Positions 1 through 64,000 are shown, counted from the first letter of the stretch. The stretch: 64,000 nucleotides of DNA from Malacoraja senta (GCA_038087875.1 CM075991.1:1116001-1180000); one strand, 5' to 3'. A program made the numbers and translations. Notes: a model not told the origin generated them from the sequence alone.

Positions 1-3000
1 GACAACCCGAGCCCCAGGAACGGTCTTCGTAGAGTCTACAAATCAATAAATTGATTCTATCATGCAGAGGGTGGGCTTCCCGAGTCACGGGATGAACCAG
101 CAAATGTTTGTGTTTAGAAACAACCATATAAGGTTCTATTATCATTCCCAACATCAGCGGGAACCATGGCTGCGTCAGGCACTACCAAAATGCCTGAAGC
201 GGAATCTTGCTGGATTTTTTGCAAGACCCGACTGACAAGGCCAAATGGAGGAAAGGCATAAAAGAACATTCCTCCCCAGTGTAGCGAGAATGCATCTATC
301 GCCACTGCCCCTGGGTCTGGCTCCCATGCAACATATTTTGGCAATTGGTGATTGAGCCTAGATGCAAACAAATCAATATTTGTTTGCATCTATACTGTTC
401 CATACCGAGCAACAATGTCGTTAAATACTTTGTGATCCAACATCCATTCTGTGTTGTCATTAAATTTGCGTGACCTGGTGTCCGCCACCATGTTGAACCT
501 ACTTGGCAACTAGGTAGCTGAAATCCAAATGCTTTTTTCCCCCCATACACCAGTGCCAAATGAGGTTAGCTAAACTATCACAGAATACTGACTTGATTCC
601 ACCCATGTGATTAATATATGCCACCGCTGTAGTGTTATCAATTTGTGGTTGAACATGCAGATTATGCATATTCCCACAATAAGCCTTTAATCCATAGAAT
701 GCCCCCAGCAACTCCAGGTAGTTGATACCATCTTTGAGCACTAGCATCAGTTTGTAATATAACTGAAGGTTTACTGACCAAAATGTTACTGGAGCAATGC
801 TGAATATTGGTCGTCCACCATTGTAATTCTGATATAGCTTCAGCTGGTAATAGCATAGGTCTGTTAAAATGACCTAAATGGTACTTGAGAGCTTGCTCCT
901 TTGCACGTTGTAAATTCTGATAATGCAAAGGCCCAAATTGTGCAGCTGGAAAAACAGCCACTATTTTGCCAATTACACTAGCCACCTGGCGAATAGAAGG
1001 CTGCTTCATAACAACAAGGTTGTTACAGGCTTCTATTGATTCTAATCTCTTGCCCCAGGGCAGAATCACAGACATATTAATAGAGTTAATGGTAAATCTC
1101 AAATAATTAATAACTCTAGTTGGTATCAACTTGGATTTAACTGGATGGATGAGAAACTCCAATTTCTCAAAAATGAGTTTCGTGGCTGAAACAGCTAATT
1201 TAGCCAATTTTAGCGTTTTCCTATGATTAGAATATCATCCAGTTAGGCCATACAATGTGTTTTTGAGCTCTAAGCAGCCCAAGCACCGGCTTTAATAATT
1301 TGGTAAATATCCTGGGGCTGGTTAACCCATTAGGCAACGCTTTAAACTGCCACAGTTGCCCCATCCAGCTAAATTTCAAATATCTCCAGTGATCCCTGTG
1401 AATGGGCACCGAATAGTATGCATCTTTGAGATCGATGCATGCCATAAAGCATCCTTTGGAAATCAGTTGTTTGGCTGTAACGAAGTTTTCCATTTAAAAA
1501 TGTCTATACTGCAAATGAGAGTTAAGTTATGTTAAATCAAGGATGATCCGACATCCTACATCTTTCTTTTGTCTAGAGAATATATTGGAGACGAATTGGT
1601 GATGTTCATGACTTGACTTCTCGATTACCCCTTTTGTGTATAATGTGTGAATTTCAGCTTGTATATCCAAACCTTCTTGTTTGGAGTGAACAAATGCCCG
1701 GCTTGATGTATGTTGTGTGGGTGGCAATGATTTGGGAAGAAATTCAATTTGGAACCCTTGTATACTGTGCAGTATAAACGGATCTGATGTTATACATCCC
1801 ATTTGTGCAAAAACAAGTGCAATCTACCACCAACTTGTAACTGGTCCGCACACCCCATGTTCCGGAAAGAACCAGACCCACCTACCTCCACGGTTACCGG
1901 TGGTCTTATGGAGGCCCAAAGGCCCCTGATGCGGGTTCTATTTCCGTCCTCGAGGTTTGGAGGGTAGGATTGCTAGGGTGCGTGGATTGCACATTTTCCA
2001 TGAGGGCCGGCTTGGGCCTTGGCCTAAAAACACCTCTGCCCAGAGAAATCAGCTTTTGAGCTGCCACCAGCTTCAGCGAACCGCTTACTGCTGATGGAGG
2101 CGTAGGGGTGTTGTCACCGAAACGGTGAAGCTTTGCACGTCGTTGGTGCCTTGATTAGCCCGACAGCTTTTGCTTCCTCATCGAGGTCCTTTACCTGTTT
2201 GGGTAGGTCTTCCCCGAACAGAAGATTCGGCGGCTGAACCTTGCTGGCCTTACATAAGCCTGCAAATTTGGGATTTAAGGCAGGTCTGATGGCGTTCTTC
2301 CGAAAGCAGTTCATTTCGAAGTGTGCATTGCACATCAACGCCAGGGCATCCTGCTGGACGTCCGATAAGGGCCATCCATCCACAGATCTGGCAAATGCCG
2401 TGATGCCTAAAGCCAGTAATTCGTTGGAGTTTCATTTCCTGGGCTTTGATGCCCCCTCCAATGTATCCCCAGATAGAGCTGTTCACTGCCGGCACTTTCA
2501 GGGATGCACAATTTACAGGTGTATGGTATTTTGCAGCCGTTTCAACCATCACCTGTTCCTGTAATTGATGTGACGTGAGGTAGTTGATGCTGGAAGCCAG
2601 CTCTTCTTCCAGCAGCTCCCCTGTTTGCGAGGGTATCACAAACCTTGATGCCATGGCAGGCAATTCTTGAACCTCACGCATGTCATGCATTCCAGTATGT
2701 TCCACGGACATACCTCAGAATTCGGAGTCAGTCATATACTGACCCCGTACACTCCCCTCCTCAGAGTGGGAGACATTAAGCAGCCCTGGACCAGGCGCTG
2801 CCGCAGGCTCGCAAGGAGACCTGCGATATGTCTCCGTATCAGGGAGCATATCATGATGGAGCATCCTTTCCATAAGGTGCTCCATCCGGGATAAACGCCC
2901 GAGGACACTATCCATGGTTGTAGGAGGGGAATCCTCCTGGCCTGACTCATCTGAGTACACAGGCCTCGCCTCTCAGACTTCCGTTTGGCTTTGCCCCCTT

Positions 3001-3370
3001 TCAGGGTTGCCAAAGTGCTTTGGGCAATCACCAAGTCTGAAGTTGCTGACCCCACTGTCCGCGACTCGGACGGCGAAACCGCCGGCTACCCGCACTCCCA
3101 CGGTCCTCCGTAGCCAGTTTCCCCGCGGCCCGTCTGGGCTTCGCCCTGGATTTTTCCATTATCCGTTCAGCAATTGGAACTCTGTAACGAGAATTTTTAC
3201 CCAAAAAACGACCTCAGAATAAGTTTGAAACTTATCTGCAGGGTTTTACACTTACCACTGGAGAAGCGACGCTCCTCCCAACCAGTCGTGCGCCATGCGT
3301 TAGACGTATTGACGCGCATGCGGGCTGGCAGGCTTCTTCACGTAGTCACTCACGTGACTTCGAAGTAAAA
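1..3370 (-). mobile_element. DIRS1-type YR retrotransposon, copy A (5' part: gag, RT/RNase H, methyltransferase-like; runs off window start)
   Basis: Gag-like LKVPAVNSSIW and LLFGEDL; RT CRIILDL, CIDLKDAYY, QFKALPNGL; RNase H LQTDAS, INYLELLGA, IDNTTAVAYINHMGG; MT-like IDLFAS...YAFPPF. Minus-strand start TTTTACTTCGAAG at 3370. Several frameshifts and stops. Confidence 0.95.
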
Positions 3371-4269
3371 TTGATGATTTTACAGGACCCTGGAAGTTGC
3401 CTATGGGAGAATAATTCTCACGGGACAGCTGCAGGCCAATGTAGATAGATTCACAGGGAGTCTTCACCCCTACAACCTCGTGCAACCCACCCCCCCCCCC
3501 CTCCCCAACCCCACCACTACAGTTTTACATCTTGCTGTCAAACAGAGACCAAGCTCTTCCTTGCAGAAGGGGACATGTCAGGGATGGATGGATGCCGATC
3601 TAGCTGACTAGATAACAGCACTTGGGGGAGCTGGGGAATGAGCTTCCTGACAGGGAGTCATTAAAGTACAGGTTCAAAATACAAGAAGATAAAAACCCTC
3701 CAGCAGATCTACATTTTAAATGATCAATTCTAAAGAGATCAATTCTAAAGAGAGTTCATTGAACACAATCTGACCATCACCAGTGAAGTTATATAACAAT
3801 GACATTTAAATCTGGTTCATACAGGAACAGTTTAATCATCTTGTACTATTCCCTTCCCCTAACAACGCTGTGTGATATTTATCACAGCTGCTTAAGTCAC
3901 AGCTGTTCTAAATTCTGTTAGATTCTCTGTGGTTTATTGTATGGCTCAGGAGGGAATTCAGAACATCGGTGTTCTGGCTATCTCTCCCCCTTCGAGAGCT
4001 ATTTGCTTAGCTTCATCCCCTTCCCTCTCGAAATGCTAGCTATCTGAAGTTAAAAAATTTCCCCCCTCTTTTGACTTTACCACAACTTTCCATTGCTAAA
4101 AATCGCTGCCTGATTCCCTGTCACATTTACTTGCTGTAACAAACAGAAACCATTTGTTTCTGCCAATATCTCATCGGAAATTAACCGAGGAAATAACGAA
4201 AGTCTCACTTGCTGCAGCTTTATATTAGATGCAAGTACAAAAATAAATCAACAGACAATAAATAAACAG

Positions 4270-4854
4270 CAATTAGAGTCAGCATCGTGCAGCACAGAAA
4301 CAGGGCTTACCTACCCAACTTGCCCATGCCGACCAAGTCCCATTTGTCTGCATTTGGCCCATATACCTCTCAACCTTTCTGATTTATGAAAACATTGTAC
4401 CTGTCTCAGCTACTTCCTTGGCAGCTCATTACATATAGCTATCACCCTCTGTGTGAAAGGATCACCTCTCCAGATTCTATTAAATCTTTCCCTCCTCACC
4501 TTCACTTACAGTATATGCTCCTGTTCTTGATTCCCCTACTATGGGGGGGGGGGGGGGGGAACTACTTGTACATTCCATCTATTTATCTCATCATGTTATA
4601 CACCTCTGTAAGATCATTCCTCAGCCTCTGCACTCCAAGGAACAAAGTCCTAGCCTGCCCAATCTTTCCCTGTAGCCCAGATCCTCAAGTTCTGACAACA
4701 TCTCAGTAAATCATCTCTGCATTGCAGCACAATGGCATTTTTCCGACAGCACAAAGACCAAAACTGAACAATACTCCACATGCACTCACCAATGTCTTGT
4801 ACAACTGTAACAAAATGCCCCAACCTCCATACTCAACTCCCTAATGAGGAAGGG
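4270..4854 (-). mobile_element. Degenerate CR1 LINE 3' fragment, interrupted by the Rex1 element and resuming at about 6260-6350
   Basis: Resembles the reverse complement of the CR1 3' region at 43350-44080; no intact ORF. Confidence 0.6.
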
Positions 4855-6258
4855 CAAGTCAAGTCAAGTCAACTTTATTTGTCACATACACATACAAGAT
4901 GTGCAGTGAAATGAAAGTGGCAATGCCTGCGGATTGTGCAAAAAACTACAGAACAGAACAGAATCAGTATTTACATATTAGAATAAAAAAACAAGCAATT
5001 TTAAAAAGACACAACACAACAGTAAATTGGTACAGTAAATTAGTCCCTCATGAGATAAGAGTTTACAGTCCTAATGGCCTGTGGGAAGAAACTGCGTCTC
5101 ATCCTCTCTGTTTTCACAGCATGACAGTTTGCCTCACCGTAGCAGCTGGAACGGTCCGTTGCTGGGGTGCTAGGGGTCCTTCATTATGTTGTTGGCTCTG
5201 GATCTGCACCTTCTGATGTATAGGTCCTGCAGGGAGTTGAGTGTAGTTTCCATAGTGCGTTCGGCCGAATGCACTACTCTCTGCAGAGCCTTCTTGTCCT
5301 GGGCAGAGCAGTTCCCAAACCAGATTGTGATGTTGCCGGACAAGATGCTTTCTACAGCCCCTGAATAGAAGCACTGAAGGATCCCCAGAGAGACTCTGAA
5401 TTTCCTCAGCTGCCTGAGGTGGTAAAGGGGCTGCCTTGCCTTACTCACCAGTGCGGCAGCGTGTGATGTCCATGTCAGATCCTCTGTGATGTGGACTCCC
5501 AGGTATTTAAAGCAGCTCACCCTGTCCACAGTAGCCCCATTTATCTCCAGTGGCGTATACTTCCTCGGATGTTGTGCCCTTCTAAAGTCCACAATCAGCT
5601 ACTTAGTTTTTATGACATTCAAGAGGAGGCTGTTGTCCTGACACCAGAGTGCCAGATTAGCCACCTCCTCCGGTAAACCTTCTCATTGTTATCAGAGATC
5701 AGGCCCACCACCACAGTGTCATCAGCAAACTTGATTATAGAGTTGCAGCTGAACCTGGCCACAGTCATGTGTATACAGGGAGTACAGTAGGGGGCTGAGG
5801 ACACAACCCTGGGGGGATCCTGTGTTCAGGATGAGGGTGTTCGATGTATTTCCTCCCATCTTGACTACCTGGGGCCTGGCGGTGAGAAAGTCCAGGACCT
5901 GGAGGCATACAGGGGAGTGTTAAGCCCCAGTTCCAGTAGCTTCTCAGCAAGTCTGGTGGGGACTATCATATTGAAGGCTGAACTGAAGTCAATGAACAGC
6001 ATCCTCACATAGCCCCTCTTCTGGCTGTCAAGATGAGAGAGCGGTGTGCAGAACCTGGGAGACCGCATCGTCCGTGGATCTGTTCGGACGGTATGCGAAC
6101 TGTAACGTGTCCATATTGCGAGGGAGGAAGGCGCAGATGTGGTTCTTGACCAGCCTCTCGAAGCATTTCATGACTACCGAGGTGAAGCCACCGGTCGGTA
6201 GTCATTCAAACAAGCTGGAGAGGCATTCTTGGTACAGGTACAATGATGGATCATTTGA
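4855..6258 (-). mobile_element. Rex1/Babar LINE, 5'-truncated
   Basis: [42 protein letters not shown]; (CTTGA)n-type tail seen as caagtcaagtcaagtc at 4855. Confidence 0.9.
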
Positions 6259-6518
6259 TTGCCAGCATCCCAGAAGCCCTCTTCATCACCCTATTTACCT
6301 GTCATGCAACTTTTGGGAACTATGTATTTGTACTCCAACATCTCCTAAAACCTCTGATAAAGTAAAGTCTTTGGTAGTTTTCCCTGTGATTGCATCCATG
6401 TGCTTTCATTCAAGATCCAGTAACAACTGGGTCGATCCCCCAGCTCAAGAAAACTCATATTTGCAGAAACATACCATTCATCTCTCAAGCTTTCTCTGTT
6501 AGTCAATAAGATTGTCTC

Positions 6519-6650
6519 GGTCTGAAGAAGGGTCTCAACCTGAAATGTCACCTATTCCTTCTCTCCAGAGATGCTGCCTGACCCGCTGAATTGCTCCAGC
6601 TCTTTGAGTCTATCTTCAGTGTAAACCAGAATCTGCAGTTCCTTCCTACA
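6519..6650 (+). mobile_element. Solo Penelope-like pLTR fragment with degenerate hammerhead motif
   Basis: TCTGAAGAAGGGTCTCAACCTGAAATGTCACC...TTCCTTCCTAC; same module as the 3' end of the GIY-YIG element at 16103-17091. Confidence 0.75.
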
Positions 6651-6739
6651 GATTAGATCATACCCTCTGTCCACTCACATGTACATTGCATTCACATAAC
6701 AGAAACAGGCCACTTAATTTCTGGTTGTGTTTATACTCC

Positions 6740-8420
6740 CACACAAGTGACTCCCTCCCCCATCTTTGTTCATAAAACCCAATGAATGTTATTTTCTCCT
6801 TCACACATTTGACCACGGCCTTAAATACCTCTCCTTTAAACTTACCCCTTGTGACCTTAAAACTATGCCTTCTAGTCCTCTGACTCTCTACCCTATATAT
6901 GTCTCTCATAATTTCATATGCTTCAATCCTCAGCCTCCGATGTTCAAGAGAAAACAATTCAAGTTTGTCCAACCTCTTCTTACAGCAAATACTCTCTATC
7001 CTGCACCCTCTCCAAAGCCTCCACATCCTTCCTATAATGCGGTAACCAGAACTGCAGACAATATTCCAAATATGCCGTTGCTAAGTTCTATCTAGCGGAA
7101 ACATGACTTCCCAATTTCCCAGCATGCCACCTACATTTTTACATCTATCCTTGTGGAGAAATCTCATGCGGCCATATTCAGGGAGCCATGGGAACAGTAC
7201 AGGGACCTTAGAATGGTACAGCATAGGAGCAAGCCTTCAGCCCTTAATGTATGTGCTGAATAAGATAAAGTATTCTCATCTACCTGCACATGATCTATAA
7301 TCCTCCATTTTCTACATTCCTGTGTGCCTATGTAAGAGCCTCTTAAACACCACTATCGTATCTGCTCCACCACCACCCTTGATCCAAGTAAATCTCATCC
7401 CAAAGAATCCTGGTCCAATAGCTTCCCTATCACCGACGTAGAGCTTGCACCAGCCAATATTATCTGGATCATCTCTACTTCCCTTTTTAAACAAAGGAAC
7501 AACAGTGGCCTACTCTCCAGTCCTCCGGGATCTCGCCAGTGGCTGAGAGTATACAAAGGTCTTTGTTAAGGCCCCTGCAATTTTCTTTCTTGCCTCCATC
7601 AACAGCCCTGGGATCGATCCTATCAGGCCCAAGGGATTTACTCACCTTAACGTTCTTCGAGACGCAACACCTCCTCCTTCTGATGTCAACATGTCCTACA
7701 ATAGTAGTATACTCACTGATCACCACAAAATCAAGATACAAGCTTGAAGGCACAGACCACCAAGTTCAGGAACAGCTTCTTCCTACTTTTATCAGACTAT
7801 TGAATTGACCTTTTATAAACCAAGGATGTCTTGCCAATCTCCCAACCAACCTACCTTGTTGTGGCAGGTGCACTTATTTATCTGCAATTTCTCTGTCAGG
7901 TGTATCATTTTATTCTGCACTGTTTATTTTTACCTTTGCATCACTTGTTCTACTTGTGTTTATTTAGATTGTACTCATATGTAGTGATTTGCCTGGATAG
8001 CGTGCAGTATACACGGCAATAATTTATCAATATCAATAGCTTGGTGAATACTGATTCAAAGTATTTAGTACCTCACTCACTTCCTGTTGCTCAAAGTATA
8101 AATACCCTCTTGTGTCTTTGAGTGGTCATATAGTCATGGAGCTGTACAGCATAGACAGGCCCTTCAGCCATCTTGTCCATGCAAACAAAGTAGGCATACT
8201 GGGCTGATCCCATTTGCCTGCATTGGTCCATATCATTCTAAATCCCAGGCTCTTGTTTTTAATGTATATACAAAATGTCTTGGAGTTTTCCTTAATCCTA
8301 CTTGCTAAGGATATTCATGGCCCCTTTTGGCCCTTCTAATTCCTTGTTTGAGTTCTTTCCTGCATTCTTTCCTTTCCTTGTGGCTCTGTTTGATACCAGC
8401 TTCATAACTTACATTTGCTT
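6740..8420 (-). mobile_element. Mosaic of old CR1 fragments with a Rex1-type 3' fragment (about 7740-8010, plus strand)
   Basis: RLDKLELFSLEHRRLR, KSLGPDRIDPR, TGEIPEDWRV, PLFKKGSRDDPDN are CR1 RT motifs; heavily frameshifted. Confidence 0.7.
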
Positions 8421-9366
8421 TGTATATTTGTGCATGTCTACCCCAAATCCACTGTACTGTACTTAAACACATTTTCTAGCAATAGACAGTCTTATTTTCT
8501 GAAAACAAAACACATCACCTCACCTTTCCACCATTTCAGTTATTTCGCTAGTTATGCACTCATCTGTTTTATTCATATGCTGTGATATGTTGTGGCAATT
8601 CCAGCAATGATCAGTAGTTCCTTCCTCAAAGCTATTTGATAATCTAAATAAATACATCTTCTAATTCACATGTCGCTATCCTTTCAATTCCTTTTTACAT
8701 AAATGCTCTGTCAGCGCTGCTGTCCTCAGCTCTGCGGATTGGCTTTGATCATTGGCTTTGATCCTGATTTTGGGTGTTGCCAATGTGGAGTTTACATGTT
8801 CTCCCTTCGACTGTCCTGAGTTTCCCCGGGTGCTCTGGTTTTCTCCCATATACCCAACATAGGTTAAGTGGCAAAATAACTAAATAGGAATCGATGGGCA
8901 TGTGAGATATATTAAGTTGCAGGAGAAAGAGGAACGAGACTGATGGTATTGCTCTGTTAAATCCTTTTTAAACAAGGGGATTTTATTAGCTAACCATTTC
9001 CTGCTTTAGTCTCCTCGTGTCCAAAATTACATATATGTGACAGTGACTGAGCTATATTTTCCTGGCGTGTTTTTAATATGCATGTAATGTATGCAATCTT
9101 TGAACTACTTTCATGCACCAATTTACATTTCTCTGATTGGAAAGAACATCATGTTCCACATGGCAACTCAGTTGCAGGGTTATGTGACGCTCGTTTGCTC
9201 TCCACATTTCTAATTATTGACTCTTTTCACCAACACCAGTCAGTGCACCTTCTTATTGCAAAGCAATTACCACTGTGGATATTAAAGGACAGACATAAAT
9301 GAGGTTTGTAGGCTGCAAGTCAGTGAACTATTATGGAACTATATTAAACTTTCAAAGTTACATACA

Positions 9367-9472
9367 TCAAAATGTGGTTGTTTTTACATTTAAATTATCC
9401 TTTGAGTGAAACTTTACAAACTGGTCGCAAACTGCGAAAAGGCCAGAAGAAGCTTGCCAGCTTATCTTCTCC
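9367..9472 (-). CDS. Candidate terminal coding exon of an unidentified host gene (duplicate at 56404-56509)
   Basis: Non-repeat DNA; acceptor tttccattctcgcag|G; frame reads EKISWQASSGLFAVCDQFVKFHSKDNLNVKTTTF then TGA. No homology search possible. Confidence 0.4.
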
Positions 9473-9654
9473 CTGCGAGAATGGAAACTTAAACTAGGGA
9501 GACAAATTGATTAGGAATACATTTTTGAAATGATAGTAATTGGTTAAACATAGCATTAAAAAACATGCTTGGGGCTAGAGCTAGAATTGAAACTTGAGTA
9601 CTGTTAATGCTTGGTTATTTTGTACTTATCATGTAAACAAGAATTACGAAAATA

Positions 9655-11260
9655 GAGGAAGGTACCTGGGGAGGTGCTGGTTTGGATGGGAAGTGATGAG
9701 TGACCCAGGGAGTTGCAGAGGGAACGGTCCCTGTGAAAAGCAGAAAGGGATGATGATGGGAAGAAGTGACTGGTGATGGGATCCCGTTGGAGGTGGCGAA
9801 AATGCCAGAGGATTATGCGCTGTTTGCGACAGCTGATGGGGTGAAAGGTGTGGACTTGGAGGACTCTGTCCCTGTTGCGAGCGGGGGGAGGGGAAGCAAG
9901 AGCAAGGCTGCGGGATACTTAGGAGTTATGTATAAAGGCCTCTTCTATGATAGAAGAGGTGAATCCCAATTCCCTAATGAGGGCATCTCGAATGTCCTGG
10001 TATGGAACACCTTAACATGGGCGCAGATGCGGCAGATGCAAAGGAATTGGGAGTAGGGGATAGAGTCTTTACAGGAAGCAGGGTGGGAAGAAGTGTAGTC
10101 TAGATAGCTATGGGAGTGGTAGGTGTGTATCAGACGTCAGTCGATAGTCTATCTCCTGTGATGGAGGTGGTGAGATCAAGAAAGGGGAGGGAGGTGTCAG
10201 AGATGGTCCAAGTGAATTTACGTGTTGGATATAAATTGGAGATAATGAAGTCCATGAGTTCTGCATGGGTGCAGGAGGTAGCTCCAATGCAGTCGTCAAA
10301 GTAGCTGAGTTCAGGGTTCGGGCCAGTGTACGCCTGGAATAGGGATTGTTTGATGTATCCTACAAATTGGCAGGCATAGCTGGGGCCTATGCGAGTGCCC
10401 ATGGCTATGCCTTTGAATTGGAGGTAGTTGAAGTAGTCCTTTGAGTCCGAAGAAGGGACTCGACCCGAAACGTCGCCCATTCCTTCTCTCCAGAGATGCT
10501 GCCTCACCCGCTGAGTTACTCCAGCATTTAGTGTCTACCTTTGAGTCAAAGGAGAAGTTGTTGAGAGTGAGGACCAGCTCCGCTAGGTGGAGGAGTGTGC
10601 TGTAGAGGGAAATTGCTTGGTTCTGTGGTCGAGGATGGAACTGAGTGCTTTAAGGCCTTCCTGCTGGGGAATGGAGGTGCAGAGTGACTGAATGTCTATA
10701 CTAAAGATGAGAGAATGGGGGCATGATAACGGAAGTAATTAAAGAGACGAAGAGCGGGTGAGGCGTCTTGGACATAGATTGGGAGGGATTGGACCAGCAG
10801 GGATAGGATGGAGACAAAGTATGTGGAAATTATTTCAATGGGGCAGGAGCAGGCAGAAACAATGAGTCTGCCAGGACAGTTCTGTTTATGGATTTTGGGG
10901 AGACGGTAAAAGCAGGCCGTGCTGGTCTGGGGAACAATAAGGTTGGAGGTTGTGGAGGGGCAGACAGCTAGAATAGATAAAATCAGAAATGGTCTGTGAG
11001 ATAATGGCCTGATGCTCATCTGTGGGGTCATGATCCAAGGGTGAGTTGTCTGAGAGTTGGAGGTCAACTCGCCAAGCTACCTCAGCATCTCTCTTGTCGG
11101 CGGGTTTGATGATAATGTTGGGGTTGTTGAAGCATGAGTGGAGGGAGTGAGGTTAGAGTAGGTAAGGAGAGTGAAAAAGGGGAGAGTAAAGAGTGTAGAA
11201 GGCCGTCCACTGGAGTCCAAGAGGAGGGGGGCCGGTGGAGATGGGAGATAAGTACTGGCT
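9655..11260 (-). mobile_element. Penelope-like element, decayed RT region
   Basis: FYRLPKIHKQNCPGRLIVSACSCP, LQFKGIAMGTRIGPSYA, YFDDCIG, SLPFLDL are PLE RT motifs. Confidence 0.88.
10448..10537 (+). mobile_element. Short pLTR insertion, antisense, inside the PLE RT
   Basis: Flanked by the 10-bp direct repeat CCTTTGAGTC (10438-10447 and 10538-10547); contains GAAGAAGGGACTCGACCCGAAACGTC. Confidence 0.75.
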
Positions 11261-11869
11261 TACATGCAGCATCCAAATTCTGAGATTAAATCAAAAGCAA
11301 AATAAATAAAAATGAAGACATTGAACACATAAGTCATAAAGTGGAATGGAAGGTTCTTGAAGCTGTAAAATGATAAATTGCTTCCACTTGAGATTCCATA
11401 TCCCTGCCCTTTTACTGTTGAATTGTTGACTGACATGCGTTTTGATTTTTACGATAAAAACATTTCCTGGTAATAAATTTTGCAATAAGATGACAAAATG
11501 CAAAATATGCTATCCTCTATATTTTCCCAACAGCAACTACATAATTAGACTTCAGCTGCTGATAATCCCAACATTGATGTTAAAGCCCAAAACACCATAA
11601 TAACTGCACCACAAAAGGATATATTCAGATATAATTTTTTGACTGTAGCCCATGTAAGCTTTCAGTTCTCCATATATATTGCTTATGCTAATCACATACT
11701 AAATGTGAAGCAAAGCTGTACATTGCAGCAATTTATTCCAATAATGCTCCAACACTATATGCTTGCATTATTCTTGGGCTATTTGCCCTAACATCATTCT
11801 CTAAGTTCTGTTTCATGCTTCCATAATTGTCACACAAGGTTGTTTGTACCCTGTGTGTTCACCCTTTGC

Positions 11870-12265
11870 TAAACAAGAGATGCTCCCCGGTTCACTCACC
11901 CCGTCCCACCCACCACCCCCTCCCCCGGGACTTTCCCCTGTAACTGCAGGAAATGCATCACCTGTCCTTATACCTCCTCCCTCGACTCAATCCAGGGATC
12001 CCGACATCCTTTCAGATGAGGAAGAGAATTACTTTCACCTCCTCCAACATCATCTACTGTATCCAGTATTCCCGATGTGTGCTCCTATATATCGGTGAGA
12101 CCAAGCATAGACATGGTGATCGCTTCGCTGAACACATGTTCAGTCCGCCTTGGCCTATGTGATCTCCTGGTTGCAAAACATTTTAACTCCCCTTCCCATT
12201 CTGTCCTGGGCCTCCTCCACCGTCAGAGTGAGGCCACACGCAAATTGGAGGAACAGCACCTCCAA
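11870..12265 (+). mobile_element. Penelope-like GIY-YIG endonuclease fragment
   Basis: SSNIIYCIQYSRCVLLYIGETKHRHGDRFAEH and VAKHFNSPSHS. Confidence 0.88.
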
Positions 12266-13812
12266 TAGCCACTCCACTAAGTCTACTCGCCATTCAATTA
12301 TGGCTGATCTACCGTCCCCTCTCAACCCCATTCTCCCCATAACCCCTGACACACGTACAAACCAAGAATCTATCTATCTCTGCCTTAAAAATATCCATTG
12401 ACGGTCTCCGCAGCTTTCTGTGGCAATGAATTCCACAGATTCTCCACCCTCTGACTAAAGAAATTCTTCCTCATCTCCTTCCTAAAGGAGGCTATGATCT
12501 CCGGTCCTAGACTCTCCCACTTGTGGAAACATCCTCTCCGCATCCAATCTTTCCAGGCCTTTCACTATTCGGTAAGTTTCAATGAGGTTCCCCATCATCC
12601 TTCTAAACTCCAGCGAGTACAGGCCCAGTGTGTCGAAAGCACATCATATGTTAACTCACTTATTCCTGGGATAATTCTGGTAAACCTCCTCTGGACTCTC
12701 TCCAGCACCAGCACATCCTTCCTCATATATGGAGTCTAAAATTGCTCACAATACACCACATGCAGTCTAGCCAGCGCCTTATAAAGCCTCAGTATTACAT
12801 CCCTTTGTTTTGTATTCTAGTCCTCTCAATATAAATGCTAGCATTGCGTTTTCCTTCCTTACTACTGTTTTGACTTGCAAATTAACTTTCTGGGAATCCT
12901 GCGCCAGCACTCGCAAGTCCATTTGCACCGTTGATTTCTGAATTCTCTCCCCATTTAGAAAATAGTCTACACCTTTATTCCTACTACCAAAATGCATGAC
13001 CGCACACTTGGTGCAAAGCCCTCAATCCCCCAACCTAAATCATTGATGTACAACGTGACGAGTAGCGGCCCCAGCACCAACCCCTGCGGAATTCCGTTAG
13101 TCACTGGCATCCAATCAGAAAAAGCCCCTTTTATTGCCACTATTTGCTTTCTGCCATCCAGCCAACTTGCTATTGATGCCAGTATCATGGACTCTCATCT
13201 TCTTTAGCACCTTATCAAAGGCTTTCTGAAAATCTAGGTAAACATCCACTGAACCCCACCCCCCCCCTCCCCCCTTGTCTGTTCTGCTATTTTACTTCCT
13301 CAAAGAACACCAACAGATTTGTCAGGATTGACCTCCCCTTCACAAGACCATGCTGACTTTGCCTATTTCACCATGAACTTCTAAGTACTCAGATGCCTCA
13401 TCCTTTATAATGGACTCTAAAATCTTACCAGCCATTGAAGTCAGGATATTTTCCTGTAGCCTATAGTTTCCACTCTTCCACTTGGCTCCATTCTTGAACA
13501 GCGGAGTAATATTTGCAATTTTTCAATCGTCTGGAACCACTCCTGACTATAGTAATTCTTGAAAGATCACTACTAATCCCTCCATAATCTCTAAAGCCAA
13601 CCCTTTCAGAACCCTGGGGTGCAGTCCATCCGGTCCAGTTGACATCTACCTTCAGACCTTTTTAGTTTCCCAAGCACCTTCTACTTAGTAATAGCCACTC
13701 CACCAACTTCCACCCCCTGACTCTCTTGAATTTCAGGCTTGTTGCTGGTGTCTTCTACTTTGAAGACTGATGCAAAAACGCTATTCAATTCCTCTGCCAT
13801 TTCTTTATTCCT
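12266..13812 (-). mobile_element. CR1 LINE fragment with internal deletions
   Basis: GIPQGLVLGPLLVTLYINDL and MHFGSRNKGVDYFLNGE; 3' UTR similar to other CR1 ends here. Confidence 0.85.
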
Positions 13813-13814
13813 CA

Positions 13815-15090
13815 TTATCACTTCTCTTTGATAAGGCCCCACACAAGAGATTAGTGTGCAAAATTAGAACACATCGTATTCGGGGTAGGATATTGACATG
13901 GATAGAGAACTGGTTGGCAGACAGGAAGCAAAGAGTAAGAGTAGGAAGAATAGGATTTAACAGGTCATTTGAATAGGATTTAACAGGTCCAACAGAATAG
14001 ACTTGATGGGCCAAATGGCCTAATTCTGTCCCTATAACTTATGAACACTTAGGTTTAAGGTGAGAGAAGAAAAATATAAAGCAAATCTGATGGGCCACTT
14101 TTTCACATAGAGGGGGTGGATATATAGAATGAGCTGGCAGAACGCAGGTACCTCACAATCATATTTTATTAGCCAAGTATGTTTTGCAACATTCGAGAAA
14201 TTTCATTTGCCATAGTCATACCACTAAAAAGCAACAGAACACACAAAATACATTTTATCATAAACATCCACCACAGTGATTCCTCCACATTCCTCACTGT
14301 GATGGAAGGCGAAAAAAAGTTAAATCTCTTCCCTTCTTTGTTCTTCCGCGGTCGGGGGCCTCGAGCCTTCCGTTGATGGAGTGATCTTGGCTCCCGTAGC
14401 CTGCGGCGTTTGGGCCCTTGCGTCGGGGCAATCAAGCTCCTGCATCCGGGGGGGGGGGGGGGGGGAAGGGGAAATCTCAGATCCTCCGCGGCGGGTCGGG
14501 GCTGGTCGAAACCTTCTGCGTCGTTTGGAGCTTCCCGACATTGGTCTCTATCCAAGACTGTATGCTCCTCGATGGTGAAATCCTCAGGCCGCGGTTGGAG
14601 CATCGATCCCAGGCAAGGGATCGCAGGCTCCGATGGTAAGTCCACGTCCCCGCGGTGGGGCTCAAAGTCAGTCCCGAGCAAGGCCTCCAGTTCCATGATG
14701 TTAGGCCACAGGGTGACCGGAGATACGATCCAGAAAACAATCGCATCTCCGGCAAGGTAAGAGATTGAAAAAAAAGTTTCCCCCGACCACCTTCCCCACC
14801 TCCCACTTAAAACAAACCAGAGAACATTAACATAAACTTTTAAAACACATTAAAAATAACAAAAAAGACAAAGACAGACAGACTGTTGGCGAGGCTGCCA
14901 TTGTGCTGCACCCGCTGGTGGTACGATGACACCATTTAAAAAAACATTTGGGAAGGTTTATGGATAGGAAAATTTAAAGAGACGTGGGCCAAATGCAGCC
15001 AAATATATAAAATGTAAATGTTTAGGTAGGCATCATGACAGCACGAACGAGTTGTGCCGAAGGGCGTTTACTCGCTGCTTAACTCTATGA
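13815..15090 (+). mobile_element. CR1 fragments, split by the 14165-14920 element
   Basis: FDKAPHKRLVCKI...WIENWLADRKQRV; CR1 3' sequence at 14050-14160 resumes at about 14925. Confidence 0.65.
14165..14920 (-). mobile_element. Non-autonomous GC-rich retroposon with LINE-like 3' tail (family unassigned)
   Basis: Interrupts a CR1 3' region; minus strand ends ...GCAAAACATACTTGGCTAATAAAATA; CpG-rich core without credible ORF; shares motifs with 34187-35150. Confidence 0.55.
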
Positions 15091-16102
15091 ACCTCCAGCT
15101 TCACATATCCCTGAAAACAGAGTTCCATGCTTTGTTCTTTCTATATCCATGTAATTATCCAGCCATTTACTTCTGTTTGTGATGTTATTGTTTTAGGTTG
15201 GGAAATTATCTGCACTTTGATATAGTTCTTAATTTTGTCTTTTTTATCACCTTTCCTGACATTCCTGACCCAAAATGCTGCATGAGCTGCTGAGCTACGG
15301 CAGAAATTTGCGTTTTGCTTAACTTTATCCAGTCAGTTTATTGTGGCTTCTTTTGCTTCTTGCTCTTTTTTTCCACCCTTCCTCTTTATCGTTCATCCCT
15401 TGTTTCCCTTTCTTTTAACTCCCTGCTGTTACCTGTTACACTAATTTAAACCCATCTCAACAAAACTGCTAAATACCCCACGTGAAGATTGGTCCTGGTC
15501 CTGCCTTAATGTACAGATTCCACCTTCCCCCAAACCTGTCCCAATGCCTTAAGAATCTAAATATCACCTTCCTCCGACGTTGCTCCAATTATGCAGATGC
15601 TGGAGGTTTAATAAACATATGTAATGATGAACGTTTAACTCATTTTCTGGGAAAGAAATGGGCATGTACCTAGGAACTGAGGAATGATGGTAATGGCATT
15701 GGGATTCTTAATATACAGCGGCAGTAAATTTCTGTTTACCTCCTGTTAGATGTAAGCATTGTGTCAAATTAAAGAATATGCAGGGGTTAGGAGCAATGAT
15801 GGTGGTAGCATTTTTTTGGCATCAATAAAAAATACTTTAGCGAATTTTTCTGGAGTAAAAGCTAAATAAGAATGAGGAATGATCGAAGGCTTGATACCAG
15901 CAGGGTCAGAGGCAATAGTGCAGAAGTCATCCATAACTAGATTGATCAGAATGGAAAAGGATCAGTAGGAGAATATGAGAACATAAGAAATAGGAGCAGG
16001 TGTAGGTTGTTTGGACCTTTAGCATGCTCCACCATTTAACAAGATCGTGTCCACATTTCTACCTGAAACATACTTTGTCTACCCCATCATATCTTTTTAT
16101 TT

Positions 16103-17091
16103 GTAGGAAGGAACTACAGATGCTGGTTTAAATCGTAGGTAGACACAAAATGGTGGAGTAACTCAGCGGGACAGGCAGCATCTCTGGAGAGAAGGAATGG
16201 GTGACATTTTGGGTCGAGACCCTACTGCAGACCGATGTCAGGGGAGTGGGCGGGACAGAGATAGAATTAAGTCGGAGACAGTAAGACTGGTGGGAAAACT
16301 GGGAGGGGGGATGGGATGGAGAGAGAAGGAAAGCAAGGGCTATTTGAAGTTAGAGAAGTCAATGTTCATACCCCTGGGATGTAAGCTGCCCAAGCGAAAT
16401 ATGAGGTGCTGTTCCTCCAATTTGCGCTGGGCCTCACTCTGACAATGGAGGAGGCCCAGGACAGAAAGGTCAGATTGGGAATGGGAGGGGGAGTTAAAGT
16501 GCTGAGCAACCAGGCAATCAGGTCAGTTAAGGCAGACTGTGCGGAGGTGTTCAGCGAAACAATCGCCGAGCCTGCACTTGGTCTGACACCTGGAGCAGCG
16601 GATACAGTAGATGAGGTTGGAGGAGGTGCAAGTGAACTTCTGCCTCGCCTTAAAAGATTGTCAAAGTCCTTGGATGGAGTCGAGGGGGGAGATAAAATGA
16701 CAGGTGTTGCATCTCTTGCGGTTGCAGGGGAAAGTACCTGGAGAGGGGGTGGTTTGGGTGGGAATGGATGAGTTGACCAGATAGCTGCCGAGGGAACGGC
16801 CTCTACCGAAAGCAGAAAGAGGTGGCGATGGGACGATGTGGCCAGTATTGGAATCCCATTGGAGGTGGCGAAAATGTCGGAGAATTATATGTTATATGCG
16901 ACGGCTGATGGGGTGGAAGGTGAGAACAAGGGGGACTCTGTCCTTGTTACGAAAGGGGGGAGCTGCGGGATATCCAGGAGATCCATAGTGAGAGCCTCAT
17001 CTATAATGGACGAGGGGAACCCCTTTTCCCTAAAGAATGAGGACATCTCCGATGACCTGGTATGGAAAATCTCATCTTGGGCGCAGATGTA
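16103..17091 (-). mobile_element. 5'-truncated Penelope-like element with pLTR and 14-bp TSD
   Basis: ICAQDEIFHTRSSEMSSFFREKGFPSSII (RT thumb) and a GIY-YIG remnant; TSD ATATCTTTTTATTT at 16089-16102 and 17092-17105. Confidence 0.9.
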
Positions 17092-17186
17092 ATATCTTTT
17101 TATTTCTTTGATATCCAGAAAGCTATCAATCCGCTTTGAATGCAATCAATGACTGAGTCTGATTAGGCCTCCTACATAGAGAATTA

Positions 17187-17496
17187 CGGCCACGGTGGCG
17201 CAACGACAGAGTTGCTGCCTTACAGCGAACGAGACCCGGGATCGATCCCGACTATGGGTGCTGCCTCTACGGAGTTTTACGTTCTCCACGTGAACGCGTG
17301 GGTTTTGGCCGAGATGTTCGGTTTCCTCCCATACTCCAAAGACGTACAGGTATGCAGGTTGATTGGCATGGTGTATGTGTAAATTGTCCCTAGTGTGTGT
17401 AGGATAGTGTTAATATGTGGGGATCGCTAGTCGGTGCGGACTCAGTGGGCTAAAGGGCCTGTTTCTGCGCTGTATCTCTAAACTAAACAAAAAAAT
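17187..17496 (+). mobile_element. tRNA-derived V-SINE (HE1-like)
   Basis: A-box-like GGTGGCGCAACG, B-box-like GGATCGATCCC, central GGAGTTT..CGTTCTCC..GTG, tail TCTCTAAACTAAA. Confidence 0.85.
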
Positions 17497-17763
17497 TCCA
17501 AACATTTACTATTTTATGAATGAATAAATTTCTCCTAATTTCAGTAATAAATGGCCTACCCATTAATTGGAGTCTGTGACCGGTGGTTCTAGATTCCTCA
17601 GCCATGAGAACATCTTTCCCATGACTAGGCTATTTCTATTCCCCAGTGAGGTCACATCCATAAACTCCCGGCAGCAGTGGCCTAGTCCACTTACTTATCT
17701 CTCAATTGACAGACCCACCACCCCAGAAAACAGCCAGGCAAATTTTCACTCTACTCCCCATTT

Positions 17764-20019
17764 CTGCAACTGCAACTTTATTTATATAGCACATTTCATA
17801 CACGAGGCAGACTCAAAGTGCTTCACATAAAAACATGTCATACAATAAAATGAAATAATAAAATGAAATAAAAGAGAAGAATTAAAATAAAAGAAAAGCA
17901 AAGTTAAAAATGCATTATAGAAAAGTGCAAAAGTTAAAAGTGCAATGTAGTTAAGATTTAGCTGAAAGCTAAAGTAAACATAAAAGTTTTCAGTCTTGTT
18001 TTAAAAGTGGTGAAAGTAGGGGCAAGTCTTAAATCTTCAGGAAGTTTATTCCAGCTATTTGTTGCATAGTAACTAAATCCTGCTTTCCCATGTTTTGTAT
18101 TTACTCTGGGAATCACTAACAGATTGGTCTCAGAAGATCTAGAAGGCTTATATAGTGGAAGCATGCCAGTGATATACTTTGGCCCTAAACCATGTAGTGA
18201 TTTATAGGTGCGCAGCAGGATTTTGAAATCAATTCTCTGACATACAGGGAGCCAATGTAAGGATTTAAGAATTGGTGTAACGTGTTCACATTTTTTGGTC
18301 TTTGTTAGAACTCTATCAACAGCGTTCTGAACAAGCTGTAGCTGCCTGACAGTTTTTTTCGGAAGACCTGCAAGGAGACCGTTACAATAATCTAGCCTAC
18401 TAGTAATAAAGGCATGTACAAGTTTTTCTAAGTCTTGAGCTGACATGAGTCCTCTTAGTCTTGCTACGTTTTTGAGGTGATAGTAGGCCGATTTTGTTAC
18501 TGATTTGATGTGACTGTCGAAATGTAAATCTGAATCCATAATAACCCCGAGATTTCTGGCTTTGTTTGAAGTTTTCAGGGACAGAGAGTGAAGGTTTTGG
18601 GTTACTTTAAGCCTTTCTTTTTTAGCACCAGAAACAATTATCTCTATTTTGTCCTTATTTAGTTGGAGGACATTTTGGCACATCCAGCCTTTGACTTGCT
18701 CAATGCACTGGCACAGCAGATCTATGGGTCGATAGTCATTTGGTGATAGCGCTACATAGATTTGAGTGTCATCGGCATAGCAGTGGTGGTCAATATTATT
18801 ATTTTGCATGATTTGCCCTAGTGGGAGCATGTAGATGTTGAATAAAGAGGGCCCTAAGATCGAACCTTGGTTGGTTGGTTCTGATACAAAGTCGCCAATG
18901 GAAACAAAATAGTTCCTATCTTGTAGATATGACCTGAACCAACTTAAGACTGTGCCTGAGAGCCCCACCCATTTTTCCAACCTGTCCAAAAGTATTGAGT
19001 GATCAACAGTGTCGAATGCAGCACTGAGGTCTAATAGCATCAATATTGAAACTTTGCCAGAGTGTGTCGTAGCAGCCAGTTGAAGCCAGGAAGTGATTAA
19101 GTTGCTGGAGGACAACTTTCTCAATGATTTTACTTATGAAAGGTAGGTTTGATATTGGTCTATAGTTGTTAATAATAGAGTCATCTAGGCTCCGCTTTTT
19201 TAAAAGGGGTTTAATAACTGCAGTTTTCAAGGCTTTTGGGAAATTGCCTGATTGAAGAGAGCTGTTAACTATTTGCAGTATGTCTATTGCTAGGCAGTCA
19301 AAAACATTCTTAAAGTAGTTGGTAGGTAAAGCATCAAGGCAGCAGGTGCCTTAGTTGTGTCACCATTTCCACAAGAGTTTTAGAGTCTATGACATTAAAG
19401 CATGTCATCATTGCCACGTTACTTTTGCCTAATCAGGGTGGTGATCCAACATTTTTGTTTGAAGCAGAGATATTGATGGCACGTCTGATGCCTTCAATTT
19501 TATCAGTATAAAAGAACGCAAACTCATTGCATTTCTGCGTGGAATGGAGTTCAGGTGGTATTTGTGTTGGGGGGTTGGTCAGTCTGTCAACAGTTGCAAA
19601 TAGGGTTTTTGCCTTGTTAGTGTTGTTGTTAATGATATTGGAGAAAATGTTTCTCTTGCACTTTTTAAGTCCAAATTGTAGGCACGGAGGCTCTCTTTAT
19701 AGATGTCATGGTGAATATGAAGTTTTGTTTTCCGCCAGATGTGTTCAGCTTTCCGGCATTCTCTTTTCTGGGCTGTTACAAAAGCAGCTTTTCTCCAGGG
19801 TGCCTTTTGCTTACCAGAAATCGTTTTAACCATAATGGGTGCAATGACATCTATAACTTTCACAATTTTGGAATTAAAGTTATCTACAAGATCATCAGCA
19901 GAACATGGTGGTAACAAGGAGATGGCATTTTTAAAGAGTACATTAGAATGTTCATTTATATACCGTTTTTTGACAGTATTTGATTTTGTCTGTATCTCGG
20001 GAATAAAAGATATATTAAA
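17764..20019 (-). mobile_element. L2-clade LINE, cut by the assembly gap
   Basis: ORF 17958-19124 with LLDLSAAFDTVDH, QGSILGP, YADDTQIY, HAFITSRLDYCN, LHWLPV; upstream NYRPISNLPF; tail ATAAATAAAGTTGCAGTTGCAG. Confidence 0.93.
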
Positions 20020-20219
20020 NNNNNNNNNNNNNNNNNNNNNNNNNNNNNNNNNNNNNNNNNNNNNNNNNNNNNNNNNNNNNNNNNNNNNNNNNNNNNNNNN
20101 NNNNNNNNNNNNNNNNNNNNNNNNNNNNNNNNNNNNNNNNNNNNNNNNNNNNNNNNNNNNNNNNNNNNNNNNNNNNNNNNNNNNNNNNNNNNNNNNNNNN
20201 NNNNNNNNNNNNNNNNNNN
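20020..20219. other. Assembly gap (200 N)
   Basis: Run of exactly 200 N, consistent with a fixed-size scaffold join. Confidence 0.99.
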
Positions 20220-21392
20220 CTAGTCATCAGCACTTCCCGTGTAATCTCCATGCACCACAACACCCAAAAGATTGGTGAGGAAGAGCCTATTCTACTGCAC
20301 ATTGTGCTTTGAGACATGCATGCTGTTAAACCTCTGTAAATACTCTCAGGGTTGCCTCCTTTCAGTGGGCCAAATCAAGTGTTGTCACGTGCCACGAGTT
20401 AACCCTTAAGGTCCTGTCCCACTTTCACGACCTAATTCACGACCTCTGCCGAGTCTGTCCTTGACTCATACTCGCAGCATGGTCGTCACAAGGTCGTAGG
20501 TAGGTCGTGATGCTAGTCGTAGGTACTCGTGGCATCAAGTAGGTCGGGCGTTTTTCTAGCCTGATGAAAAATGTCCACGAGTAAAAAAGGTCGTGAATTA
20601 GGTCGTGAAAGTGGGACAGGCCCTTTAGGCCTTGGTTAGGATGTTAGTGAACTACTCTGATGTAATGAAATCCACTGCGGTACAATGAACTTCAAAACTC
20701 TCAAATTGCAAAACATGTCATACATATGCTTCAACATTTTCAATTACATTCCAAAAACAACAGCTGCCAAATATGGAGACTTGAGGAACTACAGATGAGC
20801 AATCTTGAGCAAAATACAAAGTGCTGTATAAAGTCAGTGGGTCAGGCAGCATCTGAAGACGGAATGGACAGACAAAGCTTCACTTGGGGGCTTTCTTCAC
20901 ACTCCCAAATATGTAATAGTGATGTAATTTCACAATTCTTTCCTGGTTGCACACAGCTTTTGTAGGAATAGAGAAATTGGAAAGGGCAGTTAACCTTATT
21001 GCTCCTGTTCTCTGATACCCAAGGCAGTTTTATATGTAAATCATTCAAGCTTCTAGATCACATTTTAACCTTTGAGTGACTGTGTCTTATATCATACGTC
21101 TGCCAAGAGGTGAAATGTGTACACATGACTAATGCATAACTAACATCCATGTGCACATATTTGAATGCACATGTGTGAGATTAACCAATGCACAACTTAC
21201 ATTTATAATCTGGAGGCTTGCAAGATTTTGGAAAAAAGAATTGTTGTAGACCTTTGCAATAAATTTGCTTACACTGCCTTTATATTTATGCAGAATTCAC
21301 AGTAAGAATCTGACTTAAAAGAATTGGTAACATTAAAGTTTGCAAAATAGAGTGAAAGAGGGAAGTGAGCTCACATATGTTTATGCTGACGT
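20220..21392 (+). repeat. Inverted duplication, left arm (partner 23941-25116)
   Basis: CTAGTCATCAGCACTTCCCG at 20220 matches the reverse complement ending at 25116; GGAAGTGAGCTCACATATGTTT..GCTGACGT ending at 21392 matches the reverse complement starting at 23941. Confidence 0.97.
20409..20624. mobile_element. PIF/Harbinger-type MITE
   Basis: TIR AGG(G/T)CCTGTCCCACTTTCACGACCTAATTCACGACC; TTA on both flanks (20406-20408 and 20625-20627). Confidence 0.85.
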
Positions 21393-21462
21393 TGGAAAGC
21401 TGAAATTTAAACATAAATGCCGAAAACTCAGATCTACAGACAGGGAAACGTAGCTAAAGTTT

Positions 21463-21845
21463 CATAGAACATAGAAAGCTAGAAAAATAGGTGCAGGAGT
21501 ACGCCATTCACCCTTTTGAGCCAGCACCACCATTCAATATGATCATGGCTGATCATGCAAAATCAGTACCCCATTTTTATTTCCCCCCCCATATCCCTTG
21601 ATTCCTTTAGCCCTAAGAGCTAAATCTCTCTCTTGAAATATCCAGCATATTGGCCTCCACTGCATTCTGTGGCAGAGAATTCCACAGATTCATAACTCTC
21701 CGGGTAAAAGATTTTTTCTCATCTCAGCCCTAAATGGCCTACCCTGTATTCTTAAACTGTGACCCCTGGTACAGGACTCCCCCAACACCAGGAACATTTT
21801 TCCTGCATCTAGTCTGTCCAATCCTTTAAGAATTTTATGAGAATC
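21463..21845 (-). mobile_element. CR1 3' end fragment
   Basis: Reverse complement of the CR1 3' UTR at 43650-44010 (CACCATTCAATATGATCATGGCTGATC); CATAGAA-type tail. Confidence 0.85.
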
Positions 21846-21953
21846 CTTTAAGAAATTTCAGGTTGACATCTCCAGTTTCCACAGTTGCTACCTGACTGCT
21901 GAATGCTTCCCACACTTACTGCTTATATTTTCAAGCTAATTATTTCATCCTAC

Positions 21954-22084
21954 CTTGGCTTTCTTCATCATCTTCAGACCCGCCATTTCAAAAGCAGTGG
22001 CGCTCTCTGGATCAGAAGCAGTAAATGCCCATGCAGAAGGTGCTCCCTCTTGCAAATGCTCCCTTCTTTCACTTGGTAACATAC
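21954..22084 (-). CDS. Candidate internal coding exon of an unidentified host gene
   Basis: Acceptor tttctaatgttgcag|GT and donor AAG|gtagga; 131 bp, phase 1 to 0, open frame MLPSERREHLQEGAPSAWAFTASDPESATAFEMAGLKMMKKAK; unique sequence. Confidence 0.6.
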
Positions 22085-22174
22085 CTGCAACATTAGAAAC
22101 TCTGGGTTAACACAAAACACTGGGTACACGTTACATATATAATTCAGCGCAAACCTTTGATGAAAAGTCACTGT

Positions 22175-22920
22175 CTCGAATCAGCATCAATTGTGTGGAT
22201 GTGGAAATGATTGACGCTTCAAGTTCCCTGGCGTAAATATGACCAATGATCTGTGGTGGACTAATCACATTGATGCGACAGCCAAGAAGGCACACCAACG
22301 CCACCTAGTTCCTGAGGAAATTCGGCATATCTCCAGTGACTCTTACAAATGTATACAGATGTACCAAAAAAAAGCATGCTGTTGGGTTGCATCACCCTTG
22401 GTTGCAAGACCACAGGAAATTACAGAGAGATGTAGATGAAATCTAATCTATCACACAGACCAGCCTACCCGCCATTGACTTCTACACTTCACGCTGCCTC
22501 GGAAAAGCAGCCAGCATAATCAAAGACTCGTCCCATCCTGGATATTCCTTCTTCTCCCTGCTCTTGAATGACAGAAGGTACAGAAACTTGAAAGCGCACA
22601 CCACCAGACTCGGCAACAGCTTCTTCCCCTCCATTATCAGGCATCCGAATACGCTAGGGTACTGTTTGATACAGCTCTAATGGATTTCAGACATCGGCCT
22701 TTGTCTAAGGAACTGATTCGCTGCAATGCTGAGAACCAAAGATACTAGAGCTCTATGATCTTTGCTGAGAACTATGTTCTGCAGTTTGTATCTTCCCCTT
22801 TGCTCTATCTGTGTACTTGAGTTTGAACTAATTGTTTCTATGTACGGTAGATCTGATCTGTTTGGATAACATGCAAAACAAACCTTATCACTGTGCCTCG
22901 GTAAATGTGCCAATACTAAA
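22175..22920 (+). mobile_element. Old Rex1/Babar-type 3' fragment
   Basis: TNDLWWTNHIDATAKKAHQR and AACAGCTTCTTCCCC 3' motifs; degenerate. Confidence 0.6.
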
Positions 22921-23002
22921 GCTAAAAGCTAAACTTAATGCATTGGCTCTGACTCATTCTACAAATGTGTTGCTTGACCGGCTGAATGTTTCCAGTAATT
23001 TT

Positions 23003-23940
23003 ATTATTTATTTAATTCTTTATTTCGAACAGAATAAAAGAATAAAAAGCAAGTGTGAAACAGCATACAAAAAAACAAAACAAGAATATTTATAGTGTCA
23101 TAAACAATATCTATAAATAAATGAAATCGTATGTGTCCGAAAAGGAGCAGGAAGAAGCCAAAGCTTATTAATTCCCACCCCTTATTCAACTGCTTATAAT
23201 TCTCTTATACAAATTTAGCAGCTATATGTACACCATAAGCTATATGTACACCAAATTATTTACATTTATACACTAATCAAATATTTACAAAGCCATACAA
23301 AAAAAGAGAGAAAAAAATAAAAAATAAAAGAAAAAACCCTCATATACTATACAGTATCTCTTATATATACAACCCATCACCCTATAATCACCCTTCCCAA
23401 TACAATCAGTATAACAAATATCCCACTCACAATCACCTATCCTCATCCCAATATCCTTTAAAAAAAAAGTGTTTTTGTACATCTTTTTAAACTGAATTAT
23501 GTTTGTGCTAAGTTTTATCTCCTGTTCCAGACCATTCCACAAATTCACACCACAGATTGCTATGCACATACTTTTAAGAGTTGTTCTGACATTGAGTTTT
23601 TTTTAATTATTTTCCCCTCTCAAATTATACCCACCGTCTTTCCATAAAGTTTTTGTATATTTCTTGGAAGTAAATTATTTCTTGCTTTGTACATGATTTG
23701 TGCAGTCTTAAATTTAACCAGATCGGTGAACTTCAGTGCAAAGATTATAGCTCCTCTAGTATCTTTGCTTCAGTGTATGTGTCTTTAAGAATAATAAATT
23801 GGTATGTTCAAGATATCCAACATTATTGATAATTCTTATTGCTCTTTCTTGTAATGTGCATAACAGCTGTAGGTTGGTTTTGTAGGTGTTACCCCATATC
23901 TCCACACAGTAACTCAGATATGGCAATATGAGTGTATTAT
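23003..23940 (-). mobile_element. Crack/Daphne-like (L2 group) LINE, 5'-truncated
   Basis: YNTLILPYLSYCVEIWGNTYKTNL, RAIRIINN, CGVNLWNGL; tail CTGTTCGAAATAAAGAATTAAATAAATAA; 5' end abuts the inverted arm at 23941. Confidence 0.75.
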
Positions 23941-25116
23941 ACGTCAGCACAAACATATGTGAGCTCACTTCCCTCTTTCACTCTATTTTGCAAACTTTAA
24001 TGTTACCAATTCTTTTAAGTCAGATTCTTACTGTGAATTCTGCATAAATAGGGTAAGCAAATTTATTGCAAAGGTCTACAACAATTCTTTTTTCCAAAAT
24101 CTTGCAAGCCTCCAGATTATAAATGTAAATTGTGCATTGGTTAATCTCACACATGTACACATGTGCATTCAAATATGTGCACATGGATGTTTAGTTATGC
24201 ATTAGTCATGTGTACACATTTCACCTCTTGGCAGACGTATGATATAAGACACAGCCACTCAAAGGTTAAAATGTGATCTAGAAGCTTGAATGATTTACAT
24301 ATAAAACTGCCTTGGGTATCAGAGAACAGGAGCAATAAGGTTAACTGACCTTTCCAATTTCCTCTATTCCTACAAAAGCTCTGTGCAACCAGGAAAGAAT
24401 TGTGAAATTACATCACTATTACATATTTGGAAGTCTGAAGAAAGCCCCCAAAGTGAAGCTTTGTCTGTCCATTCCGTCTTCAGATGCTGCCTGACCCACT
24501 GACTTTATACAGCACTTTGTATTTTGCTCAAGATTGCTCATCTGTAGTTCCTCAAGTCTCCATATTTGGCAGTTGTTGTTTTGGAATACAATTGAAGATG
24601 TTGAAGCATATGTATGACATGTTGTTTTGCAATTTGAGAGTTTTGAAGTTCATGTGTGACATTGTACCTCAGCGGATTCCATTACATCAGAGTAGTTCAG
24701 TAACATCCTAACCAAGGTCTAAAGGGCCTGTCCCACTTTCACGACCTTTTTTACTCGTGGACATTTTTCATCAGGCTAGAAAAACGCCCCGACCTACTTG
24801 ATGCCACAAGTACCTACGACTAGCATCACGACCTACCTACGACCTTGTGACGACCATGCTGCGAGTATGAGTCAAGGACAAACTCGGCAGAGGTTGTGAA
24901 TTAGCTCGTGAAAGTGGGACAGGACCTTAAGGGTTAACTCGTGGTACATGACAACACTTAATTTGGCCCACTGAAAGGAGGCACCCCTGAGGGTATTTAC
25001 AGAGGTTTAACAGCATGCATGTCTCAAAACACAATGTGCAGTAGAATAGGCTCTTCCTCACCAATCATTTGGTGTTGTGGTGCATGGAGATTACACGGGA
25101 AGTGCTTGATGACTAG
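23941..25116 (-). repeat. Inverted duplication, right arm (contains MITE copy 24723-24927)
   Basis: Reverse complement of 20220-21392 with scattered substitutions and small indels; MITE flanked by TAA/TAA. Confidence 0.97.
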
Positions 25117-25611
25117 GCTGGGGTTTGGGGGTATGATGGTGGTGTAGAGGTTTGGGGTGGATGTAGCAGGTTTGGACAGCCCTTATAGATGGTCAGTGAC
25201 TGGAGGAGGGATGTCAAATTAATAGGGAAGGGCATGTAAGGACAGCTGATCCTCAGAGACAGGAAGAGCAGATGAATGGGAAAGATTCGAAGGAGAAGCA
25301 AGGAAGTTGACGGTTGTTGAAGGGAATATGGCGAGTATGTGTTTACGGGGGGTTCACACAGGTGTTTACGGGGGGTTCTCGTAGGTGTTTAATGCTGGGA
25401 TATTTTGAGGACAACTGGAGGGTGGAAGGTGTTGTTGGGATAATGATGGAAAGTTACAGAGGTTACTGAACTGTACCTCAGCTCCCCTGGCTGTAGCCCA
25501 GGTGGTCTCAAGTCATAGAGTCATACAACAAAGAACCAGGTCCCACCTTGCCCATGCAGATCAAGGTGCCCCTTTTATGCTAGCCCCACCTGCCTACGCT
25601 TGGCCCACCTA

Positions 25612-25696
25612 TCCATCTGTTTTCTATCTATATCTATTCTATATTCTATCTATCTATATATCTTCTATCTATCTTCTATCTATATTCTATTCTATA
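25612..25696 (+). repeat. Degenerate (TCTA/TCTAT)n microsatellite
   Basis: tctatctatatctattctatattctatctatcta... directly upstream of the Helitron 5' end. Confidence 0.85.
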
Positions 25697-26584
25697 TCTA
25701 TACTATTACTAAAAATCCCATCTTGACCACTTCCATTCTGCTTTGTTTTTAAATTTGCACAAAAATGGTACCCACCCACACCCCCCCCCCACCCCACTCC
25801 CCTTGCACACCCACACGCACCCAGCGGTAGGCCACGGCAGCGGCAGGCCATGGTAGTGCTCCCCCCCACCGGCTGCTGCCTGAGGCCATCCCCCTCCCCC
25901 CCACCAGTCCTTGCCTGAAGCCGTCCCCCTGCCCTGGATGCCCGACAGACCACGCCTGAAGCTGTCCTCATCCCCCAGCTGCAGGAAGCACGCCCCCCCC
26001 CCACCGGCCCCGACAACCCCAGCCTGAAGCTGCCCCCCTGCTCTCACTGCAGGACCCTCCCCCACGGGCTCCCGACAATCCCCGCCTGAAGCCATCCCTC
26101 TCTCCCAGCTGCCGGATGCTCCCCCCTCCCCCACCGGCTCCGACAGCCCCCGCCTGAAGCCGTGCCACTCCCCTGGCTGTAGGACGCACCCCCCCTCACC
26201 GGCGCCCCACAGCCCCCGCCTGAAGCCGTGCCCCTCCCCCGGCTGCAGGACGCTTCCACCCCCCCCGACAGCCCACGCCTGAAGCCTTCCCTCTCCGCGG
26301 ATGTAGGACATTTGTAGGGTAGGGGAAAGGAGAGGGATAGGTGAGGGAGGGATTGGGGGAGGGGAGGAGAGGGGAAGGATGAGCGAGGGTGAAGAGGAGA
26401 GGGAGGGAGTGCTGGAGGATGAGGGGAAATGAGCCGCGCCTGCGCAGTTAGGGGCTATGGATGAGTGATGGAATATTGCGTTGGGGGAACGGGTGAGTGG
26501 TGGAATATTGCGTTGGGGAATGGGGTGCATTGGGGGACCAGGCCTCCCGTGTGACTGGGACCCAACGGGTCCCACTTAGTCTAG
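25697..26584 (+). mobile_element. Non-autonomous Helitron with internal GC-rich minisatellite
   Basis: 5' A|TCTATACTATTACTAAAA; 3' hairpin TGGGACCC-AAC-GGGTCCCA (26556-26574), 6 nt, then CTAG|T; no TSD; about 8 GCCTGAAG-anchored units at 25878-26285. Confidence 0.88.
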
Positions 26585-26825
26585 TATATTACTAAAATAA
26601 ATTAACTTGTTTGTGAGTCTGCCTGTCTGTGATTCAGAGATGCCCTGAACTACACCAAAATGGTACATGAGAGCGCTATAATTTTTGCGCCACCTTACTC
26701 ACAATTGTCTTGTGGTGTGTTTTTTATCAAGTTTGGTTCAGATTGATGTTATATTTTACAAGTTATTCACATTTTTACCTTTACAAAATCTCACTTTGAG
26801 AAATCTAACTTTATTACATGACTAG
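26585..26825 (+). mobile_element. Older Helitron-like 5' remnant hosting the 25697 element
   Basis: Reconstructed empty site TCTATA|TATATTACTAAAA is itself a Helitron-type 5' end; shares AAAATGGTAC with the inserted element; no 3' hairpin seen. Confidence 0.5.
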
Positions 26826-26939
26826 TATTGTCAGTGGGGTGATGGAGAAAGTAGCAGCTATGATCACCAAACTATTGGATTGTTATGAAAACCCATCTGG
26901 CTCACTACTGAACTTCAAGGAAAGAAGCTGTCATCTGTC

Positions 26940-27060
26940 AGTCTGAGAAGGGTCTCAAACCTGAAATGTCCTCAGTCCACTTCCCTCCACAGATGCTGCC
27001 TGACCCACTGAGTTTGCCTTTTGCTCAAGATTCCAACATCTGCAGTCTTTTTGTGTACCC
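26940..27060 (+). mobile_element. Solo pLTR fragment
   Basis: GTCTGAGAAGGGTCTCAAACCTGAAATGTC...AGATGCTGCCTGACCC. Confidence 0.65.
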
Positions 27061-27672
27061 ATACCTTGTGTGGCCTTGATGTGACTCTAGCTTCACCCAA
27101 CTCTGAAATGCTGTTCAGTAGAATACAAGAGTTAAAAGCAGGAGCTGGCCATTCAGTCTCTAATTTCTGTACTGTAACTCAGTAAAATAATGTCTGATTC
27201 TCTACTCCAAATACTGTTTTCCTACCATATGCCCCAGAATTCGAACATTGAAACACCATCCACCTCAGTTTTGAACGTAATGATGAATGACTGTGTCTCC
27301 ACCAACCTCTGGGTAAGAGAATCACAAATATATTCACTATGCTTTAAATTAAGAAATGGCTCTTCACTTCTGGTTTTGATACTGTATCTCCCTACCGCTG
27401 GAATCCTTTGCCTGTGAAAACATCCCTCCTGTACTTAGGCTCGTTCATGATTCACAGTGCTGTTTTCACCTTTTGGAAAAAGTTGGCATTACTTGTTCCT
27501 GCCTATGCTCTAAGTGTTTTGTGTATTTCCACCCCCAGATCCCTCTGATCATCTTCTCTACTGAGACATTTTTCAAGAATTGTGTAGTCCCCTTATTCTT
27601 TTAACCAAAACAAACCATCTCACGCTTTTCACCGTTTATGCTCTTTACCTGCTCATTCTACATTTTAAAAAG

Positions 27673-27969
27673 TTTTTAGAGATACAGCGCGAAACAGACC
27701 GAGTCTGCACCGACCAGCGATCCCCGCACATTAACACTATCCTGCACACACTAGGAACAATTTACACATACACTAAGCCAATTAACCTACTTACCTGTAC
27801 GTCTTTTAGTGTGAGAGGAAACCGAAGATCTCAGAGAAAACCCACTCGGTCATGGGGTGAACATACAAACTCCGTACAGATAAGCACCCATAGTCGGAAT
27901 CAGACCCGTGTCTCCAGCGCTGCAAGGGCTGTAAGGCAGCAACTCTACTGCTGCACCACCGTGCCGCCC
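27673..27969 (-). mobile_element. HE1-like V-SINE
   Basis: Reverse complement starts GGGCGGCACGGTGGTGCAGCAGTAGAGTTGCTGCC and ends CTGTATCTCTAAA. Confidence 0.85.
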
Positions 27970-29237
27970 ACTATCTATCTATGTGCTCCTATGGCACAAC
28001 TCTGAATTTAGCGTCTCTTGCAAATTTTTTTATTTTACTTCCAAATCCAGAGTTCAAAGCATTTGCATAGAACAGAATTTCTCATCTTTTTGCCAAACTT
28101 TGTATTTCCTATTTGTCCCTGTGTTCCGTATCATTCTGGCCCCGATCAGAGGTACGCTCAAAATGTTTTTCAGAAATCTAAATAGATTTAGATTTAGATC
28201 TAAATCTACAGCGTGACTCTAAGCTATCCTAGCAATTACTTCTACAAAGAATTATGTACTTTTCAATGAGATCATCTCTTAATCTAGTAAACCAGACAAA
28301 AGACTTAGCCTACTCAATTCCTTCTCACATAATGGACCCACTATTCTAGGAACAAGACTGATTAATCTTCACAGCACTCCATTTAATGCTAATATATGTG
28401 TTTTTGGATGGAGAGACTGAAGTGCATAATTCTGTAGGTATAGTGTTACAAAGGCCCTATATTATTGTACATCACCCCTGTGACTGTGTTTTTATAATTG
28501 CAATTATGTTACAATCATTTATGACGTGCAATTAATTGTTCCACATTGTCATGGATGCAGTGAATACTTAGACATACTGTAGGTGACTTTTGATCTCATT
28601 GCTGCTTGCCTTTCATTGAGCTGCCTTTTCATCTTGCTTTGTACATTTGAAAAACTTCTACTTCCAGATGTTTCTCTACGCCCCATTCAGATTCCCATAA
28701 GCAAATGCCCCATCTAAGTCCCAATTCTGTTAAGAGTAACCTATTTGACGTCCCCAGTTCCCCAGAAATGATGCCTACATCTCACAAATCTAAAGCCCTC
28801 CTTCCTGTGCCATCCCTTCAGCTACCCATTCATTTGCTCTATTCCCCCATAGCAGTTGGCACTGGGACTCATCCTGAGATTACAATCTTTATGAGGTCCT
28901 GCTTTCTGAACTGCCTAAATTCTGTTTCTGGGACCGCATACTTCCTTCCATCTATTGTGTTGGTTACAATGCGGACAACCTTTGTTTCCTCTCTACTGTA
29001 CCACCAGCACTTCATTGAACCAGAAAATTAGTTCAATTGTGCGATCAAGCTAAGTACCAAATTCAGAGACAGGAAAGGTGCCCCTATTCCAATCAAACTT
29101 GCAAAGTCTTCCTCACAAACTTCTGTGGAATGGTGTATTGACACTAGTCAAGCTCCAGCCTGACAGAGTCATATTCACAGAATCACAATTTAGATTCCAG
29201 ATAGTGTCAAGATGCCAGACTGCTCCATCACAATCCG

Positions 29238-29446
29238 GAATGTGTTCTCTGCCACAGAAGGTAGTTGAGGCCAGTTCATTGGTTATATTTAAGAGGGAGT
29301 TAGATGTGGCCCTTGTGGCTAAAGGGATCAGGGGGTATGGAGAGAAGGCAGGTACAGGATACTGAGTTGGATGATCACCCATGATCATATTGAATGGCGG
29401 TGCAGGCTCGAAGGGCCGAATGGCCTACTCCTATGTTTCTATGTGT
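29238..29446 (+). mobile_element. CR1 3' end fragment
   Basis: SLPQKVVEASSLVIFKRELD; UTR ending CCTATGTTTCTATG. Confidence 0.85.
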
Positions 29447-29780
29447 TCTACTCGGGATGGCTGCAGAGTGTGGGTTGGAGGGAGTGAAAAGCCTTTGAAG
29501 TCTTAACACTGACTTTTGACTCCATGATGTCGTGTGGCATCAGGACAGACATGGGCGATGTAACCTTTTTCAGATTGTCAGATCCTCAGCTGATGAGCAA
29601 TATTTGAAAGTAACATTGAAAGCAGCGATGCCACAGGTGCACTCTTGAGTGGAAGAGTTCAAAGTCTATCATCAAAAGAACAAATGTGTTATCTTTTGAA
29701 CAACATAGCTGCTAAGCTAGATCTTTCCATCGTTAGGAATGTGAATAAACACTCTCTAATGTGAATAAACACTCTCTAAT

Positions 29781-31179
29781 AGTACAATCCGTATTTGGAA
29801 ACAAATAAAACAAAATTTAAAATTAAGAAATGTATCACTTTTATTACCTATAGTCAATAACCCTTCGTTTAGTCCTTCTATTATAGATAAAGCTTATACA
29901 CAATGGGATAGACTAGGAATTAAAACGCTTGGTGACTTGTATGAAACTGGAAAATTACTTTTATTTCAACAATTACAAATAAAATATAAACTCGGAAATA
30001 ATCAATATTTTAAATATTTTCAAATATGCGACTATTTGAAAAAATATACAAAAGATCATTATAATAACCCAGTAGATGTATTGGACGAGGCAATGCAGAT
30101 AAAAGCGGAATCAGCAAACTTAATATCATATTTGTATAATATTATTTTAAATGTACAAATACCACCTACGGAGGGTATCAGAAGAGACTGGGAACAAGAG
30201 TTAGCTATTAAAATTTCAAAGGAAAGTTGGAATGAATACTTATTAAACGTGCATAAATGCTCGATTAATGTAAGACACACTTTAATACAATTTAAAATTT
30301 TACATAGATTATATTATTCGAAAACTAAAATTCATAAAATTTTCCCAAACGTATCATCTATTTGTGATAAATGTCAATCCCAAGAAGCTACTATAGCGCA
30401 CTCATTCGTCTTCTGTACAAAAATTCAAAAATTTTGGAATGAAATTTTTGAAATCTTTACAAAGTTATTTAAAACAAGACTGATACCCAAAGCAGAATGG
30501 ATTATCTTCGGAATAACGGAAGATGATCCAGAACTAAATGTGTTTCAAAAGAAATTAATGGACTATGGGTTAATAACTGGAAAAAAGCTAATTCTAAAAT
30601 TTTGGAAGAAGGCTCCAATACCAACTATAAATATGTGGATTTCAAATATGTTTGAAACACTACACCTAGAAGAGATAAGACTCCTCCTAACAGGTAAACC
30701 AGATCACTTCCACCTGACGTGGTCTGCATTTATAGAATTATTACAAACATAGGGTGCAAAAGTACTTTAAAAAAAATAAAAAATTGAGGTCGGGTAAGGG
30801 GGGGATGATAGTTGAAGAGTTGGTATGTCCTATTTACGTAATGCTCAAAAAAATATATTTTTTTCTTTTTTTTTCCCTCTCTCTTTTTCTCTTTTTTTTC
30901 CTAGGGCCTATTTCTTAACTCTTTTTCTTTTGTTTTTAATTTCGCTCTTATAGGGTCTTCGTCCTTTTTTGTTGTTACATTTTCTACACTTTTCTACACT
31001 TTCACTTTTTCCTTCACTTTCTTCTCTCTTTCAATCTTTTCCTTTTCTAGTGTAAAAAAAAATTAATAATAAAGGGAGTACATTAATTGTAAGAAGATAC
31101 AAATGACGAGTATTAATGTATGTGGTTGTAATGTAATGTACTTCTAATAAATAAAAATTAAAAAAAAAAAAAAAAAAAA
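29781..31179 (+). mobile_element. L1/Tx1-clade LINE piece 1 (ORF2 C-terminus, 3' UTR, poly-A)
   Basis: ORF 29937-30752 with CCHC zinc finger CDKCQSQEATIAHSFVFC; T-rich UTR; AATAAA then A20 at 31160-31179. Confidence 0.93.
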
Positions 31180-31378
31180 GAACAAATGTGTTATCTTTTG
31201 AACAACATAGCTGCTAAGCTAGATCTTTCCATCATTAGGAATGTGAATAAACACTCTCTAATTGATAGGATCTAGCCCTGTTTACTTGGTTTTCCCTCAA
31301 TACCCCAATAAATGGTTTCACCACCAGCACACCATCATTGAAGTTTAATTTAGTTTATTTTAGAGATACAGCGGAGAA

Positions 31379-33635
31379 TTTGTATACATCTAAAACGATA
31401 ATTGATTCCGATAATATCACAAAGTTTTTGGATACCTGTAATCTTCCAAAGTTAGAGCTGAAGGAACAAGAGGAACTGGGTGCACAAATCTCAATTAAGG
31501 AATTAGAAGATACAATAAACTCATTAAAGAATGGAAAAACACCAGGCCCTGATGGATTTACTAATGAATTTTATAAAAGCTTTTATGATAAACTAATACC
31601 AAGATTACAAAAAATGTACCAATACGCTTTTAAAAAACGAATACTACCTGATACATTAGCGGAATCAACGATTACATTAATACCTAAGAAAAATAAAGAT
31701 TTAGAAGAACCTGGTTCATATAGAGCTATAGCATTGTTAAACACAGATCAAAAAATATTAGCGAAAACATTAGCTAGAAGATTAAGTAAATACATTAGTA
31801 AATTAATAAACCCAGATCAGACAGGGTTTATCCCTAAGAGATACTCTTCTAATAATATGAGACGTCTACTCAACATAATGCACTCACACAAATCTGAAGA
31901 TCAAGAATTATCAATTATTTTGCTGGATGCTGAAAAAGCATTTGATCAAGTAGAATGGAATTATATGGATAAAGTATTACAAAAATTTCAACTGGGAGAG
32001 AATTTTATTTTATGGATTAAGTTACTATATAACAAACCTACAGCTAGAATACTAACTAATAACATATTATCCTCGAAATTTCAACTATCAAGGGGAAATA
32101 GACAAGGATGCTCATTATCACCACAGCTGTTTGCTCTCATTATTGAACCGCTAGCAGAAAAAATTAGAATACACCCTGATATTCATGGATATAATACTAA
32201 AGACTCATATAATAAAATATCTTTATACGCGGATGATATATTACTGTATATAACAAAACCTCAAATCACTATACCTAATATATTAAATTTAATTGAAGAC
32301 TTTGGATCTTTTTCTGGATATAGAATAAATTGGAATAAAAGTGAAATTATGTCAATAAAACCGAAAGATTCAACACATCTTTTAAAATTCCCTTTTAAAA
32401 TAGCTACAGAAAAATTTAAATATTTGGGAGTCAAAATTACCAGAACATATCAAGGTATGTTCAGGGCAAATTTTGACCCCCTACTTAATAAATTAAATAC
32501 ACTAATTAAATTCTGGAAAACGCTCCCGATGTCTTTAATAGGCCGAATAAACGCAATAAAAATGATCTTTTTACCACAAATCTTATACCTATTTCAATCA
32601 ATTCCTATATACTTACCTAAGAAGTTTAAAAAAAAACTCGACTCAGATATCACTAATTTTATATGGGACTATAAATCACATAGAATACAAAAAACTCATC
32701 TGAATAAACCTAAAGTATTGGGGGGTTTAGCACTACCTAATTTTATGTATTATTATTGGTCAGTAAATATTAAAAACATGATTCAACTGATGGATAACTC
32801 CGCCCAGCAAGTAGACTGGATTGTAATGGAGAAAGAGGATTGCTCCTCTAGAAACATTGGAGCGATCCTCCTCTCTCCAATGAAACTGAATAACATAAAT
32901 TATAATAAGAACCCAATTATTCATAGTACAATCCGTATTTGGAAACAAATAAAACAAAATTTAAAATTAAGAAATTTATCACTTTTATTACCTATAGTCA
33001 ATAACCCTTCGTTTAGTCCTTCTATTATAGATAAAGCTTATACACAATGGGATAGACTAGGAATTAAAACGCTTGGTGACTTGTATGAAACTGGAAAATT
33101 ACTTTCATTTCAACAATTACAAATAAAATATAAACTCGGAAATAATCAATATTTTAAATATTTTCAAATATGCGACTATTTGAAAAAATATACAAAAGAT
33201 CATTATAATAACCCAGTAGATGTATTGGACGAGGCAATGCAGATAAAAGCGGAATCAGCAAACTTAATATCATATTTGTATAATATTATTTTAAATGTAC
33301 AAATACCACCTACGGAGGGTATCAGAAGAGACTGGGAACAAGAGTTAGCTATTAAAATTTCAAAGGAAAGTTGGAATGAATACTTATTAAACGTGCATAA
33401 ATGCTCAATTAATGTAAGACACACTTTAATACAATTTAAAATTTTACATAGATTATATTATTCGAAAACTAAAATTCATAAAATTTTCCCAAACGTATCA
33501 TCTATTTGTGATAAATGTCAATCCCAAGAAGCTACTATAGCGCACTCATTCGTCTTCTGTACAAAAATTCAAAAATTTTGGAATGAAATTTTTGAAATCT
33601 TTACAAAGTTATTTAAAACAAGACTGATACCCAAA
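31379..33635 (+). mobile_element. L1/Tx1-clade LINE piece 2 (uninterrupted RT; lacks both ends)
   Basis: About 750 stop-free codons: KTPGPDGF, SYRAIALLN, LDAEKAFD, RGNRQGCSLSP, LYADD, FKYLG, CCHC; near-identical to piece 1 where they overlap; ends at internal CCCAAA. Confidence 0.95.
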
Positions 33636-33801
33636 AAAGAACAAATGTGTTATCTTTTGAACAACATAGCTGCTAAGCTAGATCTTTCCATCTTTAGGAA
33701 TGTGAATAAACACTCTCTAATTGATAGGATCTAGCCCTGTTTACTTGGTTTTCCCTCAATACCCCTATAAATGGTTTCACCACCAGCACACCATCATTGA
33801 A

Positions 33802-34100
33802 GTTTAATTTAGTTTATTTTAGAGATACAGCGGAGAAACAGGCACTTCGGCCCACCAAGTCCCTGCCGACCTGCGATCCACACACATTAACACTATCCTA
33901 CACTCACTGGGGACAATTTACAATTTTACCAAAGCTAATTAACCGACAAATCTGTATATTATTTGGAGTATGGGAGGAAACCGAAGCACCTGGAGAAAAC
34001 CCACGCAAGTCACGGGGAGAACATCAAAACTCGGTACGGACAACACCCGTAGTCAGGATCAAATCTGGGTCTCTGGCACCGTAAGGCAATAACTCTACCA
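33802..34100 (-). mobile_element. HE1-like V-SINE
   Basis: Same family as 17187; its tail is partly copied into 31340-31378. Confidence 0.85.
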
Positions 34101-34186
34101 TCTGCAGTGTGGGTCATCCACAAAATGCATTAGAGTAGCTAGTCTATGCCAAAGATCCTACAGGATCTTTGGTCTATAATAATAAT

Positions 34187-35150
34187 AATAATAGATTTTA
34201 TTTATGGGCGCCTATACAAAAGTCTCAAGGACACCTTACAAAATTTAACAAAGAAACATATAATCAGAGTAAAATAAGTTATAAAGACATCATCAATACA
34301 CAAATTAAAGACAGAAATTCGATCCAAAAAAGACAACAACAAAATTCAGAAACACAATGTGAAGAGAGAGCAGCGGCAGCCAAACCGCGCCAGCGTCCAC
34401 TCTCCCTTCCAACCGCCATCTTGGACATAGACTAACATAGACACTACACACTACACACAAAATCATCCCCCCACAATGGTTACCACTGTGGGGGAAGGTA
34501 CAATGTCCAGTCACCGACCCCAGTTCTCCCCAAAGTCAGGCCTATTGAGGCCTCCACAGTTACCTCTACGGAGGCCCGATGTTCCTGGCCGTTCTCGCCG
34601 GGTGCAGTTGCCCCGGCATCGGAAGAGTCCTCGCAGCGGCTGGGACGGCCGATTTCCTACCGGAATCCGTGGCACCTGAAGCCGACAAGGCCGTGCCGAT
34701 TTGGAGCTCCGAGGCTCCTGATGTTAGAGTCGGCGCCGCCGCCCGCGGCTGGCCGCTCCACAGACCCGCAGCCTGGAGGTGTTGAGCTCGGCGGTCACAG
34801 CTCACCGCCCCGTCGACCCAGGCAAGGCAAGGCATCGGCCGCTCCGCTCCGCGATAGCGCTCCAGCGCTGTGCCGCCACCGAAGCTGAAGGTGCTGGGCA
34901 GTCCCCGCCAGGAAACGCCGCTCCAGGCCCGATGGTAGGCCGCAGGGACGGGTCGACGGGGCAGCCCGGAGAAAAAGCTGCCTCATCGACCAGGTAGGGA
35001 CCTAGAAAGTAGTTTCCCCCTTACCCCCCCACATGAAAAGTCAAAATTCCCCAACAGACATAGACTAAGAAAACTAAAAACTAAGAAAAAAAAGTGAATT
35101 TAACGGACGGCTGCTGGTTAGCAGCCGTTCCCCAAGATAGCTCCTCCTCA
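34187..35150 (-). mobile_element. Non-autonomous GC-rich retroposon with L2-like (ATT)n tail (family unassigned)
   Basis: Minus strand ends GTAAGGTGTCCTTGAG...GGCGCCCATAAATAAAATC(TAT)n; internal CAAGATGGCG; CpG-rich core. Confidence 0.55.
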
Positions 35151-35978
35151 GATGCGACCCAAACATCTCTCAAACCTAAAGAAAATCTACCACAAAGAAG
35201 GATGAGTTCATGGGCACATAGCCACCTGTAGGTTCCCATCAATGACTAGTTAATAAATCAGCATTTATTTATGGCCACTGGATCTAAATCCCGGAGCTCC
35301 CAACAGCATTGTTGAGTCCTTCACCGGACAGACTCCAACTACTTGAGGACAATAAATGCTAGTCTGAGTCACAAAAATAATTTAAAATATATATATATTA
35401 ATTTCAGCGTAAAACTCAATGTTCTAGTAAATGTTCTCAAAATCTGATAATTCAGCATCACATATGTGAAATCAATATCATTTCCGAACACTCACCCCTT
35501 CCAGTTTTAGCGTTCTTTGGCATCATCATTTACCAGCAGCAAAATATACTGCGGCACCTCCCAAACTTGTGATCTTTATCACCAAAAAGGACAAGTCAGC
35601 AAGTGTATAAATCACCATTTCCTGAAGTTCTGTTCCAACACACCCATAATTCTGACGGAAATAATTCAATACACCATCATGACTGGATCTAAATTCTTAA
35701 CACCCTCCTCATTGCTGGGTGGCACCTCAGATGAAAGCCCACAGCTGTTCAAGCCAGCGGCTATTCTCAAAGCCATTTTCTAAAGCCAATTAGGGATGGG
35801 CATGAAACGTTGTTAAAGAGATAAGACAATCTGTAGAGGCAGTCACAACACTCACATCACATGAACGCCAAGGTCAGAACTGTGTCCATTACTTGGTGAA
35901 AAGCCTCTGCAGAAACATGGACTTTTGCAGCTCCCCGTCTGGACTGACTTTCTTCTTTAATTTGATCACAATCTTCTG

Positions 35979-37595
35979 GTCAAGTCAAGTCAAGTTTATT
36001 CGTCACACACACATACCAGATGTGCAGTGAAATGAAAAGTGGCAATGCTCGCGGACATTGTGCAAAAAACAAACAAACAAGCAAACAAACTACAAACAGA
36101 ATGGAACAGAATCACATATTCTTTTACATATTAAATATTGTGGGCAGAAGGAAAAAGGGGAAAAAAACAGCAATTTTAAAAACCTAGTAGAATGGTACAG
36201 TAAAGTTAGTCCCTGGTGAGATAGGCGTTTACAATCCTAATGGCCTCTGGGAAGAAACTCCTTCTCAACCTCTCTGTTCTCGCAGCATGGCAACGGAGGC
36301 GTTTGCCTGACCGTAGCAGCTGGAACAGTCCGTTGCAGGGATGGAAGGGGTCTCCCATGATCTTATTGGCTCTGGAGGTGCACCTCCTGATGTATGGGCG
36401 AGTGAAGTTCCCATAGTGCGTTCGGCCGAACGCACTACTCTCTGCAGAGCCTTCTTGTCCTGGGCAGAGCAATTCCCAAACCAGATCGTGATATTTCCGG
36501 ACAAGATGCTTTCCACAGCCGCTGAGTAGAAGCACTGGAGGACCCTCAGAGACACTCTGAATTTCCTCAATTGCCTGAGGTGGTAAAGGCGCTGCGTTGC
36601 CTTACTCACGAGTGCTGCAGCTTGTGATGTCCATGTTATATCCTCAGAGATGTGGACTCCCAGGTATTTAAAACAGCTCATCCTAACCACAGTATCCCCA
36701 TTTATCCTCAATGGTGTGTACGTCCTCGGATGATGTGCCCTCCTAAGGTCCACGATGAGCTCCTTCGTTTTTTTGATGTTCAAGAGGAGGCTGTTGTCCT
36801 GACACCAGAGTGCCAGATCAGCCACCTCCTCCCAGTAAGCCTTCTCATCGTTGTCTGAGATCAGGCCCACCACCAGTGTCATCAGCAAACTTGATTATCG
36901 AGTTGGAGCTGAACCTAGCCACACAGTCATGTGTGTACAGGGAGTACAGTAGGGGGCTGAGGACGCAGCCCTGGGGGGATCCTGTGCTCAGGGTGAGGGA
37001 CTTCGATGTATTCCCTCCCATCTTGACTACCTGGGGCCTGGCGGTAAGAAAGTCCAGGGCCCAGGCACACAGGGGGGTGTTGAGCCCTAATTCCAGTAGC
37101 TTCTCGGCCAGTCTGGTGGAGACTATCGTGTTGAAGGCTGAACTGAAGTCTATGAACAGCATCCTCACGTAGCCCCCCTTCTGGCTGTCAAGAAGAGAAA
37201 GAGCGGTGTGCAAAACCTGGGAGACCGCATCGTCCGTGGATCTGTTCGGACGGTTTGCGAATTGTAACGGGTCCATGTTGCGAGGTAGGAAGGAGCAGAT
37301 GTGTTTCTTCACCAGCCTCTCAAAGCATTTCATGACTACCGAGTTGAGGGCCACCGGACGGTAGTCATTCAGACAGGCTGGGGAGGCATTTTTAGGTACC
37401 AGTACAATGATGGATTTTTTGAAGCAGGCAGGGACCACTGACTTGTCCAGGGAGAGGTTGAATATTGTAGTGAGCACCGGAGCTAGCTGCGTAGCACAGG
37501 ACTTAAGTACTCGCCCCGAGATGCCATCGGGGCCTGCAGCTTTCCTCGTGTTCACCCGTGTCAGAGCCCTCCTCACATCATGCTCAGTGAATAGA
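35979..37595 (-). mobile_element. Rex1/Babar LINE, 5'-truncated
   Basis: [45 protein letters not shown]; (CTTGA)n tail; few frameshifts. Confidence 0.93.
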
Positions 37596-37859
37596 GTAGT
37601 GGGCTGGGTGGGCATGTGGGTGTTCAGGCTGTGCAATGCAGCCCAAATATGTTGATTTCAAAGGGGTAAGTAGTCTCTTGGACAATGCCAGACTGAATCC
37701 ACAGAATGAGCGACTACTTCAGATCCTTTCCTTCTTTCCTCCTGTTCCTGAAAGGGTGACCTATTTTAGCCTACAGTTCTGTCACTCACTGTCTCCTCTT
37801 GAGTGCTATATACTTGTGCTAGACTTGGGTATTACTGTCGGTAGTACTGTCGCCACACG

Positions 37860-38075
37860 TAGATCAAAATGCAAAGTGATGGAGGACCTCAGCGAGTCAG
37901 GCAGCATCTGTGAAGGGAATAAATAGGGGATGTTTCGGATTGATGCCCTATTTACACTGAAGAAGGATTCTAGCTAAAACATCGCCTATCCATTTCCTCC
38001 AGAGATGCTGCCTGACCACTGAATTCTTCCAACACTTTATTTGTTATTTAAGATTCCAACATCTGCAGTTCCTTA
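37860..38075. mobile_element. Inverted pair of Penelope pLTR fragments
   Basis: GTCAGGCAGCATCT (left) mirrors AGATGCTGCCTGAC (right) around a degenerate CTGAAGAAGG...AAAACATC core. Confidence 0.65.
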
Positions 38076-38243
38076 TGTCACCATACTTAAATCGTCTGGA
38101 TTCCAATTCCCATTCCAGAGACTTAAGCACAAATATTTAATATGAAATTCCAAAGCACTCAGTGATGATAGAGTCTTTTAGGCAAGGCATTAAATTGACG
38201 ACTTTAGTCAGAAAGGGAGGGACGGAAGCAGGAAACTATGTTA

Positions 38244-38530
38244 AGGGCCTGTCCCACTGTACGAGCTAATTCAAGATTTCTCCCGAGTTTCCCCTGATTC
38301 GAACTCGGAGAATTACGGTCATAGCCGCTCGTAGGTACTCGGGGCGCTCGTGGACATTTTTCAACATGTTGAAAAAACTTCACGAGCTTTCCCGAGTACC
38401 TGCCGTTAGCGTTAAGAGCCGCTAAAGGACGTCCCGAGCTCCGACGTACCCGCTACGTACTTACCACGAGCTCGATTTTTTAAAAACTCGTGAGAGCTCT
38501 TGGGTAAACTCGTATAGTGCGACAGGCCCT
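38244..38530. mobile_element. PIF/Harbinger-type MITE (second subfamily)
   Basis: TIR AGGGCCTGTC(C/G)CACT(G/A)TACGAG; TTA at 38241-38243 and 38531-38533. Confidence 0.85.
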
Positions 38531-38647
38531 TTAGTTAACAATGTTTGTCAGAGAGAAGTTATTACTAACGATATTATAAGGAGGTACTTAGAAAAATTCA
38601 TGGCATTTAGGCGAAGTCAACATCGTATTGTGGAAGGAAATCCAGGG

Positions 38648-38935
38648 TGACACGATGGCACAGTGGTAGAGTTGCTGCCTTACAGTGCCAGAGACTCGGG
38701 TTCAATCCTGACTATGGGTGCTGTCTGTATGGAGTTTGTACGTTCTCCCTGTGACTATGTGGGGGTTTTCCGGTGCTCCAGTTTCCTCCCACATTCCAAA
38801 GACGTGCAGGTATGTAGGTTTATTGGCTTCTATAATTGTCCCTAGTGTGTGTAGGATAGAACTAGTGTATAGATGATCGCGGGTCGGCTTGGAGGTGAAG
38901 AGTCTGTTTCCACGCTGCATCTCTAAACTAAAAAT
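38648..38935 (+). mobile_element. HE1-like V-SINE
   Basis: TGGCACAGTGGTAGAG...GGTTCAATCC; tail TCTCTAAACTAAA; sits within an old CR1. Confidence 0.85.
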
Positions 38936-40659
38936 TAAAATTGTATTTGACAAATTGGAGTGCTTTGACAAATTAACATGTTCTGTGGATAAAGAGGAAT
39001 TGGTGAATGATTTGACATGGTACCACAAGAATGTTTGGTGTGGAAAGCAAAAGTTCATATTGCTAAGGAAACATATCAACGCAGTTGAAAGATTGTTTGG
39101 AAAATAATAAGCACAGTAGGCAATACAGGTCTTTATTTCTGGACGACAAGATGTTCCACATGTCGGGATCTCACAAATGTTTACAATCTATATGTAACTT
39201 AGATGAAGCCACACAAAATATGGTAGCTAGGTTTGCTGATGAGACAAGTTGGTTGAAAAGTAAATTGTGAAGTAGATATAAGGAGATTACAAAGGGATAT
39301 AGATAGGATAAGTAAGTGGGCGACCATCTAGTTAATGGAGTAGTAGGTACCAGCATCTGTAGTTCCTTGCATCATCATACTTACATAATTTAGGTTCCAG
39401 TCCCATTCTAGAAACTTGAGCACCAAAATTTAGGATGATACTCCAATGCATTCGATAATGTTGGTGTCTTCTGGGCGAGGCATTAAATTGAGGACTTTAT
39501 TCAGAAAGGGACGGAGAATGAAAGCTGGAAACTACAGGTTAGTTATTGTTGGTCAAAGGTACTTAGAAAAAATCAAGGTAATCAGGCAGAGACAACCTTG
39601 ACCTTCTAAAGAAGAGTCCCGACCTGAAATGGTGCCTATCCATGTCCTCCAGAGATGACCCACTGAGTGACAGTATTTCTTTTGAAAACCTGCACCTGCA
39701 GTTCCTTCTGTCTCCAGAATGCTATCACCTATTGCAAGCTGAATTGAATGCAAACATTAGGTCATGTTTCAGTTATATAGGGCATGAATGAGATCAGATT
39801 TGAGGTATTTGTCTCTGCTTAAGGAAGGATGATAATGTATTATTAAGTGTTTAGAAAAAGTTTATCAGATGAATTCCTGGAAGGTGTGACCCCCCCATTC
39901 GCATGAAAAAGGGTTGGGCTGGGTTTGTATCTTCTGCAGTTTATAACGGTGAGAGGTTATGTGATATATATGAAACATACAACTTCATGAGGGCTCTTGA
40001 CAGGTTGGATGTGGAGAGGATGAGAGATTATACCCTGACTCTGGAACTGTTGCACTACAATGCTAAGAACAATATTCTGAACTCTGTATCTTTTCCTTCC
40101 CTCTACCTATTGGAGTTGAGTTTGGCTTGATTGTATTTATGTACAGTATTATCTGATTTGATTGGATAGCATGCAAAACAAAGGTTTTCACTGTGTTTTG
40201 GTACGTGTGACAATAAGGCTAAACCTCGGTGGATTATTGATAAGCAAGCACATGAAAGACTACTACAGGGTGTTGCTGAGAATGTGGAGTTCAAGTTACA
40301 ATCAGAACAGCTATAATCTTATTAAATGGCAGAGCTGGCCGAGGAGACATAAGATAAGATTTATGAGGATGTGCCAGGACTTGAGGGCCTGAGCTCTAGG
40401 GAGAGGTTGGGCAGGCTAGGACTCTATTCCTTGGAGCACAGGAGGATGAGGGGAGATCTTAGAGAGGTGTATAAGATCACGATAGGATAGATGCACAGAG
40501 TATTTTACCCACAGTAGAGGAATCACGAACCAGAGGACATAGGTTCAAGGTGAAAGATTTAATAGGAATCTAAGGGGCAACTTAGAATTCATAGAATAAA
40601 CTGTCAGAGAAGGTAGATATGAGAACAACATTTAAAAGACATTTGCAAAGATACATGGA

Positions 40660-43600
40660 GAGGAAACTGGGAGCTGTCGGGGCAGACAACACTTCCAGTC
40701 CGAGCGGCGGACAGGTCGGTGGCTCCAACCCTAGCGATGAGACTCGACTGGCAAGACCGACGTCGGTCAGAGCTATAGTGGTGGATGACTCCATTGTCCG
40801 GGGGATCTGAATGTGTGGCTGGGGGGCTGGTGCAGTGAGCAAGGATTTAGATTTATAGACCACTGGGATCTCTTCTGGGGTAGGGGTGACCTGTACAAAA
40901 GGGACGGGTTACACCTTAACTGGAGGGGGACCAACGTTCTGGCAGGCAGGCTTGCTAGTGCTACACGTGTGGGAAACTAAATAGTGGGGGGGAGGGATTG
41001 ACAAATTGGGAGTATAAAGATGTAGTTAAAGGGGAAGTGAGTACAGAAAAAGTTACAAAAGACTCCCGAATTATTGGGAAGGAAAGTTCGAGAAGGGATA
41101 AGAGAGTAAGGCCAGGGCCAATAATGACCGGTGTGAAAGGGGAGGTGAATACCGAAGTTAAAGTGCTGTACATGAATGCGCGAAGTATAAGAAATAAAGT
41201 GGATGAGTTTGAGGCTCAGTTAGAAATTTGCAAGTATGATGTTGTGGGAATTACAGAGACATGGCTGCAAGACGACCAGGGCTGGGAACTGAACATTCAA
41301 GGGTATACGTCCTATCGAAAAGACAGGCAGGTGGGCAGAGGCAGTGGGGTAGCTCTGTTGGTGAGGAATGAAATTCAGTCCCTTGAGAGGGGGGACATAG
41401 AATCAGGAGATATGGAGTCAGTATGGATAGAACTGAGGAATTGTAAGGGTAAAAATACCCCAATGGGAGTTATCTACAGGCCCCCAAACAGAAGCCTGGA
41501 TATAGGGTGCAAGTTGAATCAAGAGTTAAAATTGGCATGTCGCAAAGGTAATGCTACGGTTATTATGGGCGATTTCAACATGCAGGTAGACTGGGAAAAT
41601 CAGGTTGGTACTGGACTCCAAGAAAGGGAGTTTGTGGAGTGCCTCCGTGATGCATTCTTAGAGCAGCTTTTACTGGAGACAACCAGGGAGAAGGCAATTC
41701 TGGATTTAGTGTTGTGTAATAAACCGGATTTGATAAGCAAACACGAGGTAAAGGAACCATTAGGAGGTAGTGACCATAATATGATAAGTTTAATCTACAA
41801 TTTGAGAGGGAGAAGCAAAAATCGGAAGTATCAGTATTACAGTTGAACAAAGGGGACTATGGAGCTATGAGGTAGGGACTGGCCAAAGTTGACTGGAAAG
41901 ATATTCTAGCAGGCATGACAGTGGAACAACAATGGCAGGTATTTCTGGAAATAATACAGAAGGTGCAGGATCAGTTCATTTCAAAGAGGAAGAAAGGTTC
42001 CAAGGGGAGTAAGGGGCGACCATGGCTGACAAGGGAAGTCAGGACAGTATAAAAATAAAAGAGAAGAAGTATAACATTGCAAAGATGAGCGGGAAGCCAG
42101 AGGATTGGGAAACTTTTAAAGAGCAACAGAAGATAACTAAAAAGGCAATAAGGGGAGAATAGATGAGGTACGAAGGTAAGCTAGCCAAGAATATAAAGGA
42201 GGATAGTAAAAGCTTCTTTAGGTATGTGAAGATGAAAAAATTAGTTAAGACCAATTTGGACCCTTGAAGACTGACACAGCTGAATTTATTATGGGGAACA
42301 AGGAAATGCCAGACGAGTTGAACAAGTACTTTGGATCCGTCTTCACTGAGGAAGACACAAACAATCTTCCTGATGTACTCGTGGCCAGAGGATCTTGGGT
42401 GACGGAGGAACTGAAGAAAATTCACATTAGGCAGGAAATGGTGTTGAGCAGACTGATGGGACTGAAGGCTGATAAATCCCCAGGGCCTGATGGTCTGCAT
42501 CCCAGGGTACTTAAGGAAGTAGCTCTAGAAATCGTGGACACATTGGTGATCATATTCCAATGTTCTATAGATTCAGGATCAGTCCCTGTAGATTGGAGGG
42601 TAGCTAATGTCATCCCACTTTTTAAGAAAGGTGGGAGAGAGAAAACAGGGAATTATAGACCAATTAGCCTGACAGCGGTGGTGGGGAAGATGCTGGAGTC
42701 AATTATAAAAGATGAGATAGCGGCACATTTGGATAGCATGGATTCAACGTGGATTTACGAAGGGGAAATCATGCTTAACTAATCTTCTGGAATTTTTTGA
42801 GGATGTAACAAGGAAAATGGACAAGGGAGAGCCAGTGGATGTAGTGTACCTGGACTTTTAGAAAGCATTTGATAAGGTCCCACATAGGAGATTAGTGGGC
42901 AAAATTAGGGCACATGGTATTGGGGATAGGGTACTGACATGGATAGAAAATTTGTTGGCTGACAGGAAACAAAGAGTAGGGATAAACGGGGCCCTTTCAG
43001 AATGGCAGGCAGTTACTGGTGGGGCACCGCAAGGCTCGGTGCTGGGACCGCAGCTATTTACAATAGACATCAATGACAGGATTAAAAGTAACATTAGGAA
43101 ATTTGCAGATCACATAAAGCTGGGTGGCAGTGTGAACTGTGAGGAGGATGCTATGAGGATGCAGGGTGACTTGGACAGGTTGGGTGAGTGAGCAGATGCA
43201 TGGCTGATGCAGTTTAATGTGGATAAATGTGAGGTTATTCACTTTGGTGGCAAAAACAGGAAGGCAGAATATTATCTGAATGGTGTCAAATTGGGAAAAG
43301 AGGAAGTACAACGAGATCTGGGGGCCCTTGTTCATCTGTCACTGAAAGTAAGCATGCAGGTATAGCAGGCAGTGAAGAAAGCGAATGGCATGTTAGCCTT
43401 CATAACAAGAGTAGTTGAGTAGAGGAGCAAAGAGGTCCTTCTGCAGTTGTACAGGGCCCTAGTGAGACCACACCTGGAGTATTGTATGTAGCTTTGGTCT
43501 CCAAATTTGAGGAAGGACATTCTTGCTATTGAGGGAGTGCAGCGTAGGTTCACGAGGTTAATTCCTGGGATGACAGGACTGTCATATGTTGATAGAATGG

Positions 43601-44010
43601 ACCGGCTGGCCTTGTATACTCTGGAATTTAGAAGGATGAGAGGGAATCTTATTGAAACATATAAGATTATTAAGGGTTTGGACACGCTAGAGGCAGGAAA
43701 CATGTTGCCGATGTTGGGGGAGTCCAGAACCAGGGGCCACAGATTAAGAATAAGGGGTAAGCCATTTAGAACGGAGATGAGGAAAAACTTTTTCACACAG
43801 AGGGTTATGAATCTGTGGAATTCTCTGGAGGCCAATTCTCTGGATGCTTTCAAGAGAGAGTTAGATAGAGCTCTTAAAGATGGCTGAGTCAGGGGATATG
43901 GCAAGAGGCAGGAACGGGACACTGATTGTGGATGATTAGCCATGATCATATTGAATGGCGGTGCTGGCTCGAAGGGCCAAGTGGCCTACTTCTACACCTA
44001 TTGTCTATTG
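40660..44010 (+). mobile_element. Near-full-length CR1 LINE pseudogene (ORF1 esterase remnant, APE, RT)
   Basis: RAIVVDDSIVRG and minus-free frame GDLYKRDGLHLNWRG (SGNH-like); YMNARS, ITETW, IYRPP, GDFN, SDH (APE); KSPGPDG, PQGSVLGP (RT); many stops; tail CTATTGTCTATTG. Confidence 0.93.
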
Positions 44011-44569
44011 AAAGGTTCAGAAGGATATGGGCCAAACGTGAGCAGGTGGGACTAGTGTAGATGGGGCAGCTCAACCTGGATCCCATATGATCTAACCATC
44101 GACACCAGCCTATGATGTGAGACCTTGCCAGAAGCCTTGCTAAAGTCCACGTTGACAATATTTACCGCTCTACCCATGTCAACTCTTTAAAAAGTTTAAT
44201 CAAATTCATGAGACACAATTTCACACTATGTGACTTTCCCCAATCAGTTCTTGACTTTGTAAATGCAGATAAATTTTATCCAGACCTCAAGACCGGCAAC
44301 TCCTCCTAATTTTGATATGTTTCATGACATCCCGAATACCCTAGATTCTATGACTTTCTCCACAGCAAATACAGATGAGAAGTATTCCTTTAAGATCTCA
44401 GCCATCCCCTTTGGGTCCACGCATAAATTACCACACTGATCCTTCAGGGGACCTATTCTCTGCCTAGTTACACTTTGCTTACTTCTGTTCCTAATATGTA
44501 TATTTCCATGCTAGCTCTCTCAAATAATGTAAAATATTCAATTGCATCATTTTGTAAAAAGCAAGACAG

Positions 44570-44752
44570 TTATCTCTAACATCTTGGCCTATATTTATTC
44601 CTCGACCAATTGCATTAAAATAAAATAGATCTTTAGCGTACATTTGGATATAGGTGACTACTGTGAGCAAAATTGGCCGCTGTGTCGCCCACAACAATGA
44701 CACCCACTGTATATTAATAGCAGCAGCTTGAGACTTTCAGACGTTATGAATA
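44570..44752 (+). mobile_element. Ancient DeuSINE (SacSINE1/AmnSINE-like) relic
   Basis: CTTGGCCTATATTTATTCCTC...CTGTGAGCAAAATTGGCCGCTGTGT resembles the Deu domain as I recall it; not aligned. Confidence 0.45.
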
Positions 44753-45017
44753 TCTTTTGTCGTTTTTTCTTTCAACATAATTTCTGAAAAGATAGGAGGT
44801 AAATAGGAAGATTAAATGAGAACTTACCAGTTTGAAGTTTGATCTTTATTTTATGAGAAGTTACGATGAGGGATTACGTGAAGAAGCCTGCCAGCCCGCA
44901 TTGCCTTCAAAGCAGCGGTGTGAAATCACAGGAAACAGTTGCTGACCTGATTATAGGAAGATTCGAGAACTAGAACTACCACATAATCTTTATGAGAAGA
45001 GGGTTGGGAGCGGAGGG

Positions 45018-45130
45018 CACGTAATCCCTCATCGTAACTTCTCATAAAATAAAGATCAAACTTCAAACTGGTAAGTTCTCATTTAATCTTCCTATTTTAC
45101 TTCGAAGTCATGTGAGTGACAATGTGAAGA
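45018..45130 (+). repeat. DIRS internal complementary region (ICR)
   Basis: 45018-45097 is an exact 80-bp inverted copy of 44801-44880; 45095-45130 is a near-exact inverted copy of 50422-50457. Confidence 0.95.
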
Positions 45131-45308
45131 CTTTAAAACTCTGTGATTTCATGCCGCGAACACGAGTCCATGCAACACACTGCATTAGTTGGCCAGAAAT
45201 GATTGAAAAGATAATGCATTCAGACATGACATAGCTTTAAAACATGCTGATGCTTTTAAAAAACAAATGATAATAATAATAGTGATCGCTTATAGCTGGG
45301 AAAGCAAA

Positions 45309-46230
45309 TTATTGAATAGAACTTGAAATTGGGTTGGTGAACGAACCCGGCCTGGCAATCAATTTATTATAAAAGGTTTGGAAAGTCCACTCATTCGACC
45401 ATCCTGCTGTCACTAGGATGCGGTCCAGTGGAACCTCCATGAACCTTGCTGCTGATGTTATTGCAGCCCTGGTGGAGTGAGATTTTAAAACATCAGTGTT
45501 CACTCCTGCACAAGCCAATACATATCTAAACCATCTGGAGATGGTCTGCACTGAAAACCTCTTGTGTGATTTTTGTGGCTAACGAACATTGCCTGCTCAG
45601 TGCCTCTAAGGTTCATTGTAGCCTTAAAATATTGATGAATATGTGTGACAACCCACAATCTATGGGCCATAGGATATGCCAGAAATTCCAGCTTTAGACC
45701 CAACGCCCCCGGTCTGCTTTGTTTAATTAGCTCATTTACATAGAACATTATTTTGTTGGAAGATATAACCATTCTGTACAGCCGTAGCTTATGCAACGAC
45801 TGGACGCATTGCGCTGAAACCAGCGCCATGAGCATAACTACCTTATATGAGAGCCGGGCCAAAGATAAGGATGTAGCTGGAGCCCACCGGCGAAGTAGTG
45901 TTAACACAATGTTAACATCCCATACCGTGTACCTGGGCCTGGGAGGATTTGTGTTAAAGATATCCTTCATAAATCTGGATATCAGAGGGTGAGACCCGAC
46001 AGAGTGGGTCCCGATCCCAGCAGCAAATATGATGACAAGGCACTTTTGGCACAGTTAATGGCACTATAACTTAATTTCCCGTCAAAGAACCATTTGAAAG
46101 GAACTCCAAGACGTCAGTTATCCGTGCCGTATTATATGTTATATTAGAATTTAAACAAAAACACTTCCCATCTCCTGATGTAGGAAATGTACTGCTTCTT
46201 GGTGCTATCCCTCCAAGCTGCAGTGATCAC
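45309..46230 (-). pseudogene. DIRS tyrosine recombinase, frameshifted
   Basis: PPRPRY..WDVNIVL, MALVSAQCVQSL (the usual catalytic Arg position reads Cys), HSTR box, GW...TF..FY; split over several frames. Confidence 0.9.
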
Positions 46231-47085
46231 GACCACGGTTCGGTCTGACAACCCGAGCCCCAGGAACGGTCTTCGCAGAGTCTACAAATCAATAAATTAA
46301 TTCTATCATGCAGTGGGTGGGCTTCCCGAGTCACGGGATGAACCAGCAAATTTTTGTGTTTAGAAACAACCATATAAGGTTCTATTATCATTCCCAACAT
46401 CAGCGGGAACCATGGCTGCGTAGGCCAGTCAGGCACTACCAAAATGCTTGAAGCGGAATCTTGCTGGATTTTTTGCAAGACCCGACTGACGAGGCAAAAT
46501 GGAGGAAAGGCATAAAAGAACATTCCTCCCCAGTGTAGCGAGAATGCATCTATCGCCACTGCCCCTGGGTCTGGCTCCCATGCAACAATTTTGGCAATTG
46601 GTGATTGAGCCTAGATGCAAACAAATCAATATTTGTTTGCATCTATACTGTTCCATACCGAGCAACAATGTCGTTAAATACTTTGTGATCCAACATCGAT
46701 TCTGTGTTTTCATTAAATTTGCGTGACCTGGTGTCCGCCACCATGTTGAACCTACTTGGCAACTAGGTAGCTGAAATCCAAATGCTTTTTTCCCCCCATA
46801 CACCAGTGCCAAATGAGGTTAGCTAAACTATCACAGAATACTGACTTGATTCCACCCATGTGATTAATATATGCCACCGCTGTAGTGTTATCAATTTGTG
46901 GTTGAACATGCAGATTATGCATATTCCCACAATAAGCCTTTAATCCATAGAATGCCCCCAGCAACTCCAGGTAGTTGATACCATCTTTGAGCACTAGCAT
47001 CAGTTTGTAATATAACTGAAGGTTTACTGACCAAAATGTTACTGGAGCAATGCTGAATATTGGTCGTCCACCATTGTAATTCTGA

Positions 47086-47917
47086 GGTACACAAAAATGC
47101 TGGAGAAACTCAGCGGGTGCAGCAGCATCTATGGAGCGAAGGAAATAGGCAACGTTTTGGGCCGAAACCCTTCTTCAGACTGATAGGGGGTGGGGAGAAG
47201 AAAGGAAAAAAGGAAAAGGCGGAGGAGGAGCCCGAGGGCTGGGGGAGGGGAGGAGACAACCAGATGGCTGATGAAGGGGAGGGGACAGCCAGGGCTAGCA
47301 GAATTGGGAGAATTCAATGTTCAGGCCACCAGGATGTAGACTGCCCAAGCGGAATATGAGGTGCATTTCCTCCAATTTACGGTGTTGCTCGCTGTGGCCA
47401 TGGAGGAGACCCAGGACAGAGAGGTCAGATACGGAATGGGAGGGGGAGTTGAAGTGCTGAGCCACCGGGAGTTCAGGTTGGTTATTGCGGACCGACCGGA
47501 GGTGTTCGGCGAAACGATCGCCAAGCCTCCGCTTGGTCTCACCGATGTAGATCAGCTGGCATCTAGAGCAGCGAATGCAATAGATGAGGTTGGAGGAGAT
47601 GCAGGTGAACCTCTGTCGCACCTGGAACGACTGCTTGGGTCCTTGAATGGAGTGGAGGGGGGAGGTGAAGGGACAAGTGTTGCATCTCTTGCGGTTGCAA
47701 GGGAAAGTACCAGGGGAGGGGGTGGTATGGGAGGGAAGGGAAGAATTGACAAGGGAGTTACGGAGGGAGCGGTCTTTGCGGAAGGCAGACATGGGGGGAG
47801 ATGGGAAGATGTGGCGAGTGGTGGGGTCACGTTGGAGGTGGCGAAACTGACGGAGGATCACTTGTTGTATGTGACGGCTGGTGGGGTGAAAGGTGAGGAC
47901 TAGGGGGACTCTAGTTC
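47086..47917 (-). mobile_element. Young 5'-truncated Penelope-like (Neptune-type) insertion inside DIRS copy B
   Basis: Stop-free 188-aa frame with CNRKRCNTC linker and LIYCIRC...IYIGETKR; 11-bp TSD TGTAATTCTGA (47075-47085 and 47918-47928); copy A has the empty site near 822-832. Confidence 0.95.
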
Positions 47918-50900
47918 TGTAATTCTGATATAGCTTCAGCTGGTAATAGCATAGGTCTGTTAAAATGACCTAAATGGTACTTGAGAGCTTGCTCCTTTGC
48001 ACGTTGTAAATTCTGATAATGCAAAGGCCCAAATTGTGCAGCTGGAAAAACAGCCACTATTTTGCCAATTACACTAGCCACCTGGCGAATAGAAGGCTGC
48101 TTCATAACAACAAGGTTGTTACAGGCTTCTATTGATTCTAATCTCTTGCCCCAGGGCAGAATCACAGATATTAATAGAGTTAATGGTAAATCCCAAATAA
48201 TTAATAACTCTAGTTGGTATCAACTTGGATTTAACTGGATGGACGAGAAACTCCAATTTCTAAAAAATGAGTTTCGTGGCTGAAACAGCTAATTTAGCCA
48301 ATTTTAGCGTTTTCCTATGATTAGAATATCATCCAGTTAGGCCATACAATGTGTTTTTGAGCTCTAAGCAGCCCAAGCACCGGCTTTAATAATTTGGTAA
48401 ATATCCTGGGGCTGGTTAACCCATTAGGCAACGCTTTAAACTGCCACAGTTGCCCCATCCAGCTAAATTTCAAATATCTCCAGTGATCCCTGTGAATGGG
48501 CACCGAATAGTATGCATCTTTGAGATCGATGCATCCCATAAACCATCCTTTGGAAATCAGTTGTTTGGCTGTAACGAAGTTTTCCATTTTAAAATGTCTA
48601 TACTGCAAATGAGAGTTAAGTTGTGTTAAATCAAGGATGATCCGACATCCTACATCTTTCTTTTGTCTAGAGAATATATTGGAGACGAATTGGTGATGTT
48701 CATGACTTGACTTCTCGATTACCCCTTTTGTGTATAATGTGTGAATTTCAGCTTGTATATCCAAACCTTCTTGTTTGGAGTGAACAAATGCCCGGCTTGA
48801 TGTATGTTGTGTGGGTGGCAATGATTTGGGAAGAAATTCAATTTGGAACCCTTGTATACTGTGCAGTATAAACAGATCTGATGTTATACATCCCATTCGT
48901 GCAAAAACAAGTGTAATCTACCACCAACTTGTAACTGGTCCGCACACCCCATGTTCCGGAAAGAACCAGACCCACCTACCTCCATGGTTACCGGTGGTCT
49001 TATGGTAGGCCCAAAGGCCCCTGATTCGGGTTCTATTTCCGTCCTCGAGGTTTGGAGGGTTGGATTGCTAGGGTGCGTGGATTGCACATTTTCCATGAGG
49101 GCCGGCTTGGGCCTTGGCCTAAAAAGACCTCTGCCCAGAGAAATCAGCTTTTGAGCTGCCACCAGCTTCAGCGAACCGCTTACTGCTGATGGAGGCGTAA
49201 GGGTGTTGTCACCGAAACGGTGAAGCTTTGCACGTCGTTGGTGCCTTGATTAGCCTGACAGCTTTTGCTTCCTCATCCAGGTCTTTTACCTGTTTGGGTA
49301 GGTCTTCCCCGAACAGAAGATTCGGCGGCTGAACCTTGCTGCCCTTACATAAGCCTGCAAATTTGGGATTTAAGGCAGGTCTGATGGCGTTCTTCCGAAA
49401 GCAGTTCATTTCGAAGTGTGCATTGCACATCAACGCCAGGGCATCCTGCTGGACGTCCGATAAGGGCCATCCATCCACAGATCTGGCAAATGCCGTGATG
49501 CCTAAAGCCAGTAATTCGTTGGAGTTTCATTTCCTGGGCTTTGATGCCCCCTCCAATGTATCCCCAGATAGAGCTGTTCACTGCCGGCACTTTCAGGGAT
49601 GCACAATTTACAGGTGTATGGTATTTTGCAGCCGTTTCAACCATCACCTGTTCCTGTAATTGATGTGACGTGAGGTAGTTGATGCTGGAAGCCAGCTCTT
49701 CTTCCAGCAGCTCCCCTGTTTGCGAGGGTATCACAAACCTTGATGCCATGGCAGGCAATTCTTGAACCTCACGCATGTCATGCATTCCAGTATGTTCCAC
49801 GGACATACCTCAGAATTCGGAGTCAGTCATATACTGACCCCGTACACTCCCCTCCTCAGAGTGGGAGACATTAAGCAGCCCTGGACCAGGCGCTGCCGCA
49901 GGCTCGCAAGGAGACCTGCGATATGTCTCCGTATCAGGGAGCATATCATGATGGAGCATCCTTTCCATAAGGTGCTCCATCCGGGATAAACGCCCGAGGA
50001 CGCTATCCATGGTTGTAGGAGGGGACTCATCTGAGTACACAGGCCTCGCCTCTCAGACTTCCGTTTGGCTTTGCCCCCTTTCAGGGTTGCCAAAGTGCTT
50101 TGGGCAATCACCAAGTCTGAAGTTGCTGACCCCACTGTCAGCGACTCGGACGGCGAAACCGCCGGCCACCGGCTACCCGCACTCCCGTGGTCCTCCGTAG
50201 CCAGTTTCCCTGCGGCCCGTCTGGGCTTCGCCCTGGATTTTTCCATTATCCGTTCAGCAATTGGAACTCTGTAATGAGAATTTTTACCCAAAAAACGACC
50301 TCAGAATAAGTTTGAAACTTACCTGCAGGGTTTTACACTTACCACTGGAGAAGCGACGCTCCTCCCAACCAGTCGTGCGCCATGCGTTAGACGTATTGAC
50401 GCGCATGCGGGCTGGCAGGCTTCTTCACGTAGTCACTCACGTGACTTCGAAGTAAAATTGATGATTTTACAGGACCCTGGAAGTTGCCTATGGGAGAATA
50501 ATTCTCACGGGACAGCTGCAGGCCAATGTAGATAGATTCACAGGGAGTCTTCACCCCTACAACCTCGCGCAACCCACCCCCCCCCCTCCCCAACCCCACC
50601 ACTACAGTTTTACATCTTGCTGTCAAACAGAGACCAAGCTCTTCCTTGCAGAAGGGGACATGTCAGGGATGGATGGATGCCGATCTAGCTGACTAGATAA
50701 CAGCACTTGGGGGAGCTGGGGAATGAGCTTCCTGACAGGGAGTCATTAAAGTACAGGATCAAAATACAAGAAGATAAAAACCCTCCAGCAGATCTACATT
50801 TTAAATGATCAATTCTAAAGAGATCAATTCTAAAGAGAGTTCATTGAACACAATCTGACCATCACCAGTGAAGTTATATAACAATGACATTTAAATCTGG

Positions 50901-53900
50901 TTCATACAGGAACAGTTTAATCATCTTGTACTATTCCCTTCCCCTAACAACGCTGTGTGATATTTATCACAGCTGCTTAAGTCACAGCTGTTCTAAATTC
51001 TGTTAGATTCTCTATGGTTTATTGTATGGCTCAGGAGGGAATTCAGAACATCGGTGTTCTGGCTATCTCTCCCCCTTCGAGAGCTATTTGCTTAGCTTCA
51101 TCCCCTTCCCTCTCGAAATGCTAGCTATCTGAAGTTAAAAAATTTCCCCCCTCTTTTTACTTTACCACAACTTTCCATTGCTAAAAATCGCTGCCTGATT
51201 CCCTGTCACATTTACTTGCTGTAACAAACAGAAACCATTTGTTTCTGCCAATATCTCATCGGAAATTAACCGAGGAAATAACAAAAGTCTCACTTGCTGC
51301 AGCTTTATATTAGGTGCAAGTACAAAAATAAATCAACAGACAATAAATAAACAGCAATTAGAGTCAGCATCGTGCAGCACAGAAACAGGGCTTACCTACC
51401 CAACTTGCCCATGCCGACCAAGTCCCATTTGTCTGCATTTGGCCCATATACCTCTCAACCTTTCTGATTTATGAAAACATTGTACCTGTCTCAGCTACTT
51501 CCCTGGCAGCTATCACCCTCTGTGTGAAAGGATCACCTCTCCAGATTCTATTAAATCTTTCCCTCCTCACCTTCACTTACAGTATATGCTCCTGTTCTTG
51601 ATTCCCCTACTATGGGGGGGGGGGGGGGGGGGAACTACTTGTACATTCCATCTATTTATCTCATCATGTTATACACCTCTGTAAGATCATCCCTCAGCCT
51701 CTGCACTCCAAGGAACAAAGTCCTAGCCTGCCCAATCTTTCCCTGTAGCTCAGATCTCTGCATTGCAGCACAATGGCATTTTTCCGACAGCACAAAGACC
51801 AAAACTGAACAATACTCCACATGCACTCACCAATGTCTTGTACAACTGTAACAAAATGCCCCAACCTCCTTACTCAACTCCCTAATGAGGAAGGGCAAGT
51901 CAAGTCAAGTCAACTTTATTTGTCACATACACATACAAGATGTGCAGTGAAATGAAAGTGGCAATGCCTGCGGATTGTGCAAAAAACTACAGAACAGAAC
52001 AGAATCAGTATTTACATATTAGAAAAAAAAACAAGCAATTTTAAAAAGACACAACACAACAGTAAATTGGTACAGTAAATTAGTCCCTCATGAGATAAGA
52101 GTTTACAGTCCTAATGGCCTGTGGGAAGAAACATCCTCTCTGTTTTCACAGCATGACAGTTTGCCTCACCGTAGCAGCTGAAACGGTCCGTTGCTGGGGT
52201 GCTAGGGGTCCTTCATTATGTTGTTGGCTCTGGATCTGCACCTTCCGATGTATAGGTCCTGCAGGGAGTTGAGTGTAGTTCCCATAGTGCGTTCGGCCGA
52301 ATGCACTACTCTCTGCAGAGCCTTCTTGTCCTGGGCAGAGCAGTTCCCAAACCAGATTGTGATGTTGCCGGACAAGATGCTTTCTACAGCCCCTGAGTAG
52401 AAGCACTGAAGGATCCCCAGAGAGACTCTGAATTTCCTCAGCTGCGTGAGGTGGTAAAGGGGCTGCCTTGCCTTACTCACCAGTGCGGCAGTGTGTGATG
52501 TCCATGTCAGATCCTCTGTGATGTGGACTCCCAGGTATTTAAAGCAGCTCACCCTGTCCACAGTAGCCCCATTTATCTCCAGTGACGTATACTTCCTCGG
52601 ATGTTGTGCCCTTCTAAAGTCCACAATCAGCTACCTAGTTTTTATGACATTCAAGAGGAGGCTGTTGTCCTGACACCAGAGTGCCAGATTAGCCACCTCC
52701 TCCCGGTAAGCCTTCTCATTGTTATCAGAGATCAGGCCCACCACCACAGTGTCATCAGCAAACTTGATTATAGAGTTGGAGCTGAACCTGGCCACACAGT
52801 CATGTGTATACAGGGAGTACAGTAGGGGGCTGAGGACACAACCCTGGGGGGGGGGGGGGTCCTGTGTTCAGGGTGAGGGTGTTCGATGTATTTCCTCCCA
52901 TCTTGACTACCTGGGGCCTGGCGGTGAGAAAGTCCAGGACCTGGAGGCATACAGGGGAGTGTTAAGCCCCAGTTCCAGTAGCTTCTCAGCAAGTCTGGTG
53001 GGGACTATCATATTGAAGGCTGAACTGAAGTCAATGAACAGCATCCTCACATAGCCCCCCTTCTGGCTGTCAAGATGAGAGAGAGCGGTGTGCAGAACCT
53101 GGGAGACCGCATCGTCCGTGGATCTGTTCGGATGGTATGCGAACTGTAGCGTGTCCATATTGCGAGGGAGGAAGGCGCAGATGTGGTTCTTGACCAGCCT
53201 CTCGAAGCATTTCATGACTACCGAGGTGAAGGCCACAAACAAGCTGGAGAGGCATTCCTTGGTACAGGTACAATGATGGATCTTTTGATTGCCAGCATAC
53301 CAGAAGCCCTCTTCATCACCCTATTTACCTGTCATGCAACTTTTGGGAACTATGTATTTGTACTCCAACATCTCCTAAAACCTCTGATAAAGTAAAGTCT
53401 TTGGTGAGTTTTCCCTGTGATTGCATCCATGTGCTTTCATTCAAGATCCAGTAACAACTGGGTCGATCCCCCAGCTCAAGAAAACTCATATTTGCAGAAA
53501 CATACCATTCAATCTCTCAAGCTTTCTGTTAGTCAATAAGATTGTCTCAGTCTGAAGAAGGGTCTCAACCTGAAATGTCACCTATTCCTTCTCTCCAGAG
53601 ATGCTGCCTGACCCGCTGAATTGCTCCAGCTCTTTGAGTCTATCTTCAGTGTAAACCAGAATCTGCAGTTCCTTCCTACAGATTAGATCATACCCTCTGT
53701 TCCACTCACATGTACATTGCATTCACATAACAGAAACAGGCCACTTAATTTCTGGTTGTGTTTATACTCCACACAAGTGACTCCCTCCCCATCTTTGTTC
53801 ATAAAACCAATGAATGTTATTTTCTCCTTCACACATTTGACCACGGCCTTTAAATACCTCTCCTTTAAACTTACCCTTGTGACCTTAAAACTATGCCTTC

Positions 53901-56403
53901 TAGTCCTCTGACTCTCTACCCTATATATGTCTCTCATAATTTCATATGCTTCAATCCTCAGCCTCCGATGTTCAAGAGAAAACAATTCAAGTTTGTCCAA
54001 CCTCTTCTTACAGCAAATACTCTCTATCCTGCACCCTCTCCAAAGCCTCCACATCCTTCCTATAATGCGGTAACCAGAACTGCAGACAATATTCCAAATA
54101 TGCCGTTGCTAAAGTTCTATCTAGCGGAAACATGACTTCCCAATTTCCCAAGCATGCCACCTACATTTTTACATCTATCCTTGTGGAGAAATTCTCATGC
54201 GGCCATATTCAGGGAGCCATGGAACAGTACAGGGACCTTAGAATGGTACAGCATAGGAGCAAGCCCTTCAGCCCTTAATGTATGTGCTGAATAAGATAAA
54301 GTATTCTCATCTACCTGCACATGATCTATAATCCTCCATTTTCTACATTCCTGTGTGCCTATGTAAGAGCCTCTTAAACACCACTATCGTATCTGCTCCA
54401 CCACCACCCTTGATCCAAGTAAATCTCATCCCAAAGAATCCTCTCCAATAGCTTCCCTATCACCGACGTAGAGCTTGCACCAGCCAATATTATCTGGATC
54501 ATCTCTACTTCCCTTTTTAAACAAAGGAACAACAGTGCCTACTCTCCAGTCCTCCGGGATCTCGCCAGTGGCTGGAGAGTATACAAAGGTCTTTGTTAAG
54601 GCCCCTGCAATTTTCTTTCTTGCCTCCATCAACAGCCTGGGATCGATCCTATCAGGCCCAAGGGATTTACTCACCTTAACGTTCTTCGAGACGCAACACC
54701 TCCTCCTTCTTGATGTCAACATGTCCTACAATAGTAGTATACTCACTGATCACCACAAAATCAAGATACAAGCTTGAAGGCACAGACCACCAAGTTCAGG
54801 AACAGCTTCTTCCTACTTTTATCAGACTATTGAATTGTCCTTTTATAAACCAAGGATGTCTTGCCAATCTCCCAACCAACCTACCTTGTTGTGGCAGGTG
54901 CACTTATTTATCTGCAATTTCTCTGTCAGTGTATCATTTTATTCTGCACTGTTTATTTTTTACCTTTGCATCACTTGTTCTACTTGTGTTTATTTAGATT
55001 GTACTCATATATGTAGTGATTTGCCTGGATAGCGTGCAAAACAAAGTTCTCAGTATACACGGCAATAATTTATCAATATCAATAGCTTGGTGAATACTGA
55101 TTCAAAGTATTTAGTACCTCACTCACTTCCTGTTGCTCAAAGTATAAATACCCTCTTGTGTCTTTGAGTGGTCATATAGTCATGGAGCTGTACAGCATAG
55201 ACAGGCCCTTCAGCCCATCTTGTCCATGCAAACAAAGTAGGCATACTGGGCTGATCCCATTTGCCTGCATTTGGTCCATATCATTCTAAATCCCAGGCTC
55301 TTGTTTTTAATGTATATACAAAATGTCTTGGAGTTTTCCTTAATCCTACTTGCTAAGGATATTCATGGCCCCTTTTGGCCCTTCTAATTCCTTGTTTGAG
55401 TTCTTTCCTGCATTCTTTCCTTTCCTTGTGGGCTCTGTTTGATACCAGCTTCATAAACTTACATTTGCTTTGTATATTTGTGCATGTCTACCCCAAATCC
55501 ACTGTACTGTACTTAAACACATTTTCTAGGAATAGACACTTATTTTTCTGAAAACAAAACACATCACCTCACACTTTCCACCATTTCAGTTATTTCGCTA
55601 GTTATGCACTCATCTGTTTTATTCATATGCTGTGATATGTTGTGGCAATTCCAGCAATGATCAGTAGTTCCTTCCTCAAAGCTATTTGATAATCTAAATA
55701 GATTACATCTTCTAAATCACATGTCGCTATCCTTTCTATTCCTTTTACATAAATGCTCTGTCAGCGCTGCTGTCTCACAGCTCTGCGGATTGGCTTTGAT
55801 CCTGATTTTGGGTGTTGCCAATGTGGAGTTTACATGTTCTCCCTTCGACTGTCCTGAGTTTCCCCGGGTGCTCTGGTTTTCTCCCATATACCCAACATAG
55901 GTTAAGTGGCAAAATAACTAAATAGGAATCGATGGGCATGTGAGATATATTAAGTTGCAGGAGAAAGAGGAACGAGACTGATGGTATTGCTCTGTTAAAT
56001 CCTTTTTAAACAAGGGGATTTTATTAGCTAACCATTTCCTGCTTTAGTCTCCTCGTGTCCAAAATTACATATATGTGACAGTGACTGAGCTATATTTTCC
56101 TGGCGTGTTTTTAATATGCATGTAATGTATGCAATCTTTGAACTACTTTCATGCACCAATTTACATTTCTCCGATTGGAAAGAACATCATGTTCCACATG
56201 GCAACTCAGTTGCAGGGTTATGTGACGCTCGTTTGCTCTCCACATTTCTAATTATTGACTCTTTTCACCAACACCAGTCAGTGCACCTTCTTATTGCAAG
56301 CAATTACCACTGTGGATATTAAAGGACAGACATAAATGAGGTTTGTAGGCTGCAAGTCAGTGAACTATTATGGAACTATATTAAACTTTCAAAGTTACAT
56401 ACA

Positions 56404-56509
56404 TCAAAATGTGGTTGTTTTTACATTTAAATTATCCTTTGAGTGAAACTTTACAAACTGGTCGCAAACTGCGAAAAGGCCAGAAGAAGCTTGCCAGCTT
56501 ATCTTCTCC
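56404..56509 (-). CDS. Duplicate of candidate terminal exon 9367-9472
   Basis: Same coding sequence and ...ttctcgcag acceptor. Confidence 0.38.
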
Positions 56510-59500
56510 CTGCGAGAATGCAAACTTAAACTAGGGAGACAAATTGATTAGGAATACATTTTTGAAATGATAGTAATTGGTTAAACATAGCATTAAAAAA
56601 CATGCTTGGGGCTAGAGCTAGAATTGAAACTTGAGTACTGTTAATGCTTGGTTATTTTGTACTTATCATGTAAACAAGAATTACGAAAATAGAGGAAGGT
56701 ACCTGGGGAGGTGCTGGTTTGGATGGGAAGTGATGAGTGACCCAGGGAGTTGCAGAGGGAACGGTCCCTGTGAAAAGCAGAAAGGGATGATGATGGGAAG
56801 AAGTGACTGGTGATGGGATCCCGTTGGAGGGTGGCGAAAATGCCAGAGGATTATGCGCTGTTTGCGACAGCTGATGGGGTGAAAGGTGTGGACTTGGAGG
56901 ACTCTGTCCCTGTTGCGAGCGGGGGGGAGGGGAAGCAAGAGCAAGGCTGCGGGATACTTAGGAGTTATGTATAAAGGCCTCTTCTATGATAGAAGAGGTG
57001 AATCCCAATTCCCTAATGAGGGCATCTCGAATGTCCTGGTATGGAACACCTTAACATGGGCGCAGATGCGGCAGATGCAAAGGAATTGGGAGTAGGGGAT
57101 AGAGTCTTTACAGGAAGCAGGGTGGGAAGAAGTGTAGTCTAGATAGCTATGGGAGTGGTAGGTGTGTATCAGACGTCAGTCGATAGTCTATCTCCTGTGA
57201 TGGAGGTGGTGAGATCAAGAAAGGGGAGGGAGGTGTCAGAGATGGTCCAAGTGAATTTACGTGTTGGATATAAATTGGAGATAATGAAGTCCATGAGTTC
57301 TGCATGGGTGCAGGAGGTAGCTCCAATGCAGTCGTCAAAGTAGCTGAGTTCAGGGTTCGGGCCAGTGTACGCCTGGAATAGGGATTGTTTGATGTATCCT
57401 ACAAATTGGCAGGCATAGCTGGGGCCTATGCGAGTGCCCATGGCTATGCCTTTGAATTGGAGGTAGTTGAAGTAGTCCTTTGAGTCCGAAGAAGGGACTC
57501 GACCCGAAACGTCGCCCATTCCTTCTCTCCAGAGATGCTGCCTCACCCGCTGAGTTACTCCAGCATTTAGTGTCTACCTTTGAGTCAAAGGAGAAGTTGT
57601 TGAGAGTGAGGACCAGCTCCGCTAGGCGGAGGAGTGTGCTGTAGAGGGAAATTGCTTGGTTCTGTGGTCGAGGATGGAACTGAGTGCTTTAAGGCCTTCC
57701 TGCTGGGGAATGGAGGTGCAGAGTGACTGAATGTCTATACTAAAGATGAGAGAATGGGGGCATGATAACGGAAGTAATTAAAGAGACGAAGAGCGGGTGA
57801 GGCGTCTTGGACATAGATTGGGAGGGATTGGACCAGCAGGGATAGGATGGAGACAAAGTATGTGGAAATTATTTCAATGGGGCAGGAGCAGGCAGAAACA
57901 ATGAGTCTGCCAGGACAGTTCTGTTTATGGATTTTGGGGAGACGGTAAAAGCAGGCCGTGCTGGTCTGGGGAACAATAAGGTTGGAGGTTGTGGAGGGGC
58001 AGACAGCTAGAATAGATAAAATCAGAAATGGTCTGTGAGATAATGGCCTGATGCTCATCTGTGGGGTCATGATCCAAGGGTGAGTTGTCTGAGAGTTGGA
58101 GGTCAACTCGCCAAGCTACCTCAGCATCTCTCTTGTCGGCGGGTTTGATGATAATGTTGGGGTTGTTGAAGCATGAGTGGAGGGAGTGAGGTTAGAGTAG
58201 GTAAGGAGAGTGAAAAAGGGGAGAGTAAAGAGTGTAGAAGGCCGTCCACTGGAGTCCAAGAGGAGGGGGGCCGGTGGAGATGGGAGATAAGTACTGGCTT
58301 ACATGCAGCATCCAAATTCTGAGATTAAATCAAAAGCAAAATAAATAAAAATGAAGACATTGAACACATAAGTCATAAAGTGGAATGGAAGGTTCTTGAA
58401 GCTGTAAAATGATAAATTGCTTCCACTTGAGATTCCATATCCCTGCCCTTTTACTGTTGAATTGTTGACTGACATGCGTTTTGATTTTTACGATAAAAAC
58501 ATTTCCTGGTAATAAATTTTGCAATAAGATGACAAAATGCAAAATATGCTATCCTCTATATTTTCCCAACAGCAACTACATAATTAGACTTCAGCTGCTG
58601 ATAATCCCAACATTGATGTTAAAGCCCAAAACACCATAATAACTGCACCACAAAAGGATATATTCAGATATAATTTTTTGACTGTAGCCCATGTAAGCTT
58701 TCAGTTCTCCATATATATTGCTTATGCTAATCACATACTAAATGTGAAGCAAAGCTGTACATTGCAGCAATTTATTCCAATAATGCTCCAACACTATATG
58801 CTTGCATTATTCTTGGGCTATTTGCCCTAACATCATTCTCTAAGTTCTGTTTCATGCTTCCATAATTGTCACACAAGGTTGTTTGTACCCTGTGTGTTCA
58901 CCCTTTGCTAAACAAGAGATGCTCCCCGGTTCACTCACCCCGTCCCACCCACCACCCCCTCCCCCGGGACTTTCCCCTGTAACTGCAGGAAATGCATCAC
59001 CTGTCCTTATACCTCCTCCCTCGACTCAATCCAGGGATCCCGACATCCTTTCAGATGAGGAAGAGAATTACTTTCACCTCCTCCAACATCATCTACTGTA
59101 TCCAGTATTCCCGATGTGTGCTCCTATATATCGGTGAGACCAAGCATAGACATGGTGATCGCTTCGCTGAACACATGTTCAGTCCGCCTTGGCCTATGTG
59201 ATCTCCTGGTTGCAAAACATTTTAACTCCCCTTCCCATTCTGTCCTGGGCCTCCTCCACCGTCAGAGTGAGGCCACACGCAAATTGGAGGAACAGCACCT
59301 CCAATAGCCACTCCACTAAGTCTACTCGCCATTCAATTATGGCTGATCTACCGTCCCCTCTCAACCCCATTCTCCCCATAACCCCTGACACACGTACAAA
59401 CCAAGAATCTATCTATCTCTGCCTTAAAAATATCCATTGACGGTCTCCGCAGCTTTCTGTGGCAATGAATTCCACAGATTCTCCACCCTCTGACTAAAGA

Positions 59501-62500
59501 AATTCTTCCTCATCTCCTTCCTAAAGGAGGCTATGATCTCCGGTCCTAGACTCTCCCACTTGTGGAAACATCCTCTCCGCATCCAATCTTTCCAGGCCTT
59601 TCACTATTCGGTAAGTTTCAATGAGGTTCCCCATCATCCTTCTAAACTCCAGCGAGTACAGGCCCAGTGTGTCGAAAGCACATCATATGTTAACTCACTT
59701 ATTCCTGGGATAATTCTGGTAAACCTCCTCTGGACTCTCTCCAGCACCAGCACATCCTTCCTCATATATGGAGTCTAAAATTGCTCACAATACACCACAT
59801 GCAGTCTAGCCAGCGCCTTATAAAGCCTCAGTATTACATCCCTTTGTTTTGTATTCTAGTCCTCTCAATATAAATGCTAGCATTGCGTTTTCCTTCCTTA
59901 CTACTGTTTTGACTTGCAAATTAACTTTCTGGGAATCCTGCGCCAGCACTCGCAAGTCCATTTGCACCGTTGATTTCTGAATTCTCTCCCCATTTAGAAA
60001 ATAGTCTACACCTTTATTCCTACTACCAAAATGCATGACCGCACACTTGGTGCAAAGCCCTCAATCCCCCAACCTAAATCATTGATGTACAACGTGACGA
60101 GTAGCGGCCCCAGCACCAACCCCTGCGGAATTCCGTTAGTCACTGGCATCCAATCAGAAAAAGCCCCTTTTATTGCCACTATTTGCTTTCTGCCATCCAG
60201 CCAACTTGCTATTGATGCCAGTATCATGGACTCTCATCTTCTTTAGCACCTTATCAAAGGCTTTCTGAAAATCTAGGTAAACATCCACTGAACCCCACCC
60301 CCCCCCTCCCCCCTTGTCTGTTCTGCTATTTTACTTCCTCAAAGAACACCAACAGATTTGTCAGGATTGACCTCCCCTTCACAAGACCATGCTGACTTTG
60401 CCTATTTCACCATGAACTTCTAAGTACTCAGATGCCTCATCCTTTATAATGGACTCTAAAATCTTACCAGCCATTGAAGTCAGGATATTTTCCTGTAGCC
60501 TATAGTTTCCACTCTTCCACTTGGCTCCATTCTTGAACAGCGGAGTAATATTTGCAATTTTTCAATCGTCTGGAACCACTCCTGACTATAGTAATTCTTG
60601 AAAGATCACTACTAATCCCTCCATAATCTCTAAAGCCAACCCTTTCAGAACCCTGGGGTGCAGTCCATCCGGTCCAGTTGACATCTACCTTCAGACCTTT
60701 TTAGTTTCCCAAGCACCTTCTACTTAGTAATAGCCACTCCACCAACTTCCACCCCCTGACTCTCTTGAATTTCAGGCTTGTTGCTGGTGTCTTCTACTTT
60801 GAAGACTGATGCAAAAACGCTATTCAATTCCTCTGCCATTTCTTTATTCCTCATTATCACTTCTCTTTGATAAGGCCCCACACAAGAGATTAGTGTGCAA
60901 AATTAGAACACATCGTATTCGGGGTAGGATATTGACATGGATAGAGAACTGGTTGGCAGACAGGAAGCAAAGAGTAAGAGTAGGAAGAATAGGATTTAAC
61001 AGGTCATTTGAATAGGATTTAACAGGTCCAACAGAATAGACTTGATGGGCCAAATGGCCTAATTCTGTCCCTATAACTTATGAACACTTAGGTTTAAGGT
61101 GAGAGAAGAAAAATATAAAGCAAATCTGATGGGCCACTTTTTCACATAGAGGGGGTGGATATATAGAATGAGCTGGCAGAACGCAGGTACCTCACAATCA
61201 TATTTTATTAGCCAAGTATGTTTTGCAACATTCGAGAAATTTCATTTGCCATAGTCATACCACTAAAAAGCAACAGAACACACAAAATACATTTTATCAT
61301 AAACATCCACCACAGTGATTCCTCCACATTCCTCACTGTGATGGAAGGCGAAAAAAAGTTAAATCTCTTCCCTTCTTTGTTCTTCCGCGGTCGGGGGCCT
61401 CGAGCCTTCCGTTGATGGAGTGATCTTGGCTCCCGTAGCCTGCGGCGTTTGGGCCCTTGCGTCGGGGCAATCAAGCTCCTGCATCCGGGGGGGGGGGGGG
61501 GGGGAAGGGGAAATCTCAGATCCTCCGCGGCGGGTCGGGGCTGGTCGAAACCTTCTGCGTCGTTTGGAGCTTCCCGACATTGGTCTCTATCCAAGACTGT
61601 ATGCTCCTCGATGGTGAAATCCTCAGGCCGCGGTTGGAGCATCGATCCCAGGCAAGGGATCGCAGGCTCCGATGGTAAGTCCACGTCCCCGCGGTGGGGC
61701 TCAAAGTCAGTCCCGAGCAAGGCCTCCAGTTCCATGATGTTAGGCCACAGGGTGACCGGAGATACGATCCAGAAAACAATCGCATCTCCGGCAAGGTAAG
61801 AGATTGAAAAAAAAGTTTCCCCCGACCACCTTCCCCACCTCCCACTTAAAACAAACCAGAGAACATTAACATAAACTTTTAAAACACATTAAAAATAACA
61901 AAAAAGACAAAGACAGACAGACTGTTGGCGAGGCTGCCATTGTGCTGCACCCGCTGGTGGTACGATGACACCATTTAAAAAAACATTTGGGAAGGTTTAT
62001 GGATAGGAAAATTTAAAGAGACGTGGGCCAAATGCAGCCAAATATATAAAATGTAAATGTTTAGGTAGGCATCATGACAGCACGAACGAGTTGTGCCGAA
62101 GGGCGTTTACTCGCTGCTTAACTCTATGAACCTCCAGCTTCACATATCCCTGAAAACAGAGTTCCATGCTTTGTTCTTTCTATATCCATGTAATTATCCA
62201 GCCATTTACTTCTGTTTGTGATGTTATTGTTTTAGGTTGGGAAATTATCTGCACTTTGATATAGTTCTTAATTTTGTCTTTTTTATCACCTTTCCTGACA
62301 TTCCTGACCCAAAATGCTGCATGAGCTGCTGAGCTACGGCAGAAATTTGCGTTTTGCTTAACTTTATCCAGTCAGTTTATTGTGGCTTCTTTTGCTTCTT
62401 GCTCTTTTTTTCCACCCTTCCTCTTTATCGTTCATCCCTTGTTTCCCTTTCTTTTAACTCCCTGCTGTTACCTGTTACACTAATTTAAACCCATCTCAAC

Positions 62501-64000
62501 AAAACTGCTAAATACCCCACGTGAAGATTGGTCCTGGTCCTGCCTTAATGTACAGATTCCACCTTCCCCCAAACCTGTCCCAATGCCTTAAGAATCTAAA
62601 TATCACCTTCCTCCGACGTTGCTCCAATTATGCAGATGCTGGAGGTTTAATAAACATATGTAATGATGAACGTTTAACTCATTTTCTGGGAAAGAAATGG
62701 GCATGTACCTAGGAACTGAGGAATGATGGTAATGGCATTGGGATTCTTAATATACAGCGGCAGTAAATTTCTGTTTACCTCCTGTTAGATGTAAGCATTG
62801 TGTCAAATTAAAGAATATGCAGGGGTTAGGAGCAATGATGGTGGTAGCATTTTTTTGGCATCAATAAAAAATACTTTAGCGAATTTTTCTGGAGTAAAAG
62901 CTAAATAAGAATGAGGAATGATCGAAGGCTTGATACCAGCAGGGTCAGAGGCAATAGTGCAGAAGTCATCCATAACTAGATTGATCAGAATGGAAAAGGA
63001 TCAGTAGGAGAATATGAGAACATAAGAAATAGGAGCAGGTGTAGGTTGTTTGGACCTTTAGCATGCTCCACCATTTAACAAGATCGTGTCCACATTTCTA
63101 CCTGAAACATACTTTGTCTACCCCATCATATCTTTTTATTTGTAGGAAGGAACTACAGATGCTGGTTTAAATCGTAGGTAGACACAAAATGGTGGAGTAA
63201 CTCAGCGGGACAGGCAGCATCTCTGGAGAGAAGGAATGGGTGACATTTTGGGTCGAGACCCTACTGCAGACCGATGTCAGGGGAGTGGGCGGGACAGAGA
63301 TAGAATTAAGTCGGAGACAGTAAGACTGGTGGGAAAACTGGGAGGGGGGATGGGATGGAGAGAGAAGGAAAGCAAGGGCTATTTGAAGTTAGAGAAGTCA
63401 ATGTTCATACCCCTGGGATGTAAGCTGCCCAAGCGAAATATGAGGTGCTGTTCCTCCAATTTGCGCTGGGCCTCACTCTGACAATGGAGGAGGCCCAGGA
63501 CAGAAAGGTCAGATTGGGAATGGGAGGGGGAGTTAAAGTGCTGAGCAACCAGGCAATCAGGTCAGTTAAGGCAGACTGTGCGGAGGTGTTCAGCGAAACA
63601 ATCGCCGAGCCTGCACTTGGTCTGACACCTGGAGCAGCGGATACAGTAGATGAGGTTGGAGGAGGTGCAAGTGAACTTCTGCCTCGCCTTAAAAGATTGT
63701 CAAAGTCCTTGGATGGAGTCGAGGGGGGAGATAAAATGACAGGTGTTGCATCTCTTGCGGTTGCAGGGGAAAGTACCTGGAGAGGGGGTGGTTTGGGTGG
63801 GAATGGATGAGTTGACCAGATAGCTGCCGAGGGAACGGCCTCTACCGAAAGCAGAAAGAGGTGGCGATGGGACGATGTGGCCAGTATTGGAATCCCATTG
63901 GAGGTGGCGAAAATGTCGGAGAATTATATGTTATATGCGACGGCTGATGGGGTGGAAGGTGAGAACAAGGGGGACTCTGTCCTTGTTACGAAAGGGGGGA

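Follow-up and report, generated by a model that had tools for sequence, protein, structure and literature searches.

The 64,000-nt stretch of the Malacoraja senta assembly that was analysed (GCA_038087875.1 CM075991.1:1116001-1180000; hereafter the window, with positions counted from its first letter) appears, from its sequence, to hold a young compound L1 insertion, in which two L1 pieces end at one endonuclease-type nick and a stretch of target DNA, T, is present three times. We lean towards the view that the locus records one L1 retrotransposition attempt whose reverse transcription was primed twice at that nick. So read, this real-looking single locus would be rare, a variant of known complex insertions and not a new type of element. 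The structure was confirmed on the assembly sequence, and the filled allele was seen in none of the four sequencing runs compared with it.

Layout, joints and nick

From left to right, positions 29674-33837 comprise T (87 nt), a 20-bp slip, an L1 3' end with poly-A, T (203 nt), a 2.26-kb internal L1 piece and T again; the order of parts proposed in a first-pass annotation of the sequence is thus borne out by the coordinates in the assembly, which are as follows.

29670-29678, minus strand: site of an endonuclease-type nick, TTTT/GA on the bottom strand, with the cut at 29673|29674; contigs of two samples cross it uninterrupted
29674-29760, plus strand: T1, first target copy, 87 nt; keeps the old G at 29732; a contig with one T matches through 29732
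29738-29780, plus strand: 20-bp slip, a tandem repeat of target DNA, at the 5' joint of piece 1; TRF period 20, 2.2 copies, 100%
29779-31159, plus strand: L1 piece 1, 5'-truncated; last 323 codons of ORF2 with a CCHC motif, stop at 30752, then 3' UTR
31160-31179, plus strand: poly-A tail of piece 1, a run of 20 A whose final 4 also belong to T2
31176-31378, plus strand: T2, middle target copy of 203 nt, with a private G-to-A change in a CpG at 31234 and another private change at 31307
31374-31378, plus strand: GAGAA, a 5-nt microhomology with which T2 ends and piece 2 starts; L1-family contigs of runs X1 and X21 align from 31374 and continue upstream into L1
31374-33635, plus strand: L1 piece 2, ORF2 piece truncated 5' and 3', 2.26 kb; 754 open codons, RT domain with YADD
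33630-33639, plus strand: 3' joint of piece 2, reading CCC-A6-G, without a poly-A tail
33635-33837, plus strand: T3, target running on into the flank on the right, with a private G-to-T change at 33693
33812-34100, minus strand: older SINE whose tRNA-type head, near 34100, is degenerate; the last 26 nt of T are its 3' tail

The three T copies share a left end and are each at least 87 nt long at 99% identity, and T positions 1-177 have no further occurrence in the 64-kb window, which excludes a chance likeness between them. T had been described as continuing into the SINE, and it does (T positions 178-203 are SINE tail), with the orientation corrected: the SINE lies on the minus strand, so that T enters it at its 3' tail. 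This SINE, which we take to belong to the V-SINE/HE1 family, is 73-79% alike to three further copies within the window; both it and the LINE tail presumably resemble those of sharks and rays. Within the same 64 kb there is neither another copy of this L1 nor, besides the poly-A of piece 1, any run of at least 11 A or T.

The two L1 pieces overlap by 713 nt (29779-30491 versus 32923-33635) and differ there by exactly three substitutions (29832, 29962 and 30263), matching the initial estimate of about 710 bp with three differences. Neither coding piece contains a frameshift. Both are on the plus strand; twin priming was rejected for this reason, as it would place the two cDNAs in opposite orientation.

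The 3' joints of both pieces fall at a single TTTT/GA site, a tolerated variant of TTTT/AA. That the pieces end at the same target base therefore stands as a statement about one nick, whose position is however better given as C|AAAAG on the top strand (29673|29674) than as the AAAA|GAAC read at first. At the end of piece 2 the sequence reads CCC-A6-GAAC; three A are available from the L1 and four from the target, and the joint has two A in excess of those in the target. In-register pairing through AAAG is ruled out, since it would not yield six A; the run instead calls for slippage, for a tail of very few A, or for a deletion that ended within a former tail. Accordingly, the likeness of the internal CCCAAAG to the target AAAAG, which had been offered as an argument for internal priming, is weak: it is out of register, and 150 positions (5%) of the 2,930-nt L1 sequence match the first 5 nt of the target equally well, the corresponding share being 3-9% by the length scored. 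Premature polyadenylation was likewise rejected as a requirement for this end; TTTAAA does occur 15 nt upstream, but such a hexamer is found at 45% of L1 positions and there is no tail.

At the opposite ends, piece 1 is joined to T1 by the 20-nt slip, which runs through an AAT microhomology and is followed by a 2-nt AT microhomology to L1, and piece 2 is joined to T2 by GAGAA, the 5 terminal nt of T2, which belong to L1 as well. Flank-derived extra sequence like the piece 1 slip is described at 5' joints of fish LINEs (PMC4245944), and microhomology at this joint is given as typical of 5'-truncated L1 (PMC11702581). The resulting target duplications measure 84-87 and 198-203 nt and, as remarked early on, exceed ordinary L1 target-site duplications (TSDs) of at most 20 bp.

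The element, its target and their relative age

The element appears to be an L1-group non-LTR retrotransposon, a call that rests on RT matches and 3' features and leaves the L1 and Tx1 clades undivided. Piece 2 contains an RT domain (Pfam RVT_1, E 1.7e-39) that is nearer to L1 ORF2p than to R2-type enzymes, as it matches residues 418-1161 of human L1 ORF2p with E 2.7e-108 over 741 residues (PDB), against E 1.5e-25 or weaker for R2-type RTs; no NCBIfam family matched it. Its named matches are mostly from bony fishes and read only "LINE-1 reverse transcriptase-like", and its nearest full-length relatives are endonuclease-RT proteins of about 1,266 aa at 52-54% identity. The APE endonuclease lies outside these truncated pieces and is represented in those relatives by PF03372 (an xth-like match). 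Piece 1 supplies the 3' features of the L1 group, namely a C-terminal CX2CX8HX4C motif, the stop codon, a 3' UTR and the 20-A run. In metagenome contigs, a motif of the L1 3' end gave 0 matches and a pattern of the ORF2 C-terminus gave 67, none confirmed as copies.

Region 28900-32922 was compared with assembled contigs of four sequencing runs (X1, X19, X20 and X21; 24 runs screened), of which X19 and X20 are two samples with one organism label from one study. Fractions 0.77 (X19) and 0.76 (X20) of the query's words were found in these, and each sample yielded a single 455-nt contig consisting of 29415-29732 followed directly by 31235-31371, that is, flank and one T copy without the slip and without piece 1. 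Over 828 flank and T bases, X19/X20 differ from the window at 6 (0.7%), which suggests another haplotype or a close species. The contigs of X1 and X21 cover L1 and a flank repeat, have no T and say nothing on the site in those organisms.

T depth was 1.10 and 1.23 times that of the flank in X19 and X20, while L1 bins were 2e4 to 1e5 times deeper than the flank, depths not being copy numbers. T is therefore not part of the L1 family: it is single-copy, pre-existing target DNA, a duplication of which flanks the insertion. The earlier concern that T might belong to the family consensus or recur in many copies was thus examined and set aside. An origin of T by 3' transduction was rejected because T lies after the poly-A, exists in a single copy and joins both flanks without a break. 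Target specificity of the Tx1, R1 or R2 type, the first of which had been suggested, was rejected as well: the target is single-copy whereas the L1 is very abundant, and Rfam gave no match in the 64-kb window. Finally, the fold of T is unremarkable (z = -0.17), and a special fold as the cause of the long copy was rejected.

The search for an empty allele recommended by the first-pass annotation succeeded in part. X19 and X20 carry one T and no piece 1, but the contig ends 7 nt short of the joint between T2 and piece 2 and, taken alone, fits either an empty site or a site with piece 2 only. The empty site is the more likely state, because the contig is unbroken across the start of T, T is near flank depth, and bin 31195-31329 has no second contig, its observed depths of 25.3 and 2.39 equalling those expected from the 455-nt contig alone (25.3 and 2.39). 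No one-piece allele was found in either of the two samples that cover the site, and none of the filled-allele joints was among the joints listed for the four runs (28900-32922, poly-A stretch 31145-31191 left out), an absence of little weight.

The observation that one site differs in all T copies holds (G, A and T at 29732, 31234 and 33693), and T2 and T3 differ at a second site too (31307/33766); private changes number two in T2 and one in T3, and T1 is free of them. Outside contigs place the three-state site in a CpG and give G, as in T1, as its ancestral base. It is a CpG that was struck twice, a mildly unusual outcome with a chance of about 1-5%, and a special mechanism for it was rejected as unneeded. 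Within the L1 overlap, the family has the base of piece 2 at 29832 and 29962, which makes these changes private to piece 1; the third difference would reflect CpG decay in piece 2, and does not appear among the 40 of 193 differences listed. At 30165 and 30407 the two pieces agree in having the minority base, as judged against the L1 pool of another sample, whose depths are not copy numbers. With about 0.2% substitutions per copy since insertion, the pieces seem to be of like age with no detectable gap, at the little power given by 3 differences in 713 nt.

One event or several

In the single attempt that we favour, the order of events that we infer would run as follows. ORF2p would nick the TTTT/GA motif at 29673|29674, and the TTTT end would prime on an internal AAA of the L1 RNA, with slippage adding two A, to give the 3'-truncated piece 2. 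After 2.26 kb, the cDNA end would pair through the GAGAA microhomology with the top strand of the target, at a distance of 199-203 nt downstream from the nick, and be extended along the target back to it, which would produce T2 and remake the TTTT-3' end at the same base. This remade end would then prime on the poly-A tail to yield the 1.4-kb piece 1, whose closure at target position 87, after the 20-nt slip, would use the 2-nt microhomology seen at that joint. T2 would accordingly be a templated copy within the insertion, and the net target duplication would be 84-87 nt. A variant counted here, in which the break passes through a replication fork and two sister ends are extended, would give the same product.

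A single event is favoured because it explains at once why there are two long target copies at a single nick and why the pieces agree in subfamily and age, and because T is single-copy and present once in the two samples, both 5' joints have microhomology and the pieces share minority variants. Its weaknesses are that spanning evidence is missing, the filled allele having been found in none of the four runs compared; that two successive insertions, or a doubling followed by deletions, give an identical final sequence; that the internal priming site is unremarkable, AAA occurring 213 times in 2,930 nt; that the net duplication of 87 nt is long and unexplained by the re-priming step; that the published one-break case has its second piece from the opposite strand (PMC12807874); and that six differences among five copies are too few to resolve a short gap between events. 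Of the iterative target-primed reverse transcription (TPRT) proposed in the first-pass annotation, the one endonuclease-type nick and the re-copied target stand; the pieces also look alike in age, and a single event is the reading to which we lean.

Two separate insertions at the same endonuclease site, with piece 2 arriving first (198-203-nt duplication) and piece 1 later in the upstream T copy (84-87-nt duplication), would produce exactly this geometry, since the upstream copy retains the original TTTT/GA context, and target left between elements is how Drosophila non-LTR dimers with different 5' truncations have been read (10.1101/158386). The family is also very abundant, each kb holds 2.66 T[CT]AAAA sites, and a rough estimate from an assumed 1e4 copies in an assumed 3-Gb genome gives a handful of same-site pairs genome-wide. 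We nonetheless judge this history unlikely, as one site would have had to acquire a 3' truncation and, independently of each other, two long duplications, the pieces have the same apparent age and minority variants in common, and a one-piece allele was present in neither sample. Long TSDs made up 1/25 for ZfL2-2 in wild-type DT40 cells (PMC2666801). This history would become likely only if the family or the locus made long duplications routinely. The near identity of the pieces would also be explained by one 2.9-kb insertion with a 203-nt duplication that was doubled by unequal exchange between T copies and then lost two segments, one from T87 to inside L1 copy 1 (with the templated 20-bp slip) and another, in copy 2, between the internal AAA and the poly-A tail. 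Microhomology of that AAA with the tail would then account for the six A with which piece 2 ends, and L1 units have been locally duplicated and deleted in a human chr11 array (PMC13192797). This route is rather improbable, however: four events, including two kilobase deletions within 6 kb, would have to fit with only about 0.2% substitutions per copy, one deletion would have to stop within a few bases of the nick, and the initial 203-nt duplication would remain unexplained.

An assembly artefact, with reads or haplotypes collapsed or mis-joined at a young, high-copy L1, gains from the missing spanning evidence and from the state of the window, in which there is a gap of 200 N and also a near-identical duplication of 16 kb, offset by 47 kb, which has 54 gap openings and looks like a doubled haplotype or imperfect polishing. 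It is very unlikely nevertheless, for three states at one T site exceed two haplotypes, T2, T3 and piece 1 each have private changes relative to outside data, the microhomologies at the joints are revealed only by outside L1 contigs, and neither coding piece is frameshifted; moreover, the joining of two alleles would still require two real insertions at one nick.

If one event did make the locus, a genome would here have cleanly preserved the switch of a cDNA to its target and the renewed priming at the same base. This would bear on how LINEs close the 5' side of an insertion and on whether ORF2p can restart at a used nick, questions on which the evidence comes mostly from tumours and cultured cells. 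It is a long shot that in this fish-type L1 family cDNA ends pair as a matter of routine with target sequence lying 80-200 nt downstream, are extended back to the nick and start a new round of priming at it; were that so, long target duplications and serial cDNAs at the same nick would be a regular product, TPRT from a regenerated nick would be a normal pathway, and this pathway could be read from thousands of genomic copies. The locus shows how L1 can triplicate host DNA, has no evident function and, being single, proves no mechanism. Its value is as a query for target-L1-target-L1-target loci and long duplications across a very abundant family.

Comparison with known systems

Tandem Alu elements are reportedly treated by El-Sawy and Deininger (2005), and internal priming is said to have been described by Srikanta (2009). 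As far as the accessible parts of the sources go, each ingredient of the locus is already published for human L1 or other systems, whereas its exact layout was not found there: no report was met of same-orientation, overlapping L1 cDNAs from one base with a target copy-back between them, and subscription papers and supplementary case tables may hold such. Long TSDs (PMC2666801, PMC4245944, PMC2912911) and internal priming (PMC5322556) are both in print, and elsewhere sequential and simultaneous insertions have been told apart by their presence across species (PMC13174262).

The insertions with duplications of more than 20 bp (PMC4245944, PMC2666801, PMC2912911) resemble the present one in combining a 5'-truncated LINE, a long duplication and flank-copied extra bases at the 5' end; those reports, in their available text, concern single insertions, mostly in cultured cells, whereas here two long copies lie at one nick. 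Tailless, internally primed retrocopies (PMC5322556) are similarly 3'-truncated at an A-rich internal site and devoid of poly-A, with the difference that here the template is L1 itself, the complementarity extends over 1-3 nt and is accompanied by two extra A, and an origin by deletion is possible. In the double-insertion tandem dimers of R1, the P element and non-LTR elements (10.1101/158386), the same target-element-target-element-target arrangement occurs with different 5' truncations; T, by contrast, spans 87 and 203 nt as compared to 8-33 nt in the dimers, one element lacks its 3' end and the target is single-copy rather than rDNA.

Two RT reactions from opposite ends of one site have been reported (PMC13526784, PMC12807874), and the Fig. 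1d legend of PMC12807874 depicts a single ORF2p break giving rise to a poly-A-primed and an internally primed L1 piece. This breakage-replication/fusion process shares with our locus two truncated L1 pieces primed in these two ways and nearby parallel breakpoints; it consists, however, of two nested deletions with the second piece primed from the opposite strand, whereas here target is gained and the pieces are serial and in one orientation.

Close likenesses are also found among human L1 insertions with templated copies or several RT products. Templated target copies of less than 250 bp within 15 bp of the site were found 22 times among 3,598 solo-L1 insertions from tumours (10.1101/2024.08.27.596794), a class that T2 fits by length and position, being 203 nt long and beginning at the nick, and L1 insertions with two RT products or copies of nearby genomic sequence are presented in section 7 and the Fig. 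S10 legend of PMC11702581. Such insertions and the present locus have in common a short target-adjacent copy inside the insertion, more than one cDNA, an endonuclease motif, poly-A and microhomology at the joints. Judged by the available text of these two sources, the Malacoraja senta locus is set apart by pieces of the same L1 in the same orientation, with a 713-nt overlap and a common start base, by a target copy that reaches exactly back to the nick, and by a net duplication of 84-87 nt; and, unlike events in human tumours or cell lines, it is an aged copy in a non-mammalian assembly, presumably inserted in the germline.

Sequences at the probable compound L1 insertion

Immediately left of the probable compound L1 insertion, positions 29245-29432 hold the 3' terminus of a highly abundant repeat, presumably a CR1/L2-type LINE tail, which reaches a depth of 3 × 10⁶ to 2 × 10⁷ in two public samples of one organism label (X19 and X20) and has loose ends at both borders in these samples. 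Within the internal ORF2 fragment of the insertion (piece 2), the triplet at 32628-32630 reads AAA, with TTT accounting for ~71-83% of the depth of its L1 family in X19 and X20. The triplet falls where a T run meets an A run and leaves the frame intact; AAA is either a variant that arose by slippage or an error in the long reads.

The ~47-kb-offset duplication

The window contains a near-identical duplication (1-16961 versus 46247-64000, offset ~47 kb). Window self-comparison pairs 1-832 with 46247-47085, and 822-16961 with 47918-64000 at 65 substitutions (0.41%) and 54 gap openings. Taken together with the assembly gap listed below, the duplication may be a doubled haplotype rather than a true tandem repeat.

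Other features of the window
20020-20219, assembly gap, 200 N
20220-21392 and 23941-25116, inverted repeat, 1.2 kb, 93.7% (window self-comparison)
25859-26276, GC-rich minisatellite, unit ~62-68 nt
44801-44880 and 45018-45097, perfect inverted repeat, 80 nt (window self-comparison)

Only the second copy of the ~47-kb-offset duplication has the ~830 nt at 47086-47917. This segment, bounded by a short direct repeat (TGTAATTCTGA at each of the two joints), is a young presence/absence insertion, and its ORFs are reminiscent of a Penelope-type GIY-YIG tail.

Inverted repeats

The first base of the 1.2-kb inverted repeat directly follows the assembly gap. The perfect 80-nt repeat is adjoined by an ORF (45500-46054), whose sequence we regard as reminiscent of a DIRS-type tyrosine recombinase.
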